A DNA stretch of 64,000 nucleotides from sequence record MT446408.1; one strand, given 5' to 3'. This stretch comes from Escherichia virus TH35. The translations under genes were made by a program, and so were the position numbers. Below, piece after piece: positions 1 to 64,000 of the stretch; within the stretch, counting starts at the first letter, position 1, and each line of letters starts with the position of its first letter. The notes under the pieces are model-generated. The model was not told the DNA's origin, ran no database searches, and saw only the letters and a program-made list of their open reading frames with translations.

Positions 1-160
1 TAGGCCAGAAGCTGCTGTTAATCTTTTTGCCGCGCTCGTCGGTCTGCACCGTTGCTTCAGGCGCAAACACGGTCATGACGCGTTCATCTTCTGGAATGCC
101 TCTTTGGAGTTCCGTCAAAAACTCTTCGATTATTTTTGCTTCTTCTCTTAAACTAGCCAT
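1..160 (-). CDS. hypothetical protein, partial (runs off window start)
   Basis: ATG at 160-158 on reverse strand preceded by GAAGGA RBS; open to position 1 (MASLREEAKIIEEF...); divergent from gene at 321. Confidence 0.4.
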   Translation of the reverse strand, partial: MASLREEAKIIEEFLTELQRGIPEDERVMTVFAPEATVQTDERGKKINSSFWP

Positions 161-320
161 CTTTCTTTCCTTCGGTGATCAATACCTGCAGTATAATATT
201 GAGTGATACAAAGTCAACAATATTTACCATTTAGTTCACAATTTCGATTTACTTTGCTTTATACTATATCTGCAATTATACTATCAGAAAATATTTCCGC
301 ACTAACAAAGGTCGCCTGAA

Positions 321-647
321 ATGAACGAAAAAGAGACGAAGCAACGCGAACGTGCAACACACGTCGGAATCGTTGAGTCCTTCCTTAATACAAGATTGAA
401 TTCAAGCCTGACAATCATGCGATTCCTGGGTCAACCAGACAGAATCAAATTTATTTTTGCCGCAAATCCGGTATCGCTGTACATCCCTGTTGAATCCATG
501 GCGTACTTAGTGCGCGACGAGAAAGGATGGAAGATACCAAACACAACTGTTTTCTTCAGCCATGTTGATGGTGAGATGTTTGAACGAAAAGAAGATTGCC
601 ATTTTATTCCAGTATATCTGGACCTTGAAAGCGTAGTGGAGTTATAA
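321..647 (+). CDS. hypothetical protein (108 aa)
   Basis: ORF with AAAGG RBS 9 nt upstream; TAATG stop/start overlap with downstream helicase. Confidence 0.55.
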   Translation: MNEKETKQRERATHVGIVESFLNTRLNSSLTIMRFLGQPDRIKFIFAANPVSLYIPVESMAYLVRDEKGWKIPNTTVFFSHVDGEMFERKEDCHFIPVYLDLESVVEL

Positions 648-1831
648 TGAACATTCCAGAATTTAATGATGAGCCAGTGATTCAGTTTAACGCGCAACAA
701 ATCGACGCCATCGAGAAAGCCGTTGCATGGTACAAGCGATTGCAGGACGGTAAAACGACGAAGCGCGTGTTTTTCATCGCTGGCTATGCAGGGACTGGTA
801 AAACCTCTATTGCTCGCGAGATTGTGCGCCGCTGTGTCGGTGAGTACGGCGCTATCTATATTGCGCCGACCGGAAAGGCTGCAAGCCGATTAAAGCAAAA
901 AGGCTGTCGTGGCGCTAAGACCCTTCACCAGTTCATCTATAACGTGCGCGGCGTAAATGACGACAATGAGCCAATCTTTTCGAGAAAGTCAAAGCTGGAT
1001 GAAAGGCCGCACCTTGTTGTACTCGATGAAGCGTCGATGGTTGGCGAGTGGGACACAGAGCGCCTTCTTGATCACCGCATCCCTGTCCTGGCATTAGGCG
1101 ACATTGGACAAGTCCCTCCGGTAAAAGCCGCCGCCTACTTTACTGAAGATGCCGTTGACGTACTGTTAACCGAAATCATGCGGCAAGGGAAAGAGTCCAA
1201 CATAATCCGCGCCTCCTTCTTCGTGCGCCAAGGCAACCGCCTTCCTCCGCGTGAATACGATGACGTCAAAGTATTGGCAGAATCGCCGCGCGTTACTGCA
1301 TTGAAGAAATTCATGGGCGAAGATGATCAAATTATTTGCTCCTATAATAGCACCAAAGATAAATGGAATTCATTATTACGGCAAGTGAGCGGACGTATAA
1401 CGCCAATGCCAGGAATCGGCGAGAAGGTTATTTGCACCTTCAACCAACACGGGCCAGGATTCTGTAATGGCGAGCAAGGGATTGTTATTAGCTATGAGCC
1501 AGTGCCGGACTTTGAAAGGGATGAAGACGAGTCGAATGAAATAATGTATGTCAACTTACGTTCATTAACTGATGGTAAAGATATAAAGGTGAAGATCAAT
1601 CCTCTTTCCTTCTCTACTGATCAGGAAGTGCGCAAAGAAGCGCAACGCGCTGTTGGTGGGATGGACTATGGCTATGTCATCACGGTGCACAAATCGCAAG
1701 GCAGCGAGTGGGACAATGTGTGCGTGCTGGAAGAAATCTTGCGCGGCGTTCCGTACTCCAAGATGATGTACACCGCTATCACCCGTGCTAAGAAGAATCT
1801 GACCGTGTACCGTGATTTGAAAGCGCGTTAA
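647..1831 (+). CDS. SF1 DNA helicase, Dda/RecD-like
   Basis: Walker A GYAGTGKT, Walker B VVLDEASM, C-terminal VITVHKSQGSEWDNV motif typical of RecD/Dda-type helicases. Confidence 0.85.
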   Translation: MNIPEFNDEPVIQFNAQQIDAIEKAVAWYKRLQDGKTTKRVFFIAGYAGTGKTSIAREIVRRCVGEYGAIYIAPTGKAASRLKQKGCRGAKTLHQFIYNVRGVNDDNEPIFSRKSKLDERPHLVVLDEASMVGEWDTERLLDHRIPVLALGDIGQVPPVKAAAYFTEDAVDVLLTEIMRQGKESNIIRASFFVRQGNRLPPREYDDVKVLAESPRVTALKKFMGEDDQIICSYNSTKDKWNSLLRQVSGRITPMPGIGEKVICTFNQHGPGFCNGEQGIVISYEPVPDFERDEDESNEIMYVNLRSLTDGKDIKVKINPLSFSTDQEVRKEAQRAVGGMDYGYVITVHKSQGSEWDNVCVLEEILRGVPYSKMMYTAITRAKKNLTVYRDLKAR

Positions 1832-1990
1832 TGTTGACGTAAATTTACGAAAAATAAAACTGAAAATCAGTTTAATTAAAGTGGCATTGCCGCCATAGTT
1901 TTTAGTTGCTACTGGCGGCGACTGAAGGCATAATTAAGTTATCCCAAACGGGGAATATAAAATAAACTAATTTATTTAAGGACTGTGAAT

Positions 1991-2830
1991 ATGGCCGAAG
2001 CAATCAAAGTATTATCTAAAGAAGAAAAACAAGCAGCCGCAGCAGAACGTCGTCGCGTGGCTGAAGAAAAACGCCTGGCTAAAAAGAAAGAAGCCGAAGA
2101 AAAACGCCAGAAGCGTGAGCAGGAAAAACAAGCCAAGCGTGAAGAAGCTGCGCTGAAACGCAAGCAGGCTGCTGATGAGAAGGCTCAGAAGCGTGCTGAA
2201 GAAGCAGCTAAGAAAGCTAAAGAGCGTGCAGAAAAGGCTGCTGCTAAGAAAGCAGAGCGTGAAGCCGCTAAAGCAGCAAAAGAAATCGAAAAGGCAAAGG
2301 CTAAAGAAGAAGCCAAGCGCCTGAAAGCTGAGCAGGCTGCGGCCAAGAAAGCAGAGCGTGATCAAGCCCGTGCTGCAGCGAAGGCCGAAAAAGAGAAGGC
2401 CAAAGAAGAAGCTAAAGCGAAACGCAAGGCAGAGCGTGAAGCTGCTAAGATTGCGGCGAAAGAAGCTGCAGAACAGCAGAAAGAACAGCGTAAGAAAGAA
2501 GCTGAAGAACGTCGCAAAGCCATCGCAGAACGTAAGGCTGCTAAAAAGGCAAACGGTCAGCGTCGTGCAAAAGCCACTCACTTCATCTACACTGGCAATG
2601 GCCTGAGCCAGCCGCAAGAGCATTCCACCCGTGGACGCGTTCTGGCGGCGATCAAAGAAGGCGAAGTTGGCGTGGCGCAGTCTATCGATGAGCTGGGCGA
2701 AAAAGTTAAAGATCAACTGTTTGGCGCTTCCGTTCGCTCCTACCTGAGCAAGCTGGAAGAGATGGGCCACATCGAGTTTGTCGATGTTGAATCCAACGAC
2801 GATGCCGAAGACGGTGATCAAGCGGAATAA
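1991..2830 (+). CDS. Lys/Ala/Glu-rich low-complexity charged protein with small acidic C-terminal domain
   Basis: ATG 1991 with AAGGA RBS (track start 1985 is GTG); about 200 aa of KAE repeats then HFIYTGNGL...DDAEDGDQAE; promoter-like TTGCTA-17-CATAAT upstream, terminator downstream. Confidence 0.65.
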   Translation: MAEAIKVLSKEEKQAAAAERRRVAEEKRLAKKKEAEEKRQKREQEKQAKREEAALKRKQAADEKAQKRAEEAAKKAKERAEKAAAKKAEREAAKAAKEIEKAKAKEEAKRLKAEQAAAKKAERDQARAAAKAEKEKAKEEAKAKRKAEREAAKIAAKEAAEQQKEQRKKEAEERRKAIAERKAAKKANGQRRAKATHFIYTGNGLSQPQEHSTRGRVLAAIKEGEVGVAQSIDELGEKVKDQLFGASVRSYLSKLEEMGHIEFVDVESNDDAEDGDQAE

Positions 2831-2856
2831 CCTGTAGGACGGTTATAGCGGTAATT

Positions 2857-2884
2857 GACCCACACTTGTTGTGGGTCTTTTTTT
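2857..2884 (+). terminator. rho-independent terminator
   Basis: hairpin GACCCACA-cttgtt-GTGGGTC followed by T7 run. Confidence 0.6.
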
Positions 2885-2969
2885 CGTCTGTACTAAATAG
2901 AAATGACTTGTTGCTGTAAAATAATTTAGCTATTATACTTCTCATATCACCCACAAAGGACAAATGAAC

Positions 2970-3959
2970 ATGAAACAACCTGTAATGATTATCGGCGGCG
3001 GTTTGGCAGGACTTATTACCGCGTGTCACTTCCCGAACTCCATTGTGTACGAAGCAGGGGAACGAGCGCCACAGCACAAGGCGCTGCTACGCTTTCGCGG
3101 CGAAGAAGTAAGCCGTATTACCGGAATCCCTTTTAAGGCCGTGACAGTCGATAAGGCTGTGTATTTTCGTGGTAACTACTATCACGACCACTGCCCGATT
3201 AACCTTGCCAACATGTACTCTATGAAAGTCACCAACCAGTTTGGCAGCCGCTCAATCATGAAGCTTCAAACCGCTACGCGCTACATAGCGCCGGATGACT
3301 TTTATGATCAACTTGTCGATAAGCTTGGCGACCGTATATTCTTCAATACTCCGGTCGACACCCTCTGCGGCTATAGCGAGACGCCAATCATCAATACATC
3401 GCCGCTGCCCGTCATGATGAAGCTTGCTGGCATTGATCAAAAGCTCGACTTCTCGTTTGATAAGGCAAATATACGCGTTTATCGTTTTAAGATTAAGCGC
3501 AAGTGTGAACTGTATCAAACAATTTACTTCCCTGACTATTCTGTAAGGACTTACCGCGCATCAATTACTGGTGACACGCTGATTATCGAAACAATTCCAT
3601 TGGTAAGCGTCAGCGCGGCAGCAGTTGAAGCCGCTGGCGGCATTACCCGTTATCGCGACATGAAGTTGCGTGCAGAAGTGGACGAAGTTCTGACCGCTTT
3701 TGGTCTTTCATGGAATGACATCTCTTTGGAAGAAGTTGAAAAGGTTGACCAGAAGTATGGCAAGATTGTCGACATTCCTAAAGACTTGCGCCACGCCTTA
3801 CTGCTCCAGCTGACTATGGATTTGAACGTGTTTAGTGTCGGTCGATTTGCTACATGGCGCAACATCTTGCTTGATGACGTAGCTCATGACCTTGTTGAAG
3901 TTGAAAAACTCATCAAAGCAAATAACTATCAAAAATTTGCTTATATTGCTAATAAATAA
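2970..3959 (+). CDS. FAD/NAD(P)-binding Rossmann-fold oxidoreductase
   Basis: N-terminal GxGxxG dinucleotide-binding motif VMIIGGGLAGL; start taken at second ATG (2970) for RBS spacing, track start 2964. Confidence 0.6.
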   Translation: MKQPVMIIGGGLAGLITACHFPNSIVYEAGERAPQHKALLRFRGEEVSRITGIPFKAVTVDKAVYFRGNYYHDHCPINLANMYSMKVTNQFGSRSIMKLQTATRYIAPDDFYDQLVDKLGDRIFFNTPVDTLCGYSETPIINTSPLPVMMKLAGIDQKLDFSFDKANIRVYRFKIKRKCELYQTIYFPDYSVRTYRASITGDTLIIETIPLVSVSAAAVEAAGGITRYRDMKLRAEVDEVLTAFGLSWNDISLEEVEKVDQKYGKIVDIPKDLRHALLLQLTMDLNVFSVGRFATWRNILLDDVAHDLVEVEKLIKANNYQKFAYIANK

Positions 3960-4004
3960 TTTGCTTTCTGCTTCAATGAGAGTATACTTTAATCATTGAA
4001 GCAG
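3960..4004 (+). promoter_or_regulatory. sigma70-like promoter with 12-bp inverted repeat bracketing the -10
   Basis: TTTGCT(3960-3965)-17 bp-TATACT(3983-3988); palindrome CTGCTTCAATGA 3968-3979 / TCATTGAAGCAG 3993-4004. Confidence 0.4.
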
Positions 4005-4025
4005 AACTCATAAGAGGAAATGAAG

Positions 4026-4472
4026 ATGAAACGCATCACTGGAATCGCGCTTGCCGCAACTGCTATTCTCGGAACCATGTATATGGAAGCGACTGAAGCC
4101 GCTGTCCGTACTTCCGATTCAATCGCTGTTTACGATTGCGAAGCGATGGACGGCAAGACCGCAGCGACGACTGGCGCAACAATTACCACTTACATCGGTG
4201 TGAACGAGCAAGAAGGTCTGAATATTCAGATTCAGGGATTCACCGGAAAAGGTGCCAACCGGACTCCGTGGATGCAGCGTTTCACTTTCGTTCAGCCTCG
4301 TTCAACTGGCGGCTTTATCAACCTGATTGGTGAAAACCGTTCTGGTGCAGAAATCTTTACATCAATTAGTTCTAATAATGAACCAAAGAAAAGTTTTCAG
4401 TTGCTTTATAACGCACAATTCGTTTATCATTGCACCTTCTCTGGTGATCAGCAACTAGTTAACTACCGTTAA
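4026..4472 (+). CDS. secreted/periplasmic protein of unknown function
   Basis: N-terminal signal peptide MKRITGIALAATAILG...ATEAA; AAGAGGA RBS 7 nt upstream of ATG 4026 (track start 4020). Confidence 0.6.
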   Translation: MKRITGIALAATAILGTMYMEATEAAVRTSDSIAVYDCEAMDGKTAATTGATITTYIGVNEQEGLNIQIQGFTGKGANRTPWMQRFTFVQPRSTGGFINLIGENRSGAEIFTSISSNNEPKKSFQLLYNAQFVYHCTFSGDQQLVNYR

Positions 4473-4485
4473 TAGGATAATTAAA

Positions 4486-5289
4486 ATGAAAGTTGAATTA
4501 ATTCGATACACCCAAGATGCACTTGACCTTTTGCTGGAAACAAAGAATACGCGCATGACTGGTAAGCCAGTCTCTGAGATGACAGAATCAGAGAAGCAAG
4601 AGCACTGGCGCTACATGCTTGACACCATCAAGTCACCTTTCGACTTTGTTGACTATATCTTTGACATCACTGATGTATCAAAGAATATGACTCATCAGAT
4701 GGTGCGCACACGAACAGGTGCATATCAAGAACGCACAAGCCGCGCTCAGGAGTCGTCAGCATTTGATGCGATTCGTCCTGCCAAATTTACTTACCCAGAG
4801 GATGATCCAAAGGGATGGACTCGTCATGACGAGAAGGCTGCTGAACTGGCAGAGAAATGGGATGATGCAATGGCAACCATTGACGCCCTATACCAAGAAC
4901 TTCGCGCGGCTGGCGCAGAGATTCAAGATGCACGTGCCGTGTTGCCTTCTAATATGCAAACGCATATCATGGCAAAGTTTAATTTGCGCACCCTGCAGCA
5001 AATGGCCTCTAACCGCTTGTGCACACGTACTCAAGGCGAGTATCAAGAAGTATTCCGTGCAATGGTTGCGGAAGTCCTTAAGGTGCACCCGTGGGCTAAT
5101 CCTTTACTACAGCCGCAGTGCATCGGTATGGGTAAGTGCGCATTCCCTCGTCACGGTAAGGCCCATTGCCCATGGTATCGTGATTGGATGGATACCACTG
5201 CACAGCAAGAAGAATTACGCATTCAGTTTTGGAATGCAATGCCAATCACCAATAATCCAGTGGCCAAAGATGGAGTATCAAAAGGATGA
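4486..5289 (+). CDS. thyX: flavin-dependent thymidylate synthase-like protein (ThyX family), non-canonical RTR motif
   Basis: ThyX-like blocks PFDFVDYIFDI, ARAVLPSNMQTHIMAKFNLRTLQQM and C-terminal HCPW; signature reads RTR-x7-T instead of RHR-x7-S. Confidence 0.7.
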   Translation: MKVELIRYTQDALDLLLETKNTRMTGKPVSEMTESEKQEHWRYMLDTIKSPFDFVDYIFDITDVSKNMTHQMVRTRTGAYQERTSRAQESSAFDAIRPAKFTYPEDDPKGWTRHDEKAAELAEKWDDAMATIDALYQELRAAGAEIQDARAVLPSNMQTHIMAKFNLRTLQQMASNRLCTRTQGEYQEVFRAMVAEVLKVHPWANPLLQPQCIGMGKCAFPRHGKAHCPWYRDWMDTTAQQEELRIQFWNAMPITNNPVAKDGVSKG

Positions 5290-6158
5290 GTATCAAAAAT
5301 AACCAAATCTTAAACGTATTCGACCTTGACGGAACTCTGTTTGATGACCGTTGGCGCTTAGACCGCATCAAGGTGGCAGGTCCGTTGTCAGACTATGATG
5401 ATTATCACAGCGGTATTGGTTATGATCAGTTCTATCCTCACATTGCATCAGCAGTAGAGTCGGCATCTCTTCGCGGTGAGGCGGTTGAATATTGGACTGC
5501 AAGGCCAGAAAAATACAGACAAGTGACTTTTGAACGTCTGGACAATGTTTTTCCTTTTGATGAATTTACAATCAAGATGAGAGACTATGGCGACAAACGT
5601 CCATCAACTATTATGAAATCTGCATGGCTATCGCACGCTTTGCGGCACGGCGATTATCGAATCATCAATGTATTCGACGACCGACAAGACGTACTCGCGC
5701 GGATGCAAGATGAAGCATTGTGTTATAATTCCGTTGCTCAAAATAAAATCGCTTTTACATTTAATCTTTGCAAGGCAGGTGAAGTGGTGCAACAATTAGC
5801 AATTGATCCAAGCGCAACAGGGCAAGAAGAGACTAAGTCTGTGGAAGTTGAACAATCTCCGGCAACTGCCGCCGATATTCTTGATGCAATGGCAGCAACC
5901 TTCCGTGAGCGCAACGCTGTCTATGGCGATAACGCTGTGATGGTAGGTCAGGTTATGCAAGTGCTTTTCCCTAATGGCGTGACGTTGAAAACGCCGGAAG
6001 ACTACCACATGTGGCATCTGTTCGAGCTTAAGATTGTCAAGCTTACACGCTTCGCAATCAGCGGCCTGAAGCACGAAGACTCTATACACGATGATGGTGT
6101 TTACAGCGCCATGTGTGAACGTCTTGTTAACACCCATAATATTAATTTCAATAAATAG
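5286..6158 (+). CDS. HAD-superfamily phosphatase with C-terminal domain of unknown function
   Basis: HAD motif I FDLDGTLFDD near N-terminus; ATGA overlap with thyX-like gene. Confidence 0.6.
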   Translation: MSIKNNQILNVFDLDGTLFDDRWRLDRIKVAGPLSDYDDYHSGIGYDQFYPHIASAVESASLRGEAVEYWTARPEKYRQVTFERLDNVFPFDEFTIKMRDYGDKRPSTIMKSAWLSHALRHGDYRIINVFDDRQDVLARMQDEALCYNSVAQNKIAFTFNLCKAGEVVQQLAIDPSATGQEETKSVEVEQSPATAADILDAMAATFRERNAVYGDNAVMVGQVMQVLFPNGVTLKTPEDYHMWHLFELKIVKLTRFAISGLKHEDSIHDDGVYSAMCERLVNTHNINFNK

Positions 6159-6202
6159 TTTACTTGTGCGTTTCGATGAGTTATCTTTATCTCATCGAAA
6201 CG
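6159..6202 (+). promoter_or_regulatory. sigma70-like promoter with perfect 12-bp inverted repeat bracketing the -10
   Basis: TTTACT(6159-6164)-17 bp-TATCTT(6182-6187); CGTTTCGATGAG 6169-6180 / CTCATCGAAACG 6191-6202; downstream CATCGAAACGAA shared with promoter at 13088. Confidence 0.4.
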
Positions 6203-6222
6203 AAGTCCAAAAGGATAAATAA

Positions 6223-6906
6223 ATGAAAAAAGTAATTGTTGTAACTGGCTGCAATTCCGGTCTTGGTAAATCCATTTTTGACACCCTTGGCGCTTACGGT
6301 CATGAAGTTGTCGGTATTGATTTGGAGAACGGCTATGACATCCGTAACGCGAAACAGATGAAAGAGCTTCTCTCTCAATACGACGTAGAAGGCTTGATCA
6401 ACTGCGCTGGCGTCAACTCCAACAACTGGTTCGAAGATGTTAACTACGAAGAGTTCAATCGCGTTATGCACACCAACGCCTTCTCTTTCGTCAACACGAC
6501 TCAGGCCGCGCTGAAAAGTCTTATTGACAACAAAGGTTTTGTGATCAACATCGTTTCCAACGCTGCGCATATTCCTATGACGTCCAGCTTGTGTTATAAT
6601 GCTTCCAAGGCTGCTGCGCTCATGATTAGCAAGCAGATGGCTCACGAGCTTACGCCTAAATACGGGATCACGGTGTTCTCTATTAGTCCTAACAAGCTAC
6701 GTGGTACTGGCATGTCCAAACAGATTGAAGATGCTGTTTGCGCGACTCGCGACTGGACTCCTGAGTATGCTGCTGAATACCAGAAAAAGGCGTTGATGAA
6801 TGGATTGGAGACTGAGCCGCAAGTAATTGCTGACTTCATTCGACATATCTTAATTACGGGCGCATGGCGCTTTATGTCTGGTACTGATATTCCATTTGGG
6901 AAATAA
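6223..6906 (+). CDS. short-chain dehydrogenase/reductase (SDR) family oxidoreductase
   Basis: TGxxxGxG cofactor motif VTGCNSGLGK, NCAG, catalytic YxxxK (YNASK). Confidence 0.7.
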   Translation: MKKVIVVTGCNSGLGKSIFDTLGAYGHEVVGIDLENGYDIRNAKQMKELLSQYDVEGLINCAGVNSNNWFEDVNYEEFNRVMHTNAFSFVNTTQAALKSLIDNKGFVINIVSNAAHIPMTSSLCYNASKAAALMISKQMAHELTPKYGITVFSISPNKLRGTGMSKQIEDAVCATRDWTPEYAAEYQKKALMNGLETEPQVIADFIRHILITGAWRFMSGTDIPFGK

Positions 6907-6909
6907 ATC

Positions 6910-7080
6910 ATGACTATCAAAGTTGTTGTAGAAGTGATTGGCGACTTGGCAGAAGTGAAGATTGATCAAGAAGGCGTTGGATTTGAAGTAATAAGAATCG
7001 AAAACGCAAAGATTAACCACGAGCGCGTCGGTTCCATTGAGACTTATTCCATAGAAGGCAACACAGTAATTAATCAATAA
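6910..7080 (+). CDS. small hypothetical protein (56 aa)
   Basis: ORF below track threshold found by reading the 6907-7100 gap; MTIKVVVEVIGDLAEV...; weak RBS. Confidence 0.35.
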   Translation: MTIKVVVEVIGDLAEVKIDQEGVGFEVIRIENAKINHERVGSIETYSIEGNTVINQ

Positions 7081-7100
7081 TATTTAATTAAGGAAACAAA

Positions 7101-7652
7101 ATGCCACATTTTAAAATTGAACAAATCGCCCTGTCAATTCCATGTGCTCAGCGCGCACAGAATTTCCTGGCTAAAATCGGCCTGACAGAATGGTTCCATG
7201 ATCACGTTGTTGCTACTGGTCGCGTATTTGAAGCTGATGTCTTTAAGGGTCAGCGCGGCGATTGCACCAACGAAGCTGACTTGCGCTTCAACTATCAGGC
7301 TGGCAACGGCACCGATGGCGGCGCTGGTAAGCCTCTTGAGCTTGAAATTCTTGACTATACAAAAGGTTGCAACTGGATTCACGAAAACATCGAATACATC
7401 GATGCGCACGACAATCAGGTTAGCCATCTTGGTATGCACGTGACTGCCGCTGAACTTGCTGAATGGCGTAAGTTCTTTAAAGAAGAAGGTATTCAGGTTG
7501 CACAGGAAGTTGTAACTGACTCTCATACCAACCCGAACATTGCTGGTCAACGTCGTTACAACTATGTGATCTTTGATACGCGTGAAATCATCGGCGTTGA
7601 TTTGAAGTTTATCGTGCGCTTGAATCAAGACGGTACTCCGTACACTGTATAA
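7101..7652 (+). CDS. putative VOC (glyoxalase/bleomycin-resistance/dioxygenase-like) family protein
   Basis: two beta-alpha-beta-like modules starting FKIEQIALSIP and SHLGMHVTAAEL; AAGGAAA RBS; assignment by fold-pattern only. Confidence 0.4.
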   Translation: MPHFKIEQIALSIPCAQRAQNFLAKIGLTEWFHDHVVATGRVFEADVFKGQRGDCTNEADLRFNYQAGNGTDGGAGKPLELEILDYTKGCNWIHENIEYIDAHDNQVSHLGMHVTAAELAEWRKFFKEEGIQVAQEVVTDSHTNPNIAGQRRYNYVIFDTREIIGVDLKFIVRLNQDGTPYTV

Positions 7653-7668
7653 CGAATCGTGAATCTGT

Positions 7669-7693
7669 GGCCGTCCTAATGGGCGGCCTTTTT
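7669..7693 (+). terminator. rho-independent terminator
   Basis: GGCCGTCC-taat-GGGCGGCC hairpin followed by TTTTT. Confidence 0.6.
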
Positions 7694-7706
7694 GTAGGAG
7701 GCTAAT

Positions 7707-8249
7707 GTGTTATTTCTCCCTTATGACTTCGAAACAACCGGATTGACCGTGCACCCGAAAGCGCCGCTTGGGATGCAGCCGCGCCCTATTGAATTTGCAG
7801 GTCTGTTGACAGACGGCAAAGAGATTCTTGAAACGTTTGAATTCATAATTAATCCTGAAATCGTGATTGAAGAAATTATCACAAAGATTACCGGATTAAC
7901 AAATGAAGACCTTGAGTGCAATCCACCATTCATCAATTTTGTCCCGCAGCTAAAAGAAATCTTCAAGAAGACGGATGCCACTATCGCGCACAACCATGCG
8001 TTCGATAAAAACATTCTTGATTATGCACTACAGCGCGAAGGACTTACGCTTGATGGTGTTAATTTTCCAGAAATAAACATTTGTACAGTTGAGCAAACCT
8101 TGCCTATTTTTGGCCGAAGAGTTAAGCTTCAAGAGCTGTATGAATTATATTTCGGAAAATATGAACAGAAACACCGTGCATTAGACGACGTAATATTACT
8201 GCACAAAGTCTGCCAACAAATTGGCGTATATGACATCTGGAGTAAATAA
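7707..8249 (+). CDS. DnaQ-like 3'-5' exonuclease (proofreading epsilon-like)
   Basis: Exo I motif DFETTGL, Exo III motif HRALDDV; GTG start with AGGAGG RBS; stop overlaps polymerase start. Confidence 0.75.
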   Translation: MLFLPYDFETTGLTVHPKAPLGMQPRPIEFAGLLTDGKEILETFEFIINPEIVIEEIITKITGLTNEDLECNPPFINFVPQLKEIFKKTDATIAHNHAFDKNILDYALQREGLTLDGVNFPEINICTVEQTLPIFGRRVKLQELYELYFGKYEQKHRALDDVILLHKVCQQIGVYDIWSK

Positions 8250-11146
8250 TGTTTCCACAATTGAGAGTTCGCAGCGGTTACACGTTCAAAGAAGTTTATG
8301 GACGGCATCCTGAAATTATAGCACGGCTCAAAGAGTTGGGCTGCGAAGTCGCGGCATTAGTTGATAACAACACATGGGGTCACGTTCGCTGGGAAAAGGA
8401 ATGCCAGAAAAATGATATTAAGCCTATGTTTGGGATGGAGATTCCAATCATCGACCCTGATGCGGACCCGAAAAAGGGATTCAAACCGAAGGCTTGGATA
8501 TTGGCCCTTGACTTGAAATCTTTTTACAATGCTACAACACTTGCAACGCAGCGCGGTGGACTTACCCGTTCAGAGTTCGGTGCGCTCGATGGCGTCGTTA
8601 AATTCTGTGGCGGTGCCGTGGAGTTGCTGCGGCCAGAGGACTACGACTATATAGACGTCAACCCATCATCGTTCCTTTTGGCAAAGCGCCAGGCATTGGC
8701 TCATCGTAGCAGTGGAAGGCCGCTGGTTTTAACCGGATACAATCACATGCCTTCACCTGAGCACGTTGACTTTGCTTATGCGTGGGAAGTGCGCGACACG
8801 GTTAAGCCGCATTGCATCGTTGACGTTGAAGACTTGCGCAAACAGCTTAAAGGCATCTTGACTGAAGATGAACTTGATCAGGCAACGGCCAATGCTGTGG
8901 ACATCGCAAACGGCATAGTCGGGCTTGACTTGAAATTGCGTAAGGCACCGATTATTCACCTTGCTGGTGACATGGTAAAGCTTGCTCGCGAGGGTATGGA
9001 GTACCGTCTAAAAGCAGGTCACATCAAAGAATGGACTCAGGAATACGAGGACCGCTTCAACGAAGAAATTCACCAGATTCAGCTGAAAGATTTCGACTCA
9101 TACTTTCTGGTGGTAGCGGACCTTGTACGATTCGCAAAAACAAAAATGCTCGTCGGTCCTGCGCGCGGCTCATCGGCTGGTTCACTTGTTTGCTATTGCC
9201 TCGGCATCACGGAAGTGGACCCAATCCCGTATAAGCTGCTGTTTGCCCGATTCATCGACGTAAGTCGCGCCGACCTTCCTGACATCGACATCGACTTTGA
9301 AGATACCAAACGCTATATGGTGTTTGATTATCTCAAAGAGAAATACGGCGAAATGAATGTTGCAAAGCTTGGCAACATCAACACGCTTAAGGCCAACTCA
9401 GTAATGGCGCAGGTTGGTAAGAAGTTCAACATTGGATACCACGAAACGGCCAACATTAAAAACGCACTGCTTGAATACTCATCCGGTGACGCCCGTTATG
9501 GTCACGGCCTGGAGGATACCTTTGCAACAACGACCACGGGCCAAGAGTTCGTGGCGAAATATCCTGACGCCGCGCGTTGCATGGGTGACCTTGAGATTCA
9601 CCCTTCCCACACAGGGGTGCACGCAGCGGGAATCATCGTGTGTAATGACCCAATCTCTGATTACTGTACTGTAACTGCGGAAGGGATTGCGCAAATCGAT
9701 AAGCCTGACAGCGAGTACCTTAACCTTTTGAAGCTTGATGCACTGGGCCTTCGTACTCTCGGCATTATTTCTGATACAGGCGTTATTGATGCTGAAACGC
9801 TCTACGGAATCAAGCTTGATGATCAAAGCGTACTTGACATTCTTAACGAAAACAAGATGTCAGGCATCTTCCAGTTTGAAGGTGACGCTGTACGCTCAGT
9901 AACAAACTTTGTGCACGTCGACAACTTTAACAAAATCGACAACCTGACAGCTTTGGGTCGACCTGGCCCGTTGTCATCCGGTATGGCCCAGAAATACATT
10001 GAACGCGCGGCAGGGCGTGCGCCGATTGAGTACGACGTGCCGCAGCTTGAGCCGTACTTGAAAGAGACTTACGGCGTGTTTCTTTACCAAGAGCAAATCA
10101 TGGCCGTGGTTAAAGAGATTGGTTCATTTGACTGGGCGAAAACGTCAGCTGTGCGTAAGGCGATGTCAGGCCGTAAGGGTGAAGAATACTTTAACAAGCT
10201 TGGCGAGGACTTTGTTGCAGGCGCAATCAATAACGGCGTACCGGAAGCGGATGCAAGAAAGCTTTGGCAAGCGATGGCCACGTTCGGGTCATGGGGCTTT
10301 AACAAGTCACACTCCGTGTCATACGCGGTCGTGACCTACTGGACCTTGTGGCTTAAGCGACACTACCCGTTGGAATTTGCCGCTGCCTGCTTACGCGCTG
10401 CTAAGGACGAAGACCAGACGATTGCGATATTACGTGAACTAGCGAAGGAAGGCGTGGATTATGTGCCAATCGACCCTGATCACTCTTCGATGAACTGGAC
10501 CATCGCGAACGGAAAGCTAATCGGCGGCATCATGAACGCGAAAGGATACGGAATGGTGAAGGCGATGAAGTATATCGAAGCGCGTGAAGCCGGAACCTTA
10601 ACGCAAAAGCAAAAGGACGCATTGGCCAATGCTGAAGTCAAATACGGCGACCTTACAGAGATGCACACAAAGTTCGGCTGGGCGTATAATGACCCGTATC
10701 TGATTGGTGTGACGTCCGGCGCTTCAATACGCCAGATGAAGGAAGTCGGTGATGACGAGCGTGCAATAGTAATCGGCAAGTTGACAAAGAAAGTGCTTGC
10801 AGACGAGAACGAAGCGACACGCATCCGTAAACGACTTGAGCGCGGCATCTATACAAAGCACGGCAAGCTTAAAAAAGGTCTTCAAGCTGATGGCCGCTAC
10901 GCAGAGTTTGACCAGTACGGAAACAAGCTTGAGACTCAGTTCATCGACCTTATGTGCAAAGACGACTCGACCGACTCGCCAATGCGCTTCAGGATTCGTC
11001 CAGAAAAGTTCCAGAAGTACGGGAAATACATTGCTGAAAACGTCGGGAACGGCGCATTCTTCCTGATGAAAGGTCGCAAGCTTGAAGGCATTGACATGTT
11101 CATAGTCGACGTTATCAAACAGGTGTATCCAGATGGCAACAAATAA
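8249..11146 (+). CDS. dnaE: DnaE-type (Pol III alpha-like, family C) DNA polymerase
   Basis: motif GPARGSSAGSLVCYCLGITEVDPIPYKLLFARFIDVSRADLPDIDIDFE matching the Pol III alpha active-site region; 965 aa. Confidence 0.85.
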   Translation: MFPQLRVRSGYTFKEVYGRHPEIIARLKELGCEVAALVDNNTWGHVRWEKECQKNDIKPMFGMEIPIIDPDADPKKGFKPKAWILALDLKSFYNATTLATQRGGLTRSEFGALDGVVKFCGGAVELLRPEDYDYIDVNPSSFLLAKRQALAHRSSGRPLVLTGYNHMPSPEHVDFAYAWEVRDTVKPHCIVDVEDLRKQLKGILTEDELDQATANAVDIANGIVGLDLKLRKAPIIHLAGDMVKLAREGMEYRLKAGHIKEWTQEYEDRFNEEIHQIQLKDFDSYFLVVADLVRFAKTKMLVGPARGSSAGSLVCYCLGITEVDPIPYKLLFARFIDVSRADLPDIDIDFEDTKRYMVFDYLKEKYGEMNVAKLGNINTLKANSVMAQVGKKFNIGYHETANIKNALLEYSSGDARYGHGLEDTFATTTTGQEFVAKYPDAARCMGDLEIHPSHTGVHAAGIIVCNDPISDYCTVTAEGIAQIDKPDSEYLNLLKLDALGLRTLGIISDTGVIDAETLYGIKLDDQSVLDILNENKMSGIFQFEGDAVRSVTNFVHVDNFNKIDNLTALGRPGPLSSGMAQKYIERAAGRAPIEYDVPQLEPYLKETYGVFLYQEQIMAVVKEIGSFDWAKTSAVRKAMSGRKGEEYFNKLGEDFVAGAINNGVPEADARKLWQAMATFGSWGFNKSHSVSYAVVTYWTLWLKRHYPLEFAAACLRAAKDEDQTIAILRELAKEGVDYVPIDPDHSSMNWTIANGKLIGGIMNAKGYGMVKAMKYIEAREAGTLTQKQKDALANAEVKYGDLTEMHTKFGWAYNDPYLIGVTSGASIRQMKEVGDDERAIVIGKLTKKVLADENEATRIRKRLERGIYTKHGKLKKGLQADGRYAEFDQYGNKLETQFIDLMCKDDSTDSPMRFRIRPEKFQKYGKYIAENVGNGAFFLMKGRKLEGIDMFIVDVIKQVYPDGNK

Positions 11147-11555
11147 CCGTGAGCAGAAATACATATTCGTGCCTTTAAAGAAGCATTCAGAGTCAGTATT
11201 GAAGCTTCAACGAATCGAGTCGATGACTGGTGATGGCGTGCCGGACGTAATCGGCACCAACCGGAAAGGGCGCGGCTTTTGGCTTGAAATGAAGTTCTTT
11301 GAATCGTGGCCTGCAAGGGCCACCACTGCACCTTTCAGAAATGCATTTGAGAAAGGTCAATGCAGCTTTCTTTCTTCGTGGAATGATTGGAAATACCCAT
11401 CATTTGTTCTGCTTAAGGTTGATTCTGAGAAGATGTTTTATTTAGTCCACCCTTCTATTGAATTAAAGCGTTATAATACTGCAGACGTTCAACGTGAGAT
11501 AATCGTGAAGGGAACTATTCATCACATCATCAAGTATTTAGAGGAATTGTCGTGA
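11133..11555 (+). CDS. VRR-NUC domain nuclease (PD-(D/E)xK)
   Basis: GDGVPDVIG...GRGFWLEMK matches VRR-NUC D...E-x-K core; overlaps polymerase end and SNF2 start. Confidence 0.6.
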   Translation: MATNNREQKYIFVPLKKHSESVLKLQRIESMTGDGVPDVIGTNRKGRGFWLEMKFFESWPARATTAPFRNAFEKGQCSFLSSWNDWKYPSFVLLKVDSEKMFYLVHPSIELKRYNTADVQREIIVKGTIHHIIKYLEELS

Positions 11556-13075
11556 AAACACAAGGAATGCGCCACCAATTATTGGCGCTTGATAAAGCAG
11601 GCCGCAGAAAATACTTTGCTTATTTCATGGAGCAGGGTCTTGGCAAAACCTGGACCGCTTTGGCAGAGTTTGAAAAGCATTTTACCGCTGGCGCATTTGA
11701 TGCCATGGTTGTAATCGCTCCTAACGGTGTACACTCAAACTGGATTCGTCGTGAAGCACCAGAGCACCTTTCCATTAAATGGATTGGTCATTACTGGCGC
11801 GGCAATGACAAAATGAAAACTAAAAAGGGCAAGGCGCTTTGGGAGAAGATGTTTGCTGATCACTATCCTGAAGGCGAAGTGCCTGCACGAATCTTCTCAT
11901 TCAACATTGACACGGTGAACACGCCAGTCGGTTATCAACACATTGAGTCCGTACTGAAGAAGTACCGCTGTTTGATGATCATTGATGAATCGACGCGTAT
12001 CAAAAATAACACAGCCAAACGCTCCATCAAGGTTGTGGAATTGGGACGGCTGGCAAAGGCCCGTCGAATCCTTTCCGGTACGCCGCTGCCGCGCTCGCCT
12101 GCTGATATTTACATGCAGTATCACTTCCTTGAAGCTGGCTTGCTTGGCACAAAATCGTTCCGTGCATTCAACTCTGAATTTACAGTCCTGCTTGAAGCGC
12201 ACGACCCAGAGATGCAGGCCATTCTCAAGAAAATCGGCGGCAACGGTTATGGCATTCCGCAAGTGCCGCGCAAAGACCATTTTGGCCGACCGATGTACAA
12301 AAACCTTGACAAGCTTATCCGGCTGATGGAACCGCACTATTTTCGTGCGACAAAAGCGGAATACTTGCCGGACCTTCCAGAGAAGGTGTACAAGTTTATT
12401 GACTTCGAGTTGTCGCCTAAACAACGCGATGTTTACGATGAACTCAAGAATGAGTACAACTATCTGATGGAGTACAAAGGCGAAGAAGAAAACGTTAAGT
12501 TTGAGATGATCGCATCTCGCACTAAGATGAAGCAGGTGACATCAGGCTTTGTTAAGGTGTATGATGAGATGGTCTACATGGAAGACAACCCACGATTCAC
12601 GGCCTTTAAGGACTATGTGGAAGGGGTGCTGGAAGACGACCCAGAGCGCAAATTCATTGTTTGGGCCATCTTTAAGGAAGAGATGAACCAGATTAAGGAC
12701 TGGCTTGAGTCTGAAGGCGTGGTCACTGGTGTATATAACGGTGAAACATCAAAAGAGCAGCGCGAGTTCTTGATTGATGACTTCCAGAAGAACACAGTTG
12801 AGAACGGTGGAACGCAAGTCTTAGTTTGTCACGCTGCAGCGGCAGGCATCGGAATCACGCTTACCGCCGCCGACTTGGCAATCTATTATTCTTGCAACTA
12901 TGACAACGAGTTGCGCAAGCAATCCGAAGACCGAAATCACCGCATCGGCACCAAATCAAGCGTGTTGTATGTTGATTTTATTGGGGTTGATACCATCGAC
13001 GAAGAAATTCAGCGTTCATTGAGTATGAAGTCTATGCTTGCTGATCACATCCTCGACGGCAAAAAGATGAATTAA
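11552..13075 (+). CDS. SNF2-family DNA helicase/translocase
   Basis: Walker A QGLGKT, DExx box IIDESTRIK, LSGTP motif, C-terminal helicase domain; GTG start with GAGGA RBS. Confidence 0.8.
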   Translation: MKTQGMRHQLLALDKAGRRKYFAYFMEQGLGKTWTALAEFEKHFTAGAFDAMVVIAPNGVHSNWIRREAPEHLSIKWIGHYWRGNDKMKTKKGKALWEKMFADHYPEGEVPARIFSFNIDTVNTPVGYQHIESVLKKYRCLMIIDESTRIKNNTAKRSIKVVELGRLAKARRILSGTPLPRSPADIYMQYHFLEAGLLGTKSFRAFNSEFTVLLEAHDPEMQAILKKIGGNGYGIPQVPRKDHFGRPMYKNLDKLIRLMEPHYFRATKAEYLPDLPEKVYKFIDFELSPKQRDVYDELKNEYNYLMEYKGEEENVKFEMIASRTKMKQVTSGFVKVYDEMVYMEDNPRFTAFKDYVEGVLEDDPERKFIVWAIFKEEMNQIKDWLESEGVVTGVYNGETSKEQREFLIDDFQKNTVENGGTQVLVCHAAAAGIGITLTAADLAIYYSCNYDNELRKQSEDRNHRIGTKSSVLYVDFIGVDTIDEEIQRSLSMKSMLADHILDGKKMN

Positions 13076-13087
13076 TATCAAAAATAA

Positions 13088-13133
13088 TTTGACTTGTCAC
13101 GGAAGATGAGTCATAATTACTTCATCGAAACGA
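13088..13133 (+). promoter_or_regulatory. sigma70-like promoter plus conserved leader
   Basis: TTGACT(13088-13093)-17 bp-CATAAT(13111-13116) then CATCGAAACGAA (13122-13133) as at 6191. Confidence 0.45.
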
Positions 13134-13149
13134 AACAGAGGAATACAAA

Positions 13150-13413
13150 ATGGTACGCATCCTTGAACGTTACAAAAATGAAGCTACTGGCGCAATCGCT
13201 TTCAAACGTCTTTTGGTCAAAGAAATTGACGGAATGTTTCGCATTGTTAAAGAGTTTGATTATGGCAACGGTGCTGGGGTGAATACCGTTATCATGCCTG
13301 GCATCAAGGCGTATAAAACCTTAAAAGGCGCTGAGAAGGCTTTGTCGGCTTGGAAACCTGAACGTTATCAAATGACCCGTGTTGAAGGGCTAATGCAAGA
13401 AGGTAAAATATGA
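13150..13413 (+). CDS. hypothetical protein (87 aa)
   Basis: ORF after promoter at 13088; ATGA overlap with next gene. Confidence 0.5.
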   Translation: MVRILERYKNEATGAIAFKRLLVKEIDGMFRIVKEFDYGNGAGVNTVIMPGIKAYKTLKGAEKALSAWKPERYQMTRVEGLMQEGKI

Positions 13414-13967
13414 GCAATATTAATTGGGAAGATGATTTGCCGCAGGTCGCTCCTGAGAGCATTCAAGAGCGCCTTGCGCGCTTAGTATCTGAATTGGCAG
13501 AACGCCAAGAAGCTTTGACAGAGCTTGAAGATGAAGCTGATATGCAAAAGCAGCGCATCAGTGAAATCAAGACTGTTTTACTTCCTGGCGTCATGGATGA
13601 GCTTGGCGTGTCTGAAATCAAGCTTGAAGACAAGACCAAAATCAAGGTCGAGTCGAAAGTGAATGCTTCAATCAAGAAAGAAAACGAATTAAAAGTTTTC
13701 GATTGGCTTGTCAACAACGGTTACGGCGGCCTGATCAAGTCCAGCGTCACGGCTGAGTTCGGTCGCGAAGAAATCGAACAGGCGCAAGAGATTGTTGCCG
13801 CGCTGCGTGAAGATGGTGTTGAAGCAACGTTGAAACAAGGCGTTCATTCTGCTACACTGAAGTCATTTGTAAAAGAACAACTGGAAGCGGGCAATCCAGT
13901 TAGTGAAGATATTAGCGTTTTTGAATACAAAGAAGCTAAAATAACCTTGCCTAAAAGCAAAAAGTAA
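13410..13967 (+). CDS. hypothetical protein with N-terminal coiled coil
   Basis: 185-aa acidic protein in the replication/recombination module; no motif recognised. Confidence 0.5.
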   Translation: MSNINWEDDLPQVAPESIQERLARLVSELAERQEALTELEDEADMQKQRISEIKTVLLPGVMDELGVSEIKLEDKTKIKVESKVNASIKKENELKVFDWLVNNGYGGLIKSSVTAEFGREEIEQAQEIVAALREDGVEATLKQGVHSATLKSFVKEQLEAGNPVSEDISVFEYKEAKITLPKSKK

Positions 13968-14026
13968 TTTAACCTTTATCTTGAAATCAGGTTGCCACGA
14001 AACTTGATACTATAGGAAAATATCAA

Positions 14027-14887
14027 ATGTCTAAGAAAGAAACTACCGAAGTTGCAGTGAAAAACACCCAGATGTCCGCTATGGCTGATTTTGTCGACAT
14101 GACCGATTTTGGCGCTGGTTTTGAAGGTGCCGATGCCGATGCGTATGCCATTCCTTTTATCGTCGTACTGCAGAAGATGTCTCCTATGGTCGACGAAGAT
14201 GATCCAAAACACGTTCCTGGCGCAAAAGCTGGCATGCTTTACAACACCGTTACTGGTGAGTTGTATGACGGCAAGAAAGGCGTGCAGATCATCCCTTGCG
14301 CATTCAAACGCACCTTCATCCTTTGGGGCGGTCGCGAGTCCGACGATAAAGGCTTTAAAGGTGAATTCACCAAAGAGCACGTTGATGCAGAAGTAGCGGC
14401 AGGCCGCGCTGTTGAGATCAACGGTAAAGTGTTTGTGCCGGACGAAAACGGCAAAGTGCACGAGAAGAAATCGCCTTACTACGCAGATACACGTAACCAC
14501 TTCGTAATTCTGTTGAACGAAGAAACTGGTGAATTTGGTAGCGCAATGTTGTCTTTGACTTCTTCGATGATCAAGCCGTCTCGCATGCTGATGACCGCGC
14601 TGCAGCAGAAGAAAGTTCAGACTCCGCAAGGTCTGAAAACGCCGCCGACCTTTATGAACATCGTTCGCATGGGTACTGCATCCCAGTCCAAAGACGGGAA
14701 CACCTGGTCTGTTCTGAAGTTTGAGTTGGAAGGTCTGGTGCAGGACAAAGGTCTGTATGAAGTCGCCAAAGCATTCCACAACGATGTAGTTGGCGGCAAC
14801 GTTAACATTGACCGCAGCAAGCAGGAAGAAGCAAGCGGTGCCGCTGGCCCTGTTAATGAAACTCCGACCGACGCAGAAGAGTTTTAA
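14027..14887 (+). CDS. hypothetical protein; possible ssDNA-binding/annealing protein
   Basis: 286 aa ending in acidic tail ...ETPTDAEEF (terminal Phe) reminiscent of phage SSB C-termini; function inferred only. Confidence 0.45.
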   Translation: MSKKETTEVAVKNTQMSAMADFVDMTDFGAGFEGADADAYAIPFIVVLQKMSPMVDEDDPKHVPGAKAGMLYNTVTGELYDGKKGVQIIPCAFKRTFILWGGRESDDKGFKGEFTKEHVDAEVAAGRAVEINGKVFVPDENGKVHEKKSPYYADTRNHFVILLNEETGEFGSAMLSLTSSMIKPSRMLMTALQQKKVQTPQGLKTPPTFMNIVRMGTASQSKDGNTWSVLKFELEGLVQDKGLYEVAKAFHNDVVGGNVNIDRSKQEEASGAAGPVNETPTDAEEF

Positions 14888-14905
14888 TCGACAATCAAAT
14901 CAACA

Positions 14906-14930
14906 AGGCTGCCGATTGGCGGCCTTTTAT
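14906..14930 (+). terminator. rho-independent terminator
   Basis: AGGCTGCC-gatt-GGCGGCCT stem (one G-U pair) followed by TTTT. Confidence 0.5.
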
Positions 14931-14944
14931 TTATCTGGTGCATC

Positions 14945-15463
14945 ATGATAGAAAGAATTGTACCACTCCTGAAGATTATGGCCCTTGTTGGCGCGTTTGC
15001 CGCTGGATCATACGTTGAAGACCTGCAGCAAACCAACGCATCACTGGCCAAGGATAACCAATATCTGACATCGCTTAATGAGCGTAAGGACAAGATAAAT
15101 GCACTCGAAGAGCAAATTGCATCTTTACAGGTTGAATCGGCATCGGCATATGAGAAAGGTCGCCAGGAAGCGCAACTGGTTGCTGATGACACTATTGCTC
15201 GTTACAAGTCTGGGAATATCAAGTTGCGCGAGCAACTCAGCTGCTCCCGTGAGTTACTCAGGAGTGTGCCCGACTCTGCGACCACTGGACGCCTCTCTAT
15301 CCCAGAAGGAAACTGTGGACTATCAGAAGAAGATGTCAGATTTCTTGTTCAGTTCGCCGCAGAAACAAACCGATTAAAAGATAAAGTTAATAGCTTGATT
15401 GATACTTATAATCAGGCTAAAATAAAAATCGATCAATTCAATGCATCAAAGGAAAATAAATGA
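14945..15463 (+). CDS. i-spanin (Rz-like)
   Basis: N-terminal TMD IVPLLKIMALVGAFAAGSYV, periplasmic coiled coil, conserved Cys; carries embedded +1-frame lipoprotein ORF. Confidence 0.6.
   Translation: MIERIVPLLKIMALVGAFAAGSYVEDLQQTNASLAKDNQYLTSLNERKDKINALEEQIASLQVESASAYEKGRQEAQLVADDTIARYKSGNIKLREQLSCSRELLRSVPDSATTGRLSIPEGNCGLSEEDVRFLVQFAAETNRLKDKVNSLIDTYNQAKIKIDQFNASKENK
15150..15377 (+). CDS. o-spanin (Rz1-like) lipoprotein, embedded in i-spanin gene
   Basis: ATG 15150; signal MRKVARKRNWLLMTLLLVTSLGISS-C with lipobox ISSC; short Pro-containing mature part; wholly inside 14945-15463 in another frame. Confidence 0.55.
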   Translation: MRKVARKRNWLLMTLLLVTSLGISSCASNSAAPVSYSGVCPTLRPLDASLSQKETVDYQKKMSDFLFSSPQKQTD

Positions 15464-16053
15464 AACAGATTTATGCAAACATTCGCCAGTGGGCTTCTGA
15501 CCGTAACATCATCCAAGGTTGCGACCTTAAGGACCAATACCCGAAGCTTATCAGCGAGTTTGGGGAGTTAACCGACCACGTTGATCAACTCCATGACCTT
15601 GTGTTCTTTGACCATGAAATTGAATATACAGAGCAGGCCATCTGTGACCTGCAGGCCGCAATCAAGGACGACATTGGTGATTGTCTTGTTGTATTGACTA
15701 TCCTTGCCGCGCAAAATGGTGCAAAAATCGAAGACATCAACGGCGGCGGTTGCGCTGACAAAGGTGCCCACCCTCACTCGTTTATCCTTCGCTTGGCAAA
15801 GACTCTCGGACGGCTTGGTGACGCCATTGCTAAAAATCAGAGCATGGATATTGATGTCACCATCATGGTCGCAGTCGATTACCTTTCCGGCGTAGCTCAT
15901 GATTATGGCCTTCGCTTATCCGACTGTGCGCAAGCGGCCTACGAAGACATCAAGGACCGCAAAGGTGTCATGTACAACGGCACGTTTATCAAATCGACTG
16001 ATCAGGCTTACGCCTATGCGCTGGAACAAGTAATGAATGAGGGGAAAGAGTGA
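15460..16053 (+). CDS. MazG-like nucleotide pyrophosphohydrolase (putative)
   Basis: all-alpha NTP-PPase-like motifs KLISEFGELTDHV and DIGDCLVVLTILA. Confidence 0.5.
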   Translation: MKQIYANIRQWASDRNIIQGCDLKDQYPKLISEFGELTDHVDQLHDLVFFDHEIEYTEQAICDLQAAIKDDIGDCLVVLTILAAQNGAKIEDINGGGCADKGAHPHSFILRLAKTLGRLGDAIAKNQSMDIDVTIMVAVDYLSGVAHDYGLRLSDCAQAAYEDIKDRKGVMYNGTFIKSTDQAYAYALEQVMNEGKE

Positions 16054-17027
16054 TGGCAGGAGAGATCAAAGCGCTTAAGCCAATGAAAGGCTGTCAACGT
16101 AAGCAAATCATCGAACGCGGTGAAGACGTTCCGTTACCTTGCGGATTGTCATTTAAGGTTGATGGCATACGTGCTATGGCTTATGACAAGCTTCCTATGG
16201 GTACGTCTGGAATGCCGCTGCGAAACGTTCAAATCAAGAAAGAGTTCCTTTTCTTGGGCGATTTGATTTACGGCCTTGATGGTGAACTCATCGACGGCAA
16301 TCCTAATGACAAGAACGTCATGCAGCAGGCATATACTGCGTGCATGAATACTGATGCAATAACTAACTTTACATGGTGGGTGTTTGATGACTTCAGCGAC
16401 CCCGATTTACCTTTTGAAAAGCGTTATGCGAACTATCGGGCTAGAGTTGCTGAGGTCAATCAGTATCTCTTGGACCATGGCCACAGACCATTCCTTCGCG
16501 CCCTTGAATACCGAAACATTGAGAATATGGATCAATACGCGGCAATGCAAGTCGAAGCGGACCAGCTTGGATATGAAGGCTTATACGGCAAATCGTGGAC
16601 GGGCAAATACAAGCATGGTCGCGCAACGCCGAAGTCGCGTGATGTATGGAAAGACAAGCCGTGGACCGACGAAGAAGGACAGATCATAGATTTCGTCGAG
16701 ATGATGGAGAATAACAACGAAGCGTTCATTGATGAGCTTGGTCGCACAAAACGATCAAAGGAAGCTGAAGGACTCGTTGCCAAGGGTTATCTCGGATCAT
16801 TTGTCGTAGTCAATCCAAAGTATGTAGATGAGAAGGGTGAGATGATTCCTTTCCGTGTGTCCGCAGGTTCAATGCCTATGGCAGAGCGGAAGATGCTTTG
16901 GGATAATCGCGAAAATTATCGCCACAAATACTTGACGTATAAATTCTTTAACTTTGGCATCGTTGACGTGCCGCGCTCTGCGCTTTATAAATGCTTCCGT
17001 GATATTACCGATATGGAGTATTTTTAA
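16050..17027 (+). CDS. ATP-dependent DNA ligase
   Basis: motif I KVDGIR (adenylation Lys), motif III GLDGEL, motif IV EGLYGK, motif V K-x-K. Confidence 0.85.
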   Translation: MMAGEIKALKPMKGCQRKQIIERGEDVPLPCGLSFKVDGIRAMAYDKLPMGTSGMPLRNVQIKKEFLFLGDLIYGLDGELIDGNPNDKNVMQQAYTACMNTDAITNFTWWVFDDFSDPDLPFEKRYANYRARVAEVNQYLLDHGHRPFLRALEYRNIENMDQYAAMQVEADQLGYEGLYGKSWTGKYKHGRATPKSRDVWKDKPWTDEEGQIIDFVEMMENNNEAFIDELGRTKRSKEAEGLVAKGYLGSFVVVNPKYVDEKGEMIPFRVSAGSMPMAERKMLWDNRENYRHKYLTYKFFNFGIVDVPRSALYKCFRDITDMEYF

Positions 17028-17100
17028 CACACTGGATAAATAATTGTTGCGTATAATCTATCGCGCCGTTTTATAGAATTTAATATACAGTGTATACATA

Positions 17101-17131
17101 AAGCCGGAAATTTCCGGCTTTTCTTTTATTT
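17101..17131 (+). terminator. rho-independent terminator
   Basis: AGCCGGAAA/TTTCCGGCT perfect hairpin followed by T-rich run. Confidence 0.65.
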
Positions 17132-17202
17132 ACTTTCGGCGTATTTACTTTCAAAACCTTAAGCCTATACTATTAATATTCATAATCAAAAGGTGAATTA
17201 TA

Positions 17203-17745
17203 ATGAAAGCGAACAAATTAAAGATTGTTTTGATCATCATCATGGCTATGCTGACAGTTATATTCTTCACCAAGACTGCATCGGCTGAAAATATGTTCAC
17301 GCCGCCGAATGGAAGTGCAAAAGTTTTGACAAGATATTTCAACAATGGGCAGTCATTTGAGTTTTGCTGGAATAAATACGACGTAATAAAAGAAAGATTT
17401 GACAAAGAAAAGATGTGCGTAATGAATGATCGCGGTCGGCAGGTCGTGTCGTTTGTGTTCGGAATGTCGATGGCAAAAGTTGATGCCCCTGAAATCGTTG
17501 TCAGGTATAATACATTGGACAGCGGCCTTGTCGACAAGACATACCCTGTTGCAGTAGACAGCAGGACAGGCGGCGCACTAATACTCACTCCAGAAGATAA
17601 ATCAGATGTCGTTAACATGCTCATCAACAGCAAAGACGTAATCGTGTTTTATCACATTGAAGGCGTATCAGACTACCAAATGGCCTACTATCCACTGCCC
17701 TTGAGAGATGCTTCAGGTAATGTTAAGACACAGGAAGTGCGTTGA
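17203..17745 (+). CDS. secreted/periplasmic protein of unknown function
   Basis: signal peptide MKANKLKIVLIIIMAMLTVIFFTKTASA; own transcription unit between two terminators. Confidence 0.55.
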   Translation: MKANKLKIVLIIIMAMLTVIFFTKTASAENMFTPPNGSAKVLTRYFNNGQSFEFCWNKYDVIKERFDKEKMCVMNDRGRQVVSFVFGMSMAKVDAPEIVVRYNTLDSGLVDKTYPVAVDSRTGGALILTPEDKSDVVNMLINSKDVIVFYHIEGVSDYQMAYYPLPLRDASGNVKTQEVR

Positions 17746-17759
17746 CATGGGTGGTAGTT

Positions 17760-17972
17760 ATGCAGAAAGATTTGGAAGAAAACAAAAGGCTGAAAAAGGC
17801 TTTGACGTCTCAAATCTTGTCCCTGTTGGTAAAGCTTATTGGGGAGTCAATTAGCAACAAGGTGGCACGGGCCGCGATTGTAGGTGTGATTGGTATGGCG
17901 GGGTATTACTTCGACTTGCCAGACATTGATACAAGTTCCGCTCCGCCCGTCCAAGTTGAAGCCGTAAAATAA
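17760..17972 (+). CDS. small single-TMD membrane protein (holin candidate)
   Basis: ATG 17760 (track start 17742 is TTG); hydrophobic segment ARAAIVGVIGMAGYYF; convergent with endolysin. Confidence 0.4.
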   Translation: MQKDLEENKRLKKALTSQILSLLVKLIGESISNKVARAAIVGVIGMAGYYFDLPDIDTSSAPPVQVEAVK

Positions 17973-17974
17973 AC

Positions 17975-17996
17975 AAAGGCCCATATGGGCCTTTTT
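17975..17996. terminator. bidirectional rho-independent terminator between convergent genes
   Basis: AGGCCCA-tat-TGGGCCT hairpin flanked by A-run and T-run. Confidence 0.65.
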
Positions 17997-17997
17997 C

Positions 17998-18642
17998 TTA
18001 CATGACTGCTAGTGCATCCTTGTAACGCTTTCTTCGCAACTCACCGTGGTTCGCTGCGTTCGGCGCGGCCCCATTAATCCGCTTAACGGTTGAATCAAAA
18101 TTCCCTGCATCCGCAAGAGGAATACAACCACTATTCTTAAAGAACCATGCCGCGCTGTCGGCAATGTATTTTGGTTCAGTCAGAATATCAGGATTGTTCA
18201 ATGCATCATAGCCTGATTGACGCGTATATTCAGCATAGTTCGCTTTGCCAGTCAGCTGAATGGCACCACGGCCACGGTACTTCCAACCGTCGCCAGATGC
18301 TACCGAACCGTTGCCCATGCGGTTTGCGTATGTATTATTGGCGATTTCCATAGGTTTACGTGCAATCGACAGGGCCAATGAGTTCGGGGCGCTTCCAGCA
18401 CGACCGTTGACGCTGTAACGACTAGGCCATGTATTGGCAAGGCCCTGTGCAGAGTAGTTGAGATTTTCCACAAAGGTCTTCAAGCCGCCCGTCTCTACTC
18501 CTACGTTTGCAAGGAATGCTGCAATGGCATTCTTGCTTTTTATTCCGTAGTGCTCACAAGCCTGCTTGAAAGGATCCACCCAATTTTCTGCAACATCCGT
18601 GCTGCATCCTGTCCCTTTAGATATTACGTTTGCATTAATCAT
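17998..18642 (-). CDS. endolysin, glycoside hydrolase family 19 (chitinase-like)
   Basis: AAFLANVGVETGG and KYRGRGAIQLTGKANY match GH19 catalytic-region motifs; AAGGTG RBS. Confidence 0.8.
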   Translation of the reverse strand: MINANVISKGTGCSTDVAENWVDPFKQACEHYGIKSKNAIAAFLANVGVETGGLKTFVENLNYSAQGLANTWPSRYSVNGRAGSAPNSLALSIARKPMEIANNTYANRMGNGSVASGDGWKYRGRGAIQLTGKANYAEYTRQSGYDALNNPDILTEPKYIADSAAWFFKNSGCIPLADAGNFDSTVKRINGAAPNAANHGELRRKRYKDALAVM

Positions 18643-18650
18643 AAATCACC

Positions 18651-20438
18651 TTATGCGCTTCTGTACCAGCCATTCAAAACAACGTATCGCGGCAAAGTCG
18701 CAACAGCCGTTGGCACCGACTGCCCTGCATTGCCAGTGTTACCGACCACATCGTGAGTGTGAGCGGGAAGGGTATAGCTGTGGCTGTGATTGCCAGCGTA
18801 ATTTATATTCAACCCATGGGTGTGTGATCCAGAAGATTGAATATTATGAACGTGGTTGCCATTAGTTGACGTATTGTATTTGTAGTTATCCCAGTCGCCG
18901 CCTTTGCGACTTCCGAAGTTGTTGTGTGTCCCATCATAAACGCCGTACCGCGCATCGCTAGTATTGGCTTCACCCCAGCTACTGTCATGGTGGTGGTTGC
19001 CTGCCGTGTCCATTCCGTGCACGTGAGCGCCGTTTTGACTGGTATCGCCTGTGTGGTTGTGGTTGCCTGCGTCTCCAGTGGTATTGGACCATGGACCACT
19101 TTGTCGCGTGGTAATGTTCACGCTGTGATTGTGGAGAGGAAGCATGGCGGCGGTAAGGGTAACAGAGTCTGCTCCGCCTGTATCAAGACCGTTTCGTGCA
19201 GCGCCGGACGTGCGAATCACCATGTTATCAGGCAGTCGTGTCCATACCTGGCCGTAAGCGCCCAGTTTAGTATTCGGGTTGGTCCCGTTGGTGAGGAATC
19301 GAGTCTCACCGACTTCGAACACATCACCCATAGTGATCAACTTCGCAGCCAAAGCATCGAGTTGGCGCTTTGTAACAAACTGTTGCGGCTCAGTAGCATC
19401 AACGCCGATTTGCGCCGCGCCAAACGCCTGAAGGAGACGCCAAACAGTTCCGTCATAAATGATGGTGAATGGCAGCAATCCTACGATAGCGCCAGCTGGC
19501 AACTCGCCGCCGTCGAATCCAAGAACGGCAACTTTGTTTACACCAATGGTCACGGTGACAGGTCCGGTAGTCGTTACATCATTGACGATTGTCAGGCGAC
19601 TACCTGCTGACGGAGGCCATGAATACCCTGCTGGAACGGTGAGAATTATATCTTGCGCGCCTTTACCTGATGCAAGATTCGGCGTTCCAATTTGCACATC
19701 TTGAACAGTGGCATTTTGAATCCAAGCACTCCAAGCACCAGAAGTATAAGAGCGAGTAAACAAATAGCCATTCATTGATGTATATTGCTGCAAGGCAAAG
19801 GTTTGCGCATCGACCTGCCAAGCGCAGACCTGCAGTCGACCTGCAACCTTCGTTGCGCCAACCGCATTCGGGATGTTAGAGCACAGAGCGGCGACGGCAT
19901 CGGATTGAATGACGATAGTTGTGGATGTCGTGATGTTATCGAAGTCCACAAAACTTGAAATCAATCCGCGAACAAAGTACGGGTTTTGCGCATCGCCGCC
20001 AGCAGGCATCGGAATGTATTTTCGCGCTTCGCTGGGCAGTGTTAATTCCTGCCAAGATTCCGTTTCTCCGTTAGCTGGGACGGCGCTTGTGTTGCCGTCG
20101 ACCACGCTCTGAAAGATGCGCCACTCAGGTGCTGAAGGCGTTCCAGAGTTGCTGACAACGATGGCATTTTTCGGGTATCCATCAGGCTTCAAGTCAGAAG
20201 AGAAATATTGTTGAGCGCCATGATCTTGAATAAACATAAGGTTGTCTGTGATCAAATTCAGCAACCAGTTCATCGATTCGCGCTCAACAGCTTTCGCGGC
20301 GACGTTTCCAGCCTCCAGAGCAAGCGCATAGTCAGGGGTGTAGCCGCGCTGGAAGTTTACATAACCGCTTGGGCTTGCATCCGGCACCACGGATACATCA
20401 CCGCTTTGCGCGAAAGGTCTGTTAATAAGTGTTGGCAT
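18651..20438 (-). CDS. tail fiber protein with His-rich HxH repeat C-terminal region
   Basis: start set at ATG 20438 (GAGGAA RBS, clears upstream stop at 20449); C-terminal NHNH/GNHSH/HTH repeats as in T4 gp37/gp12-type fiber tips. Confidence 0.7.
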   Translation of the reverse strand: MPTLINRPFAQSGDVSVVPDASPSGYVNFQRGYTPDYALALEAGNVAAKAVERESMNWLLNLITDNLMFIQDHGAQQYFSSDLKPDGYPKNAIVVSNSGTPSAPEWRIFQSVVDGNTSAVPANGETESWQELTLPSEARKYIPMPAGGDAQNPYFVRGLISSFVDFDNITTSTTIVIQSDAVAALCSNIPNAVGATKVAGRLQVCAWQVDAQTFALQQYTSMNGYLFTRSYTSGAWSAWIQNATVQDVQIGTPNLASGKGAQDIILTVPAGYSWPPSAGSRLTIVNDVTTTGPVTVTIGVNKVAVLGFDGGELPAGAIVGLLPFTIIYDGTVWRLLQAFGAAQIGVDATEPQQFVTKRQLDALAAKLITMGDVFEVGETRFLTNGTNPNTKLGAYGQVWTRLPDNMVIRTSGAARNGLDTGGADSVTLTAAMLPLHNHSVNITTRQSGPWSNTTGDAGNHNHTGDTSQNGAHVHGMDTAGNHHHDSSWGEANTSDARYGVYDGTHNNFGSRKGGDWDNYKYNTSTNGNHVHNIQSSGSHTHGLNINYAGNHSHSYTLPAHTHDVVGNTGNAGQSVPTAVATLPRYVVLNGWYRSA

Positions 20439-20448
20439 TGCCGTTCCT

Positions 20449-23187
20449 CTACACGATGTATTTAATTTTTGATAAAAGGGTCGATGCCCAATCACCAGTC
20501 AAGTCAGTTATATTCATGCTTGAAACATAACCGCCAGCAGCACTTCTTGGAAAGTTTACTGTCGCTACAACATCACCATTCGAAGCTATCAATTGAACTC
20601 CAGTCGCCAGTGACCCTGGGTTTTTGATGTATATAGAAGTTGCAGTTTTCTTTGCAAAATCTTCGCTTGTTGAAATCGCAAGCGCATTCATCGTATTACC
20701 AGAAACAAGCATCAAGCTTAAAATATCAAGTTCAAGAGTCGTACCAACTTCGGTCGGCAAGTCTTTCCCTGATATCAAACCAATGCTGATTCCACCTGTC
20801 GAACCATCCCAAGTCGTTCCTGCAACAATCTCAGCGGCAAGGTCAATTTCGATACGTTGCAAATCACCTGCGCCTATGCTGTAGAATTTAGGGATATAGC
20901 CGCCCATACCATCCGGTACGGTTACGAAAAGTTTTTGACCGTTTACCGTGTTGTTTTTAACTATTGCGATAAATGACAAAGGACCAGTCAGGTTGCCAGT
21001 GTATTTAGTAGCAAGTACAGCGCGTGCATAACCGGACGCTGGCACAGTCCCTATTGTAGCGGAAAGCTTGAATGATGGGAACTGGTTGGGCACACCGCTG
21101 ATTGGCGTCGCCGTTACCGTGTTATCTCCGTCCTTGATGATATTGCCAAAAGATGTGCCGTCATTGGGCTGTGTGTATCGCCAGTAGTTTGTGATCGCGG
21201 CACGTGGGATTTCACGACCAAAGTCATCTCTTGATGCTTTTGAGATTGAATAGTCGTTGACAAGCGCGCCATCGATAACTTGGTTAACACCTTTCAGAGA
21301 CTCAAGCTGTCGTATTACGCCTTTAAAGTTGTTCAGCGGCCACTCGTTTATGCCGCCAACTCTGATGATCCCGTCAGTGTTAATCCATGCGACACCTTCC
21401 GTTTCGAATCCAACTCGCGTGTCTGTTATGTTGCTGACAGTCAAATCAATATCAGATAAGTCTGCGACTTCTTGGTAAAGTTGCCAACGTATTCCGGCAT
21501 TTGCTGGCAAGAATCCTTCATTCCTGTCGCCAACTAGCGTCTTAAAGTTATCAGACAAGTTGTTGGCGAAATAAGGTCCGATAACATATTCCATGTAATA
21601 GTCAGCGGTCGGCGGCGGCGGTACTCCGTCCAATCGGCTAACGTTCCATGAGCGTCTGATTCCGTCTGTTTCTGCGATTAGAGTGGCGTTTCCTGGGTAC
21701 GGGTAGCCGCCGATTGAACCAGAGTACGCAAGTGATGACCCAGGCTGCATAAATGACTCGCCCACCACGCCATTTCTTGTCGTCAACGGACCGTTTGCGC
21801 AAGAAATGTTGTTGAGCGTTCCTGCCGTAACAGACAAAATTGCTGTGCCATCTGCAGGCGGATTTTGAGTCCCATAGAAATAAGGCTCAGGCCCATTAGG
21901 ATTCTGAACAGGGTCGCAAACACAAATTGAGTATCCAAAAAGAAGCGCATCAGACCCTTCAGGCAATTCGCGAGTCTGAGTTGATCCAGCGGCAGTCGCT
22001 TTCAACTCAATTGAAAAGCTTGTGTTTACCCCAGCTGTCGCGTTCGCAGTTTGTTCTACAATCCAGATTCTGTACCAATCGCCGCCGATTGCCTTGATGC
22101 CACCACGGTTTGATTCCCTTCTCACACCGTCGAACTTGCCTGTGATGAAATAACTCAAAGAAGAGTCAAGGTTGAACTGCCCAGTCACTGGGTCGAAAAG
22201 TTTTCCATTACTCGATGCATCACTATTCTCTGTTACGGAAACAGAAGCCACGTTTTCAGAAAGCACTTTTATGTAGAAGCTATAGCAAACGTTGACACCA
22301 GCCTGAGAAGGAAGCGCAATAGATTGGGCGCTTGGATTGCTGGCCAAAGAATACACAGGCTCGCCGCTGGAAGCGGTTTTGATGACCCGTACTGCGTTGG
22401 CGAAATTCTCTATGGCTTCTCCTGGGTAATCACCACACAGCTGGCCGTAATAGTCAGGGCCGCCATATTGGCGTGTATCACCGCCGACAATACCAGTGCC
22501 GGACCCGTTACCCCATGAATACCAGTCTGGGTGTGCCATTCGCGAAACGGTCCCTGCCACCCCACTTATGGTAAGTCCTGCGTTGTTGCCGTGACTCAAA
22601 AGAACTTGTTTATAATCGTGCTGAATCTCAGTTGACCCCTGCCAGTCGTACAGAAGGAATGAACCGTTTGTTGATTCAGAAGAAGACACCGCGCCTTGAG
22701 TATTGTCTGTCACGTATGCATAGCGCGATGAAGAGTAATCCCAATCTTCTCCACGGTTAAAAATCCACTTAAGCATACGGTTGATGCTTTCGATGCGGCC
22801 ATCACTTGTAAGCGTCAGATAACGAAGCTTCAGAAGGATGCGCGCTTCTTCAATGTTTTTCACAACCTTTCCGCCAGCACCAAAGAAGTTGCCGCCGATA
22901 TTGTCCGGCCCTTCAAAGTTGTCGCGTGTTGGCCCGAATGCCCAGTTGTGCTCATAGTTACTTAAGTCAACAAAGTCTCTTGGGATGCATAGGATGTCGC
23001 ACCAAATATAAATGCCCATTGCGTCACAAGTATCAATGTTGAATATGTTCTTGTACCAGTCAATCCAAAACTGATCTTGATATCGCTCATACCAGTCACT
23101 TTTCTTCTGAACCAAAGATGTGATGTTTGGCGCGTTGTTTTGCATCCACTTAAGGTTTTGCAACAGGTTTGTGTCAAACTTTTGCAT
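20449..23187 (-). CDS. large tail/baseplate protein (912 aa)
   Basis: position between baseplate genes and fiber; Gly/Ser/Thr-rich; GAGGA RBS. Confidence 0.55.
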   Translation of the reverse strand: MQKFDTNLLQNLKWMQNNAPNITSLVQKKSDWYERYQDQFWIDWYKNIFNIDTCDAMGIYIWCDILCIPRDFVDLSNYEHNWAFGPTRDNFEGPDNIGGNFFGAGGKVVKNIEEARILLKLRYLTLTSDGRIESINRMLKWIFNRGEDWDYSSSRYAYVTDNTQGAVSSSESTNGSFLLYDWQGSTEIQHDYKQVLLSHGNNAGLTISGVAGTVSRMAHPDWYSWGNGSGTGIVGGDTRQYGGPDYYGQLCGDYPGEAIENFANAVRVIKTASSGEPVYSLASNPSAQSIALPSQAGVNVCYSFYIKVLSENVASVSVTENSDASSNGKLFDPVTGQFNLDSSLSYFITGKFDGVRRESNRGGIKAIGGDWYRIWIVEQTANATAGVNTSFSIELKATAAGSTQTRELPEGSDALLFGYSICVCDPVQNPNGPEPYFYGTQNPPADGTAILSVTAGTLNNISCANGPLTTRNGVVGESFMQPGSSLAYSGSIGGYPYPGNATLIAETDGIRRSWNVSRLDGVPPPPTADYYMEYVIGPYFANNLSDNFKTLVGDRNEGFLPANAGIRWQLYQEVADLSDIDLTVSNITDTRVGFETEGVAWINTDGIIRVGGINEWPLNNFKGVIRQLESLKGVNQVIDGALVNDYSISKASRDDFGREIPRAAITNYWRYTQPNDGTSFGNIIKDGDNTVTATPISGVPNQFPSFKLSATIGTVPASGYARAVLATKYTGNLTGPLSFIAIVKNNTVNGQKLFVTVPDGMGGYIPKFYSIGAGDLQRIEIDLAAEIVAGTTWDGSTGGISIGLISGKDLPTEVGTTLELDILSLMLVSGNTMNALAISTSEDFAKKTATSIYIKNPGSLATGVQLIASNGDVVATVNFPRSAAGGYVSSMNITDLTGDWASTLLSKIKYIV

Positions 23188-23193
23188 AGTTCC

Positions 23194-24465
23194 TCACACA
23201 AATTTAACGTTGATGAAGCCGCGCATAGTATTGGCCTTATCCCAAGGATTGGCAATCCACTCGCTGCCATAATCGGAAGGGTAAGTTGGCGCTGCCTGTC
23301 CGCTTTTAACTGCTGCAATTTTGCAATCTTTGATATAAAGTCCTGGATATTCGCAGGATACTGCTGAAGCAATTTCAAAAGAAGATTGAGATTGACCTAC
23401 TGTATATCCCTGCTCACCGTTAAAATTGCCATTGCCGTAATTCAGCACAGCGGCAATGATAGACTCAGCATCAGCGGTCGCCGTTCCTCTTGAAACGGTT
23501 ATATCAACATACAAATCATATATCACTGCAGTGTTAAATTTGACGAAATAAGACAACTGTGATTCTGCATCGACCACTTCGATTCCATCAGGCGAGTTTA
23601 CCGGATTGCCTTGATTAGTGGCACCAAAGTCCCAAGGTTGACCGCCCATCTTCGCCTTGAATATCGTCTCCGCAAACACTTGCTTGTCAAATGTTCCGCT
23701 TGCGCACACCCAAACACCGTTAGGCGTTGAGAAGGTAATGCCGCGCACCGTTCCAGGCACTCCTGTGTCATTCTCCACGACCATCACAGACTCTACACCG
23801 TCGACCGACATGGCGCGAGCGCGGATGGCACCAAGCGATGCAATGCCCTGCTGGTAAAGACGCTTAACGCGAGCGGCCTTTAATGCTCCGTCGCCCATGT
23901 ATTGTGTTCCTGGCACGGTCGTCGTTTCCGACGTTGAATAAGTTCTTGACCATCCGATGACGTCATAACCTTGCACCACTGTGAACTCTTCATCAGGTGC
24001 AACAGTGAATGATCCATAGTCTTTTGACGCAAGAGTCATATTGCTTGTCTTGCCAGTCGAAGCGATTTGAACGTCTTCCAGCACATACCAGTATGTACCA
24101 TTTGAATCAGTAAGAAGACTTCCAGCAGGAATTTCCAGCAGCGGCGTTCCCTCTGCAGTCACACCTTTCAGCATCGTGCTTACGTTTTTTGTGCGCTCGA
24201 TACCAAGAAGCGCCGCGATTGCATCAAGATATACTCCATATGAGTAGTTAGGGTTGATGAGACTTCCCAATTCGGCATTGTTCTTCATCACTGAAGTTCT
24301 TGCCAACGTCTCTGTTGCGATTAGCGTGCCTTGCGGCGTCGAAGCATCAACATCAAGCCCGACCCCTAAAGACTCAATCCATTCACCTTGAACATCAGCC
24401 AATAAATCTGCCGTGTCAATGGTGATCACACCAGTGCTTACTATGTAAGAATATTGTGCACTCAT
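23194..24465 (-). CDS. putative baseplate protein (J-like)
   Basis: 423 aa, synteny in baseplate module; no motif confirmed. Confidence 0.45.
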   Translation of the reverse strand: MSAQYSYIVSTGVITIDTADLLADVQGEWIESLGVGLDVDASTPQGTLIATETLARTSVMKNNAELGSLINPNYSYGVYLDAIAALLGIERTKNVSTMLKGVTAEGTPLLEIPAGSLLTDSNGTYWYVLEDVQIASTGKTSNMTLASKDYGSFTVAPDEEFTVVQGYDVIGWSRTYSTSETTTVPGTQYMGDGALKAARVKRLYQQGIASLGAIRARAMSVDGVESVMVVENDTGVPGTVRGITFSTPNGVWVCASGTFDKQVFAETIFKAKMGGQPWDFGATNQGNPVNSPDGIEVVDAESQLSYFVKFNTAVIYDLYVDITVSRGTATADAESIIAAVLNYGNGNFNGEQGYTVGQSQSSFEIASAVSCEYPGLYIKDCKIAAVKSGQAAPTYPSDYGSEWIANPWDKANTMRGFINVKFV

Positions 24466-25190
24466 TCTATCATATTCCCAGTTCTGTTTCCAGGCCCGTT
24501 ACCGATATGCCCGTGAGTGGATACATCAATGCCGCCGACCGTTGTGCCAGTCGGAAGCGTTGCCGTCGTTCCTTCTTTGCCTTCTATCCCGCCATTGAAT
24601 GTTGCCTTTCCATTTACTATCAATTGTTGATCGATAGTGGTTATCGGGGTCTTGACGTTTACTCCAGCAGACGCAGTTATGTTTATTGAGTCATCGCTTA
24701 GTGCAATTCTCACAGCGCCGCTGAGGGATTGAATTACCATTGACCCCGCATCCTCTCCGCTTATGGTGTATTTTCGGAATACATCCGGTATGAACAGTCC
24801 ATCAGCGAAAGTTTTTACACGGCCATTGGTAGGCGCGGTCGGCTTCAATTCTTCAAGGAATGTCGACAACTCGCGGTCGCCAGCGAATATCCAGCCCAAG
24901 TCGCCTTCCTTCAAAGGGAAGTTGATCACGAATCCGCCGCCGCCGATTGCCAGTACCGGAATTGACACCAAAGGTTGACGCTCCACTGGCTTATCATCAA
25001 GACTTACGAAATGAATAACAGGTTTTATGACTGCTAAATTTTTCTTGCGGTCATAAGATATTACTTGCGCAGGAATCATGCCATCAGTGGTATACTTGCC
25101 ACGGTCCAGCATTCCCTGAAGCGCGGCAAACATACTTGATTTGTCAGTTTGGTTGGGGCTTGTAAGTTGGGTTAACTTTTCTGCCATCAT
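24462..25190 (-). CDS. putative baseplate central spike/hub protein
   Basis: start at ATG 25190 after AAGGAG RBS; C-terminal Gly-rich tip with STHGHIGNG (HxH). Confidence 0.4.
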   Translation of the reverse strand: MMAEKLTQLTSPNQTDKSSMFAALQGMLDRGKYTTDGMIPAQVISYDRKKNLAVIKPVIHFVSLDDKPVERQPLVSIPVLAIGGGGFVINFPLKEGDLGWIFAGDRELSTFLEELKPTAPTNGRVKTFADGLFIPDVFRKYTISGEDAGSMVIQSLSGAVRIALSDDSINITASAGVNVKTPITTIDQQLIVNGKATFNGGIEGKEGTTATLPTGTTVGGIDVSTHGHIGNGPGNRTGNMIE

Positions 25191-25247
25191 AGACTCCTTA
25201 TATCTGATCAACAAATTATAATCTATAAGGAGTCTATAAGCAATATT

Positions 25248-25769
25248 TTAGCGATTTGACTTTGATTCTTTAATGGCAGCTTCGTTTGAGTAGGCTTCAT
25301 TAAGTGATTTTGCTATTAAACCATCAAACATGGCAAATGCATCACGCAGTGAATAGTATTCTTCCAACTCCTTTAAAGATGCAAGGCCGTTATTTATTAG
25401 ACTTGCAACCATTGGCTCAAGATAATTAGGCTCTACTGTCGGTGCATCAGCCAAGAATCTATTTGGAATTTTGGTGCTTTTCCAATCGCTAAGGAATCCA
25501 AAGTTGTGCTTTTTAACGGCTTCCATCAATACTTTCAACACAAGATTAGGCGGCAAGTGATTAGGAATACTTTTCACTTCCTCACTAATTACTTTTTCAG
25601 AATTAAGCCTTACTTTGGACCCGTCATATTTGATCACATAACATTCACTCAATAATTCAAGTGGAGTTAATATACTTATGTCATCCACCATTTCAAATGC
25701 ATCTATTGCGCTAAATTGATGAATTTCATAAGTCACGCCAAACAAGTCGATTATTTTATTCTTTCTCAT
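25248..25769 (-). CDS. hypothetical tail protein (173 aa)
   Basis: ORF in tail module. Confidence 0.45.
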   Translation of the reverse strand: MRKNKIIDLFGVTYEIHQFSAIDAFEMVDDISILTPLELLSECYVIKYDGSKVRLNSEKVISEEVKSIPNHLPPNLVLKVLMEAVKKHNFGFLSDWKSTKIPNRFLADAPTVEPNYLEPMVASLINNGLASLKELEEYYSLRDAFAMFDGLIAKSLNEAYSNEAAIKESKSNR

Positions 25770-25771
25770 AT

Positions 25772-26644
25772 TTATGCCGATGGTGCAACGCCGCCCGTCA
25801 CCGTAAATATATCATCACGACTCGCTAAATCATATTCAAGTTGCATGATGACAAATGTGGTGTCGTTCAAGCTTGGGTTTAAGACTGATTTGAATTTAAC
25901 ACCTTGTGCAAGCTTCAAATCTGCGTTATACATACAAGTGAAGTCTGCACCCCACTCGTTCCACATCGGTATTCCGACAAATTCCTCAATGACCGTAATC
26001 TGGTCTGGATTTAGAATTTTGTCTTTATCCTTGACAATTAACGTATCGTCATCAATGTATGCCGCGATGGAGTTGCGTTGATAGTTCTGGATCTCAAGCA
26101 GCAGCGCAGCAGCAACATATGTCGTTCTTCCTGGATTCACAAGTCGCTGATTGTTAATCGACGTATCACAAATAACAGTATCGATGTCCATTTGTTTTGC
26201 AGACCATTCCACAAACTCTTTGAAAGTCGGGTTGGATGGCGCAGCTTGAGTGATGAACTTAGTTCTGTTTATTTGGTTGGTGTAGCAAGTGATTCTGATG
26301 ACAATATTCGGCGGCGGCGCTGTTATCTCAACTGTCGTCACCTGTCCCTTGTATACCAAGTTGCTGCTGATGACACTCCCTTCTCTGTATCCAGCTTCAA
26401 TAGTCACGTTGACGTAGTTCGCCGCCAGCTGGCCTTGATCACGCAGACGTTTGTTGAATGCCGTGAAGTTGGAAAGCAGGTACTCTCTCAAGTACCCTGT
26501 TAATCCTGCGACTTCAATCGTTGCCTTATTCTGAACGGAAAGTGCTGCCTTTTTGATTCGGCATCTAAGCATCAATCCTTCGTCAAGCACTTGACTTGTG
26601 CCATCCGGCATGGATAAGGTGACTTTAAGGATTCTCTTTTTCAA
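25772..26644 (-). CDS. hypothetical tail/baseplate protein (290 aa)
   Basis: ORF immediately downstream of tape measure gene. Confidence 0.45.
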   Translation of the reverse strand: MKKRILKVTLSMPDGTSQVLDEGLMLRCRIKKAALSVQNKATIEVAGLTGYLREYLLSNFTAFNKRLRDQGQLAANYVNVTIEAGYREGSVISSNLVYKGQVTTVEITAPPPNIVIRITCYTNQINRTKFITQAAPSNPTFKEFVEWSAKQMDIDTVICDTSINNQRLVNPGRTTYVAAALLLEIQNYQRNSIAAYIDDDTLIVKDKDKILNPDQITVIEEFVGIPMWNEWGADFTCMYNADLKLAQGVKFKSVLNPSLNDTTFVIMQLEYDLASRDDIFTVTGGVAPSA

Positions 26645-26648
26645 ATGA

Positions 26649-28829
26649 TCACCACTTCAAAGGTGTAGCAGTAAGGTTGTTTATGTCGTTGATATCATCT
26701 TGTTCAAGCACGCGCTTAGTCTCAATAGCCGTGCTTCGTGGGTCTTGAGCGCCGTTGACGTTGATGACAACGTTTTTCTGACCCATAGTAATATCACGCC
26801 CACCAGGTCGACTATTCGCGGAGAGGTCGCTGCCGTATTTCTGGAACGCCTCAAGCTGGAATGCGGCAAGACGAGCATTCTTCATCGCTTCGGCCTGAAT
26901 GTTCGGTCTTACGCCTGGAGTTGAAGCCAACTGCATGTTTTTAATATAATCCCTTTGCGTTCCAAGTTTAAGGTAAGTTTGAGCAAAGTCAATATCGCCT
27001 TTGTTAACTTGCCCTTGCATCAACTGCTCAACTGGCACGTTTAGGTATCCTGCAATGGCTTCTTGCAACTGTCTGTATTGCACCGTTTGGCGGGATTGGC
27101 CTTGTACTGGTGCATAGCTTCCTTTCGGCGCTTCTGCTCCGCTACCGCTAAGCACTGGAGTAACTGGTGCACCTTGCGGCGCTCCTGTGGCGTATTCTCC
27201 ATTCGCCTGTCGGTCGAGAGCGGCCATCACCTTGCCAGGATATGCACGGGTGTTCTTTCCCCATCCGCTTCGGTCATATCCACCGTGATACATAGTCAGC
27301 GCAAGATTCCAATCGCCATTGGCAGCTGTTAAATATTCCTTGAGAAGTTGAGCGCCGCCCATAATGTTTTGTCTTGGGTCGTTACCGTCAGTGATTCCAA
27401 GACCCTTGAAGTTGGAAGGCATTATTTGCATCAATCCGGTCGCGCCTGCTCCGCTCACAGCATTAGGGTTGAATCCAGATTCGACTTCTGTGACGGCCTT
27501 CATCATCGCAACAGGGATTCCATAACGCTTGGAGGCTTCCTCATAGATTGAGTCATATGCAGTCGGATTTCCTGACCCCAAGTTGTTGCCTACGGTCGCA
27601 CCAGTGCTTAGTGCTGGCGTGCCAGGCATTGCGGATTGGCCTGCGCTTCGTCCTATCTCACCAGCCCATGCAGCCCACGCTTGTCGCTCATCAATAACAC
27701 CAGCAAAGGTTGAAACGGCGCTTGAAAACAGGTTTATATCGCGAGTGAAAAGTGCTTGCGCAGAACGTTGTTCAGCCGCGTTTTGCTCCTGGTTCCTCTG
27801 GCGCTTCACATCGCCGTCAGCCATCTGAGTTATCCATCTATCAACTGCACGCTCGTGACGCTCGTTAACAGCCGCCTGTTTATCGAACGGGTGTTTCAAA
27901 TCAGCAATGAAATTGTCGACAAATTCAGACCATCCATCAGACATCCTTTGGAACATCATCTGGAATCCTTCGACTGTATCGGCGGTCTTGCTGACAAGCG
28001 TCGAGAATGCAGGCATCACGTTCTCACCGATTACCAGTCCAATGCGTCGCCAGTCTTCTTGAATTTGGCCCATGCTGTTTCGTATCGTTTCAAGCGCAGC
28101 CTGCTGTCTTTGCAGCTTCGCCGTTTCTTCGTCGCTTATACGGGTGCTTTCTTTGACTGATTGATTTCGCTCACGAAGCGCACGGACTTCATCGGCGGTA
28201 AAACCTGCCAGAGCACCAATAGCACGAGCGGTTTGCTCATTCACACTTCTCAGCTTTGTGCCAATTTCATCAAGAAGCTGGTTTGTGTCTTTGATGCCGC
28301 CGTTACTATTGAAAGGACTGGTCCCCATCTTGTTCAGCAACAAGTTGTCCTTGTTCATCACATCTGGGTTGGTGTATGCGTTAAATGCGAGATTAGAAGC
28401 CTTGCTGATTAAATCCCTTGACCCTTGCGCACCAAGAACTCCGCCTGAACTCTCATTCAATTGTCGCTGTAATTGCTCCACGCCAATTGGTGAAAGTCCT
28501 GCTTCAAATCCAAGCTTCCTTTGCGCTTCATATTCTTTTCGAACATCAACGATTGATTTAACGACAACAGCCAATCCTGCGACAACAGGAACGAGCGCGG
28601 CAAAGCGGTAAGTAAGCCGCGCAAGGATTCCGTCAATGGACCCCAGTTCAGCTGTGAGAGGCTTCAGCTCACCAAACACATCTTTGAATGCTCCGGTGAA
28701 GTCCTTGCCAGCGGCCTTTGCCTTTTTGTTTGTCTGATCAACCTTATCTTGCAATTGCTCAAGACGATTGATGGACTCTTTCAAGTCCACCGTGTATTGA
28801 AGAACAAATTTTTCTAATGAGTCAGACAC
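26649..28829 (-). CDS. tail tape measure protein with lytic transglycosylase (SLT) domain
   Basis: N-terminal coiled coil; SLT motif EVESGFNPNAVSGAGATGLMQIMP; 726 aa between tube/chaperone genes and baseplate. Confidence 0.7.
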   Translation of the reverse strand: MSDSLEKFVLQYTVDLKESINRLEQLQDKVDQTNKKAKAAGKDFTGAFKDVFGELKPLTAELGSIDGILARLTYRFAALVPVVAGLAVVVKSIVDVRKEYEAQRKLGFEAGLSPIGVEQLQRQLNESSGGVLGAQGSRDLISKASNLAFNAYTNPDVMNKDNLLLNKMGTSPFNSNGGIKDTNQLLDEIGTKLRSVNEQTARAIGALAGFTADEVRALRERNQSVKESTRISDEETAKLQRQQAALETIRNSMGQIQEDWRRIGLVIGENVMPAFSTLVSKTADTVEGFQMMFQRMSDGWSEFVDNFIADLKHPFDKQAAVNERHERAVDRWITQMADGDVKRQRNQEQNAAEQRSAQALFTRDINLFSSAVSTFAGVIDERQAWAAWAGEIGRSAGQSAMPGTPALSTGATVGNNLGSGNPTAYDSIYEEASKRYGIPVAMMKAVTEVESGFNPNAVSGAGATGLMQIMPSNFKGLGITDGNDPRQNIMGGAQLLKEYLTAANGDWNLALTMYHGGYDRSGWGKNTRAYPGKVMAALDRQANGEYATGAPQGAPVTPVLSGSGAEAPKGSYAPVQGQSRQTVQYRQLQEAIAGYLNVPVEQLMQGQVNKGDIDFAQTYLKLGTQRDYIKNMQLASTPGVRPNIQAEAMKNARLAAFQLEAFQKYGSDLSANSRPGGRDITMGQKNVVINVNGAQDPRSTAIETKRVLEQDDINDINNLTATPLKW

Positions 28830-28832
28830 AGT

Positions 28833-29249
28833 TTACCCCTTGTTTGGAGTCTCGCCGCTGAGGAATGGCGCGATTAATCGCATCGATTCGCCAATAAATG
28901 CTGCAGCCATTTCGCCGCCAGCTTGCTCCCAGTATCCTTCACGTTCAGCGTGAGTCTCTGGGTTGATTCCGTTTTCCATCAACACTGCTTCGAAAACCAA
29001 TTTCAAGTTTTCCCAGTCGCCAAGATGGTTGTCAATAAGTGCGCCAGTGCTCAGAGGAATTTCTTGCCCGACATCAAGTTCAACCTTCGCAAAGCTTAAT
29101 ACTTCCATTGTGTATTCTGAACGAAAGGCAGGGTCTTTTGACATCGCAAATTCGATGAATCGGCGCTGTATGTTCCAACCTTCCATCGCAGTCATTTTGC
29201 TGATTTTAATTTCTACTTTGCGACCAGTTTGTTTATTGGTGATCTTCAT
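28833..29249 (-). CDS. hypothetical tail assembly protein (138 aa)
   Basis: ORF upstream of tape measure. Confidence 0.45.
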   Translation of the reverse strand: MKITNKQTGRKVEIKISKMTAMEGWNIQRRFIEFAMSKDPAFRSEYTMEVLSFAKVELDVGQEIPLSTGALIDNHLGDWENLKLVFEAVLMENGINPETHAEREGYWEQAGGEMAAAFIGESMRLIAPFLSGETPNKG

Positions 29250-29250
29250 T

Positions 29251-29811
29251 TTATATTCCTACTGTTGATTTTATTTTATTATATAACGAACTCACAGTTG
29301 TAGTCAAACTGACTGGCTCTTTAATAGCCACGCCATTTGACGATTCATCTGCGGACTGTTTAGGGTCAAAGCTTCCTTGAATACTAAATGACGTCTGTTC
29401 AAATGTTATTACAATTGAGACTCCATTCAGGTTTTCTTCTGACTGAGTTATTTCGACATCAGACATCGACATTTTGCTTGCAATTATGCTTCGAGAAGTT
29501 ATCGAAAATGTGACTTCATCATTGTCGAATGTATTAATTATGTTTTCAATAGTCGATTGGTCGTTGCAAATTACGTTTAGCGCCATGTGCGCTGGCATTA
29601 TTACTTTTGCCGCCTGTAAATTGCTTACTGAGGATGTGCTTGATACTTCCACCACCTGCATCGCCGTTCCAGCAAGGGGAAATTGAGTAGTTTCTGCTGG
29701 TGATGTTATTTCTGCAGACACTGGAGAAAGCCTTGTCCAGACAGGAAGCCCTGTCGACTCGTTCGTTATGGTCAGAGATTGACCAGAAAGCAGAATCGAA
29801 ACAAAGTCCAT
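29251..29811 (-). CDS. hypothetical tail protein (186 aa)
   Basis: ORF; TGATG overlap with upstream gene. Confidence 0.45.
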   Translation of the reverse strand: MDFVSILLSGQSLTITNESTGLPVWTRLSPVSAEITSPAETTQFPLAGTAMQVVEVSSTSSVSNLQAAKVIMPAHMALNVICNDQSTIENIINTFDNDEVTFSITSRSIIASKMSMSDVEITQSEENLNGVSIVITFEQTSFSIQGSFDPKQSADESSNGVAIKEPVSLTTTVSSLYNKIKSTVGI

Positions 29812-30344
29812 CAGAACATCCCCTTGATGCCATTCATCACCTTTGTTGCAACGCCAGTGACGCTGGCAGTAGTCTCTTTTATATAAGCGATGCCGCGCTC
29901 AATGACAGTGGAGTCGGCTGCTTGCGCTGTTTGAATAGACACATCCTGCTGTGTTAATATCTCATGGAAGACCAGTTGTATGGGTTGTGAAGTTATATTG
30001 TCAGCATCTTGGCTGAAATTGTTATTTTGCAGCACCATACGTTCAAATATTAGCCCACGAGAATTTATTGTGTATATCGTGGACCTGTTCTGCAACATCT
30101 TTGCGATTGCGTCGGATGCGCTTTTTGTCTGTGCTATTACAGTCACAGTCAATATTCTAGGCATTTTGACTCTGCCATCGACAATATAGCTTCCATCTTC
30201 CCTTTGGTTCTTGAATATCTTTGCTTGGAGTCTTATTTTAACGTTAACAATTGCCCAACCAAGCGTTGACACTTCCCCAAGGTTGAAGCTTCTTATTGTG
30301 AAGCTTCTGTTGGAAAGACTATATGACAATAAATCGATAGCCAT
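29811..30344 (-). CDS. hypothetical tail protein (177 aa)
   Basis: ORF in tail module. Confidence 0.45.
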   Translation of the reverse strand: MAIDLLSYSLSNRSFTIRSFNLGEVSTLGWAIVNVKIRLQAKIFKNQREDGSYIVDGRVKMPRILTVTVIAQTKSASDAIAKMLQNRSTIYTINSRGLIFERMVLQNNNFSQDADNITSQPIQLVFHEILTQQDVSIQTAQAADSTVIERGIAYIKETTASVTGVATKVMNGIKGMF

Positions 30345-30841
30345 TAAATTGACCCCAATATGCTCTGCACCACGCCTTTTGCAATTTGCGATGTGCTCTG
30401 TGCGCCGCCGTAGCTGGCAAACACGAATGTGTATCTGTTTGTCTTACGACGACCGGATTGCTCAATGGAGTCGCCAAGCGGACCGCTGATGATGGTTCCG
30501 TTTGAAAATGCCACTCTGCCGCCATCAGGATATGTAATAAGCATTGACGTGACATCCTGTATAGGAAGCCACTTGAATCCGCCTTTACGAGCGGAAAGCA
30601 AAAGCTTTAGGTTTATATCGTCTTCAGTGTTTGGGATCACCGCAATGGATACGCGAACGACGGCGGCCTTGTCATAAATACAAATGCCACCGTCATAAGT
30701 AAGTTGATAGCCTACTGATTCAACTTCCTCAATAATTAGCGAATCCTGGTCATCAGACAAAGAACTGATATTCAGCCCAACAGGGAAAGATTGGAGAGCG
30801 ACAATTCTAATGCTTGTGCCAAATCCACTAATATTGACCAT
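30344..30841 (-). CDS. tail tube protein paralog
   Basis: N-terminus MVNISGFGTSIRIVA closely matches MINVSGFGASIRLVA of 31792-32259. Confidence 0.5.
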   Translation of the reverse strand: MVNISGFGTSIRIVALQSFPVGLNISSLSDDQDSLIIEEVESVGYQLTYDGGICIYDKAAVVRVSIAVIPNTEDDINLKLLLSARKGGFKWLPIQDVTSMLITYPDGGRVAFSNGTIISGPLGDSIEQSGRRKTNRYTFVFASYGGAQSTSQIAKGVVQSILGSI

Positions 30842-30843
30842 GT

Positions 30844-31110
30844 TTACTCCGCAGATGCAGATTTAACTGCCGCAAGAATTTCATCCTTATAAGAAAGACC
30901 TTTGATGTCAATCTCATGTTCCTTTGCATAAGCCTTCAATTCAGAGACGCTCATTGAATCAAAATCAACTTTCGACTCTACTGGCTTCTCTTCTACCTGT
31001 TCTTTCTTTTCCGCAACAGGCTTTGAAGTCTTGTTGAATAATTCCGATGCGTCTTCAAATTTTTCGCCAAATTTCATGACGCCATTAGCAAAATGAATTA
31101 CTTGTGCCAT
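30844..31110 (-). CDS. small protein with HeH/Rho-N-like motif
   Basis: SVSELKAYAKEHEIDIKGLSYKDEILAAV resembles helix-extended-loop-helix (Rho N-terminal/SAP-like) motif. Confidence 0.45.
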   Translation of the reverse strand: MAQVIHFANGVMKFGEKFEDASELFNKTSKPVAEKKEQVEEKPVESKVDFDSMSVSELKAYAKEHEIDIKGLSYKDEILAAVKSASAE

Positions 31111-31466
31111 TATTGATTACTCACCTTTATACGTTCGCCATAAATAGTCACCACTTCAGCGGTAAATCCAAGAATACCGTTTTGGATGGTGACAGTCAAT
31201 GAGTCGATTCCGGCAACGTCTGCTTTCTTCAGAATAGCATCTGCAATCGACTTTCTCGCACCGTCTTCATCAACGGGCGATTTGAAAACAGTGCCCAAAT
31301 AATCGACTCCGTTTTCAACATCGTACAAGTCTTCACCAAGTCGCATTTGATGCGCCGCCTTGATAACTTGTACCATGGCCTTTTCTCCTGACAGAATATT
31401 CAAATTTCTTCCATCAGGCAGAAACAGGTCATTGTTATCATTAACTTCAATCGTTAGAGTTGTCAA
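31110..31466 (-). CDS. hypothetical protein (118 aa)
   Basis: ORF in tail module. Confidence 0.45.
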   Translation of the reverse strand: MTTLTIEVNDNNDLFLPDGRNLNILSGEKAMVQVIKAAHQMRLGEDLYDVENGVDYLGTVFKSPVDEDGARKSIADAILKKADVAGIDSLTVTIQNGILGFTAEVVTIYGERIKVSNQ

Positions 31467-31792
31467 ATTGCAAACTCCGCTTCAGCAGTTTTCTGGAATT
31501 CAGCCAACTCAGATTCTGACATGTAATATAAATTACAGCCGCCAGAGTTAAAATGCTCATAATCGGGCAAGCTGTCAAAAATAAAGTTGCCGTACCCAAT
31601 CATGAGATATTTATAAGGCACCATTGGTATACCACCAAAACAGCGCACCCCTTGAATCAACAATTCGCCATTGCGGTAAACATCTGCGCACATGTGCTCA
31701 ATTGCGGCGAATATGTGCAGTTGCCAATAAGCACCGTCAACGTTAAAGCTGATATTCTGGTTAGGTACGCTGTCAAGTGGTATTTGATACAT
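31463..31792 (-). CDS. hypothetical protein (109 aa)
   Basis: ORF in tail module. Confidence 0.45.
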   Translation of the reverse strand: MYQIPLDSVPNQNISFNVDGAYWQLHIFAAIEHMCADVYRNGELLIQGVRCFGGIPMVPYKYLMIGYGNFIFDSLPDYEHFNSGGCNLYYMSESELAEFQKTAEAEFAI

Positions 31793-32259
31793 TATAAAAT
31801 CTCTTGGTTGCTCACGCCAGTTTTGACTACGTTCTCAAACTTAAAGCGATATTGACGTGTTTTTACACGACCCTGAGACTGGATGCCAGGAATCACTGAA
31901 CCAGTCGTCAAAGTACCCTTGTTCAGTGTGATGACCATGCCAGAAGGATAGGTCAGAATAAGGGTGATCACGTCTTTCGCAGAGTTCTTGCGCTTGCCTA
32001 CACGGTTAGCCGCTGCCAGAACATCTAAGTTTACATCGCTTTCAGAAGTAGGGATGATGTTGACGCCTACTTCAAGAGGGTTGGCACGGTTCCAGACTAC
32101 CAAGTCACCGTTCAATCCCATTGCCGCTTCAGAGATTTGAAGATCAGGCGCGTCAATCGGATCAGCATCGTCTGCGAAATCAGAAAGAGTTACACCATTT
32201 GGAAAAGTGTTTGATGCCACTAAACGAATCGAAGCGCCAAAACCGGAAACGTTAATCAT
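31792..32259 (-). CDS. tail tube protein
   Basis: 155 aa directly downstream of sheath gene; paralog of 30344-30841. Confidence 0.55.
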   Translation of the reverse strand: MINVSGFGASIRLVASNTFPNGVTLSDFADDADPIDAPDLQISEAAMGLNGDLVVWNRANPLEVGVNIIPTSESDVNLDVLAAANRVGKRKNSAKDVITLILTYPSGMVITLNKGTLTTGSVIPGIQSQGRVKTRQYRFKFENVVKTGVSNQEIL

Positions 32260-32306
32260 TACAGATTCCTCTCAGAGAGATGGCCGCCAGTTACGGCGGC
32301 AATTAT

Positions 32307-33845
32307 TTAGATAAGAACGTCACGACCTTCAACGCGACGCACAGCATCATCTTTAGAGTAGATTAGCGTGTATGTTGCATAGTATTCGGTGCGTCCATCG
32401 GAAGTGGTTTCAGTATCAAAATCTACAGTCAGCCAGTAACCGATAGTTTCAACCTGTCGCCAAGCAGTGTTGTCACCGGAAGTTTGCGTGATGTATTGTT
32501 TCTGAATCTCAGTCAGCGCCTTGCCAACAGAGATGGTGCCGTTTACTTTTGCGTTATCCACAGCAACCTGAATCATGGCTTGTACAGTCGCTTTCCCTTC
32601 TTCGTTAGCAGGCACGCGACCCAGATTCAAGAACATGCTAAACAGCTGAGATGTAATAGCAGACTTTAGCCACATTTCGTTGGCATAAGTGTTCATATCA
32701 ACTGCTGCAGTTGAACCGCCCATCAATACGCCGCGCTGGAAGAATGCCAAGGTTTGTCCGGCCTGCTGAGTAGCACCGATGTAGTTCGCACGGTTTTGAT
32801 CAGCAGTATCTGCGCGAGAGTCAGTTGAAACAGTCACGTTGCGAGTATCAAACTGATAATACATGTAGTTTTGAGTCGCATTTACAGTATTATAGTTTGT
32901 TGCCGCGAGGATTTCAGCAGGTGCTTGGTCGATGTAATCGTTGGCAAGGTTAGTTGCACGAATCATCATGCCAACGCCTGAGTACCCTTTCAGAGCGGTG
33001 TAGTATGACCCGATATTGGCGAACGAAGTCGAGAATAAATACATGTACATATTATTCTGCGAATGAGTCCACGCTGCCACAGCGGTAATTTCTTCCAGAG
33101 TTCGGTCAGCCCCAGCAAAAAGGAATGAGCCGAAGTTGTTGGAGATTTCCACAGATGCTGCGATTGCTTCTACCGGACTTGAAACGCCCTGGCCTGCAAC
33201 GGTTACAGTGCCAGTGGTGGTCCAACCTAATGCTTGAGACGGGTCGGTCGGTTGGCCTGTGACATTGATAGACAGATTGCCTGCACCAGCGGTCGACGGC
33301 GCTGCTTCCAGCGTGAACTGCTGAGTATTAGCGTTCCAATACACTTCTGCATCAGCAAGTGCAGGCACCGACATGCCACCTTCTGCTGCAAATTTAGTAT
33401 TGATTGCCGTTTCCAGAAGTTCAGCCACATTTGCCAGACTTGTTGCCGCTGAAAGGTTAATTGCGTCAGTCAGGTAGTCTGTGCCGTCATAAGTGATGCT
33501 TAAAATAGCGCCAGTAAACGCTTGAAACGTAGCAAGCACTTTAGGCTCAGTATCACCGATTACCATCGCTGGAATCGCAGTTGAAACAATACGCGAGAAG
33601 CTGATTGAATCAGGCGAGTTAATTTGCTTGCTGATGAATCCAAAATATAATGCTGCGCGCTTATATTCTTCGGAAGAATAACCGAAATATGATCCAACAG
33701 CATCAGCCGTTGAAAATTCTGCTACAATGCCTGGCGGCAGAACTGTATTAGAAGTCATGACGCGAAGCGACAGTTTGCGAACTGCAACAGCCGCGCCTGC
33801 TCCGACCCCTGATACAATTTTAATATAACGAGATTGACTGATCAC
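32307..33845 (-). CDS. tail sheath protein
   Basis: 512 aa upstream of tube gene; GTG start with AAGAGGA RBS; contractile-tail arrangement. Confidence 0.65.
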   Translation of the reverse strand: MISQSRYIKIVSGVGAGAAVAVRKLSLRVMTSNTVLPPGIVAEFSTADAVGSYFGYSSEEYKRAALYFGFISKQINSPDSISFSRIVSTAIPAMVIGDTEPKVLATFQAFTGAILSITYDGTDYLTDAINLSAATSLANVAELLETAINTKFAAEGGMSVPALADAEVYWNANTQQFTLEAAPSTAGAGNLSINVTGQPTDPSQALGWTTTGTVTVAGQGVSSPVEAIAASVEISNNFGSFLFAGADRTLEEITAVAAWTHSQNNMYMYLFSTSFANIGSYYTALKGYSGVGMMIRATNLANDYIDQAPAEILAATNYNTVNATQNYMYYQFDTRNVTVSTDSRADTADQNRANYIGATQQAGQTLAFFQRGVLMGGSTAAVDMNTYANEMWLKSAITSQLFSMFLNLGRVPANEEGKATVQAMIQVAVDNAKVNGTISVGKALTEIQKQYITQTSGDNTAWRQVETIGYWLTVDFDTETTSDGRTEYYATYTLIYSKDDAVRRVEGRDVLI

Positions 33846-33857
33846 GTCGGTGTCCTC

Positions 33858-34343
33858 TTATTTAATGACTTGGCTGCTGACAGATTGCCACATGAGGCTA
33901 GTGTGAATCAAAGGCTTGTCGAATCCCTTCACACGTACAGTATATCTGGCGTTTGGTTGCCACGGTCCGTTTTTAATTGATTCGACAATCTTTGCTTCCA
34001 TCGCAAGCCCAATTTGACCTAATGCCTGTCTAGCGTCTATTTTACCGGAAAAAATCTTTTTAGCAATTTTATTCTCTATTTCACTGCGCTCACTAACGAA
34101 TAATTCATAGGCATATCTCATGAATGGTCTGGGTGGAACTTCTACCCTGACTGGCCCTTGTCCAAAGTTCAAAACGGCTATGTGACCAAACTCGTTAAGC
34201 CGCGCGACTTCTGACACCAGTATTCCTTCTCCACCAGTTTCTGAAGGGTATCTGGTAGAATCAAACCATCCTGCCTCAACAGTAAGACCCTTCATAGACT
34301 GAAGCGCCTTAATCTGTTTCTCTATCATTTTTGATTTTGTCAT
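33858..34343 (-). CDS. hypothetical head-tail joining protein
   Basis: start set at ATG 34343 (MTKSK...) to clear upstream stop. Confidence 0.45.
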   Translation of the reverse strand: MTKSKMIEKQIKALQSMKGLTVEAGWFDSTRYPSETGGEGILVSEVARLNEFGHIAVLNFGQGPVRVEVPPRPFMRYAYELFVSERSEIENKIAKKIFSGKIDARQALGQIGLAMEAKIVESIKNGPWQPNARYTVRVKGFDKPLIHTSLMWQSVSSQVIK

Positions 34344-34344
34344 A

Positions 34345-34926
34345 TTACACCGGAATATCACCCAAATCATTATTAACAGCTCTTGCAACAGCAGGAGTAT
34401 CAATTGAAATTGCGTTTCTGTGAAGTATTACCAAATCAAAAGAAGGGAATGATTCAAATTGCGACATGTCATCATAAAACTTTTCATTATTATTCATGTC
34501 GATTCGATATACTGATGCCTGATGCTTTTTGAACCAATCCCTCAAATTCGCTTTATGAGTTATGAATCTTGCCAAATAAGTCAATACGTCATTAGCAGTA
34601 GGCTTTTCTGGATTGCCAGGAACTTCTGGAAATAAGCCGCTGATTTGAAAACGTGTAGCGTATATTTGATCTTCAACATCTTTGAATTTTCCGTTTACAA
34701 ATTGAGACTCATCATTGACAAATTCACTTTTCCTCATGGACCATCCAAACGGAACTGAGAATAAAAGGTTAAACCAAATTTGGTCACCAGTCGGAAGACC
34801 CTGTTGAGTCGGTTGATACTTTTTCTGGACCGGAACAGCAGAAAGGTCTGCACGACTATACGCCGCCAGACCTTCTTCAATTCGCGTTGCCAGCATGTCA
34901 ATCAGGTCGACATCTGTCATATACAC
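34345..34926 (-). CDS. hypothetical head-tail joining protein (193 aa)
   Basis: ORF between capsid and sheath genes. Confidence 0.45.
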   Translation of the reverse strand: MYMTDVDLIDMLATRIEEGLAAYSRADLSAVPVQKKYQPTQQGLPTGDQIWFNLLFSVPFGWSMRKSEFVNDESQFVNGKFKDVEDQIYATRFQISGLFPEVPGNPEKPTANDVLTYLARFITHKANLRDWFKKHQASVYRIDMNNNEKFYDDMSQFESFPSFDLVILHRNAISIDTPAVARAVNNDLGDIPV

Positions 34927-34927
34927 C

Positions 34928-35314
34928 TCAAGTAGACACTGGAAAGCTTTGTTTTATTTCCACGGCAAGGCAAGTCGTCCAACCATCTTGGTCAAACCAT
35001 GTCGTTTCATCTTCCATTTTATACGTTTTCCCACCAAACACAAAATAGTCGCCGGAAGCGTCGCGGTCAAGGTCAACAATGTCTTTGTCTACCCAGATTT
35101 TGACATAGTTCTTTTGAAGCTCCAATCCAAGCTCGACGTATTGATTTCGAAGAACAGCCTGCACCGAAGCAAGTAGCGTGATTGGTTCTTCATAAGTGGT
35201 AACGTAGTTGCGCATTTTATCAAGGGTGCGCCCCTTGTACATGTAATATTGAATCGGTTGGCGACCGATGACCTTTGTCGCAACTCGATATAAGTTTACG
35301 CCAGGAATCCTCAC
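34928..35314 (-). CDS. hypothetical protein (128 aa)
   Basis: ORF between capsid and sheath genes. Confidence 0.45.
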   Translation of the reverse strand: MRIPGVNLYRVATKVIGRQPIQYYMYKGRTLDKMRNYVTTYEEPITLLASVQAVLRNQYVELGLELQKNYVKIWVDKDIVDLDRDASGDYFVFGGKTYKMEDETTWFDQDGWTTCLAVEIKQSFPVST

Positions 35315-35775
35315 CAGAATACCCCACCAATTTTACGAAATCCTTCGCGCTCTGGAAGACCGCCAAACGACAAGCCGCCGACAGCCAGTGCTTGCAGAAG
35401 CGCCCAAAGCGCCATGCCATAAGGAGTGCTTGAAAGCCAGTATTCCCAACCATCACTTGCAGGCGGCGCTACCTTATTCACGGTGATGTCACCGATTGTT
35501 GCACCAGTCACGAAGCCGCCTTGTTCAACTCCGTCACCAGAAGACACAGACACCTGTTGGTCTGTGGCTATGCATAAAAGATGAGCCGTCATATATTCCA
35601 ATGCCAGCTCCAATTTACTGCCATTTAAAACACGACAAGGACTGTCTTGTGATTCAATAAATTCACATGCCATGTCATAGAATACTTGAAGCGTTGTGTC
35701 AGGGAATTTTACCTGATCAGCAAACTGTGGAAATTTTATTCTGAACTTTTCGTAATCTAATGACATGGCATTCAC
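35311..35775 (-). CDS. hypothetical protein (154 aa)
   Basis: ORF between capsid and sheath genes. Confidence 0.45.
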   Translation of the reverse strand: MNAMSLDYEKFRIKFPQFADQVKFPDTTLQVFYDMACEFIESQDSPCRVLNGSKLELALEYMTAHLLCIATDQQVSVSSGDGVEQGGFVTGATIGDITVNKVAPPASDGWEYWLSSTPYGMALWALLQALAVGGLSFGGLPEREGFRKIGGVFW

Positions 35776-35780
35776 CTTAT

Positions 35781-36245
35781 TTAAACGCGGAACAAATCAT
35801 CTTCTTGTTCGCCGCTCAATTTAACCTTGATGCGCTTGTCAGCCGTCTCACGCGTCATAGGTGCGAACGGGTCATCTGACATGCCGCGCACTTCTTTAGC
35901 GACAGCTTTATGATTGCCAACGATGTCGTGGTTAACCACTTTAACCAGACCTTTTTCAAGGTGCTGCTTGAATACGTGATGATCTTTTAAATGTTCAAAA
36001 TCAGCATCGCTTACAACGGTGACGATTCCTTCAGGAGTCCACAAAGGTGCACCATCAGCGCCTTTTGCCATTTCACCAAAGCCGGAAGTTGCCGAAGTAA
36101 GACCAGCACCGCCCTTGATCAGAATCTGTTTGCGAATATTTGGAAGAGCGCCTGAACCAGCTTTTGCATTCGGGTTTTCTTTCACTTCCGTATAGAAAGT
36201 GTAGTTGACTGACATAGACATAGTTGAAACGATGTATTTTGGCAT
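35781..36245 (-). CDS. hypothetical head protein (154 aa)
   Basis: ORF immediately downstream of capsid gene. Confidence 0.45.
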   Translation of the reverse strand: MPKYIVSTMSMSVNYTFYTEVKENPNAKAGSGALPNIRKQILIKGGAGLTSATSGFGEMAKGADGAPLWTPEGIVTVVSDADFEHLKDHHVFKQHLEKGLVKVVNHDIVGNHKAVAKEVRGMSDDPFAPMTRETADKRIKVKLSGEQEDDLFRV

Positions 36246-36360
36246 TTTGTAGTCCTATTTATATAAGCCTCAGATAAGCCCCTACAGCCCTTGAGGTCTA
36301 TTGATATGGGGCGAAGCCTTTCGACCACGCCCCATGTGTTTTACTGTGTAATCACAGCAA

Positions 36361-37500
36361 TTAGATACCAGTCATACGGACGACTGCGAAAGGACGCTTG
36401 AGCAGAACGCCTGCTGTTGCGTTTGCGTAGTCTTCAACGTAGCTCTTAGCGCGTTTCTCAACGCCCAGAGTCATAAACTTAGTCTGGACCAGCTGACTGA
36501 ATACGGAACCATCATCGCTTGAGCCATCAATTGAGGAATCGATGTGATCAGCGTACAGATATGCCACGTTCAGGAAAGTCGGGTCACTGCCAAGTGCACC
36601 GTTGAGTTCCGGTGCAGATTTGATCTTCATCTTCGGATAAGTCTGGGTGATCCAGTCACGTACAGAAATACCGAAGTCGGTGGTGTTTGACAGCCAATCA
36701 ATAGAGTTGGTCGGCAGCGCCAGAGTCATATCAACCTTCTCTGGATCAATCTGGTCCTGAGAGTTGACACGGATTTGACGAACCATCAAACGGATGTCTG
36801 CAGTCACCTGTTGGAAGGTCGCAGTAGCCCAGCCGGAAGTGGTGTTTGAAGTCATTGCCGCTGGCAGGTTTGGATCATTCAGGAAGCCGAACGTGCGGTT
36901 GTTCCCGTTATACCAACCATAGAAGCCGATTGCGTTACGCATGATTTCCAGAGATACAGCAGCCTGCTGGCGCTTGGTCTCTGCAGAGTTCAGACGCATC
37001 GCAGACGCGCGGCCTTCTTCCAGCATGCCGACTGCCATGCCCATTTCACCGCGAACGATGGAACGGCGTTCAAAGTTCACGTTCCAGCTTGCCAGAGGAA
37101 TAGAGGTGAAATCACCATATTCAACTGCGGTGCCAGCTGGTTCAACGATGCCCTGAACGATTTCTGCATCTTCCCACTGACCAACGGTGTCAATACCAAC
37201 CAGCTCGTCAATTTTACGGGCAGCGGTCATGATTTTGACGAAGCCAGGCAGCCACTGTTGCAGGAACTGCAGCGGGGTCGGGATTGATGGCGTGGTTTGC
37301 GGCGCAGTAAATGCGGCGTCACCTACGCGGAAAGCGCCTGCACGGTTTAAGTGCTCAATCTGATCACGCACAATCGCGGAATCAAACACAATACCGATAC
37401 GCGCAAGCTGGGAAACAGCCGCGTCGGTCACGGATTGCATATCAAAAGGGCGCACCTTGCTCGCTGGGAGGCGAGAGTGTGTTTGGCTAATGCGAGTCAT
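36361..37500 (-). CDS. major capsid protein (putative)
   Basis: 379 aa, AGGTG RBS, downstream of scaffold/protease gene in a portal-MuF-scaffold-capsid order. Confidence 0.6.
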
Positions 37501-37514
37501 TATTCACCTGCCTA

Positions 37515-38132
37515 TTAACGAGTCAATTGTACAATGGTATAAGTGGAAGACTGGACGCTTGGGCCGGAAAGGGCAATAGTCGTCGGGTCAATCACAATAC
37601 CGCCTGGGATGGCAACCATGCCAGTTGGCAATGAGCCAGTATAGGCGATAATTGCACCAATAGGCAAGTTGTTCGGGTTGTTACCGCTGGAAATGCCTTT
37701 AGGTACATAAGCAAGCAGGTCGCCATAGTTAAGCGTCTGCGGACTGGTGCTTGGGTTGAATACTTCAACTACGAGGCCCGTGCACATATCATAGAACTCG
37801 CCTTCGCTATATTGAGGCAGAACCATGCTGGCACCCAAAGGACCAGTAGAGTTGCCATACAGCGCGTAACGCTTGCTATTGCCGAGGATGCCGTAGTAGT
37901 TAGTGCCGCCCAGCTCAACTTCAAAGTCCTGCGCGCCCAAAGTTTTGGTTTGACCAGTACCCATTAAGGATACGTCAGTCTTAAAACCGAACACACGGCT
38001 GATGGCGTTTACGTTTGCGCCTTCGTTAGCGTTGGCAATTCGGCCTGGCTTCCCACGCTGTGGGCCGTCGCGAACGATGTCGCCAGGAAAGCCAGTTGTA
38101 TATTGACGGCCTACACTAGTTTGGAAAGTCAT
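37515..38132 (-). CDS. hypothetical capsid-associated protein (205 aa)
   Basis: start set at ATG 38132 with AAGGGGA RBS; lies between scaffold and capsid genes. Confidence 0.45.
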   Translation of the reverse strand: MTFQTSVGRQYTTGFPGDIVRDGPQRGKPGRIANANEGANVNAISRVFGFKTDVSLMGTGQTKTLGAQDFEVELGGTNYYGILGNSKRYALYGNSTGPLGASMVLPQYSEGEFYDMCTGLVVEVFNPSTSPQTLNYGDLLAYVPKGISSGNNPNNLPIGAIIAYTGSLPTGMVAIPGGIVIDPTTIALSGPSVQSSTYTIVQLTR

Positions 38133-38134
38133 GT

Positions 38135-39553
38135 TTATTCCCCTTTCAACCAAGCTTCAAACGCTTCGTCAGTTGCTGCAGAATCCGCAGCGGCCTTTTG
38201 TTTTGCGACTACACGCTGTTTTTGACCGTGTTCAACGCCGCGCAGATAATTATCCACCACGTCAAACTCAGCACCATCAACGCACTTCAAGCCTAACTTT
38301 TTAGCGCCATATTTCGCTACGGACTTGGAGTCCATAGTTGCATGATCAAAGGCACCAACAACTTTAGACAGGCGCTGGTAGAGGCTATTCTTACGAGCAG
38401 AATCAGCGTAGAAAGCAGCAACTGCTGAATCAGATGCCATTGAGTGTTCCCCTTTTGCTGGACCTGGCGACGCTTTCGCCGCTTTTGTCGGTTTGTCATC
38501 TTTTTCGACCGAAGCCCCCTTTACGTTGCTGTTTTGCAGGCCGCTAACCACATCTTCAGCTTTGTCGCAAGGTGATACATCTTCAGCCTTGACTTCAACT
38601 TCTTCGTCTTTGACTTCGGCTTCAACTTCTTCTTCATCACCTACCGCGCCACCTTTCAGTTTTGCAATAAGTGCTTCGATTTGGCTGATCAGTTGCGGAA
38701 GCTCGCCGCCAGCGTGAGATTCAGTTTCAACTTCAAACTTCTCTTCACCTTCTGGAGTCTCTTCAGCTTCTGCTTTGACTTCTGGATCAACCATCACTTC
38801 TTCACGTTCTTCGGTTGAATCCTTCTCTTCTGCTTTCACTTCAACTTCGTCCTGATGAGCAGCTTCGGTGCTCTCTTCATTCAGAAATTGTTCGAGCGCA
38901 GGGATCAGTGATTTCAGCTGTTCAACAGCATTATCACGCGCTTTACCTTTTAACGGTTTTGGCATGTCTAAATCCTCGTTGGATGGTGTTACAGTCGTCA
39001 AACAAAGATGGTCAAAGCAACGACCATCCAGCACCCGTGCACCTGGTACTCGACCAACGTCCACGAGAGCAATGTGGTTGCCGCGAAGAGTTGTCTGTAC
39101 CACTTCATACGGCTGCCCGTCAAACTCTCCAGACTGTATGATGAATTCACAGTCATAGCCCAAAGACAAGTCAACCTTTCCAGAATCGATGGCCTTCTTC
39201 AGACGACGGCTAAAAACTTTAAGGTCGCCGCGCATCCATGGCTTGTCATAATAAACATTGCCAGTTAGAACGCCATCAACGCCATACTCTTCGGGTGCTG
39301 TGTTATCCTCATCACCTTCGAATCCAGAAAGCATTTCGTGATTGTCGATGAAAGGGATATTTTTGAATGAATCTATCGCTTCGGGGTCTTTCACCGCTGA
39401 CTCTGGGCGATAAACTTTTACGATGCGATTCGGATCACCATCAAGTCCAACCTGACCTGCAGAATAATCAAAAATGCCAAATGACGAAATGGGACAACCC
39501 ACAATCGTCAAGAATCCATTTTTGTCAATTTCGCGTGCCGTTTGCATTCGCAT
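38135..39553 (-). CDS. putative prohead protease/scaffolding fusion protein
   Basis: globular N-terminal domain followed by Glu-rich low-complexity region (EVEVKAEEKD...EEKFEVETE). Confidence 0.5.
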   Translation of the reverse strand: MRMQTAREIDKNGFLTIVGCPISSFGIFDYSAGQVGLDGDPNRIVKVYRPESAVKDPEAIDSFKNIPFIDNHEMLSGFEGDEDNTAPEEYGVDGVLTGNVYYDKPWMRGDLKVFSRRLKKAIDSGKVDLSLGYDCEFIIQSGEFDGQPYEVVQTTLRGNHIALVDVGRVPGARVLDGRCFDHLCLTTVTPSNEDLDMPKPLKGKARDNAVEQLKSLIPALEQFLNEESTEAAHQDEVEVKAEEKDSTEEREEVMVDPEVKAEAEETPEGEEKFEVETESHAGGELPQLISQIEALIAKLKGGAVGDEEEVEAEVKDEEVEVKAEDVSPCDKAEDVVSGLQNSNVKGASVEKDDKPTKAAKASPGPAKGEHSMASDSAVAAFYADSARKNSLYQRLSKVVGAFDHATMDSKSVAKYGAKKLGLKCVDGAEFDVVDNYLRGVEHGQKQRVVAKQKAAADSAATDEAFEAWLKGE

Positions 39554-39659
39554 CCACCCTCAAATAAGTATTGTGTATTATATCTAATGAAAAAAACTTA
39601 GGCAAACAATAATTATGGTTTGAATATGTATAACAACCGATATAGCCGCGCCTTAATTA

Positions 39660-39930
39660 GTGTGATACGGATGATACGGATAAAATGAGGCGTATTTTTA
39701 TCCGTATCGGTGTATAAGCCGCGCTATCACTGGTGTGCTACGGATGATACGGATGATACGGATACTTTTCATATATAAGAGTTTATAAAAAAAAATAAAA
39801 TTAAATTAGATATATAATTTTAAATTAATTTATTTGAATTCCTATAAAGTATCGCGGCAACGCGTATCATCCGTATCATCCGTAAGATTCTTTTGAAAAC
39901 AACTACTTACTTGATACGGATGATACGTCA
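39660..39930. repeat. iteron-like region: TACGGATGA/GATACGGAT 9-bp repeats in inverted clusters around an AT-rich core
   Basis: GATACGGATGATACGGAT 39664-39681; ATCCGTATC 39700-39708; (TACGGATGA)x3 39739-39766; AT-rich 39770-39850; GTATCATCCGTATCATCCGTA 39864-39884; GATACGGATGATACG 39913-39927. Confidence 0.6.
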
Positions 39931-39971
39931 TTATACGCGTAAAATCCTGCGGCAATCCATTGCCAGGCGAT

Positions 39972-40109
39972 TCAGTGAATATTAAAAAGCACTCCAGCAA
40001 CTAAAACGCCAATCAGCATCGAGTCGTAAACAGCCCATTTCCAAGAAAGCAAAGAGTTGCAATTAATATTTCGCACTTTAACGTAACGTGACTGAATAAT
40101 CTTTTGCAT
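39972..40109 (-). CDS. small putative membrane peptide (45 aa)
   Basis: ATG 40109 with AAGAGGA RBS; hydrophobic C-terminus SMLIGVLVAGVLF; below track threshold. Confidence 0.35.
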   Translation of the reverse strand: MQKIIQSRYVKVRNINCNSLLSWKWAVYDSMLIGVLVAGVLFNIH

Positions 40110-40119
40110 AACTTCCTCT

Positions 40120-41040
40120 TTAGTTCAACTTAATTGCGGTGATCTGTCCGTAAACGGTAGATGTCAATGCGTCTGTGCATTGATAGTTTAGATACACGTT
40201 GCCAGGCGCGGCAAGAGTAATTATCTTTGTTGGAATATTGCCGCCGAAACGACCTGCAGCCCGAATGCCAGCAGACATCGTGAATGCATCATCCGTAATA
40301 TCTGAATTACTTGTTGACAATTTTACTGTAATTCCGGTATTCGCTTGAACTCCTTCTGTTGCTACAGTCAACTGACTTGCTGTCACAAGCCATTTCCCTG
40401 CAGGCAGGTTTAATGTTGCCAGATTCACCAGAGTTGTCGGAGGATTGCTTACACTATTGCTTGTGTTTTGCACATTGCTTGCAGCAGCATTAAGAACTCC
40501 AGAACCATCAATTGATAGTGTCGTTCCTACTTTTACGCCACCCAAGGTTGATGCTGATGCAATCGGTAACGAGTATTGAGTAACACTAATTGTACCGTCA
40601 CCTGCAACACTTATGCCACTTCCTATCTTGACGCCGCCGAGAATAGAAGCCGTTGCCGCTGGTAACGTGTATTGGTTGCCGCTGGATTTGACTACCTTAA
40701 CGGCGACAGCATTCTTGGAACCTCCAGACTCCATGCCTATAATCACTGCTTCTCCAAAAGCGATGGTGATTGTAGATGCAGTTAAACCAGTCTGCACGTC
40801 TGTTATGTTCATTTTGGGAACTGAAAGTGTCAGATTCGGCTTGCTGGTAGAATCGCCATCATTACCGATCATAAAGAATTGACCAACTGAATTGTATCCA
40901 GACGCCAATGGCGGACTCAATGGAACAATCAGGTTTTTATCGGATGTAAATTCTGAAACAATCGCCAAACCGTTAGCATATACAGCAGGCAATACTGGCG
41001 TTTGTCCAGATAGAGGAAACGTGCTGATTGGTATCGTCAT
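40120..41040 (-). CDS. fiber-like protein with tandem LGGVK repeats
   Basis: repeats YTLPAATASILGGVKIGSGISV / YSLPIASASTLGGVKVGTTLSI; start set at ATG 41040. Confidence 0.55.
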   Translation of the reverse strand: MTIPISTFPLSGQTPVLPAVYANGLAIVSEFTSDKNLIVPLSPPLASGYNSVGQFFMIGNDGDSTSKPNLTLSVPKMNITDVQTGLTASTITIAFGEAVIIGMESGGSKNAVAVKVVKSSGNQYTLPAATASILGGVKIGSGISVAGDGTISVTQYSLPIASASTLGGVKVGTTLSIDGSGVLNAAASNVQNTSNSVSNPPTTLVNLATLNLPAGKWLVTASQLTVATEGVQANTGITVKLSTSNSDITDDAFTMSAGIRAAGRFGGNIPTKIITLAAPGNVYLNYQCTDALTSTVYGQITAIKLN

Positions 41041-41047
41041 AATGACC

Positions 41048-41899
41048 TCAAATGATTGGTATTTTTCTGCACTTGCAGTGTATTGCCCATCCAGGAGGAC
41101 CGATGTCACCCTTTTTGAACTTCAATTCGCCGCCAACTTCCCATAGGCGCTTGTCATCAAGTTTGAATCTCATTCCGTCGACGTGTTCATGAGAGATTCG
41201 CGGCTCCTTTCCTGCTCCTGAGTGCGCCCACTCAAATTCTTCGACTCCATTCTGGCGCATCCTTTCATCGCTTAGAACGCAATACAATTTGCTTGTCTGG
41301 TCTTTAGCGATCAAGTCGACTCTCTTTGCAGAGAAGTGTTTTACGTTTCGCAATGCCGCCTGAATGCCTGACGTGCCTTGCTGGGCTGGGTCGGGAGAAG
41401 TCAGCGAAAGCATGACTGCTTCGTACACTCTGTTGTGAATATCCTCGCCGACCTTAGTCACTAGAGTCGTGTTAAACTTCTCGCTTGTTCTAAGAGTGTT
41501 CTCAACGAATTTGTTATATGTGGCCTTTGGCGCTTCTATGCCTGCGGACTTAAGGCTTGCGAATGTAGCAGAAGTGGCACCCTTTTCGACCGATTTGATA
41601 AAATCAGCGGCAATCTTCGACCCAACACGTGCAAACGCCTTTGCCCATTTCAGTTGCAGCCGTTTCATAAGGGTCTGGAATGTCGAATCAGCAGAGTCCT
41701 GCGCAAAAAACTTCTGCACCTGCTTCTTGTCAAGCCATTCTGAAATGCCTGCCTGATAGTCATCAATCATCGCATAGCAAAGACCTTTCATCTCACGACG
41801 GTAGGCCATCGCAATAGCGTTTGATGGGATTATCGGACTGCCGCGCCCGATTCTATCGGGTGAGCGGCGTTCACGTTTTTTCGAAGCTTTAAAAGCCAT
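41048..41899 (-). CDS. Mu F-like / SPP1 gp7-like minor head morphogenesis protein
   Basis: C-terminal ...WAIHCKCRKIPII (H-x-C-x-C) typical of Mu F family; directly follows portal; start at ATG 41899. Confidence 0.65.
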   Translation of the reverse strand: MAFKASKKRERRSPDRIGRGSPIIPSNAIAMAYRREMKGLCYAMIDDYQAGISEWLDKKQVQKFFAQDSADSTFQTLMKRLQLKWAKAFARVGSKIAADFIKSVEKGATSATFASLKSAGIEAPKATYNKFVENTLRTSEKFNTTLVTKVGEDIHNRVYEAVMLSLTSPDPAQQGTSGIQAALRNVKHFSAKRVDLIAKDQTSKLYCVLSDERMRQNGVEEFEWAHSGAGKEPRISHEHVDGMRFKLDDKRLWEVGGELKFKKGDIGPPGWAIHCKCRKIPII

Positions 41900-41900
41900 A

Positions 41901-44276
41901 TCAACCTTGCTTCGGTGAATTAGTAGGATTATTGAGTGCTCCGTATGCTTGAGAGCAATCACCCTTCAACCACTCCTTGAATGAGTTCACATCTAATTCG
42001 TGGATTGAGTCGAATCCGTTCCAACCGTTACCAAATGATGCTTGATAAGCTTCTTTCGCTTCTTCTGCTGAATCGAATCCAAGCATACACTTGTGTTCAT
42101 CAAACTCGCCAGAGTAGTTATCGTTTTGGTTCACGATAAAGACTTTCGGCGACTTCAGATTTGGACCCACAAAGCAGTCGACTTCATCACCGTCTGCGCC
42201 CTTGGTGCCCTTGATGAATCCGTAGTGGTGCGGCATCTTCACGGCCCATTCACCGTCAAGGCTGTTTCCTCTACGAATGCTGTTTCGCGGATTCTCAATG
42301 CCAAGAATCATTCCGTGCAACTTCATCTTAGGTAATGATGCTGCGTCCATTTTACCCACGTTGTGGCGTAAGTTGACGACGTGTCCTTTAACGCTTGGAA
42401 GGGTAGACGGTTGCACCGACCGTGAATCTTTTTGAGGGTCAAAATCCACATCCTGACCTTCTTTCAGGTAGTAATCCGCAATACCCTCCAGCCCTTCTTT
42501 CAACTGCGTTAGGACATCAACCTTATGGCTTGATTCATCATCGGTATCGTCCATGTTGATTTCGACAGGCGCTTTGTCAGGGTTTTCCGCCAACTCACCA
42601 CGCGCGGCACCCTCTGGCATAATACCTGTTTCGCTATAGAACTGGCCGCCCATCTTAACGACATCAGCTTTCGCCTGTTCAATATCGGCCTTACCTTGCA
42701 GGACTTCACCAGCAGACTTGCCAAGCAATGCCATATTCTCTGGAGACATCCCTGGGGTTTCTTCTGCCGCGTCTTCCGGCAGACGGTTGTAGCCGCTGTT
42801 TTTGTCGTCTTTGATGCGGTCGCGCTCTTCATCAGGAGAAATGACGCCAGCATCAATAAGAGTTTTGCCAGTGTTGGCTCGCTTATCATTGATTTCTGCA
42901 AGTTGAGTAGCAGTAAGTGAGCCAACTGGTTCCCATGCAACCTTAACATCGACATCCACCCCTTCTGATTTGAGAAGGATTTTGTAATGGCGGTCGAGAA
43001 TTTTTGTCAGGTCATGCTGCTGGCACGTTTCCAACTCTTCGTGATAGCTGACCATCTCGAATTCACCAGTGGCGTTAAAGCCTTTTGGCGAAGTCCCAAG
43101 CAGTTTGGTCGACGGAACTTTTGCGATTGCGGCCACAAGCTGGTACTGGTTCATGATGATGCTGTCGAAGTCTGACAAGTTGATGTCAAACTGGTCCATC
43201 TCTTCTTTTTGGCCAAGCACTTTGACTGCATAGTTGTCGCGGTACTTGATCCACATCATCAGACGTTCTGCAAAAGACCGCTCATTGGCAATAGCCTTGT
43301 CAACGTCGGTCCGCAGCGTCGTTGTACGCTTGGACATCGCCAGCAATGGCGCTTCGTTGGCGGTACGTTCAGCGGCATAGATGCGTTCATAAATCTGCTG
43401 AGTCAGAGGAATGCCGCCGTAAATATAAGTCGGCTTGAGAATATCAGCTGGCTCATCGTTGCGCAAGATTATGAGGTGGCTGCGATGATAACGTTGTCCG
43501 CTGATTACCCAATATTCTGGGTCATAGAAGTGCTGTGATGCAGGGTCTGCTGTGTTTTCAGACGTCAGAAACGGCATCATCCAATAAGGGTCAACCTGAA
43601 TGATTCCCTTATAAGACCCCTTTGTCACACCATCAATGTTAAAAGGCTTGCTGTAATATTCTGGGTCATCGCTACGCACATCAAATATGATGACGCGGAT
43701 ACCAAAAATATTTTTGAATCGTTCGGCTTCAACTAAGTGCTCTTTGATATTAAATTCTTTATCAATTTGCTTTAGGCGTTCGCTTGCCTGTACTGACAAT
43801 TCTGACTCAGAACTGGATTTGACTTCCCAGCCTTTACGGACTGCATCGCGGCCTACCATGGAACACGCTTTGTTCACCAGCCAGTGCTGCGCGATGATTG
43901 CGCAAGCTTGATAGCCGATGAATGACTGTGACAAATACCAGTTTTGAAGTTGAATAGGTACTGTGTATGGGTTGACCTGCCCTTCTGAACTGATGTTCTT
44001 CAAGGCATTATCCATAACTTTTTTGGATACTGTTGCGGAATCGACTGAACGACCTTTTATGATAGCAACACCGTCGCCATTAATATCAGGCTCATACAAA
44101 GGGAAGTCATCAACCGTTTTAAAGGTAGGTCGATTGCTTTCAGTCTTTTCCCAGCGTTGACCGCTGCCGCGCCTTTCAAGGCGTTCAAACGGTGCCAATG
44201 GGTCGCCTGGCGGCATCTCCGCTGGTTCGGCTTCTGGTTGCGTCTTCTCCCAGAGTTTTATGCCAAGAATTTTCAT
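41901..44276 (-). CDS. portal protein with C-terminal inorganic-pyrophosphatase-like domain
   Basis: 791 aa from ATG 44276 (AGGTGG RBS; track start 44309 is TTG); position between terminase and Mu F; C-terminal HHYGFIKGTKGADGDEVDCFV and DEHKCMLGF match family I PPase motifs. Confidence 0.6.
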   Translation of the reverse strand: MKILGIKLWEKTQPEAEPAEMPPGDPLAPFERLERRGSGQRWEKTESNRPTFKTVDDFPLYEPDINGDGVAIIKGRSVDSATVSKKVMDNALKNISSEGQVNPYTVPIQLQNWYLSQSFIGYQACAIIAQHWLVNKACSMVGRDAVRKGWEVKSSSESELSVQASERLKQIDKEFNIKEHLVEAERFKNIFGIRVIIFDVRSDDPEYYSKPFNIDGVTKGSYKGIIQVDPYWMMPFLTSENTADPASQHFYDPEYWVISGQRYHRSHLIILRNDEPADILKPTYIYGGIPLTQQIYERIYAAERTANEAPLLAMSKRTTTLRTDVDKAIANERSFAERLMMWIKYRDNYAVKVLGQKEEMDQFDINLSDFDSIIMNQYQLVAAIAKVPSTKLLGTSPKGFNATGEFEMVSYHEELETCQQHDLTKILDRHYKILLKSEGVDVDVKVAWEPVGSLTATQLAEINDKRANTGKTLIDAGVISPDEERDRIKDDKNSGYNRLPEDAAEETPGMSPENMALLGKSAGEVLQGKADIEQAKADVVKMGGQFYSETGIMPEGAARGELAENPDKAPVEINMDDTDDESSHKVDVLTQLKEGLEGIADYYLKEGQDVDFDPQKDSRSVQPSTLPSVKGHVVNLRHNVGKMDAASLPKMKLHGMILGIENPRNSIRRGNSLDGEWAVKMPHHYGFIKGTKGADGDEVDCFVGPNLKSPKVFIVNQNDNYSGEFDEHKCMLGFDSAEEAKEAYQASFGNGWNGFDSIHELDVNSFKEWLKGDCSQAYGALNNPTNSPKQG

Positions 44277-44438
44277 TGTTAACGCCACCTGACAGTGAAA
44301 GGGAATCAATCTATATTATAAATATTCATGTGTTTGTAAGCAAATGATATGTATGGTGATCATAAATAGTTCATAAAATATTTTGCTTTTGTATCATTTT
44401 GAGTTATATTTTAGTTAACCAAACGAAAGGAGATTGAA

Positions 44439-44855
44439 ATGAGCACAACAATTGTATTTGTCGTCTTGAATAAAGGCGAAGTCGTTAACGTATGTGAATA
44501 TGAAGAACTGGCAAAGGCCACTGCTGCGCGATACGAAGGTGCTATTATTGACCCGTGGATTTTAGATGCGCGCAACGTCTTGCAGGCGACTTTGGATGAG
44601 TGGTTGTTGGGCCGCAAGGTCTATCCAGTAGACAACATCGACTCAATTCAAGGTGAAACAGTATACTTTGAAGATGAATGCGTTCGCGGAATCGGCAAAT
44701 TTATGGGATTGTGCCCATCTTCATCCAAAAATAAATTCTATCGTATTCAAGTTGAAGAAAACGATATGTTTGATAAAGTCACGCGCTCGATTGTTCCTGG
44801 CGGCGGAACTCCAATCTTTATGGCAGAATCAGACATCAAGGGGATTATCAAATGA
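44439..44855 (+). CDS. hypothetical protein (138 aa), opposite-strand cassette
   Basis: AAAGGAG RBS; own promoter-like TTGCTT-16-TATATT upstream; no motif recognised. Confidence 0.5.
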   Translation: MSTTIVFVVLNKGEVVNVCEYEELAKATAARYEGAIIDPWILDARNVLQATLDEWLLGRKVYPVDNIDSIQGETVYFEDECVRGIGKFMGLCPSSSKNKFYRIQVEENDMFDKVTRSIVPGGGTPIFMAESDIKGIIK

Positions 44856-45091
44856 GAACTTTAACCGAACTCGATGTTTTGAAAGACGTTGCAGCCGCGC
44901 TGGGCGTTGAAGTCTCTGAAAAGTCGACACTGGGTGCTCTGCGTCGTGATTTACTCGAAGCCGTCGACCGCAACGATTTTGATCGTAAGTGTTTGCAAAA
45001 GAAGATTCGACAGGCAGTAAGGGCGGGTAAGCGATTCCGTGCCAGGTCGTTTGCCGCAAGAAAACTCGACCTTCAGCACGGAATGCTTTAA
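44852..45091 (+). CDS. hypothetical basic protein (79 aa)
   Basis: ATGA-coupled to 44439-44855; ends 3 nt before convergent terminase stop. Confidence 0.45.
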   Translation: MRTLTELDVLKDVAAALGVEVSEKSTLGALRRDLLEAVDRNDFDRKCLQKKIRQAVRAGKRFRARSFAARKLDLQHGML

Positions 45092-45094
45092 TTG

Positions 45095-46555
45095 TTAAAG
45101 GTTAGAGAAGAAGCCGGATGCTGCAACAATTGGTTTCATCAACGCCATGATTGCTGCGTCCGCTTTGTTAGGCGATTTGACTCCACGCTTTGCCATATCC
45201 TTTTTCGATTCAACTTTAAACTTACCAAGCACAGACGTGTCTTTGCGCGGCGCTGACATCTCAAAAAGAAATGTCTCAATTTCTTCCGCAGACCAAGCAG
45301 GAATCCCAAGTTCTGGAATGCCGTCTGTGTCGATGGAAATCAGCTCATCAGTCGGGTATACAGCCTGCCCTGTTGCATACTCATATGTCTTCCTGAATCG
45401 TTCGGCAATCTCAGTCCATTTTTGCGCTTTTATGTTTGCGAAATGGTCTTTATTGAGTATTTCAACGTGTGGTAACTCAAGGAAGACGTCATCAGGATCA
45501 TCAACAGCACCTTGCGCGTTGAACGCATTAAATTCGATTCTTGGGAATGTTGGATTTTCATGGATTGCATACTCATTAAGCTCATCAAATTTTGAACCAG
45601 CAAATGCACCAACACCGATGGCGTCATAGGTAATTGATGCGCCGAATGTTAATGCATCTTTCCAAACTCCGCTTGCGGACTTAAGCAATTCATCTTCCAG
45701 ACCTTCCCATGTCTTGATGCCGCGCAATACGTTGCCCGTGACAAATGCTGTGGCGTTTAAGTCGTCGCCGTCGTCTGCCACGTCAAAGCCTATACGGTTA
45801 GACCCTGACAAGCTCCATCCCAACGTAGGGTGTTTGTGGAGGTTTAGCGCGGCCTTGACGAATGCACGGTTGATGACCGACTTGTCGCCGCCTGTCTTCG
45901 GTACTCCGCCATAAACGTGTTCTGCCTTTTTCGGGTCGCGCTCATACATGCCAGCGATAACGTCCAGCATTGTTTGCGACAAGAATGGATTGTCCTGCCA
46001 GTTAATCTTCTTAACAATGGCATTTTTAGGCGGTCGCATAACAAAGTTCTGGTAGACGAAATCAGCCTCTTCATCAGGGTTAAATATGATCCATATTTCG
46101 GACCCTTCCTTACGAATTGTCGGCTCAATAATATCCCACTGCTCTTCAGTCAGCGCGTGCGCTTCTTCAAGCCAAAGAACGTCAACACCTTCTGTTGATT
46201 TGATTTCGTCAACGTTGCGTGCGATACCGTAAAATAAGAATTCAGATTTTGTTCTTTTGTGTTCAATGGAGTTCTTTAATAAGTTGAACTCATCTTTGAA
46301 ATCAGAAATTTCTATTTTGTCTTTTAATAGCGTATATACTGATTCAGAAATCTTGTTCTGGAATTGTCGAACGCAAAGGAATTTTAATTTAAAATTTGCC
46401 GCCAAATAAATAGCAAAACCAGCGGCATCATGCGATTTGGAAGATGCACGACCGCCGTATATAACTTTGTATCGCGCTTTCGTCTTCCAGACTTCTCTTA
46501 AAGCAGGATTCAACTGGTACATGACTTTCCAATTATGTGTTAATATTTTATTCAT
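45095..46555 (-). CDS. terL: terminase large subunit
   Basis: N-terminal ATPase with P-loop-like YGGRASSKS and Walker B VLWLEEAH; C-terminal nuclease-like domain; 486 aa. Confidence 0.8.
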   Translation of the reverse strand: MNKILTHNWKVMYQLNPALREVWKTKARYKVIYGGRASSKSHDAAGFAIYLAANFKLKFLCVRQFQNKISESVYTLLKDKIEISDFKDEFNLLKNSIEHKRTKSEFLFYGIARNVDEIKSTEGVDVLWLEEAHALTEEQWDIIEPTIRKEGSEIWIIFNPDEEADFVYQNFVMRPPKNAIVKKINWQDNPFLSQTMLDVIAGMYERDPKKAEHVYGGVPKTGGDKSVINRAFVKAALNLHKHPTLGWSLSGSNRIGFDVADDGDDLNATAFVTGNVLRGIKTWEGLEDELLKSASGVWKDALTFGASITYDAIGVGAFAGSKFDELNEYAIHENPTFPRIEFNAFNAQGAVDDPDDVFLELPHVEILNKDHFANIKAQKWTEIAERFRKTYEYATGQAVYPTDELISIDTDGIPELGIPAWSAEEIETFLFEMSAPRKDTSVLGKFKVESKKDMAKRGVKSPNKADAAIMALMKPIVAASGFFSNL

Positions 46556-46674
46556 ATTATAGTTTGCTTGCGACAGCTATATCAAGTAAAATTATGATTC
46601 CAGCTTAGTAGTGGATAAAGGATGATCTTTTCGGCCAGATTCTTTCTGGCCATTTTTTTTATCAGGAGTAAATC

Positions 46675-46905
46675 ATGGCCCTAGTAAATATTCAACTCAC
46701 TCCATCTTACACTTCCGTTCTTTCTGTTGCTGAAAACGTATCAGGCGCACTTATTCAAGTTCGCGGCGGTGCCGCAGAGATCTGTTTCGAAGAAAAAGCC
46801 GATGACAAGTTGATCGGCATCGCAGTTGTTGGCACGGTCACAATCCCGCCAGGCGTTGAGATTTTCGCGAAAGGAAGCGGCACATTAGTCGTGTCTTCTC
46901 ACTAA
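46675..46905 (+). CDS. hypothetical protein (76 aa)
   Basis: ORF with AGGAG RBS. Confidence 0.45.
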   Translation: MALVNIQLTPSYTSVLSVAENVSGALIQVRGGAAEICFEEKADDKLIGIAVVGTVTIPPGVEIFAKGSGTLVVSSH

Positions 46906-46994
46906 TCATTTGCCATGGACGGCATAAATTCACAAAAAGTTTGCCTTTCTGAAACTCTGCGTTATAATCATATTAACTCAAAACCGGAGGTAAT

Positions 46995-47210
46995 ATGAAA
47001 CTCATCGACCGTGCCATCAAAGCCATTGATAACCACTCCACCGCGCTTGCTTTCGTGATGGGATTTTGTTTCACTGCTGCGTTTGGCGACGTTCACACAT
47101 TCAAGTCTGTCATCTTGTGCTGGTCCATCTGGTCCCTTATTTCTCTGGTTTTGATTCTTCCGATGACGTGGCTTGTTCTTACTTGTCTTGAATCTCAAGG
47201 TGAAGACTGA
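46995..47210 (+). CDS. small two-TMD membrane protein (holin candidate)
   Basis: hydrophobic segments ALAFVMGFCFTAAFG and VILCWSIWSLISLVLILPMTWLVLT; GGAGG RBS. Confidence 0.4.
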   Translation: MKLIDRAIKAIDNHSTALAFVMGFCFTAAFGDVHTFKSVILCWSIWSLISLVLILPMTWLVLTCLESQGED

Positions 47211-47431
47211 TGAGACTATCAATCAAAGAGCGGGCAAAGCGACCCAAAAGGAGTGAGCCAAAGGCCAAATACATATGCGTTGGCGGACCGTTCGACGGTC
47301 AAGCGATGTGGCTTTCAAAATCTAATCCATCGACGGTTGAGTTCAGCCTTCATGGAATGCGCGGCAGGTATCTGCTAAACAGAGAAACAAGCGGCAGCAC
47401 ATTTGTGGAGTGGAAAGAAAATGGCAAGTGA
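47210..47431 (+). CDS. hypothetical protein (73 aa)
   Basis: ORF coupled (TGATG) to upstream membrane protein gene. Confidence 0.4.
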   Translation: MRLSIKERAKRPKRSEPKAKYICVGGPFDGQAMWLSKSNPSTVEFSLHGMRGRYLLNRETSGSTFVEWKENGK

Positions 47432-47654
47432 ATTATCAATCGAAGTACCGAAAGAATGGCTGGATAAGGCATACGCAGATTCTGTAAAAGAACTTGCTGT
47501 TGTGCTTGGAATCGAAAATGAGTTTAACGTTCAACTTCAATTCCTAAAAGATACTCTTCAAATCAAAGAGAATAGAGAAGCTGGCGGCGGTGCGCCTTTG
47601 GCTCTGGCAATAATCTATGCGGGATTAATTTTGAAGTCTGGAGGCGAACTGTGA
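47421..47654 (+). CDS. hypothetical protein (77 aa)
   Basis: start at ATG 47421 (MASELSIEV...); short overlap with upstream gene. Confidence 0.4.
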   Translation: MASELSIEVPKEWLDKAYADSVKELAVVLGIENEFNVQLQFLKDTLQIKENREAGGGAPLALAIIYAGLILKSGGEL

Positions 47655-47850
47655 ATCGTTGGTGCAGTTGGAAGTTGAAACGTCTCGCCTGGGCCAATGC
47701 CGCCAATTCTGCTGGCCCAATCACCGCTGGTGTTGGGTCGATATGGGACGGCGAAGGACGTTGGGACTCTCTGTGTGGCACGCGCCTATTCTTTCGCTTA
47801 AAATAACATTCGCCCTTCCCGATATGGGAAGGGAATTTAAAGAGGTTATC

Positions 47851-48192
47851 ATGAACAATACTTTATCACAACTGCTAATCTGGACAATTGCTGCTATCAT
47901 CGGCACCGTTATTATGATGTCGAGTGCAAAGGCCGATACGGATATTTGCGGCAGACTTATTTCTGAGAATGGCGAGATTTATTATGGCAACTCAAAAGGC
48001 GATTATATATCGCCTGAGGTTTGCGCTCAGAAGAAAGCAGAAATGCAAAAGCAGTATCATGAAGATCAATCTATATCTCAAGCCGCGCTGATTGAATTAA
48101 GTATATCAGCCATCATCTTTCTAATCGTTTTTATGCTCATTATTAAACCAGATAATGGCAGCCACCGTCATATTCCTCTCAAAAGAAATTAA
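47851..48192 (+). CDS. membrane protein with N-terminal signal/anchor and C-terminal TMD
   Basis: start at ATG 47851 after AGAGG RBS (track ORF begins 47659); LLIWTIAAIIGTVIMM and SISAIIFLIVFMLII. Confidence 0.45.
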   Translation: MNNTLSQLLIWTIAAIIGTVIMMSSAKADTDICGRLISENGEIYYGNSKGDYISPEVCAQKKAEMQKQYHEDQSISQAALIELSISAIIFLIVFMLIIKPDNGSHRHIPLKRN

Positions 48193-48230
48193 GGTTATAA
48201 TACGGTTGTCGACAAAACGAGGACCGTAAA

Positions 48231-50573
48231 ATGCCAAGGCTAATATTCAAAAACAACTTTGAGGTCGCGCTGGCTCAACCAACGACGACTTCAGACACCA
48301 CAATCACAATTCGCTCAGGGTCGGGCTTTCCGACTTTGGGCGCAAACGAGCGTGTAGTGGCGACAATCGTCGACGCTGCAACAGGCCTCCAATTCGAAAT
48401 CGTCACAGTAACAGCCGTGGTTGGAAACGTCCTGACCGTGCAGCGTGCTCAAGAAGGAACTGCAGCGCGTGCATGGGCTGCTGGTGACATGCTTTCCATT
48501 CGAACTACTGCCGCGACTTTGACGGGTACTGTCCGAAACTTTGGCGCTGTTCCATCCGGTATGAATTTGAACGCTCTTACTGGCAGCTGGTTTGGGCAAT
48601 ATTATCAGAACTCTGACGGCGCAGCCTCTTCTGGGTTGAACTATCCTGTTGAGCAGGCAGGAGTCCTAGAGGTGTTGCAAACAGGAGTATCGACCGAAAG
48701 TTGCATCCAAAAATACACATCATATTCCATCAACAACACTTACCAAAGAAGATTCAATGCGCAAAATAGCACATGGTCTCCTTGGGTGATGATTTATTCA
48801 GAATCAAGCGTCATACCTGTGTCCAACGGCGGCACGGGTCAAACAACCATTCAGGGGATGAAGTCCGCGTTTGGATTCGGTACAGTTGCTGATCAGAATG
48901 TCGTCCCTACTTCCATGGGCGGTACGGGCTCAGCAGACAATGCACAAGCATGGCTGAATATTCGTCCACAAGGGTCAACGCCGCTCGCTGGTGACCCAGT
49001 TAACGATTATGATGCCGCGACCAAGCGTTGGGTTGAAAACTTAGTTAACACAGGCACCATTGGTCCAAGCATGAACGGTGTCATGAACTATGGCGTTGGT
49101 GATTTTCACTTACGCGACAGTCGTGCATATATTCAACCGTATGAAGTCGTTGCTGATGGGCAGTTATTAAACCGCGCTGACTGGCCTGAACTTTGGTCAT
49201 ATGCGCAAATGCTGTCGCCTATTGCAGATGCTGACTGGCTGGCGGACCCGCAAAAGCGCGGAAGATATTCCTTGGGGAATGGCACCACCACATTCCGAGT
49301 GCCAGACCGCAACGGCGTCCAGACAGGGTCAATAAAAGAGCTTTTCTGCAGAGGTGATGGCGGCAACCCGACAAACGATGGAATGGTGTATAATGCTGCT
49401 GCGCCTAACATACTTGCCTATACGCCTCACACAGTGCTCACCGCTGCCAGTGCAAAAGGCCAAGTGGCCACTGATGGGTCTTTCACATCAACGACATCCA
49501 CTAGTGGTGTTTGGCCTACGTCCGGTGGCGAAGGCCTGTATGCGAATATCCGTTTCGACGCTTCCCAATCATCTCCATTGTATGGTCGATACGGAATCGT
49601 GGACAACCTGATACCAAAGAACTTTATTGGCGTTTGGGTGATTCGTGCATCGGGTGGATTTGTTGCCGCGAATACGTCTTGGAGTGTTATAAATGGTGAT
49701 GGCACAAGACCGCCTGGCGGGACGAGAGTTGAATCAGGGAAAGTAAGCGTTGAATACAAGATTGGAACTTCCATTGAAGCGCAAGGAACGGTTTACACAT
49801 CAGCAACGATGGGTGGTTCATACTCCACCCAGTTGTCCGTAAAAAACGTCACTGCAGGTAAAGAAAAAGACATCAGCTTGACTGATGACGGTCTATTGTG
49901 GTCTGACCGATTTGCGGCACGTTACGGAACATTGATGTCATGGGCTGAAACAGGTTCAAAGTCAGGCACCTTCTCGATGACGAGACAGGCACTTGGTCAA
50001 AACTATGGCTTTAACAGCCTTATCAGCGGTAGTCAATCTGTTAATACAGGATACGCAACTACTGTTCACCATGGCATGATTCACAACAACAATGGAAGTT
50101 TTGCGCAAGCTACGTGGATTGCTTCTGGTGATGATGATGCAAAGTATCAAACAAAGATGCAAATCCAGCCTAACGTAGAGGATGTATTTTTTTCAGTATC
50201 CGTTCCAGGCTCTGACAGCTTCTTTACTCTTCAAAAGAATGCCATCTCTGATGAGAATTTGAAGCATGACATACGACCAGGAACGGTTGAAAAAGCATGG
50301 AGCAACCTTTCATCGCTGGAGTATGTAACGTTCATATACAACAATGATGAAAAGGAAAGGATAAGAAGGGGTATTATCGCTCAACAGGCAGAGATTATTG
50401 ACCCTTTGTATGTTAAGACGATTAAATTCTATCCGAGTGAAGGTGTCGAAGTTGAACAAAAACAACTTGACACGACACCTATGCTTTTGGATACGATGCA
50501 CGTGGTGCAGGAGTTGATGAAAAAAGTTGAATCCCTAGAGGCAGAGATAGCCGCGCTGAAAGCAGCAAAATAA
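48231..50573 (+). CDS. tail fiber/spike protein with C-terminal intramolecular chaperone (peptidase S74-like) domain
   Basis: C-terminal SDENLKHDIRP...GIIAQQAEIIDPLYV...LLDTMHVVQELMKKVESLEAEIAALK matches the auto-cleaving chaperone domain of endosialidase/L-shaped fibers. Confidence 0.7.
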   Translation: MPRLIFKNNFEVALAQPTTTSDTTITIRSGSGFPTLGANERVVATIVDAATGLQFEIVTVTAVVGNVLTVQRAQEGTAARAWAAGDMLSIRTTAATLTGTVRNFGAVPSGMNLNALTGSWFGQYYQNSDGAASSGLNYPVEQAGVLEVLQTGVSTESCIQKYTSYSINNTYQRRFNAQNSTWSPWVMIYSESSVIPVSNGGTGQTTIQGMKSAFGFGTVADQNVVPTSMGGTGSADNAQAWLNIRPQGSTPLAGDPVNDYDAATKRWVENLVNTGTIGPSMNGVMNYGVGDFHLRDSRAYIQPYEVVADGQLLNRADWPELWSYAQMLSPIADADWLADPQKRGRYSLGNGTTTFRVPDRNGVQTGSIKELFCRGDGGNPTNDGMVYNAAAPNILAYTPHTVLTAASAKGQVATDGSFTSTTSTSGVWPTSGGEGLYANIRFDASQSSPLYGRYGIVDNLIPKNFIGVWVIRASGGFVAANTSWSVINGDGTRPPGGTRVESGKVSVEYKIGTSIEAQGTVYTSATMGGSYSTQLSVKNVTAGKEKDISLTDDGLLWSDRFAARYGTLMSWAETGSKSGTFSMTRQALGQNYGFNSLISGSQSVNTGYATTVHHGMIHNNNGSFAQATWIASGDDDAKYQTKMQIQPNVEDVFFSVSVPGSDSFFTLQKNAISDENLKHDIRPGTVEKAWSNLSSLEYVTFIYNNDEKERIRRGIIAQQAEIIDPLYVKTIKFYPSEGVEVEQKQLDTTPMLLDTMHVVQELMKKVESLEAEIAALKAAK

Positions 50574-50654
50574 TTCACTCAAGGCGCTGAAAAGCGCCTT
50601 TACTTTATGCGCAATTAAGTTATACTCATTATACGTTAACAAGTGAGGTGATTT

Positions 50655-50942
50655 ATGAAATTTGAAGATATTGATAAGGCTCAGAAAGCAAAGACTCTTC
50701 CAAAATACTTAATTTGCGGCATCGACCCTGCGGACAAGCGCCTTGTCTTTTTGAAAGCCGTCAAGGGTGATGAACATGGCAACGCAGTTGATTGGTGCAT
50801 CCCGCTCTTTGAGACAAAGGGAGAAGCCGAACAGGCATTGTTAGAAAGCAAGATGCCTTCGCATTACAAAGTCAGGACTCAAGATGAAATTCCAACCTTG
50901 ATTTTGGACAACATTAACAGCGGAGAAGGCTCTAATGGATAA
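50655..50942 (+). CDS. hypothetical protein (95 aa)
   Basis: ORF with GAGG RBS. Confidence 0.45.
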   Translation: MKFEDIDKAQKAKTLPKYLICGIDPADKRLVFLKAVKGDEHGNAVDWCIPLFETKGEAEQALLESKMPSHYKVRTQDEIPTLILDNINSGEGSNG

Positions 50943-51036
50943 AGAGGCACGACGCTTTGCATTTTGGGGCACGGTTTGTGTTGTCGCCCTGTTAGGAATT
51001 GTTTACGCAATAATTCATGCTGCTGCGGCATAAATC

Positions 51037-51432
51037 ATGATCATTGATATTGAAAAGGCGCTTAAGCGCGAACTGACGCCAGGTGCAACTCCTGGTGAAG
51101 AGGCTTATTACCGGCCCAAGCCGCAACGCACTAATGATATTCCGGTCTTCAAGCGTACAGTGAATAAAAACGGTCAGCGGTCGCGACCGCGCTCTATCCG
51201 GTCCGGTGAGAAGCTGAAAACGATTCGCCAGTGTCTACAACGACTCGAAATCATGGGTTGTCGCGCTTATATCGACCCTGATGGAAAGGTTCTGGTGAGA
51301 ATTGGCAATAGTACACATCTACAGGACGGATTGCCCTGCGGCGAATCCAGACCCATAGCCAAGACCGACCGTGTGGCTACTGGCCGCGAGATTGAGGAAA
51401 GTTGGTTGGGTGCTTTCTTATTAAAATATTGA
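51037..51432 (+). CDS. hypothetical basic protein (131 aa)
   Basis: ORF; Arg/Lys-rich. Confidence 0.45.
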   Translation: MIIDIEKALKRELTPGATPGEEAYYRPKPQRTNDIPVFKRTVNKNGQRSRPRSIRSGEKLKTIRQCLQRLEIMGCRAYIDPDGKVLVRIGNSTHLQDGLPCGESRPIAKTDRVATGREIEESWLGAFLLKY

Positions 51433-51439
51433 GGATTAT

Positions 51440-51688
51440 ATGAATCAAAATGAATCAGTAGCATTCTTACAATGGCTGGAAGGTGTGGTGGAGTATAACG
51501 CAGCAAACGACCGCTTCATCTTTCAAGGTAAAAGTTACAAGCGCAAAGGTCAAGCCCAGAAAGCTGCGCGCAAGTACTGGAAAGAAGTTTATTCAGAATT
51601 TTTCTCTCAGATGGGTATCGTCGGCGCTACTGTTCACGGCGACCCAGCACAATTGGTATCGATTGATGAATCCAATCGTCACAATTAA
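51440..51688 (+). CDS. hypothetical protein (82 aa)
   Basis: ORF with GAGGA RBS. Confidence 0.45.
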   Translation: MNQNESVAFLQWLEGVVEYNAANDRFIFQGKSYKRKGQAQKAARKYWKEVYSEFFSQMGIVGATVHGDPAQLVSIDESNRHN

Positions 51689-51761
51689 CAAACCGATTTG
51701 AATGCCGCGCCATGCGACTTTATTATAGTTATTGTTAATCACCCTCATGAAAGGTAATGAT

Positions 51762-52142
51762 ATGTCAAATAAGAATGATTCTATTCACAATACATATACT
51801 AAAGGCAGCGGAATGGCCTTTGGTGGCAGTATCAAAATTGACGTTCCATCTTGCGATTCTGATGGATTGGAAGTCGGCAACCGCGACTTAACATGGGTTT
51901 TACGTCGCCAATCTGATTTAGAAGAGAAGCTGGAAAATATTGAGCGTTCTCTCGAAAGTTTGCGCGATCAGCTTTTTGGTTGTTCTGAAGATGATTCACA
52001 ACCTGGACCATATGCAGCCAATCATGGTTTGATTGATAATATGCTTGCTATTACCGCTCGATCAATTGGTAAAACTGTGTCCATTGAATCATTGATCAGC
52101 CAGATTGCGGATGGCTTTGGTGATGCCCATAAGAGCGAATAG
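51762..52142 (+). CDS. hypothetical protein (126 aa)
   Basis: start at ATG 51762 after AAAGG RBS (track start 51732). Confidence 0.45.
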   Translation: MSNKNDSIHNTYTKGSGMAFGGSIKIDVPSCDSDGLEVGNRDLTWVLRRQSDLEEKLENIERSLESLRDQLFGCSEDDSQPGPYAANHGLIDNMLAITARSIGKTVSIESLISQIADGFGDAHKSE

Positions 52143-52212
52143 TGGGTGGATGTTGCTTTAACCGTGAATCGTGGGTCGCTGTGGCGGCCCTTTATTTTGC
52201 CTGCCGCGCAGG

Positions 52213-52325
52213 AGTGTACTGCAAATTTACTGTGGGCACAAAATAGTACGGTACTGTCTAGGACTTTTTCTTTGAAAAGTTAGTGGACCAAATGTGTCGT
52301 ATTTTGATTAGTGTACTGCAAATTT
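52213..52325. repeat. two copies of AGTGTACTGCAAATTT, variant of the ATAGTGCAAAT family
   Basis: identical 16-mers at 52213-52228 and 52310-52325. Confidence 0.6.
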
Positions 52326-52414
52326 CATCAAGTACCAAAACGCACCAAAAGACCCATGCCCTAAAAACCACACGAACGCAATAATCAATCGCCGTTACAG
52401 TTTCCAGCGTTACA

Positions 52415-52674
52415 ATTCGAAAGCGAATGATTCGATACACAATAATATGAAGCATAATGATTCGAAAGCGAATGATTGCGTGTAGTATAATATCGGTGGG
52501 GATTATTCTAGATGCATGTAATTTCGCATGCGTACTATTTTCGGACGAAGGGTCGGCATATTCCTCGTTTTAGTTCGGAACGAAGGGAAAGTTTTGCGCC
52601 TTTATAAAACAACGACTTACGCAACCCGCCCTAACGGTCCGATATAGGTGTCTATATAAAACAAGGACTTACGC
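52415..52674. repeat. short direct repeats in a non-coding stretch
   Basis: ATTCGAAAGCGAATGATT at 52415-52432 and 52460-52477; TATAAAACAA[C/G]GACTTACGC at 52603-52622 and 52655-52674; recurring CGAAGGG words. Confidence 0.5.
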
Positions 52675-52840
52675 GATGTTCTCCATTTAACGTAATACCC
52701 GTTATGCGAACTAAGGAGCATCTCGAAGAAGATTATGAGGCGACGAAGGGAAGGATAAAGGAGTTTTCGCGGAGAAGCGCATCGAGATAGGGACGAAGAA
52801 AAGCCGCGACTAAGCGCGGCCTATTAGTAACGGAAGGATA

Positions 52841-53131
52841 TTATAAGGAGACAATTTTAAAATAAGTTACTTCGCCGCCGAGTTGCGGTACAGCGATATA
52901 TTCGCCGCCGATTTCGGTAATCGTATAAACGAAGCCGTTAATCGTTACGCGATAGGATACGATGTCCTCGTCGCGATACTTGTAAAGGTCGAGGAAGTTG
53001 ATCGGCTCATAAATAGACTCGATAATCGCGTCGACGTTAGAGAGATAAACGCTCTCTAAGGTTTCGCCAAATACGTTAGAGTTTTCGGAAGTTTCGACGC
53101 GAGCGGAACGGATAGCGGCTAAAGTAATCAT
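52841..53131 (-). CDS. small protein, paralog family member A (96 aa)
   Basis: MITLAAIRS... similar in N-terminus and overall pattern to 53767-54051 and 53239-53541; AGGAG RBS. Confidence 0.5.
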   Translation of the reverse strand: MITLAAIRSARVETSENSNVFGETLESVYLSNVDAIIESIYEPINFLDLYKYRDEDIVSYRVTINGFVYTITEIGGEYIAVPQLGGEVTYFKIVSL

Positions 53132-53155
53132 AATAATCTCCTAGTTGGTCGGGCG

Positions 53156-53176
53156 GGTAGCGACCTATTCGCTACC
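53156..53176 (-). promoter_or_regulatory. conserved 5' UTR stem-loop (copy 1)
   Basis: on coding strand GGTAGCG-AATAGGT-CGCTACC preceded by GGGATGAG; same loop and architecture as copy at 53721-53741 with compensatory stem changes. Confidence 0.5.
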
Positions 53177-53198
53177 TCATCCCCTCTCGATATAAAAC

Positions 53199-53227
53199 AT
53201 TATAGTATTAGTGTACGAAGAAGTAAA
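53199..53227 (-). promoter_or_regulatory. sigma70-like promoter for 52841-53131
   Basis: reverse strand TTTACT (53227-53222) - 17 bp - TATAAT (53204-53199). Confidence 0.55.
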
Positions 53228-53238
53228 GCACTTTTTCG

Positions 53239-53541
53239 TTATTTTGCGATAAAATGTTTATAAGCTTTATCGCCTTCTACGTCGATATACTCGACGATAA
53301 TTAACGCTTCGTCGCGAGGCGTAACCGTCTCGATAAGGGTAACGGCTTCGTCGTCGGTCTTCGCGAAGCGGATGGCGCTACGTTCGGCGTATTTCATATC
53401 GTCGAAGGAAAGGCCGACGAAGGCGAACGCGCGGACCTTAATAGCGGTCCCGTCTAGTTCCGCGTTAACGGCTTTAAGAAGAGAAGCGACGGTTAAGCGG
53501 TCTTCGTCGTAAGTAAGGATAGAAGAGATTAAAGTGGTCAT
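53239..53541 (-). CDS. small protein, paralog family member B (100 aa)
   Basis: start set at ATG 53541 after GGGAG RBS (track start 53598 is TTG and overlaps the promoter); MTTLISSILTYDED... Confidence 0.45.
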   Translation of the reverse strand: MTTLISSILTYDEDRLTVASLLKAVNAELDGTAIKVRAFAFVGLSFDDMKYAERSAIRFAKTDDEAVTLIETVTPRDEALIIVEYIDVEGDKAYKHFIAK

Positions 53542-53597
53542 AATAAAACTCCCGATGCTAGTAGAAGGAAGGGCCATCGCCCGTCTCGATATAAACA

Positions 53598-53625
53598 AGT
53601 ATACGCGAGTGTACGAAGAAGTAAA
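53598..53625 (-). promoter_or_regulatory. sigma70-like promoter for 53239-53541
   Basis: reverse strand TTTACT (53625-53620) - 16 bp - TATACT (53603-53598); near-identical to promoter at 53199-53227. Confidence 0.5.
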
Positions 53626-53679
53626 GAAAAAAGATAAAATAATTTATCTCATTTTTATCGAAAAAGTGCTTTACTTTTT

Positions 53680-53707
53680 TCTACACTATATTATAATGTA
53701 CTCATAT
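53680..53707 (+). promoter_or_regulatory. sigma70-like promoter for 53767-54051
   Basis: TTTACT (53680-53685) - 16 bp - TATAAT (53702-53707); shares CTTTACTT...TACAC core with the two reverse promoters. Confidence 0.55.
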
Positions 53708-53710
53708 CGG

Positions 53711-53748
53711 GACGGGATGAGTTAACGAATAGGTCGTTAACGCCCGTC
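53711..53748 (+). promoter_or_regulatory. conserved 5' UTR stem-loop (copy 2)
   Basis: GACGGGATGAG-GTTAACG-AATAGGT-CGTTAAC-GCCCGTC immediately upstream of AGGAG RBS. Confidence 0.5.
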
Positions 53749-53766
53749 GAGAACTAGGAGTTTAAA

Positions 53767-54051
53767 ATGGCTATTCTTAACGTTTCTTCCATCCGTAACG
53801 CTATCGTCGAGAACTACGGCGTAAAACAAATTTTATCCGAAGTCTACGCCGCGAACGTAGACCAAACTATCGAGGCAGGTGGGGTAACGGTCGCCGAGGC
53901 TTTTAAACTTTACGCGGCGCTACCGGAATCGGACCGCGAAGCCTTCGAAGTAAACGTTAACGGATACTTCTTCGAAGCGGTCGAAATCGGTAACACCTTA
54001 CTCGTTATGGGCGAAGAAGAATTTGAGACCTTCTCCCTCGTCGAAGCGTAA
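53767..54051 (+). CDS. small protein, paralog family member C (94 aa)
   Basis: MAILNVSSIRNAIVE...; paralogous to 52841-53131 (shared NVD..IE, VNG.F, EIG, E.E.TF positions). Confidence 0.5.
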   Translation: MAILNVSSIRNAIVENYGVKQILSEVYAANVDQTIEAGGVTVAEAFKLYAALPESDREAFEVNVNGYFFEAVEIGNTLLVMGEEEFETFSLVEA

Positions 54052-54131
54052 GAGAGGATTTTTAGAGCGTCGTGCGCGACGCTTTAATAAAATTCTTTCG
54101 CGCCTAGCGCCCTAACAAATAGGAGTTTATT

Positions 54132-54758
54132 ATGGTTAGCTTAAATCGTTTCTCGACTAGCGGCGACGTTATCGCAACTAAGACCGCCGACCTCGTTGCA
54201 TTTTATAATGCAAATTCCGGTTCGAAGCCGATTAAGAAATTTTCGGACCGCCGGACCGCCGAGGCTCGCGTAATAGCGTTAATCGAGTCCTTAAACGCGC
54301 TCGATGAGCCGTCCAACGAATCGCCCATCCCAGACGCGAAGTCGCGCGAGGAAGTGCCCAGCGATGTAAAAACGCATAAGGCGCGTGCGGTCGTTAAAAA
54401 GTCCGAGCCGACCCAGGAAGAACTCGACGCGATGACCGACGAAGAGTATGAAGCCTTCGTTAAGAGCGGTTTAAACGATAGTGCAAATTGCGTAGTGCAA
54501 AATGGAACTCCTTCCCATCGCCGTTCAAATAGCGAAGGTATTGCGAAAAGTTGGGATAACAAGGAAGTGGCGCAAAAGCGTCTCACGCGTAACGGCGTTA
54601 TGGTCGAGGGTGTAGGCGAGTTCAAATCGGTCCGCGTAGCGTTTGCTGCGCTGGGCTTACCGGATAGCAAGCACATTCGCTTCCGCATGAAGCTTAAAGA
54701 AGCTGGACGATTGAACTTTGAGTTCGGCAACAAGTCCTACACCTTCCAGATCATCTAA
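54132..54758 (+). CDS. hypothetical protein (208 aa)
   Basis: ORF with AGGAG RBS; hairpin at 54064-54081 upstream; contains first ATAGTGCAAAT copies. Confidence 0.5.
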   Translation: MVSLNRFSTSGDVIATKTADLVAFYNANSGSKPIKKFSDRRTAEARVIALIESLNALDEPSNESPIPDAKSREEVPSDVKTHKARAVVKKSEPTQEELDAMTDEEYEAFVKSGLNDSANCVVQNGTPSHRRSNSEGIAKSWDNKEVAQKRLTRNGVMVEGVGEFKSVRVAFAALGLPDSKHIRFRMKLKEAGRLNFEFGNKSYTFQII

Positions 54759-54808
54759 TCGAATGGCGGCCCTTCGGGGTCGCTTTTCATAGTGCAAATT
54801 GGTGGCTT

Positions 54809-55072
54809 ATGAATACGCTTATTCTTATCGCTACGTTGTCCATCGGAAGTGGTCGCACCTTATCCCTTTATGATCATAGTGCAAATTGCGCTTACCCAAC
54901 GCGCGTTGCGGTGATAGTTAATAGTGCAAATCGAATGCTATTCGAGACTTGTTGGCGGGTCGATAACGAGAAAGGTCGGGTAGTCTTAGGTTATAGTGCA
55001 AATCTGCTGGTGGAGTCGTTCGATTGGACGGTTGAAGGCCGTAAATTGTTACGGAAAGTGACTAAAAGATGA
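54809..55072 (+). CDS. doubtful ORF spanning three in-phase repeat copies
   Basis: 87-aa ORF whose HSANCA, NSANRM and YSANLL segments are each encoded by an ATAGTGCAAAT copy; may be non-coding. Confidence 0.3.
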   Translation: MNTLILIATLSIGSGRTLSLYDHSANCAYPTRVAVIVNSANRMLFETCWRVDNEKGRVVLGYSANLLVESFDWTVEGRKLLRKVTKR

Positions 55073-55133
55073 CTTATAATAATACACTTTCTAACGCGTT
55101 TATGGTTGTAACCTTCCCCGTCGTATTACCGAT

Positions 55134-55173
55134 GGCCCTAGAAGTGGAGAAAATGTGTTCTAGGGCCGTTTTA
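55134..55173 (+). terminator. rho-independent terminator for the forward unit
   Basis: GGCCCTAGA (55134-55142) / TCTAGGGCC (55159-55167) 9-bp stem followed by GTTTTA. Confidence 0.5.
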
Positions 55174-55186
55174 TAGTGCAAATTGG

Positions 55187-55675
55187 CTAGTGGCGGGAGA
55201 ATTGCTCACCTTCTTTGGCCGCCTCTCCAAAATCCTTGTAGAAATCGTCCATAGAACGGCCCATTTTACTATTGCCGTTTTCATCAATCATCGTGATGCC
55301 GTAGATGATATTCAGTTCACGAATAGCATTAAGCTTGGCTGATGCCGCGACTTCTGGATCACGCACAAGCTTGACCAAATTGTGAATTGCACCTTTTACG
55401 CTCCACAAATCCTTTAGCGGCATTTCTTCCATACGCTTTTTGAAGCGCATTTTGTAGTACGGATTGCGTTGTGCGCAAAGGATTCGCTGGCCAGTGTAGT
55501 TATCCGTTGCAACTTCCATTCCAAATACTAGTGCAAAAGCTGCGCGCATGTCATGGCCCTGAATAACAAGGTCAATGAACTCATCGAATAAGGCCTGATT
55601 GTGCTCTGCAAATCGCGGGTCTTCAAAGTCTTCAGGCATCGCTACATAGTCTTGACTCATAGTGCAAAATCCCAT
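55187..55675 (-). CDS. hypothetical protein (162 aa)
   Basis: ORF; start codon region itself formed by two ATAGTGCAAA copies (reverse strand ATGGGATTTTGCACTATG). Confidence 0.5.
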   Translation of the reverse strand: MGFCTMSQDYVAMPEDFEDPRFAEHNQALFDEFIDLVIQGHDMRAAFALVFGMEVATDNYTGQRILCAQRNPYYKMRFKKRMEEMPLKDLWSVKGAIHNLVKLVRDPEVAASAKLNAIRELNIIYGITMIDENGNSKMGRSMDDFYKDFGEAAKEGEQFSRH

Positions 55676-55889
55676 AGTGCAAATTAATAGTGTGAATTAT
55701 ACAATGGATGAACATTATATTCAAGTGCAGATTGATGTTCATTATGGCTATAAACGTACACAAATCATATTGCGGAATGAATAGCGGACCGTGGTGCGTG
55801 GTGTACTGTTTGATACGTATAAAAGAAATCCATCCCTTTCGCCGCTTGTTATGCAAATCAATGACTTAGCCGCTGCTGGCTGGTTTAAG

Positions 55890-56230
55890 CGTATCATGAC
55901 GTATCATCCGTATTGCCGCAAGTCTTTGTTTTTACTTATATCTTACGGATAATACGTATAAATATAAGTTTAGTATAAGTATGAGGATATGAAAAAAATT
56001 AATTTAAATGTTTTTAAAATGGAGTTTATTTATTTTTGGAGTTTTATATATAACGATGCCCAGTTTTATCCGTATCATCCGTAAGATTAATGTACAAGCC
56101 AGGCGCGGCAAGGGCTGTACACTGATACGGATAAAAAAACATGACGTATCATGACGTAAGGGTGTACCACTTTGGAAAAGAGGAATCCAGGAACGGTGCG
56201 GCCTGCAGCCATGATACGCTTAAATTTTAG
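55890..56230. repeat. second iteron-like region, related to 39660-39930
   Basis: GTATCATGACGTATCATCCGTAT 55891-55913; AT-rich core 55960-56060; TTTTATCCGTATCATCCGTAAGATT 56064-56088 shares 21-mer ATCCGTATCATCCGTAAGATT with 39864-39890; GATACGGAT 56124-56132. Confidence 0.6.
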
Positions 56231-56490
56231 CCGTATTTTAGGCGTATCAAATGTGTGCAAACAACACGTTTCACGACACTAAAATTTCAATCCATAGATA
56301 ATTCCTAACAAACACCACGGACCAATAGACACGATCTATGAAATATATTTCTAAATATTTCCGCACAATTAATAAATAAAACACAACCTCATAATTATTC
56401 CATCGCAAAACACGACCCAAACGACAAAAGGCCGCATAAAGCGACCCATTGCACACATTCCATTCTTCAAAACACACAAATCAATGTTCT

Positions 56491-57027
56491 TTATCCGCTG
56501 ACCTTCCAGTCACCATTCCTTTTATCACGCTTCTTTAACTCCGTTTTAATGACATTATTATCCACAATAACTCCTAAACGGCGCAATTCACACATGACCT
56601 TGTGGCGATATTGTCGAAGCTTTTTGACGTCCATTGTGCTCCTTGAATAAGATAGTACCATAAAAATAATATCATCATTCATTTTGTAACGCATACAAGT
56701 TTTATAATGCCTTTTGAAAATTGCATTTACGGCATCTGTTTTCAGCAATTCATCCATTAATTCTGGATTCCCTTCACAGACGTTAATGACCCATTCATCC
56801 CTTGATTTTGCCGCTTTCAATCCCCTTAGAGTTAATAACTCATATAATGCCTTTCTGCACTTAGAGCAATCACCAATTGTCAAACTTGATTCCATTTCTT
56901 GAGCATCGGTCAACTCTGTATTGCCTTTGTTGAATTTACCGCACAAGCTGATTTGCTCGCCGTTGTCAAAGTAGTGGGCAAGTTTTGAGTATCGCGGCTT
57001 GCCCCATCCTGCAACGTTACCCATCAC
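56491..57027 (-). CDS. hypothetical Cys-rich protein (178 aa)
   Basis: ORF with paired-Cys motifs CGKFNKG...CSKCRK. Confidence 0.5.
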   Translation of the reverse strand: MMGNVAGWGKPRYSKLAHYFDNGEQISLCGKFNKGNTELTDAQEMESSLTIGDCSKCRKALYELLTLRGLKAAKSRDEWVINVCEGNPELMDELLKTDAVNAIFKRHYKTCMRYKMNDDIIFMVLSYSRSTMDVKKLRQYRHKVMCELRRLGVIVDNNVIKTELKKRDKRNGDWKVSG

Positions 57028-57449
57028 CCCTCCTTAACGACCCGATAAGCAACAATCTTTGCACCAGTCGGGCTTGTGACTTTATCCCATGTCAAACTAT
57101 CCGAAGGAACGGCCTCTTTTGATTTATAACCGTTGAGTAATTCAAACTCAACCATCTTCCCAGGCACCGGATTCGCGCCACCAAACCACACGATCCACAT
57201 TTCCTCCTTCGGCGCATCATCATCCACGCCTATAGTAGCAACAACGTCATGCAACTGCTTAACAAGCGCTGACGCATCACGGACCTGTGAGCGTAATGCG
57301 ACCAACTCGCGTTGCGCTTCACTATATTTCGCTTCCAGCGCGGCATAGTCCTCATATGCAACAAAACGTCCTTCGTGACTTTCTGGAACAGGAGTGATGT
57401 CGAAATCTTCTGTCGCCACATCGTATGTCAGGTCATAACGTTGTATCAT
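57024..57449 (-). CDS. hypothetical protein with shared NPVPGK C-terminal domain (141 aa)
   Basis: C-terminus MWIVWFGGANPVPGKMVEF...AYRVVKEG paralogous to C-terminus of 58333-58842. Confidence 0.5.
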   Translation of the reverse strand: MIQRYDLTYDVATEDFDITPVPESHEGRFVAYEDYAALEAKYSEAQRELVALRSQVRDASALVKQLHDVVATIGVDDDAPKEEMWIVWFGGANPVPGKMVEFELLNGYKSKEAVPSDSLTWDKVTSPTGAKIVAYRVVKEG

Positions 57450-57666
57450 TTAACTTCTCCAAAATTTCAATAGCGATTTGCGTTTTCTTCTCAAGAGCTA
57501 GACGCAGCATATCAATTTGCAAGTCACGATGGGCCAGTTCAGCGGCAATGTCCGACTTGCTGTAAAGACCTTCATGCGTCATGGCATAGATGTGGCGCGT
57601 ATAATAGCCGCCCTCGTCGAGTTGCTCGATGTCACGCTGCCCGACTGCGTATTGTTTATCGGTCAT
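57433..57666 (-). CDS. hypothetical protein (77 aa)
   Basis: ORF in tightly packed early-type operon. Confidence 0.45.
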   Translation of the reverse strand: MTDKQYAVGQRDIEQLDEGGYYTRHIYAMTHEGLYSKSDIAAELAHRDLQIDMLRLALEKKTQIAIEILEKLNDTTL

Positions 57667-57995
57667 GATGCATCCTTAGTTGGATAGAATTTAGGGTTGT
57701 TCTTATAGAACGCCTTGAGCCATGCCTTTGCTTCAGCAATGCTGCTGAACTCTTCTTTGGAGAGTCCGGTGCGGTCCTCACCTGCGACCTTGAAATGGAT
57801 GCGCACCTTGAGCCGAAGGTTGGTTGCTCTCGCGTAGTGGCCTTCATAGCCGTCATGATTAAGACTTACTATCGCGGCGAGCATCTCGCAGTCTTCTTTA
57901 TCGGGATTGCCGCTGTAACAAATCGGCCAGCCACGACGTTGGAATGACCTGTATTGGCCTGTCGGCTCAGGGTCCACATACCATTTCAATTTCAT
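57663..57995 (-). CDS. hypothetical protein (110 aa)
   Basis: ORF, ATGA-coupled. Confidence 0.45.
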   Translation of the reverse strand: MKLKWYVDPEPTGQYRSFQRRGWPICYSGNPDKEDCEMLAAIVSLNHDGYEGHYARATNLRLKVRIHFKVAGEDRTGLSKEEFSSIAEAKAWLKAFYKNNPKFYPTKDAS

Positions 57996-58333
57996 TCAAC
58001 CTTCTCCAATTGGAATCTTGTTTCTGGAAAACCTGCGACAAACATGTCACGGCCCTCGACATCACGCTTCACAAACCAACGCATTCCGCTGACTACCGTG
58101 AAGACAATTTGCCTTCCATCAATAATAAGTCCTTTTGCCTCATAAAGCAAATAGGTTTGACCGACCTTGAAGCTTGAAAGCTCTTTGCTTGCGCTGGTGC
58201 ACTTGAGCCGCCACTGGGTGAGATTGGATTCGCTTGCCTCGATGTCAACAACCTTACCGCGCAGCGGCGATGTGCGCTGAAGCTCTTGCATCTGCTCGTC
58301 GAAAGTTAGCTCACGACCTTCTTGCTCTTCCAT
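57992..58333 (-). CDS. hypothetical protein (113 aa)
   Basis: ORF, ATGA-coupled. Confidence 0.45.
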   Translation of the reverse strand: MEEQEGRELTFDEQMQELQRTSPLRGKVVDIEASESNLTQWRLKCTSASKELSSFKVGQTYLLYEAKGLIIDGRQIVFTVVSGMRWFVKRDVEGRDMFVAGFPETRFQLEKVE

Positions 58334-58842
58334 TATTCCTCCACGACTTTGTATTTGATGACATCGCCGTCGCGGTGGCGCTCAATCTTCTCCCAGCGCA
58401 ATTCATTTGATGCAATCGGCTTTGTCGCTGTAGCACCGTCGCGCAGCATGTAAAGCACCTTCTTTCCTGGTACTGGATTCAAGTCGCCGCCGTCCCAATC
58501 AATCCAGCCGTCATCTGTCGTTGACTTCTCCTTTAAGTGGTCGTACTTCTCACCGATGTGGGCGATTGGCTGGTTGCTTTTGTAAAAGAATCCAAGTGCA
58601 ACGTCGTAGCACGGGTGACTATGAGAAAGGCAAATGTCATCACACCAAAGCTCCATGGTGCGCGACTTAAGAGTCATCATATTAGTATACCACTCGATGG
58701 TGTAGTGGTCATTAAGGTTGCCGACAATATAGAAGTTGCGACAAAAGTGCGCGGCATCATCCGACTTCTCGCGGCTATAGCTTCTGATTGCGCCTGCCTT
58801 TACAGCCATTTCCAATACTGCTTCGAGTTGTTCGATTTTCAT
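58333..58842 (-). CDS. hypothetical protein with shared NPVPGK C-terminal domain (169 aa)
   Basis: C-terminus GWIDWDGGDLNPVPGKKVLY...KYKVVEE. Confidence 0.5.
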   Translation of the reverse strand: MKIEQLEAVLEMAVKAGAIRSYSREKSDDAAHFCRNFYIVGNLNDHYTIEWYTNMMTLKSRTMELWCDDICLSHSHPCYDVALGFFYKSNQPIAHIGEKYDHLKEKSTTDDGWIDWDGGDLNPVPGKKVLYMLRDGATATKPIASNELRWEKIERHRDGDVIKYKVVEE

Positions 58843-59006
58843 TGTTGTCTTCTCCTATTTATTTGATGGATGTTGTGTAAGAATATACCTTCTTGCGACG
58901 CTTTGCCTTGTAAAGACAACGGTCGCCGCTGCGGTTGTAGATGTTAAGCCAGGTACGCTTGCTAATCTTGTACGGCACATGCGGCTTTATGAATAGTAAA
59001 CGGGCT

Positions 59007-59303
59007 TTAAGGTTGGATGTCATAATAGTATTTTCCTTCTCTCATATTCTTTTTAATTCCTTGTAATGCCTCGCGCCCCTTCTTTGTCATCACCACAAAT
59101 GAATATAGTCTTGGGTCTTTTTCTCCTTGAACCGCCCAATCAACAAGCCCAAGGCGAAACAAAACAGGGATTGATGGTGCATTGACGTCATAAAACGGCG
59201 ATGGGCGCTTCTCATGAGCCTTCTTGCAATCGCCACGCAACATATATCGCGTCCCGTCTTCCATACGGTATAATGTTTGGACTTGTGCTAAACTTAGTTT
59301 CAT
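59007..59303 (-). CDS. hypothetical protein (98 aa)
   Basis: start set at ATG 59303 (ATGA overlap with upstream stop); track start 59318. Confidence 0.45.
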   Translation of the reverse strand: MKLSLAQVQTLYRMEDGTRYMLRGDCKKAHEKRPSPFYDVNAPSIPVLFRLGLVDWAVQGEKDPRLYSFVVMTKKGREALQGIKKNMREGKYYYDIQP

Positions 59304-59485
59304 TGCTGTCTTCTCCAAACTGCATGTAATGTTTTCTGGTCAAACTTGGACAGCGTTTCACGCTCCGAAGCCTTAAGGAAGCGCGTGCCAAAGAACAGCA
59401 TGCCTTGCGGCGTTTTAACGAGAGACACGCCTTTGTTACGGTAAAAGCTTACCATTGCTGAAGCGTTATGGACTTCGGTACTCAT
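59300..59485 (-). CDS. hypothetical protein (61 aa)
   Basis: ORF, ATGA-coupled. Confidence 0.4.
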   Translation of the reverse strand: MSTEVHNASAMVSFYRNKGVSLVKTPQGMLFFGTRFLKASERETLSKFDQKTLHAVWRRQQ

Positions 59486-59787
59486 AAATTCCCTCCAAAC
59501 GTTGCAACACGGATGGCGCGACGCTCAAATGCCAACATAGGATTAAGGCCGTCGGCACAAGTGATGAATGCATCATCAGCGACAAGGTCGTAACCGCCGA
59601 CGCAAAGAATAAATGTATCATCACTATTCTTTAATAGCATGATTGCCGCTACACCGTCCTTTTTATTCTTAAAGAAGAATACTGGCTCACCGCCTTCTTG
59701 AGTCTCCTTGAACTCTTTAATGGCACCACAGTTCACGGCTTCTTGCAAAGTGTTCAAAATCTTTTTCTTCATTGCTTCGGTACTCAT
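59482..59787 (-). CDS. hypothetical protein (101 aa)
   Basis: ORF, ATGA-coupled. Confidence 0.45.
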   Translation of the reverse strand: MSTEAMKKKILNTLQEAVNCGAIKEFKETQEGGEPVFFFKNKKDGVAAIMLLKNSDDTFILCVGGYDLVADDAFITCADGLNPMLAFERRAIRVATFGGNL

Positions 59788-60086
59788 AGCTCACCCTCTT
59801 TAAAAACAAATCCGCTGATAACAGATTGATAGTAGTTCACGCCGCGCACCTCTACAACCTTGCACCGATGAGCCTGACCCTTGTATTCTATCCACCAGAC
59901 TTCCATGTCAGGCAAGTTGTTGCGACGCGTCAACCAGCCGTGAAACAGCTTGTATGTTTCGCCGACCTTAAAAGGTTTCAGCGTACCGTAAGAATCAACC
60001 TTGAATGCGCAGACAACATCTTTGCTGTCTTTGTGTACAGCGTCATGAAATAATCCGCTTCTGCCAAACCTTTCGTCGTAACTCAT
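59784..60086 (-). CDS. hypothetical protein (100 aa)
   Basis: start set at ATG 60086 (MSYDERF...) 8 nt after AAGGAG; track start 60146. Confidence 0.45.
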   Translation of the reverse strand: MSYDERFGRSGLFHDAVHKDSKDVVCAFKVDSYGTLKPFKVGETYKLFHGWLTRRNNLPDMEVWWIEYKGQAHRCKVVEVRGVNYYQSVISGFVFKEGEL

Positions 60087-60133
60087 AATCATTTCTCCTT
60101 TGCTTGATGAACTAAGTATAATGCAGGCAAATA

Positions 60134-60163
60134 AAAAGGCAAGCATTTAGCTCACCTTTTTGA
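60134..60163 (-). terminator. rho-independent terminator (reverse strand), copy 1 of a duplicated element
   Basis: reverse transcript AGGUGAGC-UAAAU-GCUUGCCU (two G-U pairs) followed by UUUUU; identical 30-mer at 61663-61692. Confidence 0.5.
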
Positions 60164-60164
60164 A

Positions 60165-60425
60165 TTAAATATTCTTCGCCTCTTCGTGAAGGCCGACCGA
60201 CCTTAGTTTGCGCCGCAAGTAAGCTTTCTTTTCGCTCTCCCGCCCTTTCGGAGTAACGCGCCAGCGTAATGTGTTCTCCAGATTCTTGCGTCGGTTGTGC
60301 TCGTCGAGTAGCTCTACCAGTGCCTTTGCGTCGTCGAGTGTTAACACCACGGGCCGCGACCCATTAACGGCTTGTCGAAGCTTCCGCGCGGCAACGGCTA
60401 ACTTAGTCATCGGACCCTTGTTCAC
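60165..60425 (-). CDS. hypothetical basic protein (86 aa)
   Basis: ORF, ATGA-coupled. Confidence 0.45.
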   Translation of the reverse strand: MNKGPMTKLAVAARKLRQAVNGSRPVVLTLDDAKALVELLDEHNRRKNLENTLRWRVTPKGRESEKKAYLRRKLRSVGLHEEAKNI

Positions 60426-60805
60426 GGCAACTCCTTATTCATCGGTGTGATAGACAACACCTTCACTTCAGTGATGTCACGGTTGTATTCGCGCTTGATT
60501 TGTAGAATCTGAGATTGGATGCGCGCAATAAAGTGCGGCGTGATTCCTTCCTTAACGTTAATCCAAGCCGCAAGCTGAATTGAGTCGATGTCGCTTCTCA
60601 ATGTTGTTGGACAGTAAATCGTACTTGGTGCGCCGTAAGAACGTTGCACTTCATAAGCAGAAGCTTTGAATGACACCAAGAACATTCTTTCTTCAAGTTG
60701 GCTTTCGCTATTAGGATTCTTATCACAGTTAGTCATGTGCTGCACAAACTCTTCGTGTGGAAGGTGCATCACATCGTGGCAGTAAGGGCAACGCTTCATT
60801 CTCAT
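60422..60805 (-). CDS. putative zinc-finger protein, tandem paralog 1 (127 aa)
   Basis: N-terminus MKRCPYCHDVMHLPHEEFVQHMTNCDKNP (C-x2-C...H...C). Confidence 0.5.
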   Translation of the reverse strand: MRMKRCPYCHDVMHLPHEEFVQHMTNCDKNPNSESQLEERMFLVSFKASAYEVQRSYGAPSTIYCPTTLRSDIDSIQLAAWINVKEGITPHFIARIQSQILQIKREYNRDITEVKVLSITPMNKELP

Positions 60806-60806
60806 T

Positions 60807-61091
60807 TCACACCTCGTGCAAGAAAGATAAAGATTTAATGCAGACTATTTCTTTGCCAGACACTTCCTTGATTGTATCCAGCAGGCTTTCATACGCCTTT
60901 TTGGTGATCACCATTTCTTTCGTAGTGACGATGCCTGTTGCGCCTGAGCCGTCTTCTGCTTCCGCATGATAATGATAATAGTAACGTGTCGAGTTTTCAG
61001 GATTAGCATCACAAACGTTAACGTGATGTAAATATTCTTCAGCAGTAAGCCGCATCGTGGACAAGCAATGGGGACATCTTTGCATCTTCAT
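60807..61091 (-). CDS. putative zinc-finger protein, tandem paralog 2 (94 aa)
   Basis: N-terminus MQRCPHCLSTMRLTAEEYLHHVNVCDANP, same pattern as 60422-60805. Confidence 0.5.
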   Translation of the reverse strand: MKMQRCPHCLSTMRLTAEEYLHHVNVCDANPENSTRYYYHYHAEAEDGSGATGIVTTKEMVITKKAYESLLDTIKEVSGKEIVCIKSLSFLHEV

Positions 61092-61306
61092 TTTGCATAC
61101 TCCATAGCATATTGCTGCAGCTTGAATGCAGCATGTTGTAATTGTTTACGACGCTCATTCAATTCTTTCCATTCTTCTTCAGGACAATTTAGAGAGTATG
61201 CCTTGTTTGCAATCTTGATTAGTGATAAATGCGTTTGTTGAAAGCGCGATACCATGCGCAACTCATTACGCTTATTGAATGGCAACTTACCCAGCGCGGC
61301 GTTCAT
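61088..61306 (-). CDS. hypothetical protein (72 aa)
   Basis: start set at ATG 61306 (GAGGTG RBS, ATGA overlap); track start 61324. Confidence 0.45.
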   Translation of the reverse strand: MNAALGKLPFNKRNELRMVSRFQQTHLSLIKIANKAYSLNCPEEEWKELNERRKQLQHAAFKLQQYAMEYAK

Positions 61307-61620
61307 AATTGCACCTCGACACACGATTCACTAGCCTCGAAGCTCCAGCCTTCCAGACCGACTTCGCCGCAGTAACGCGCCATTGCACGCTCGTCCAAAA
61401 ACCAACCGTGATATTGCTCTATATACTTTGGTTTTTCCGAATAACAGTGAATGACTCCGTCGTCATCAATGGCCACGTAACGCGTGCCAGGAGCGACTGG
61501 GACAACAACGTCTGGGTGGGCGATTGGCCAAGGCTTGATGTGTACAGCTGTGTCCAACTTAACGTTTGGCACCCTTGAAAGGTCTTTGTAAGCACCCTCG
61601 TCCATTCCTAAGTAAATCAT
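61303..61620 (-). CDS. hypothetical protein (105 aa)
   Basis: ORF. Confidence 0.45.
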   Translation of the reverse strand: MIYLGMDEGAYKDLSRVPNVKLDTAVHIKPWPIAHPDVVVPVAPGTRYVAIDDDGVIHCYSEKPKYIEQYHGWFLDERAMARYCGEVGLEGWSFEASESCVEVQL

Positions 61621-61662
61621 GATTCACCTCACTTGTTAGTCTTGATGAAAAGAGTATAAGTA

Positions 61663-61692
61663 TTGATAAAAGAAAAGGCAAGCATTTAGCTC
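61663..61692 (-). terminator. rho-independent terminator (reverse strand), copy 2
   Basis: same 30-mer AAAAGGCAAGCATTTAGCTCACCTTTTTGA as 60134-60163. Confidence 0.5.
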
Positions 61693-61705
61693 ACCTTTTT
61701 GATAT

Positions 61706-62038
61706 TCATTTTACATAGTGGAGTAGGTCAATCTCTATCTGGTCACGCGTCCTTGTTATCTTTGTATCACCCGTCCGGTGAGAGAATCGATAGATGGTCA
61801 ACTCTCCGTCATTTCCTCTATCGAACTTCATGCTGGCTAGTCGACAAGCATATATTGCATTAAGCTTTTCGCCATAAGACAGAAGATTAAAAGTCAATAC
61901 TGTGTTGCCCATTCTTGCATTTTCTTTTATGCACTTCTTTAAGAAGTAATAAGAATCAGCAAAAGCATTGGCCTTCTTCCACACTTCTTTTATTAATCCA
62001 CGCTCATGCGCGACGAGTATCTGATCACGGGTCATCAC
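61706..62038 (-). CDS. hypothetical protein (110 aa)
   Basis: ORF. Confidence 0.45.
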   Translation of the reverse strand: MMTRDQILVAHERGLIKEVWKKANAFADSYYFLKKCIKENARMGNTVLTFNLLSYGEKLNAIYACRLASMKFDRGNDGELTIYRFSHRTGDTKITRTRDQIEIDLLHYVK

Positions 62039-62274
62039 TGCACCTCTGTTATTCCGGTAATTCGAACGATGACGGTGTCATCCAAATTGAACTGCTGCCG
62101 CGCGACGCGTTTGATGTCGTCCTTAAGGTCAGAAATCAACTCCCTTGTTAACACTGTACGCTCTGAAACGTCATATTGAACGTCAAAGGTATACTCGCCA
62201 TAGAATACCGCGCCATTCGGAAGTTGCACGACATAGAATGCCATATACATAGCGTTGATATAATCTTCCATCAT
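62035..62274 (-). CDS. hypothetical protein (79 aa)
   Basis: start set at ATG 62274 (ATGA overlap with upstream stop); track ORF extends to 62385 into the upstream gene. Confidence 0.4.
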   Translation of the reverse strand: MMEDYINAMYMAFYVVQLPNGAVFYGEYTFDVQYDVSERTVLTRELISDLKDDIKRVARQQFNLDDTVIVRITGITEVQ

Positions 62275-62618
62275 ACATTCTCCACGGGTCGACGGATGAG
62301 TTTGCGTAATCCTTCGGGCCATACCTTCTTGATCACGGCTTTCGCTGGGCTGGATGAAAGTTTCTTCAGCTTCAATAGGACACATCCTTCATCATCGTTC
62401 GGTTGTACCTGGATAACGACGCGCGCTTGTCGGTCGATGACCATGACATCGCCAATGCGAATGTCTTTTACCAACACGCCCATCTCCTTCGTGCCGGATA
62501 CGCCGTTGATGTGATCAAAACCTTTTCGCAGCGACTTCACTCTTTCTTCTCCTGCCATTTCTCTGACACGTTTCTTAATCTCTGCGCCAAACAACACTTC
62601 GTCTTTAACATGAGCCAT
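62271..62618 (-). CDS. hypothetical protein (115 aa)
   Basis: ORF. Confidence 0.45.
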   Translation of the reverse strand: MAHVKDEVLFGAEIKKRVREMAGEERVKSLRKGFDHINGVSGTKEMGVLVKDIRIGDVMVIDRQARVVIQVQPNDDEGCVLLKLKKLSSSPAKAVIKKVWPEGLRKLIRRPVENV

Positions 62619-63099
62619 GGTCGAGTACCTTATAAAGAGTGCAAGAAGGACTGTTGAATTCCCTTAATGCGTAAGCCACGTTCAAGCTGCCAGGTTCTTT
62701 CTTTGCGTTTGTCACTTCCATGTGTTGGCAGCCGTTTATACTGTATCGTCTTACTACAACAGCATTGAAAATCTGACTGCCGTAATAGACGCAGACGATA
62801 ACATCACCGACTTCTATTTTATCAGCCGGAACAGGCTTAAGGCGCGGCTTTTTATCAACATAAGTCTTGATAGGAGCTTGTACGCAACGAGATTGATGGT
62901 AAATAGGTCTTGTTGCACCCTTGACGTTGCGCTTCAGCAATTCATCAATGGCATAGTCAACATCATCACTTTCGAACTGCTTCATAATGAAGCCTCTTAC
63001 CTTTACGCGAAGTTTAACATCTGCTTCTGCACGTCTCAATGCGTGTAAAATTTCTTTAGCTTCTTCTTTCTTTAACATTAAAGGGCGATGGATGATCAT
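62605..63099 (-). CDS. hypothetical protein (164 aa)
   Basis: ORF with GAGG RBS. Confidence 0.5.
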   Translation of the reverse strand: MIIHRPLMLKKEEAKEILHALRRAEADVKLRVKVRGFIMKQFESDDVDYAIDELLKRNVKGATRPIYHQSRCVQAPIKTYVDKKPRLKPVPADKIEVGDVIVCVYYGSQIFNAVVVRRYSINGCQHMEVTNAKKEPGSLNVAYALREFNSPSCTLYKVLDHGSC

Positions 63100-63101
63100 A
63101 A

Positions 63102-63257
63102 TTAACCTCTGATTTGTGACACAAAACGTTTATAATGTTCTTTGGCTAGGACGCGTGCACGCTCTTTCGTATGGCCGCTGGCTTCAAGTACGCGACGAAG
63201 CTGCTTGATTGCATCCGCCTTACTGATTTTATTATCGCTAAATTGATATTTATTCAT
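63102..63257 (-). CDS. small hypothetical basic protein (51 aa)
   Basis: found in 63100-63253 gap; ATG 63257 overlaps upstream stop (ATGA); MNKYQFSDNKISKADAIKQLRR... Confidence 0.35.
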   Translation of the reverse strand: MNKYQFSDNKISKADAIKQLRRVLEASGHTKERARVLAKEHYKRFVSQIRG

Positions 63258-63475
63258 GCTTCACAAGCCGCCTTAATTTGACGTGGAGTAACGATGACCA
63301 CTTCACCAACCATTGACTTGTCATCTTCTTTTACTGTATCGATTCTTACACGGTAATGATTGCGACCGCGAGAATCGGTAAGGTATTCATCCAGCTCAAG
63401 GATGGTGCCCGCACGCATGTGCTGTCCTGACACCCAACGGATACGGTCGCCAGCCTTAAGGGTTTTCTTGCTCAT
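63254..63475 (-). CDS. hypothetical protein (73 aa)
   Basis: start set at ATG 63475 (MSKKTLKAGDRIRW...); track ORF to 63640 overlaps the upstream gene. Confidence 0.4.
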   Translation of the reverse strand: MSKKTLKAGDRIRWVSGQHMRAGTILELDEYLTDSRGRNHYRVRIDTVKEDDKSMVGEVVIVTPRQIKAACEA

Positions 63476-63482
63476 CTTCAAC

Positions 63483-63761
63483 TCACTTATAATATTTAAA
63501 CATTGCCGCGCAGAAGTCTTGCATGGCATTCTTAATGTGCTTCTTAAACAACGGGTCGTGCATATTTTCGACATTGGTCTTGAGTCGCACATGACCGACG
63601 ACCTCAAACGCAGTCGCTGGCATAGGTTCATAGATGTCATAATCGTTCAAGATTATATCGATATTTGGATTGGAAATCACGCAATAGTTTTTACCAGCAG
63701 TAAATTGGTCATCAATGGATGATGTGCACTTGACAAAGAACACTTTGTATGTAGTAATCAT
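63483..63761 (-). CDS. hypothetical protein (92 aa)
   Basis: ORF, ATGA-coupled with 63758-63967. Confidence 0.45.
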   Translation of the reverse strand: MITTYKVFFVKCTSSIDDQFTAGKNYCVISNPNIDIILNDYDIYEPMPATAFEVVGHVRLKTNVENMHDPLFKKHIKNAMQDFCAAMFKYYK

Positions 63762-63967
63762 AGCGAGTCCTTCGGGCCGCAGTAGCGCCCGTCCAGGTAG
63801 CGGTCGTATTGGATTAAAGCGAATGTCTTCAATGAAAGGTTACGGCGCTTAAACAGGTGACCCGTTGATGGATTCTGCTCGTGCGCCGTTGGATAAAGGC
63901 GTGACAGGTAGTGGATGAGGACTTGTAAAGCCCTACGTTGCTTTGTTATTCTCCCTTGTGTATTCAT
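63758..63967 (-). CDS. hypothetical basic protein (69 aa)
   Basis: ORF near window end. Confidence 0.4.
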   Translation of the reverse strand: MNTQGRITKQRRALQVLIHYLSRLYPTAHEQNPSTGHLFKRRNLSLKTFALIQYDRYLDGRYCGPKDSL

Positions 63968-64000
63968 GGCTGAATCTACCCTCTGTCAATATCCGGTCGT

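Follow-up and report, generated by a model that had tools for sequence, protein, structure and literature searches.

The closest described architectures are, in our judgement, those of Sso10a, a chromatin protein of Sulfolobus, and of KfrA from plasmids RK2 and R751, in which a winged-helix or helix-turn-helix (HTH) head is attached to a long helical rod. These proteins join a small DNA-binding module to an extended Ala/Glu/Lys/Arg-rich helix and play an abundant or architectural rather than enzymatic role. Linker histones H1/H5 and the bacterial H1-like proteins Hc1 and AlgP likewise combine a winged-helix globular domain with a long Lys/Ala-rich segment. Charged single alpha-helices (SAH) of the ER/K type, such as those of myosin-6/10 and caldesmon, are very long E/K/R-rich helices devoid of a hydrophobic core and predicted to be stable as monomers. 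Lastly, domain II of the Escherichia coli TolA protein is also a long helix, of a composition (A 40%, K 19%, E 15%) almost equal to that of the rod described below. The phage protein analysed here resembles all of these in part and belongs to none of the Sso10a, KfrA and linker-histone groups.

The window, i.e. the whole stretch of 64,000 nucleotides that was analysed, can be assigned from its matches to a Wifcevirus phage of E. coli. Its bases 1600-3200 match 28 phage records with 96-99% identity, all of them Wifcevirus myophages of E. coli or Shigella, including WFC, WFH, ECML-117, FEC19, vB_Eco4M-7 and Bas98-101. The gene of interest (1991-2830, + strand) encodes 279 aa followed by a stop codon. 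In the ORF list, this + frame opens at GTG 1985 and ends at 2830; ATG 1991 is the start of the 840-nt CDS annotated in WFC, which gives the 279-aa protein, and a putative Shine-Dalgarno sequence, AAGGA (1978-1982, + strand), can be read off the sequence 8 nt upstream of this ATG. A candidate sigma-70-like promoter (TTGCTA-17-CATAAT; 1906-1934, + strand) matches the consensus at 9 of 12 positions, and both hexamers are unchanged in five Wifcevirus relatives. Just 3' of the Dda-like helicase gene (647-1831) lies a weak terminator-like hairpin (1881-1896, + strand) with a 5-bp stem and a T-rich tail, which is a consensus match only. Downstream of the gene, an intrinsic terminator (2857-2884, + strand) consists of a stem-loop (2857-2877) with an 8-bp stem (5 G-C pairs) and a 5-nt loop, followed by seven T. 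Its stem is unchanged in the five relatives compared, a terminator is annotated in WFC and an equivalent one is found 3' of the homologous gene of Pseudomonas LMA2. An earlier note on this DNA had attributed to the gene its own promoter and terminator: the terminator looks real and is conserved, and the promoter-like site is invariant and retains the status of a candidate. The gene is a monocistronic-looking unit located directly 3' of the Dda-like helicase gene.

Comparison of the CDS with those of six Wifcevirus genomes revealed 3-18 substitutions in each and no indels. Fifty of the 52 substitutions affect codon position 3 and nearly all are synonymous. The ECML-117 protein is 100% identical, low-complexity part included, despite 18 nucleotide differences. 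Judging from these substitutions, the + frame is coding and under strong purifying selection. Furthermore, mass spectrometry (MS) of CsCl-purified vB_Eco4M-7 detected the protein as gp83 (7 peptides, 25.8% coverage, score 1197.6), with a score similar to that of the portal (1112), and that of CsCl-purified ECML-117 detected gp81 with 2 peptides; a helicase, a protein resembling glyoxalases and an SDR reductase came out of these samples too (PMC7048862). The codon-position bias and the peptides together establish that the gene is real and translated in the + frame, and contradict an absence of translation in this frame, the finding that the earlier note had named as fatal to its proposal. On the opposite strand, a 269-aa F/L/S-rich ORF (2012-2821, - strand) can be discarded as a gene, since 16 of the 18 substitutions that separate it from ECML-117 are non-synonymous in its frame. 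Such antisense ORFs are by-products of the purine-rich sense strand and, as had been suspected, composition artefacts.

Another antisense ORF of the window (431-700), opposite the gene located upstream of the helicase, was also checked for a coding signal, since an anti-defence gene of Pbunaviruses lies antisense to a gene adjoining that of their Dda-like helicase (PMC12390725). The ratio of 7 synonymous to 7 non-synonymous substitutions, versus 13:3 for the sense gene, does not support coding.

The protein matches PHROG 4765 (phrog_4765, no known function) over its full length (residues 1-279, E = 2.4e-84), and its C-terminal 92 aa alone do so with E = 6.7e-46. Searches of Pfam, NCBIfam and PADLOC with the 279-aa protein gave no usable family. 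With the C-terminal 92 aa, tblastn retrieved 356 phage records, 293 of them from Pseudomonas phages (essentially Pbunavirus), the others including Serratia MTx, Pantoea PA1, Burkholderia BcepF1, Xanthomonas XcP1 and Aeromonas Gekk3-15. When 1.84 billion representatives were searched exhaustively with HMMER, just 26 proteins were retrieved, all carrying the domain at their C-terminus; a word-indexed homologue search with this domain found 3 fragments only, and a locus search with the single protein found close Wifcevirus contigs and one distant contig. Since the exhaustive search gave so few representatives, the family can be considered narrow and phage-specific. Its conservation extends over the PB1-like myophage supergroup, namely Wifcevirus, Pbunavirus, Bcepfunavirus, Carpasinavirus and relatives. 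Moreover, gene order is constant in the lineages inspected (Wifcevirus, Pbunavirus, BcepF1, XcP1, Aeromonas Gekk3-15 and a 70.7-kb metagenomic phage): a primase gene on the opposite strand, the Dda-like helicase gene, the gene studied here, then ThyX, PNKP and polymerase genes. Relatives name the product 'hypothetical protein', 'TolA protein' or 'putative structural protein', and 'cell wall associated' is also found in GenBank. For instance, the WFC counterpart, HOV52_gp071, is labelled 'hypothetical protein', and its note reads 'identical to TolA protein [ECML-117]'. We found no paper assigning it a function among the genome, proteome, transcriptome and cryo-EM literature on Wifcevirus and Pbunavirus.

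Residues 10-188 (2018-2554, + strand), i.e. 64% of the protein, are made up of Ala, Lys, Glu and Arg for 85%. Over residues 1-190 the composition is A 30%, K 24%, E 20.5% and R 10.5%, with a net charge of +25, that of the whole protein being +17. A DNA tandem repeat as the source of this low complexity was ruled out by TRF, which found in the gene only one array (15-bp x2) and no real tandem repeat. AF2, run on the single sequence with no alignment, predicts one continuous alpha-helix for residues 10-188 (pLDDT >90), and this rod would measure about 27 nm if straight, at 0.15 nm per residue. The long charged helix announced by the earlier note is therefore upheld by the model, its extent being 64% of the protein instead of 70%. 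By contrast, the coiled coil put forward with it is rejected in its classical form: I, L, V, M and F represent about 5% of the rod, and the 3.5-residue hydrophobic periodicity of a heptad pattern is absent (z = -1.4 in the window protein and <=1.4 in all homologues). What is periodic is the charge. Lys and Arg recur every ~3.68 residues (11/3), with z = 11.7 against composition-preserving shuffles and a phase that is coherent along the whole rod, and the side of the helix ~180 degrees away from this Lys/Arg face is occupied by Glu/Asp, Gln and the rare hydrophobic residues. The opposition of a basic and an acidic face was found in all 12 homologues examined in detail, with a period of 3.64-3.70, and Lys/Arg periodicity reaches z values of 5-20 in ~17 of 22 scorable homologues, though the rod sequences do not align.

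Charge and length of the rod are much more variable. The net charge is +2 to +12 over 100-190 residues in most homologues and -2 in one, so that the Wifcevirus value of +26 is an extreme. Since most homologous rods are only weakly basic, simple polycation-DNA binding is not the conserved property. Syntenic homologues from phages of similar genome size have rods of ~31 to ~187 aa, the shortest one (~31 residues) belonging to P0026, a protein of 116 aa with the same synteny. This range designates the winged helix and its linker as the conserved core, of which the rod is an expandable accessory.

This core begins with a basic linker and a first beta-strand, G-x-R-R-x-K-A-T-H-(F/I) (residues 189-205; 2555-2605, + strand), recognizable in a 25-sequence alignment of the C-terminal domain, in its trimmed version and, for the strand, in the model. 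R192 is invariant and R191 and T196 are nearly so in both alignments, and Q209, S212, R214, R249 and K254 are invariant in the alignment of the C-terminal domain. With this alignment, AF2 models the domain with a pLDDT of 88.6 and a pTM of 0.75, in the order strand 197-200, H1 213-222, strand 229-231, H2 232-243, H3 248-257 (VRSYLSKLEE) and strand 261-264. The predicted core (residues 206-264; 2606-2782, + strand) is a three-helix bundle with strands flanking a helix-turn-helix and can be superposed on known winged helices. The fold predicted for the C-terminal domain is that of a winged helix, in a sequence family that is new. Given that V248, L252, L255 and M258 are spaced i/i+3/i+4, R249 and K254 should point outward on H3, the usual recognition helix. 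The domain is followed by an acidic tail, DVESNDDAEDGDQAE (residues 265-279; 2783-2827, + strand), with a net charge of -8. The earlier note saw an acidic globular C-terminal domain: it is indeed small and globular, and residues 191-279, of mixed composition, carry a net charge of -8, but these charges belong to the last 15 residues, and the core itself has a net charge of 0. In homologues, the charge of the core varies from -2 to +5 and is never strongly acidic. Tails range from 3 to 43 residues and from 0 to -18 in net charge with no sequence conservation, some homologues being nearly tail-less and ending with RVE, TVSE or THDPEMI.

 Foldseek with the predicted domain found no significant match in the PDB and only members of the family in BFVD, and phmmer and profile searches of PDB sequences found no significant match to a solved structure. 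No sequence profile from Pfam, NCBIfam or the PDB links the winged-helix domain to a known DNA-binding family. In particular, the protein, its C-terminal domain and 23 family members have no significant Pfam match to KfrA_N or to any HTH family. Weak Pfam matches to NA37 were observed for 4 of the 23 family members (best E = 0.0047, well below any curated cut-off), and the family profile matches the nucleoid-associated protein YejK (chain 9be2_A) from H1 to H2 with E = 0.37; with an hhalign probability of 24%, kinship with YejK/NdpA was judged unconvincing.

Compared with Sso10a and KfrA, the order of the two parts is reversed, the rod being N-terminal and much longer than that of Sso10a, and this rod, devoid of a heptad seam, is basic on one face and acidic on the other, with an 11/3 period. 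The profile comparison with histone H1-like proteins that had been advised gave no match to the linker-histone family in Pfam, either for the C-terminal domain (E <=10) or for the 23 family members (E <=5). Unlike that of linker histones, the Lys/Ala-rich segment is N-terminal, predicted to be helical and contains 20% Glu, and in most homologues it is near charge balance rather than a disordered polycation. The comparison with TolA domain II, also advised, showed no similarity beyond composition. TolA domain II has no Lys/Arg periodicity (z = 0.0 versus 11.7 for the phage rod). In addition, the phage protein begins with MAEAIKVLSKEEK, has no hydrophobic segment and no N-terminal membrane anchor, carries a winged helix instead of TolA domain III, and is cytoplasmic and phage-encoded. 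The GenBank name 'TolA protein' is thus an artefact of low-complexity composition.

Codon usage gives an indication of the amount of protein made. All ORFs of the window that do not overlap and encode at least 90 aa, 73 in number, were scored for E. coli-preferred codons. Among them, this gene has the highest raw use of optimal codons (Fop 0.705), and all 25 of its Arg codons are CGT or CGC. After correction for composition (z = 5.1), it ranks fourth, behind the major head gene, ORF 14027-14887 and the tail sheath gene. Codon optimization is on a par with that observed for the major head and sheath genes, and the protein is probably stoichiometric and abundant rather than a low-copy regulator.

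Taken together, these features lead us to favor, tentatively and with a little less than even confidence, an abundant, architectural and non-enzymatic DNA-binding protein of the replication module, which may be carried into virions. The conserved basic residues are located on the linker, the N-terminus of H1 and H3, in a core that never becomes strongly acidic. The Lys/Arg stripe and its opposed acidic face are found in most homologues and not in TolA, which has the same composition. The constant gene order from helicase to polymerase, the high expression predicted from codons, the peptides recovered from CsCl-purified phage and the fact that all 18 differences from ECML-117 are synonymous point in the same direction. 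If so, the winged helix and the RR-x-K linker would dock on DNA through H3 (R249, K254) and R214. The ~27-nm rod could then follow the duplex with its Lys/Arg stripe over ~80 bp. Alternatively, rods could associate side by side, the basic face of one against the acidic face of the next, and thereby bundle or bridge the DNA to which they are bound. The acidic tail may modulate binding, fold back onto basic surfaces or recruit partners. Being abundant and DNA-bound, some of the protein would travel with DNA into virions or co-purify with them. Among the options listed in the earlier note, a nucleoid-associated or histone-like protein is therefore the one that best fits the modelled C-terminal winged helix and its conserved basic residues. 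Against this reading, Foldseek searches of the PDB and family profiles give no known DNA-binding relative and the rods are weakly basic in most homologues. Winged helices can also bind proteins, and this is why we do not place our confidence higher.

The first alternative, which we consider unlikely, is a virion component, i.e. a protein located inside the head or lining the capsid, which would be packaged with the genome and perhaps ejected with it. Purified vB_Eco4M-7 gave 7 peptides and a score like that of the portal, although most tryptic peptides of the rod are too short to be detected, and the homologue was also found in ECML-117 (PMC7048862). Codon optimization resembles that of head and sheath genes, and several Pbunavirus records and that of XcP1 name the homologue '(putative) structural protein'. 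This label presumably comes from Ceyssens 2009 (Environ Microbiol). The deposited 14-1 record, on the other hand, says 'hypothetical' only for its homologue, gp67 (50389-51273, minus strand). As a lead only, a study of the Pbunavirus Pa193 describes unassigned helical density without side-chain features under the capsid hexons (PMC11456595). However, the homologue is not mentioned in the passages searched of two Pbunavirus cryo-EM papers, including that one (PMC11456595), and the gene sits in the replication and nucleotide-metabolism module instead of the structural module. Moreover, other proteins of the replication module were present in the same MS samples, which contained the helicase, the glyoxalase-like protein and the SDR reductase (PMC7048862). 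The glyoxalase-like ORF (7101-7652) and the SDR ORF (6223-6906) are also among the better codon-optimized ORFs, and carry-over of abundant proteins therefore explains the MS data equally well. The virion and DNA-organizing readings could be compatible, if DNA-bound protein is packaged along with the DNA.

More doubtful is a replisome adaptor or SSB-like hub, in which the winged helix would be an RPA32C-like protein-binding module and the tail would recruit a replication protein, be it the neighbouring Dda-like helicase, the primase or a polymerase, in the manner of the acidic tails of T4 gp32 and T7 gp2.5. Synteny with the Dda-like helicase is invariant, and the annotation of the Bas99 genome includes no SSB. 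However, the models show a long helix and a winged helix alone, with no OB fold, and the 279-aa protein has no match to SSB families in Pfam or NCBIfam. The tail, acidic as it is here, is not conserved in sequence and is nearly missing in some homologues. The conserved residues of H3 and of the linker are basic and would suit nucleic acid better than the acidic tail of a partner. Furthermore, a hub would not need the level of expression implied by codon usage.

Of lower probability again is an analogue of linker histones or protamines that would be packaged with the genome and co-injected. Its winged helix would anchor on DNA and its 27-nm rods would zip together across adjacent duplexes, basic face against acidic face, organizing DNA both in the replication compartment and in the capsid. 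The co-injected protein would then shield or pre-organize the incoming DNA, which is hypermodified in Pbunavirus relatives. It might also account for the unassigned, featureless helical density beneath the Pa193 capsid hexons.

A passive spacer or molecular ruler, i.e. a charged single alpha-helix setting a fixed distance, is very improbable. In its favor, the helix modelled by AF2 is single and runs without interruption, a hydrophobic seam is absent, and two classes of charge pairs are enriched in the rod (K->E i+4, z = 3.2; E->K i+3, z = 1.7). The pairing typical of ER/K helices, E->K i+4, is not (z = -0.5), and unlike the i/i+4 network that wraps around ER/K helices, the charges are sorted to opposite faces and keep their phase over ~180 residues, in a helix containing 30% Ala. 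The rod is therefore probably not a typical single alpha-helix of this type, and a ruler, another of the functions initially envisaged, is further disfavored by a length that varies from ~31 to ~187 residues between syntenic homologues.

Finally, a relationship to TolA, a place in the cell envelope, or a role as DNA mimic or in anti-restriction is hardly tenable, and TolA homology is in effect refuted: the uncorrected BLAST match of the rod to E. coli TolA domain II (E = 1e-32) falls to E = 0.18 with composition-based statistics, the membrane anchor and C-terminal domain of TolA are missing, no TolA match was found in Pfam or NCBIfam and no match at all in PADLOC, and the mimic proposed in view of the acidic tail is backed by nothing else in a protein of net charge +17 whose 15-residue tail is too short to mimic DNA.

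An abundant DNA-organizing protein of the replication module, which remains our preferred reading, would concern phages of practical importance. Few Pseudomonas phages are used in therapy as much as Pbunaviruses. Wifceviruses, for their part, are reported to replicate unusually fast (PMC11990801). In this supergroup, a strongly codon-optimized gene carried by all its lineages has been mislabelled 'TolA' or 'structural protein'. If its function turns out to be the routine coating of DNA, the finding would be useful rather than surprising. A helix with basic and acidic faces and an 11/3 period, conserved without conservation of sequence, is nevertheless an unusual architecture of interest for protein biophysics. 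The association of a predicted winged helix with a charge-segregated rod corrects a propagated annotation error and offers a concrete hypothesis, according to which this protein may bind and bundle DNA in these phages.

A short His-rich start is common to many homologues of the rod/winged-helix protein, including P0007, P0014, P0015, P0017, P0019 and P0020 as well as the proteins from BcepF1 (L003:3605-4270) and Gekk3-15 (L004:3470-4360). For instance, these homologues begin with MSHTHHHD, MSHGHHNHGVSDAGHSHN, MNQHAHEKHEHHDQ or MHKHHNHDHN. Proteins of Wifcevirus and Pbunavirus lack this start, for which a role as a metal-binding or regulatory cap is possible. Furthermore, cryo-EM of Pa193, a Pseudomonas phage of the Pbunavirus group, revealed a trimeric helical density of about 16 residues per chain beneath the capsid hexons; this density has no side-chain features and was not attributed to any gene product by the authors (PMC11456595). 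It resembles what an Ala/Lys/Glu rod would give, but any connection between the two is pure speculation.

The 159-nt region that separates the Dda-like helicase gene from the rod/winged-helix gene (1832-1990) shows only 0-3 differences when compared with five relatives, whose copies of the rod/winged-helix coding sequence differ from that of the window at 3-18 sites, mostly synonymous. Besides promoter-like hexamers, this region may carry other regulatory signals, such as the hairpin found at 1881-1896. On the other side of the helicase gene, an 89-aa ORF (431-700, minus strand) lies antisense to the upstream gene (321-647, plus strand), and the anti-Druantia gene DadIII-1 of Pbunavirus is reported to be antisense to a gene adjoining the Dda-like helicase (PMC12390725). 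However, substitutions are 7 synonymous to 7 non-synonymous in the antisense frame versus 13 to 3 in the sense gene, and therefore there is no sign of a coding role for the antisense ORF.

Two other plus-strand ORFs have above-average codon optimisation. The 286-aa ORF at 14027-14887 has the second-highest codon optimisation of the 73 ranked ORFs of the window (fraction of E. coli-preferred codons 0.694; z = 6.1 after correction for amino-acid composition), above that of the tail sheath. Virion mass spectrometry detected vB_Eco4M-7_70, a 31.2-kDa 'unknown protein', with 12 peptides; by size alone, the 286-aa ORF fits as its putative equivalent. The 150-aa ORF of the replication module (4020-4472), also above average in optimisation (z = 2.5), has a signal-peptide-like N-terminus (MKMKRITGIALAATAILGTMYMEATEAA) and no match in a Pfam search. 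Its counterpart in the Wifcevirus WFC is gp069, located at an equivalent position, and none was found in the region inspected of the Pseudomonas phage LMA2.

Directly 3' of the rod/winged-helix gene, a conserved run of plus-strand genes (2964-7652) encodes ThyX, an HAD/PNKP-like protein, an SDR (FabG-like) reductase, a glyoxalase-annotated protein and a 331-aa protein that carries a GGGLAG dinucleotide-binding-like motif at its N-terminus; neither of the last two gave a match in the Pfam search. Hypermodified thymidine was recently described in Pbunavirus relatives (PMC12191111), and restriction resistance is marked in Wifceviruses (PMC11990801). Altogether, this cluster can be viewed as a candidate thymidine-hypermodification pathway.

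Follow-up and report, generated by a model that had tools for sequence, protein, structure and literature searches.

The locus and its boundaries

The window, a 64,000-nt stretch of sequence record MT446408.1, comes from a Wifcevirus, an Escherichia coli myovirus of ~68 kb. Seven consecutive forward genes fill positions 2964–7652, as the original prediction described, and adjoin the DNA polymerase genes. The block is bounded by two strong intrinsic terminators. The features are as follows:

2857–2877, + strand: intrinsic terminator, 8-bp stem with 5 GC pairs, then TTTTTTT; ends the upstream K/E-rich gene
2908–2936, + strand: sigma-70-like promoter, the strongest candidate found for the cassette (TTGTTG, 17-nt spacer, TATTAT); read by eye
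2964–3959, + strand: flavoprotein, 331 aa, UGM/PPOX/amine-oxidase (GR2) fold; phrog_4828
3966–4006, + strand: perfect inverted repeat, 14-nt arms, 13-nt loop; spacer 5′ of the 150-aa gene
4020–4472, + strand: 150-aa protein with a signal-peptide-like N-terminus; Wifcevirus-specific insertion
4486–5289, + strand: divergent ThyX-family flavoenzyme, 267 aa; dUMP-binding Arg/Gln set conserved, C-terminal four-Cys extension
5286–6158, + strand: HAD phosphatase joined through a linker to an all-alpha DUF3310/DUF6378-type domain (HAD-alpha)
6169–6202, + strand: 15-nt inverted repeat, 4-nt loop; spacer 5′ of the SDR gene, kept in relatives
6223–6906, + strand: classical short-chain dehydrogenase/reductase (SDR), 227 aa; TGxxxGxG, NCAG, S...YxxxK
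6910–7080, + strand: 56-aa ORF
7101–7652, + strand: VOC-superfamily protein, 183 aa; single-chain, two-module, methylmalonyl-CoA-epimerase-like topology
7669–7688, + strand: strong intrinsic terminator, 8-bp stem with 7 GC pairs, TTTTT tail
7707–8249, + strand: DnaQ-like 3′-5′ exonuclease
8249–11146, + strand: DnaE-type PolIII alpha

The terminator at 2857–2877 is the 5′ boundary of the cassette transcription unit, and that at 7669–7688 is its 3′ boundary, ahead of the DnaQ-DnaE operon; equivalents of both are annotated in phage Mansfield. The promoter candidate scores under the threshold of the promoter scan, its region is 97–100% conserved among Wifcevirus relatives, and an RBS, AAAGGA (2955–2960), precedes the flavoprotein gene. 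The inverted repeat at 3966–4006 encloses a −10-like TATACT; its arms are invariant among relatives, with the loop alone varying. The genes had been described as having individual promoters with palindromic operators. Inverted repeats are indeed present in two spacers, but the total promoter count in the scan was not above chance, making this detail weak. Every lineage examined has DnaQ and DnaE directly downstream of the cassette; we regard them as genomic context, outside the proposed pathway.

A conserved, phage-exclusive cassette

Five domains make up a conserved cassette exclusive to phages: the flavoprotein, ThyX, HAD-alpha, SDR, and VOC. The order flavoprotein-ThyX-HAD-alpha-(SDR-VOC)-DnaQ-DnaE is repeated in almost every one of 80 viral contigs, in six MAG contigs, and in several isolate genera. 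The 80 IMG/VR loci were retrieved via the VOC protein, and essentially all those with sufficient flanks have the complete order, SDR and VOC included. A scan of prokaryotes (one genome per species, 185,579 species) yielded only six loci, all on phage-like MAG contigs with the same order. Two genes that had been counted as cluster members fall outside the conserved unit when the 80 viral loci are compared: homologues of the 150-aa protein are limited to the four Wifcevirus loci of that set, and homologues of the 56-aa ORF are confined to some Wifcevirus genomes.

The flavoprotein is found in 361 phage records and HAD-alpha in 383, with near-identical taxonomic profiles (flavoprotein/HAD-alpha records: Pseudomonas, 292/293; Escherichia, 26/26; Serratia, 9/9). 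The flavoprotein is always beside ThyX and HAD, be it in Cronobacter podophage Ss1, a Rhizobium jumbo phage, Ralstonia and Salmonella phages, or Pbunavirus. In several lineages, all three genes are joined by 4-nt overlaps; in this phage, only ThyX and HAD are, with the HAD-alpha start overlapping the ThyX stop codon by 4 nt. SDR and VOC are present in Wifcevirus and its Serratia, Xanthomonas, and Aeromonas relatives, and SDR, VOC, and the alpha domain recur beside DnaE in Microbacterium phages. The cassette always accompanies DnaQ/DnaE, Dda helicase, and primase; its synteny may stem from joint inheritance with the DnaE replication module and need not mark a shared pathway. The literature holds no published function for the cassette.

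The enzymes of the cassette

The flavoprotein has GxGxxG, Glu30, and C-terminal GRFATW...LLDD motifs, together with many invariant Arg, Lys, and His residues. It has no sequence match in Pfam (GLF included), NCBIfam, or PDB, and its scores against PPOX and amine oxidases nearly equal its UGM score. Between the proteobacterial-phage and actinophage flavoproteins, homology is not demonstrable past the GxGxxG motif, which counts against the hypermodification reading proposed below. We list UDP-galactopyranose mutase (Glf/UGM) among the closest known systems; in UGM-type enzymes, N5 of the reduced flavin opens or activates the anomeric carbon.

The ThyX-like enzyme, previously assigned an obvious role in dNTP supply, does belong to the ThyX family but is not a textbook member. 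It has a full-length Pfam Thy1 match (1.1e-30) and, as in ThyX (TIGR02170/PF02511), keeps the equivalents of Q75, R78, R80, R90, R147, N163, R165, R174, Q180, and E182. Its score of 83.1 is below the NCBIfam equivalog cut-off of 87.9 (TIGR02170). Unlike canonical ThyX, it lacks the folate-stacking His, has an altered RHR motif, and has gained a four-Cys C-terminal segment, a feature it has in common with mycobacteriophage Gumball. In place of His53, His79, and Tyr91 (T. maritima numbering) it has Ile, Thr, and Ala, respectively; RHR reads RTR (R-T/N/Q-R across its family), and the Tyr91 equivalent is Ala, Ile, or Val across the family. At the His53 position, all six aligned phage enzymes of proteobacterial type have Ile, the position having no confident alignment in actinophage Gumball ThyX.

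HAD-alpha has both of the parts predicted for it, a phosphatase and an extra C-terminal domain, and the latter proves to be an independent DUF3310/DUF6378-type module. In the HAD part (residues ~1–165), the DxDGT, T-x-R, K, and DD motifs are all intact; its matches are to PNKP (3′-phosphatase) and NT5C (deoxyribonucleotidase) types. The alpha domain (residues ~190–290; motifs R..xYGD and KLTRF...HEDS..D..VY) is related to NTP-pyrophosphatase-like DUF3310/DUF6378 domains. It is a separate gene in a 54–57 kb phage lineage, its own gene after VOC in Microbacterium phage RikSengupta (49% identity, E=3e-16), and apparently fused to VOC on one MAG contig.

The SDR has no specific subfamily assignment; the Asp closing beta2 (GID) hints at a preference for NAD(H). 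The VOC protein has candidate metal ligands in its invariant residues Q8, E80/E82, H109/H113, and D167; the motifs SHTN and R..Y.Y are likewise invariant. The VOC superfamily takes in glyoxalase I and bleomycin-binding proteins; the topology here resembles that of epimerase and HPPD instead. In an actinobacterial phage, SDR (E=1e-24) adjoins VOC (E=3e-18), beside a flavoprotein, a HAD, and DnaE.

Thymidine hypermodification in Pbunavirus and restriction resistance in Wifcevirus

Virion DNA of Pbunavirus F8 and 14-1 contains new nucleosides, of 362 and 390 U, that replace ~1/4 of T, in a TG context (PMC12191111). The modified thymidines carry C4 sugar-alcohol or pentose units (Yee et al. 2025 preprint, PMC12191111), and both phages are without known modification genes, according to the authors (PMC12191111). 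Pbunavirus is the sister genus of Wifcevirus and has the same replication-module layout. F8 and 14-1 both carry the core cassette at the same position, with identities to this phage of 38–40% (flavoprotein), 56% (ThyX), and 32% (HAD-alpha). A modification that is sugar-derived and on thymidine fits a cassette pairing a ThyX-type with a UGM-type enzyme. Unlike Wifcevirus, Pbunavirus has no SDR or VOC genes. The modifications of F8 and 14-1 differ, while gene content at the cassette locus is the same, a point against the cassette as their source; of what is encoded there, only HAD-alpha (79% identity over its whole length, 87% in the HAD core) and certain small ORFs diverge notably.

By our own arithmetic, the 14-1 mass of 390 U equals hmdU plus a pentose minus H2O, which would make this nucleoside a pentose counterpart of base J. 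Base J of kinetoplastids (glucosyl-hydroxymethyluracil) and the glucosyl-hmC of T-even phages likewise carry a sugar via the C5 exocyclic carbon of a DNA pyrimidine. Those systems use Fe/2OG hydroxylases or dCMP hydroxymethylase, plus dedicated glycosyltransferases, none of which was found in this phage.

Phages M6, ViI, PaMx11, and PhiW-14 (Lee et al., PMC8989533) also show partial T replacement, with a bulky C5-methyl substituent and blocked endonucleases; their C5 one-carbon unit comes from a thymidylate-synthase-type enzyme, possibly with a flavin oxidoreductase (PaMx11 gp47) (PMC8989533). They use a ThyA-family dUMP hydroxymethylase, 5-hmdU DNA kinase, aGPT-Pplase amino-acid:DNA transferases, and PLP or radical-SAM tailoring, and they append amino acids or polyamines instead of sugars (PMC8989533). 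None of these hydroxymethylase, kinase, aGPT-Pplase, or tailoring genes is in the Wifcevirus annotation; here, by contrast, the thymidylate-synthase-like enzyme is ThyX-family, and it is accompanied by a UGM-fold flavoprotein, HAD, SDR, and VOC.

In the BASEL data, Wifcevirus resists all tested restriction systems but EcoP1_I, with “no known genome protection mechanism” (PMC11990801): Bas98–100 have an EOP of ~0.3–1.5 on EcoRI, EcoRV, EcoCFT_I, and EcoCFT_II, and form zero plaques on EcoP1_I (PMC11990801). EcoRI cleaves Pbunavirus DNA but does not restrict Wifcevirus in vivo. Of all T in the window, 26.4% precede G, matching the one-quarter replacement in Pbunavirus. A Pbunavirus-like TG modification alone cannot explain the Wifcevirus phenotype, however, because EcoRI and EcoRV sites contain no TG and yet are unrestricted. 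We reproduced the ManiWeber site counts (AGACC, 89; CACAG, 92); AGACC/GGTCT is without TG, and CACAG/CTGTG includes it.

A proposed pathway

The oxidoreductases, phosphatase, VOC enzyme, and ThyX had been suggested to form a nucleotide or DNA-base modification pathway. This claim is borne out in part: it is the best-supported reading, by evidence that is associative. Specifically, our analysis gives a slightly better than even prospect that the cassette makes a sugar-type thymidine hypermodification of phage DNA, protecting it from restriction endonucleases. Three observations argue for this: the cassette is tightly conserved and phage-exclusive, no chance neighborhood; the core-carrying sister genus has a sugar-type thymidine hypermodification (PMC12191111); and Wifcevirus resists restriction by no known mechanism (PMC11990801). 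The link from cassette to Pbunavirus modification is one of guilt by association.

The cassette would be expressed with the replication genes and would serve in genome protection. First, the ThyX-family enzyme, since it keeps the dUMP/pyrimidine pocket and lacks the folate-stacking His, is proposed to supply chemistry at the C5 exocyclic carbon. Its product may be 5-hydroxymethyl-dUMP, or it may form or capture the 5-methylene intermediate reduced in the normal ThyX reaction. Second, the UGM-fold flavoprotein would handle the sugar. Third, the alpha domain and HAD phosphatase may strip pyrophosphate or phosphate from a nucleotide or sugar-phosphate intermediate, erythrose-4-P and pentose-5-P being the obvious putative donors. 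Fourth, the NAD-type SDR and epimerase-like VOC would tailor the sugar (keto/alditol redox, epimerization/isomerization) in Wifcevirus and in the Serratia, Xanthomonas, and Aeromonas relatives named above; this predicts a Wifcevirus modification related to, yet distinct from, those of Pbunavirus. If true, this role of the cassette would account for the ability of these viruses to evade the restriction enzymes of bacteria.

For a modification to be TG-specific, some step would have to read the sequence at the DNA level, and the cassette proteins have no recognized DNA-binding or transferase domain, which counts against this reading. In its favor, neither the annotation nor searches of the rest of the genome show a glycosyltransferase, kinase, TET/JBP, or radical-SAM gene, and nucleotidyltransferases are absent genome-wide. 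The sole metabolic enzymes in the genome are the cassette and a MazG-like gene.

Alternative explanations

The strongest alternative, unlikely but to be taken seriously, is ordinary nucleotide-pool housekeeping on the replication module, with any DNA modification made by other, as yet unrecognized genes. ThyX would be a true synthase; HAD-alpha would be a dNTP/dNMP pyrophosphatase-phosphatase balancing or cleaning the pyrimidine pool; and the flavoprotein, SDR, and VOC would help with cofactors or redox supply or act in unrelated processes. All dUMP-phosphate-binding Arg residues are intact (the R78, R80, R90, R147, and R174 equivalents), which, like the full-length Thy1 match (1.1e-30), fits an ordinary mononucleotide thymidylate synthase and counts against hypermodification. 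The PNKP- and NT5C-type HAD matches, the lack of a detected transferase or DNA-binding domain, and the constant replication-gene company, from which synteny may be inherited, point the same way. However, housekeeping does not account for a UGM-fold flavoprotein that lacks cellular homologues and, in phages of very different types, is strictly inherited together with ThyX and coupled to it in translation, and it leaves the joint travel of SDR, VOC, and the alpha domain into actinophages unexplained. The missing folate-stacking His and sub-cut-off score of ThyX also argue against it, as does the fact that no other modification-gene candidates are visible in these genomes (protection being known for Pbunavirus and suspected for Wifcevirus). 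When unrelated housekeeping roles were looked for, none of the four non-ThyX enzymes mapped to a specific known housekeeping family.

It is improbable that the cassette is an auxiliary sugar or nucleotide-sugar pathway (e.g., for UDP-galactofuranose or a pentofuranose donor) that alters the host envelope or yields a small molecule rather than acting on DNA. The genome has no glycosyltransferase or nucleotidyltransferase, the cassette sits within the replication module between terminators, and it adjoins ThyX in phages infecting both Gram-negative and Gram-positive bacteria, whose envelopes are unrelated; moreover, the flavoprotein scores near-equally against PPOX/amine oxidases and does not match Pfam GLF.

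A DNA/nucleotide damage repair and detoxification set protecting fast DnaE-driven replication (glyoxalase-like VOC, carbonyl reductase, amadoriase-like flavin oxidase, 3′-phosphatase) deserves very little credence: the PNKP-type HAD, the breadth of the VOC superfamily, and a pyrimidine-dimer glycosylase-like gene ahead of the module in a Microbacterium phage would suit it, but the VOC topology is epimerase/HPPD-like, the strict ThyX coupling would have no evident reason, and glycation repair seems implausible given short lytic cycles.

Organization of the locus

The genes considered here form a single forward block that lies between two strong intrinsic terminators. All seven ORFs of the original prediction were recovered, each on the + strand. 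Five of them encode recognizable or candidate enzymes, and the remaining two encode proteins of 150 and 56 aa.

Enzyme genes and signals of the cassette block
2857-2877 and 7669-7688: strong intrinsic terminators flanking the block
2964-3959, + strand: flavoprotein, 331 aa, with an N-terminal GxGxxG dinucleotide-binding motif; phrog_4828 (unannotated)
3966-4006: intergenic hairpin, perfect or near-perfect, 14-nt arms
4486-5289, + strand: ThyX, a member of the Thy1/ThyX family by profile match
5286-6158, + strand: HAD-alpha, an HAD_PNKP-type phosphatase with an additional C-terminal domain of ~110 residues
6169-6202: intergenic hairpin, perfect or near-perfect, 15-nt arms
6223-6906, + strand: SDR, a classical short-chain oxidoreductase by profile and PDB matches
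7101-7652, + strand: VOC, a VOC fold in the AlphaFold model (pLDDT 94)

Across positions 2900-7700, the window has 92–95% nucleotide identity to 28 Wifcevirus genomes (ManiWeber/Bas99, FEC19, WFH, ECML-117, Mansfield, and others). Wifcevirus phages are ~68 kb myoviruses of E. coli and Shigella, distantly related to the Pbunavirus phages of Pseudomonas (PMC11990801). The ThyX and HAD ORFs overlap by 4 nt. Each of the two hairpins contains a weak −10-like hexamer, with a −35-like TTGCTT or TTTACT upstream. The hairpin arms are invariant in six Wifcevirus genomes and substitutions are confined to the loops, the relatives being too alike for covariation. Possibly the hairpins act as internal promoters under regulation, as sites of RNA processing, or as stability elements. 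A promoter scan gave promoter-like matches no more often than in shuffled sequence. Hence, of the individual promoters with palindromic operators proposed from the sequence, what survives is a pair of spacer hairpins around weak −10-like hexamers; the promoter matches themselves are at chance level.

Upstream of the block, at 1985-2830, is a Lys/Glu/Ala-rich protein of 281 aa (phrog_4765, annotated as “TolA-like” in some relatives). In the ~60–73 kb myovirus lineage, this gene is always found 5' of the cassette and 3' of a Dda/RecD-type helicase gene.

Conservation of the cassette across phages

The flavoprotein and HAD genes have closely matching distributions: tblastn matches to the flavoprotein came from 361 phage records and those to the HAD protein from 383, and the taxonomic make-up of the two sets is nearly identical. 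The SDR (113 records) and VOC (54 records) were also found. The flavoprotein gene adjoins those for ThyX and HAD in phages as different as the Cronobacter podophage Ss1 (42 kb), a Rhizobium phage (206 kb), and a Ralstonia phage (40 kb), as well as in a Salmonella phage and in Pbunavirus. Relatives infecting Xanthomonas, Aeromonas, and Serratia have the complete set, including SDR and VOC. We gathered 80 IMG/VR loci by their VOC homologues and applied our own HMMs to them; essentially all of those with sufficient flank have the order flavoprotein–ThyX–HAD-alpha–SDR–VOC–DnaQ–DnaE. Within these 80 loci the 150-aa and 56-aa proteins are confined to Wifcevirus; they are lineage-specific inserts. 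In an uncultured lineage with genomes of 54–57 kb, the HAD (~152 aa) and alpha (~103–135 aa) domains are two genes.

A prokaryotic scan covering one genome per species (185,579 species) returned six loci only, all on phage-like MAG contigs and all with identical gene order, several of them with 4-nt overlaps linking flavoprotein, ThyX, and HAD. In a set of 5.8 billion proteins, there are 1,912 clusters of the flavoprotein family and 690 of the VOC family; among the best 120 hits per family, the contigs are mostly short fragments, the longest being phage-genome-sized (about 40–73 kb). The cassette is a conserved unit rather than a chance neighborhood, and its synteny may be due in part to shared ancestry of the DnaE replication module.

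Two variants were seen. In one sub-lineage of ~70 kb (IMG/VR loci L028, L029, L034, L049, L088, and L090), flavoprotein and ThyX are separated by an additional HAD-like ORF of 167–264 aa, which is present besides the HAD-alpha fusion. A VOC homologue of 202 aa (L091:9896-10504, on a ~70.6 kb viral contig) has no other cassette gene within 10 kb, and its neighbors (DUF3846, DUF6011, and uncharacterized proteins) are uninformative.

Features of the individual enzymes

ThyX matches Thy1 (PF02511) with 107.2 bits over profile positions 2-191 of 191 (gathering cut-off 24.8), and scores 83.1 bits against the NCBIfam equivalog TIGR02170, below the cut-off of 87.9. By alignment, it keeps the equivalents of T. 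maritima residues Q75, R78, R80, R90, R147, N163, R165, R174, Q180, and E182, which include the dUMP-binding arginines R78, R80, R90, R147, and R174. His79 and Ser88 of the RHRxxxxxxxS signature are both replaced by Thr; the equivalent of Tyr91 is also replaced. His53 of the T. maritima enzyme reportedly stacks on the folate pterin. The equivalent residue here is Ile48, invariant in six proteobacterial-type phage ThyX proteins (alignment A2), leaving these proteins with no folate-stacking histidine at this position; in a further alignment (A4), ThyX of the actinophage Gumball did not align confidently there. The pocket looks to be of a mononucleotide type.

The C-terminal part of ThyX (window 5100-5289, residues ~178–230) has a four-cysteine pattern, RLC...QC...KC...HC. 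This segment is common to ThyX of PB1-like/Pbunavirus, Wifcevirus, Xanthomonas, and Aeromonas phages and mycobacteriophage Gumball, and an NPVA.(D/N)G motif at the C-terminus is conserved with it in the Wifcevirus, Pbunavirus, Xanthomonas, Aeromonas, and Gumball proteins. Both the cysteine pattern and this motif are absent from the shorter ThyX proteins of Ss1, the Rhizobium and Ralstonia phages, and the 54–57 kb lineage. The cysteines suggest a Zn or Fe-S site.

HAD-alpha scores 33.4 bits against HAD_PNKP (cut-off 27.6). Its motifs I–IV (DxDGT, T/S, K, DD) are complete, with D13, D15, G16, T71, R73, K111, D131, and D132 invariant in seven homologues. The alpha domain of the window protein has no Pfam match. 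The C-terminus of the Cronobacter Ss1 orthologue matches DUF3310 at 4e-9, and the Salmonella and Pseudomonas orthologues resemble DUF6378 at 0.005 and 0.15, values that fall short of the cut-off. The domain is marked by R..xYGD ... KLTRF ... HxDS..D..Y.

The SDR matches adh_short with 110 bits, and the TGxxxGxG, NNAG-like, and S-Y-K motifs appear as VTGCNSGLG, NCAG, and S...YNASK. An Asp at the end of beta2 suggests a preference for NAD(H). The best PDB matches are FabG-type at just 1e-12, and FabG, acetoin reductase, and dihydrodiol dehydrogenase all score alike and weakly, such that no subfamily could be assigned. Since the SDR fits no subfamily, a role as a FolM/pteridine-reductase-type enzyme that feeds ThyX its pterin cofactor was rejected.

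Searches of Pfam, NCBIfam, PHROGs, and PDB (phmmer, hmmsearch) returned nothing specific for the flavoprotein, VOC, 150-aa, and 56-aa proteins. The VOC protein has no significant profile match, although PF13669 is present in some members of its family; its model has the paired beta-alpha-beta-beta-beta modules of the superfamily, and in Foldseek the closest structures are methylmalonyl-CoA epimerases (5.8e-7) and HPPD. Q8, E80/E82, H109/H113, and D167 are invariant in the family, at strand positions where metal binding would be expected from the sequence, and SHTN and R..Y.Y are further family motifs. For the flavoprotein, there was no Pfam or NCBIfam match even at E<=10, GLF and NAD_binding_8 included, and a profile search against PDB recovered the GxGxxG segment alone. 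The family has many invariant Arg, Lys, and His residues.

The cassette core in hypermodified Pbunavirus phages

Virion DNA of the Pbunavirus phages F8 and 14-1 resists enzymes with TG in their recognition site, and about a quarter of the thymidines are replaced by novel nucleosides, 362 U and 390 U (Yee et al. 2025; PMC12191111). The authors stress that F8 and 14-1 are without known modification genes (PMC12191111). We found that both phages have the flavoprotein–ThyX–HAD-alpha core, in a position equivalent to that in the window. In the later papers that we found, there was no biosynthetic assignment of the Pbunavirus modification, and our literature search found no paper that gives a function to the cassette genes. 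T followed by G makes up 26.4% of all T in the window, matching the “one quarter”. The masses also lend themselves to simple sums: hmdU + tetritol − H2O gives 362.13, as does dU with a C-linked tetrahydroxypentyl chain, whose formula is identical, and hmdU + pentose − H2O gives 390.13. F8 and 14-1 have different chemistry and equal gene content at the locus. When the two loci are compared, HAD-alpha (79% identity overall and 87% in the HAD core, against 94–98% for its neighbors) and the small ORFs are more diverged, the difference lying partly in a repeat-containing linker. This is a weak hint, drawn from sequence divergence, that HAD-alpha and the small ORFs may determine 362 U versus 390 U.

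Restriction of Wifcevirus phages

Raw data for the Wifcevirus phages Bas98-100 of the BASEL collection show an EOP of ~0.3–1.5 on EcoCFT_I, EcoRI, EcoRV, and EcoCFT_II, and zero plaques in every replicate on EcoP1_I (PMC11990801). In the ManiWeber genome, we reproduced the published site counts for AGACC (89) and EcoKI (5), and counted 19 GAATTC (listed as 38) and 4 GATATC (listed as 8). CACAG, which we take to be the EcoCFT_II site, occurs 92 times, the listed EcoCFT_II number; four other 5-mers likewise occur 92 times. AGACC/GGTCT has no TG, whereas CACAG/CTGTG does, which agrees with the difference in outcome between EcoP1_I and EcoCFT_II, otherwise hard to understand. However, EcoRI and EcoRV sites have no TG, yet neither system restricts Wifcevirus. 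Therefore, any Wifcevirus modification must have a context that is wider than TG or unlike it, unless a further mechanism plays a part. Our literature searches found no paper in which DNA of Wifcevirus or Carpasinavirus had been digested with restriction enzymes or its nucleosides analyzed. The complete loss of plaques on EcoP1_I exceeds the restriction usually seen with ~89 sites, and may reflect more than a plain lack of AGACC protection.

A possible thymidine hypermodification pathway

The best explanation, and one that we hold at slightly better than even, is that the genes form a thymidine-hypermodification cassette. Arguing for it are the core in F8 and 14-1, the T-G fraction, the contrast between restriction sites, the nucleoside masses, the types of enzyme, and the lack of other metabolic enzymes: besides the cassette and a MazG-like gene, no glycosyltransferase, kinase, dioxygenase, radical-SAM, or further metabolic enzyme was seen in the Wifcevirus genomes. 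The main rival is plain nucleotide-pool housekeeping, which we think improbable, though far from negligible. Readings as envelope-sugar or damage-repair functions are less likely. Glycation repair, NAD repair (renalase-like), and anti-viperin detoxification were set aside, because they leave the coupling to ThyX unexplained. As a lead, then, the proposal of a modification pathway has largely held up, given the conserved cassette and the presence of its core in hypermodified F8 and 14-1; for Wifcevirus itself it is a prediction from gene content.

A thymidine-hypermodification cassette of this kind would differ from known clusters. The 5-hmdU DNA kinase, aGPT-Pplase, and ThyA-type dUMP hydroxymethylase of those clusters are unannotated in three Wifcevirus genomes, and a Pfam scan of the other window ORFs detected none of them. 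A ThyX-type step would act on the C5 exocyclic carbon by way of a flavin-N5 iminium and a 5-methylene intermediate. In a UGM-type step, flavin-N5 would attack the anomeric carbon of a sugar; the pair would be suited to joining a sugar to the thymine methyl carbon. A phosphatase would fit sugar-phosphate donors, and the SDR and epimerase-like VOC would fit sugar tailoring. More speculatively, and we consider this doubtful, the ThyX-family enzyme and the flavoprotein, putatively of UGM fold, could jointly perform a previously undescribed flavin-iminium coupling that attaches a sugar, as tetrose or pentose phosphate, at the C5 exocyclic carbon of a uracil/thymine nucleotide, or of thymine in DNA. 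There are two conceivable routes: (i) the 5-methylene intermediate, normally reduced by ThyX, would be trapped; (ii) a sugar carbon bound to flavin-N5 would be transferred in place of the methylene from folate. Dephosphorylation would then fall to the alpha domain and HAD, and tailoring of the sugar to SDR and VOC. A TG-specific mark implies an enzyme that acts at the DNA level; no cassette protein has a recognizable DNA-binding module.

Few groups of phages are used in therapy against P. aeruginosa as much as Pbunavirus, and their hypermodified DNA was found only recently. Our analysis names a small candidate set of three core and two tailoring genes, common to both groups (SDR and VOC are not in every lineage) and to hundreds of uncultured phages. 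The genes for the Pbunavirus hypermodification and the cause of the Wifcevirus restriction resistance in the BASEL collection thereby become one five-gene test. If confirmed, the cassette would be a further pathway, whose enzymology departs from the known kinase/transferase route. It would account for host-range and defense phenotypes, those with END nucleases and type II/III R-M systems among them, and provide sequence markers that predict DNA hypermodification, as well as new flavoenzymes for DNA chemistry. Flavin-iminium coupling, if true, would give a new enzymatic route to thymidines with sugar-alcohol or pentosyl groups in thousands of phages, spanning the therapeutic Pbunavirus group, Wifcevirus, relatives that infect plant pathogens, and probably actinophages.

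Related gene sets in actinophages

In Microbacterium phage RikSengupta, genes for a Rossmann flavoprotein, an HAD (NT5C-like), an SDR, a VOC, and a separate alpha protein are consecutive, just 5' of DnaE. Its SDR (30% identity, E=1e-24) and VOC (34%, E=3e-18) match those of the window, and its alpha protein matches the C-terminal alpha domain (49% over 63 residues, E=3e-16). In mycobacteriophage Gumball and Gordonia phage Gibbin, the order is flavoprotein–HAD–methyltransferase–SDR–DnaE, with ThyX nearby. Comparison of proteobacterial-phage and actinophage flavoproteins by hhalign gave no supported homology outside GxGxxG; the extension to actinophages is therefore weaker. Gumball gp66 and Gibbin gp74 resemble alpha domains by eye, with no HMM or BLAST support, and were rejected as such. 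On a 58.8 kb contig from a Bacilli MAG bin, an alpha-like segment appears to be fused, in frame, at the N-terminus of the VOC domain rather than with HAD (L100:10986-11918); R.EK..LYGES and DSLLD..NY are both present in order, HMM support is weak, and a search of the contig for a separate alpha-domain gene found none.

The MazG-like pyrophosphohydrolase of the window (15460-16053) is the sole other nucleotide-metabolism enzyme of the genome outside the cassette. It adjoins DNA ligase, has a weak Pfam match, and is so annotated in Mansfield and ManiWeber; in Gibbin, MazG immediately follows DnaE. In RikSengupta, the annotation divides the DnaE-like polymerase (L010:6311-9808) into two ORFs, 6311-7345 and 7553-9808, with a small ORF between them; the gene may be split, may contain an intron or intein, or may be frameshifted.

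Follow-up and report, generated by a model that had tools for sequence, protein, structure and literature searches.

Genes and promoter sites of the replication cluster

The DNA analyzed, a 64,000-nt stretch termed the window, belongs to a Wifcevirus with ~92-97% identity to Escherichia phages FEC19, WFH, WFC, ECML-117 and other members of the genus, whose genomes measure ~68 kb. According to one record, Wifcevirus is placed in the family Lindbergviridae, with the FEC19/WFH-like coliphages grouped with PB1-like phages. Nucleotide searches also matched PB1-like Pseudomonas phages, Serratia MTx/MyoSmar, Pantoea Kyle and Xanthomonas XcP1. Positions 321-17972 form a single rightward cluster devoted to replication and nucleotide metabolism, with genes for a RecD/Dda-like helicase, ThyX, polynucleotide kinase/phosphatase, a FabG-like dehydrogenase, DnaE and exonuclease, and a SNF2 helicase.

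Three promoter sites of this cluster, S1, S2 and S3, occupy the entire intergenic gaps 3960-4019, 6159-6222 and 13076-13149, respectively. The genes 3′ of S1 and S3 are lineage-specific ORFs (ORFans) at otherwise syntenic junctions. The GenBank records of WFH and WFC annotate terminators, but no promoters at these sites. The first-pass annotation had described three forward promoters with an inverted repeat bracketing the -10 element and had listed their -35 hexamers out of order relative to the coordinates. The features, all on the plus strand, are as follows; the fourth promoter-in-hairpin (1906) was absent from that annotation.

S1, 3945-3965 (+): A/T-rich upstream region (aataaataa) and -35, overlapping the stop codon of the upstream gene (3957-3959)
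S1, 3960-3965 (+): -35 TTTGCT, separated from the -10 by a 17-nt spacer
S1, 3966-3979 (+): left (5′) arm TTCTGCTTCAATGA, within the 17-nt spacer
S1, 3983-3988 (+): -10 TATACT, in the hairpin loop
S1, 3993-4006 (+): right (3′) arm TCATTGAAGCAGAA, containing the predicted start A3995
S1, 4013-4018 (+): SD AGAGGA; start codon at 4026 (an ATG at 4020 is unique to the present genome)
S2, 6159-6164 (+): -35 TTTACT, directly 3′ of the polynucleotide kinase/phosphatase stop codon (6156-6158)
S2, 6169-6183 (+): left arm CGTTTCGATGAG(TTA), 12-bp perfect repeat with its extension in brackets
S2, 6182-6187 (+): -10 TATCTT, 17-nt spacer from the -35; TATATT in 13 other Wifceviruses
S2, 6188-6204 (+): right arm (TAT)CTCATCGAAACG and conserved leader CATCGAAACGAA, predicted start A6194
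S2, 6210-6214 (+): SD AAGGA; ATG at 6223 of a FabG-like short-chain dehydrogenase
S3, 13089-13117 (+): promoter, -35 TTGACT (13089-13094) and -10 CATAAT (13112-13117)
S3, 13090-13098 with 13105-13113 (+): conserved hairpin, TGACTTGTC with GATGAGTCA, 9 bp including 2 G.U, loop ACGGAA
S3, 13123-13134 (+): leader CATCGAAACGAA, predicted start A13124
S3, 13137-13142 (+): SD AGAGGA; ATG at 13150 of an 87-aa lineage-specific ORF
1906, 1898-1934 (+): promoter in hairpin, -35 TTGCTA (1906-1911), N17, -10 CATAAT (1929-1934)

S1, S2 and S3 have in common the upstream region, the type of -35 and the leader. The S1 upstream region (3945-3965) is unchanged in 14 Wifcevirus genomes, save one base in phage kaset. 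At S1 the repeat is perfect and brackets the -10 as described, but it extends over 14 bp (3966-3979/3993-4006) rather than 12 bp. At S2 the perfect 12-bp repeat around the -10 (6169-6180/6191-6202) was confirmed, and it reaches 15 bp if one mismatch is allowed. Both stems end only 6-8 nt 5′ of the SD. The downstream partner half-site claimed for the third promoter (13089) amounts to GATGA/TCATC, 5 bp. In the S3 hairpin, the -35 region is base-paired to the stretch immediately 5′ of the -10 (folding z ~ -2), and stems of this type end ~30 nt 5′ of the start codon. The 1906 promoter has a 13-bp stem (1898-1910/1917-1929) with 5 G.U pairs (dG -20.7, z -3.8), and a terminator-like hairpin (1881-1893) precedes the element.

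The 12-mer CATCGAAACGAA that two of the promoters had been said to share is present in exact copies at 6193-6204 and 13123-13134; with mismatches allowed, no more promoter copies were found in the window. The shared spacer end ATGAG is present at S1 in the window but reads ATGGG in 13 other Wifceviruses, and is thus private to the present genome. A search for ATGAG-N(8-16)-CTCAT matched S2 alone in the window, with 0.76 matches expected by chance, and ATGAG...CTCAT was rejected as a recurrent motif.

The promoter class has mapped starts in a related phage

Start sites of Pseudomonas phage 14-1 have been determined by ONT-cappable-seq (Putzeys et al., 2024, PMC10914365; bioRxiv 10.1101/2023.10.13.562163 Table S3). 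The 14-1 promoter P025 is the orthologue of S3; it matches, letter for letter, the S3-equivalent of the PB1-like loci L029/L030/L049, 3′ of the SNF2-helicase orthologue. P028 is the orthologue of S1, and its mapped start is at the A of TCA-TCGAAACG. The same leader is used by P001 and P009, and P006 begins with the variant A-TTGAAACG. P001 was active as a reporter fusion in E. coli as well as in P. aeruginosa (PMC10914365). The class can be written as -35 TTTACT/TTGNNN, N17, -10, N4, TCA-TCGAAACG, and is experimentally anchored in a relative because the 14-1 orthologues have mapped starts. The mapped starts and reporter activity of 14-1 orthologues support the reading of the present sites as promoters.

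By orthology, the predicted starts are A3995 (S1), A6194 (S2) and A13124 (S3), which lie inside the 3′ arm at S1 and S2 and beyond it at S3. The promoter's own RNA would therefore be devoid of the 5′ arm, and only RNA reading through from upstream would fold. Indeed, the predicted promoter-initiated RNAs of S1, S2 and S3 are nearly unstructured (-2.0, -3.5 and 0 kcal/mol, respectively). The earlier suggestion of a hairpin in the transcript thus holds for the read-through RNA, but not for the RNA started at the promoter itself.

The 25 mapped sigma70 promoters of 14-1 showed no excess of structure (mean z -0.19 vs. -0.07 in random windows; Mann-Whitney p = 0.37). This test rejects the idea that all sigma70 promoters of the phage family are hairpin-embedded, and small repeats spotted by eye in 14-1 promoters are attributed to chance because the class as a whole showed no excess. 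In 14-1, a hairpin is missing from the S1 orthologue (z +1.0). Together with the absence of a class-wide excess, this indicates an architecture that is specific to individual sites and that can disappear.

Inverted repeats and folding exceed chance expectation

Only three loci in the 64-kb window (3966, 6169 and 39673) hold a perfect hairpin repeat whose arms measure 12 bp or more and whose loop does not exceed 20 nt, vs. ~0.03 expected per window from Markov shuffles. RNA folding of the gaps gave -21.8 kcal/mol for S1 and -22.2 kcal/mol for S2, and two calculations of the folding z yielded -4.2 and -4.9 for S1, and -5.9 and -5.6 for S2. In a census of 17 candidate intergenic promoters, 1906 emerged as an additional structured one, and all divergent promoters had z ~0. 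Embedded hairpins in the rightward set number four (1906, S1, S2 and S3), all within the replication cluster. Rfam covariance models gave no match at E<=1 in positions 1-20000 of the window.

Fortuitous inverted repeats in A/T-rich intergenic DNA might be invoked, since the repeat bracketing the S3 -10 is just 5 bp and many by-eye repeats in 14-1 promoters are non-significant. The repeat excess, z values of -4 to -6 and the covariation described below effectively refute a chance origin for S1, S2 and the -35/spacer stem of S3, and we assign it a negligible probability.

The stems are conserved by compensatory change

When S1 and S2 are aligned on ATGA/TCAT, three differences are found over 11 stem pairs, and all three are compensatory double changes (A3975-T3997/G6175-C6196, C3971-G4001/T6171-A6200 and T3969-A4003/C6169-G6202). 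Covariation of S3 was analyzed in a MAFFT alignment of 12 lineages (9 viral relatives and 3 metagenome loci) with a single 1-nt gap (L026). The helicase of these lineages shares 48-56% identity with that of the window in the viral relatives and ~50-54% in the three metagenome loci. In this set, as in the other covariation sets partly picked by eye, 94.4% of the cells were paired, compared with 75% after column shuffling and 30-49% when the register was slid. For six of the nine pairs both partners had changed, in a total of 16 cells. At S3 the window carries TTGACT...AGTCA where TTGCCG...CGGCA is usual, which represents two compensatory changes within the -35 hexamer.

The same three syntenic junctions of other lineages (L006/L007, L008, L024, L026, L039, L009, L048, L075, L058, L061 and L067) carry unrelated stems in the same two geometries, for example:

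Serratia MTx/MyoSmar: stems ATGGCGCT-atta-AGCGCCAT and GGCCA-agga-TGGCC
L008: outer stem of 10 bp around GATAAT
L024: 14 bp around CATAAT
L039: stem AGTGCGC-ttataat-GGGCGCACT
L009: stem GGGTTACGG-cataatt-GCTGTAACCC
L075: stem of 14-17 bp around the -10

Among 14 Wifceviruses the cassettes are nearly invariant and vary in their loops, whereas the flanking coding DNA shows ~1 difference per 8 nt. Only three stem substitutions were observed in these genomes. Two of them give a sense-strand G.U: position 3979 of S1, A in the window, is G in 13 relatives, and position 6201 of S2 is changed from C to T in Bas101, where the pair is kept. The third breaks a pair (1918, one genome). We show that the hairpins are under selection and are kept by compensatory change across lineages.

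A palindrome over the -10 occupies the classical position of an operator, and the first-pass annotation had called such a palindrome typical of repressor operators. A dimeric phage or host repressor bound there would shut the promoters off. The inner palindrome TTCRATGA...TCATYGAA is common to S1, S2 and S1 of L024, and its right half is kept in S3. The ATGA and TCAT cores, however, are separated by a variable distance (13, 12, 12 and 17 nt), the outer arms are wholly different yet complementary, with all S1/S2 differences compensatory, and orthologous sites of other lineages have unrelated stems. The conserved pairing of S3 joins the -35 to the spacer, with no palindrome on the -10. The right half that is conserved is also where the mapped transcript start and the leader lie, and G.U pairs are tolerated, preferentially on the sense strand. 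The variable spacing, the covarying arms and the sense-strand G.U pairs leave the repressor-operator reading unsupported, and we consider it very unlikely.

The hairpins favor the sense strand

Twenty-three hairpins, picked by eye and phylogenetically related, were folded on both strands: the sense RNA was the more stable form for 15 and the antisense for 7 (Wilcoxon p = 0.016). The mean sense advantage in this set was 1.9 kcal/mol, with 22 G.U pairs on the sense strand vs. 5 on the antisense. For the 1906 hairpin the values were -14.2 (sense) vs. -2.3 kcal/mol (antisense). A cUUCGg tetraloop closes the stem in L024, L058 and L067. The sense bias, the G.U distribution and the cUUCGg loops favor a function in the sense transcript, i.e., in read-through RNA that originates from the gene upstream.

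A function in DNA would require a cruciform or a single-stranded hairpin that tunes promoter melting, or serves replication or recombination. Supercoil-dependent cruciform promoters and the hairpin promoters of phage N4 are precedents, and at S1 and S2 the -10, being in the loop, would be single-stranded. A recombination role for the stem was also a speculation of the authors who described the promoter-early stem-loop (PeSL) cassettes of T4-like phages (PMC2839356). The geometry of S3 and 1906, however, buries the -35 in the stem, so that such a structure would destroy the promoter. The sense advantage and the G.U asymmetry are unexpected for a symmetric cruciform, and cUUCGg is an RNA stability motif. 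We regard a DNA-level role as unlikely.

A proposed boundary element on read-through RNA

The predicted internal promoters of the window that lie in a gap after a co-directional gene all carry a hairpin, either embedded (1906, S1, S2 and S3) or as a canonical terminator that immediately precedes the promoter (2857, 17100 and 50575; at 50575 the T-tract is the -35). The predicted co-directional promoters outside this pattern are P29307, which lies inside the upstream CDS and has no hairpin (z -0.28), and P53227 (z -0.50). The embedded stems can thus be read as compressed terminator-promoter tandems.

With slightly better than even confidence, we interpret S1-S3 and 1906 as composite promoter/stem-loop junctions in which the hairpin is a 3′-boundary element on read-through RNA. 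Each junction would pack an A/T-rich region, a host sigma70-type promoter, a stem-loop and an RBS into 60-150 nt between co-directional genes. As DNA it would be a promoter, with a start, placed by orthology, at the A of TCA-TYGAA, ~7 nt past the -10. Transcription from this local start would yield an unstructured leader (AUCGAAACGAA at S2 and S3, AUUGAAGCAGAA at S1). In the longer RNA coming from the upstream gene, the identical nucleotides would fold into a stable hairpin directly 3′ of the stop codon. The arms appear to be placed in the sequence-free positions of the promoter, in two putative geometries: (i) the arms of S1 and S2 would come from the spacer and the start region, with the hairpin bracketing the -10; and (ii) those of S3 and 1906 would come from the -35 and the distal spacer, with the hairpin abutting the -10. 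Acting on the read-through RNA, the hairpin may attenuate or weakly terminate transcription and/or block 3′ exonucleases. Successive transcription units would in this way be insulated in a genome that has next to no space between its genes. We infer this boundary function at the RNA level.

The S1-S3 hairpins were not listed by the terminator scan; S1 and S2 have no U-tract, and S3-type stems are followed by an A/U-mixed -10. The tails after the hairpins read CTCATAAG, AAGTCCAA and TAATTACT. A canonical intrinsic terminator was rejected for S1-S3 because the U-tract is missing. None of the 14 transcript ends called in phage 14-1 (Table S4) falls at the P025 or P028 junction, so that efficient termination is unsupported for the orthologues.

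Compared with the tandem terminator-promoters (2857/2912, 17100/17144 and 50575/50599 in the window; T004/P009 in 14-1), the present junctions have the same position after a co-directional gene and presumably the same logic, to end one unit and begin the next. They differ in that hairpin and promoter interdigitate, with no U-tract. Stems of 8-14 bp fall short of typical RNase III substrates.

Possible translational switching and the 25.2-kb element

In T4, the late promoter of genes e, soc, 49 and I-TevI lies within an inhibitory hairpin (Uzan and Miller, 2010, PMC3014915); for gene e the effect is ~100-fold. By analogy, the hairpin could silence the downstream gene on read-through RNA, and only the RNA from the internal promoter would be translated. 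The start inside the hairpin reproduces the T4 geometry, in which upstream-initiated RNA alone folds (PMC3014915), and the short distance (6-8 nt) between the stems of S1 and S2 and their SD would suit such a mechanism. At S1-S3, however, the RBS lies outside the stem, the S3-type stems end far (~30 nt) from the start codon, and the promoters are of the sigma70 type, whereas those of T4 are late (gp55) promoters. The computed accessibility of SD..AUG did not differ between the long isoform and the short one: 0.58/0.57 (S1), 0.72/0.74 (S2), 0.56/0.56 (S3) and 0.42/0.38 (1906). RBS sequestration was rejected on this ground at S1-S3 and 1906, and we give isoform-specific translation at these sites little probability.

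A prediction of this kind does apply to a related element, absent from the first-pass annotation, in the structural-gene cluster:

25189-25243 (-): 25.2-kb element, TTGCTT (25243-25238)-N17-TATAAT (25220-25215)

A perfect 14-bp repeat (25237-25224/25202-25189) surrounds its -10, and the 3′ arm holds the SD AAGGAG and abuts the ATG at 25190/25187. The read-through RNA folds at -26.7 kcal/mol (z -5.4). The SD..AUG segment is predicted to be unpaired with a value of 0.02 in the long isoform vs. 0.62 in RNA from the predicted start, and the element is conserved family-wide. The geometry is kept in ~20 lineages with unrelated stems. Across 25 junctions, the mean z was -1.9 and on average 66% of SD..AUG was paired. 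The orthologous junction of 14-1 (gp41/gp42, baseplate spike) contains a mapped, reporter-validated promoter, P018, with an analogous stem. The 25.2-kb element thus resembles T4 genes e, soc, 49 and I-TevI (PMC3014915) in its predicted RBS sequestration, but has a sigma70-type promoter. It suggests that a promoter inside a hairpin is used in Lindbergviridae in at least two functional grades.

Relation to promoter-early stem-loops and wider reading

PeSL cassettes have been described in the T4-like phages RB49/phi1, T4/PST and KVP40/nt-1 (Arbiol et al., 2010, PMC2839356; Comeau et al., 2014, PMC4122927). Mechanistically, the closest known counterparts of S1-S3 and 1906 appear to be PeSLs, of which they would be a variant from a new phage family. 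Both have an A/T-rich region, sigma70-like -35 and -10 elements spaced 17 nt apart (TTTACW...TAYWAT in the T4/PST set), and a stable stem-loop between -35 and -10, as in S3 and 1906, or overlapping the -10, as in S1 and S2. In both, SD and start codon stand at the 3′ end, often with ORFans adjacent. In a lacZ test the PeSL stem-loop lowered read-through (PMC2839356), which is the strongest external support for reading the present hairpins as boundary elements.

The differences are also clear. PeSLs are found in T4-like phages and the present elements in Lindbergviridae (Wifcevirus/PB1-like); four copies lie in one cluster here, vs. dozens in hyperplastic regions for PeSLs, and the stems here are not G-run/C-run motifs. 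The present elements show orthologous junctions and covariation over deep divergence, whereas PeSLs are recently shuffled repeats. No evidence of breakpoints or mini-circles was found for the present cassettes in 14 Wifceviruses, and at the 14-1 orthologues of S1 and S3 the calls included no termination site. Our literature search found PeSLs in T4-likes only. In the PB1-like/Wifcevirus literature we found no description of such elements; earlier papers mention just unexplained conserved intergenic motifs.

A broader reading, which we put forward tentatively, is that the hairpin-embedded sigma70 promoter is an ancient dual-coded device of Lindbergviridae (Wifcevirus, Pbunavirus and relatives), by which junctions distinguish read-through from local RNA in two grades. 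The same bases would be selected both as DNA promoter hexamers and as arms of an RNA stem, and the -35 would co-evolve with its pairing partner. The two grades would be (i) a boundary or stability hairpin (S1-S3 and 1906); and (ii) a full RBS-sequestering switch at the baseplate-spike junction (the 25.2-kb element and 14-1 P018).

If true, host-sigma70 promoters of an unrelated phage family would come under both the PeSL concept and the T4 gene-e paradigm. If confirmed, interdigitated promoter/stem-loop junctions would not be peculiar to T4-likes but a recurrent way to pack the boundaries of transcription units in compact virulent phages. Promoter hexamers would then be under simultaneous RNA-structure constraint, with the covarying -35 as a clean example, and annotation by U-tract terminators or hexamers alone would overlook such elements. 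The ~60-bp cassettes are candidate self-insulating expression parts. These elements would also bear on the reading of long-read phage transcriptomes (e.g., that of 14-1) and on the engineering of therapeutic Wifcevirus or Pbunavirus phages.

Possible gene shuffling at the junctions

The elements might be kept mainly as homology patches for modular gene shuffling, with a hairpin that has no role in expression. The lineage-specific ORFans 3′ of S1 and S3 at otherwise syntenic junctions would fit such a recombination cassette. So would the occurrence of TTTCGATGAG...CTCATCGAAACGAA at S2 in Wifcevirus and at the S1 junction in L024 and L008, and a divergent FabG allele block that begins at 6246, just past S2. 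Among 14 Wifceviruses, however, no indel or replacement breakpoint falls inside any cassette. Homology patches need no intramolecular complementarity, yet pairing is conserved. We hold a recombination cassette to be quite unlikely.

As a separate observation, an indel hot spot that is not flanked by cassettes lies near S2, at 6907-7100.

A minus-strand promoter within a perfect inverted repeat

25189-25243, minus strand: sigma70-like promoter TTGCTT-N17-TATAAT with a perfect 14-bp inverted repeat on both sides

The Shine-Dalgarno sequence lies inside the 3′ arm of this repeat, and the ATG of a baseplate-spike-like gene adjoins that arm. The RBS is predicted to be closed in read-through RNA (0.02), but open in promoter-initiated RNA (0.62). 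The element is a predicted switch of the T4 gene e type. Its orthologue in Pseudomonas phage 14-1 is P018, a promoter with a mapped start site, and the arrangement is kept in ∼20 lineages with unrelated stems.

Shared leader and other promoter arrangements

6193-6204 and 13123-13134: leader AUCGAAACG(A/C)GAA at two promoter/hairpin sites, S2 and S3; also present at promoters of phage 14-1 (L052/L053)
50575-50630: hairpin GGCGC-tgaaaa-GCGCC with promoter TTTACT-N16-TATACT

The mapped starts of 14-1 promoters P001, P009 and P028 coincide with the exact first base of the leader, and P006 carries the variant AUUGAAACG. Several Lindbergviridae lineages (L008, L024, L030, L048) also have the leader at promoters; promoter escape, translation or stability are candidate roles.

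The 50575-50630 segment is a further mode of terminator-promoter overlap, and resembles the 14-1 terminator T004 and P009. The T-tract of its hairpin, TTTACTTT, doubles as the -35 element. In the unrelated siphovirus YuA, the 'phage promoters', e.g., GGGGC-TTTACTTCTTCGGA-GCCCC-ACTATACT, have an inverted repeat around the -35 and spacer (Supplementary Table S3, bioRxiv 10.1101/2023.10.13.562163). Promoter-in-hairpin designs may thus be more widespread.

Variation around S2 and candidate control regions

Ancestry is mosaic at 5250-6250, with WFC-like sequence at 4000-5250 and FEC19-like sequence at 5500-6750; WFC and ECML-117 have a divergent FabG allele that starts at 6246, immediately 3′ of S2. 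An indel hot spot (6907-7100) lies 3′ of the FabG-like gene, with 0, 1 or 2 differing small ORFs (171-216 nt) per Wifcevirus; its flanks are without promoter/hairpin cassettes.

53190-53700, both strands: three strong promoter-like sites, paralogous to one another, with GTGCTTTACTT...TATAAT/TATACT
39660-39880: iteron-like 9-mer GATACGGAT, direct and inverted copies

The former is probably an early control region; a segment downstream of its sites is conserved (tatatcgagaSggg...). The latter has the look of an origin or a packaging site. Its GATACGGAT copies flank a stretch that is very rich in A/T (39780-39840), and the window's third perfect hairpin repeat falls within the same region, at 39673-39685/39696-39708.
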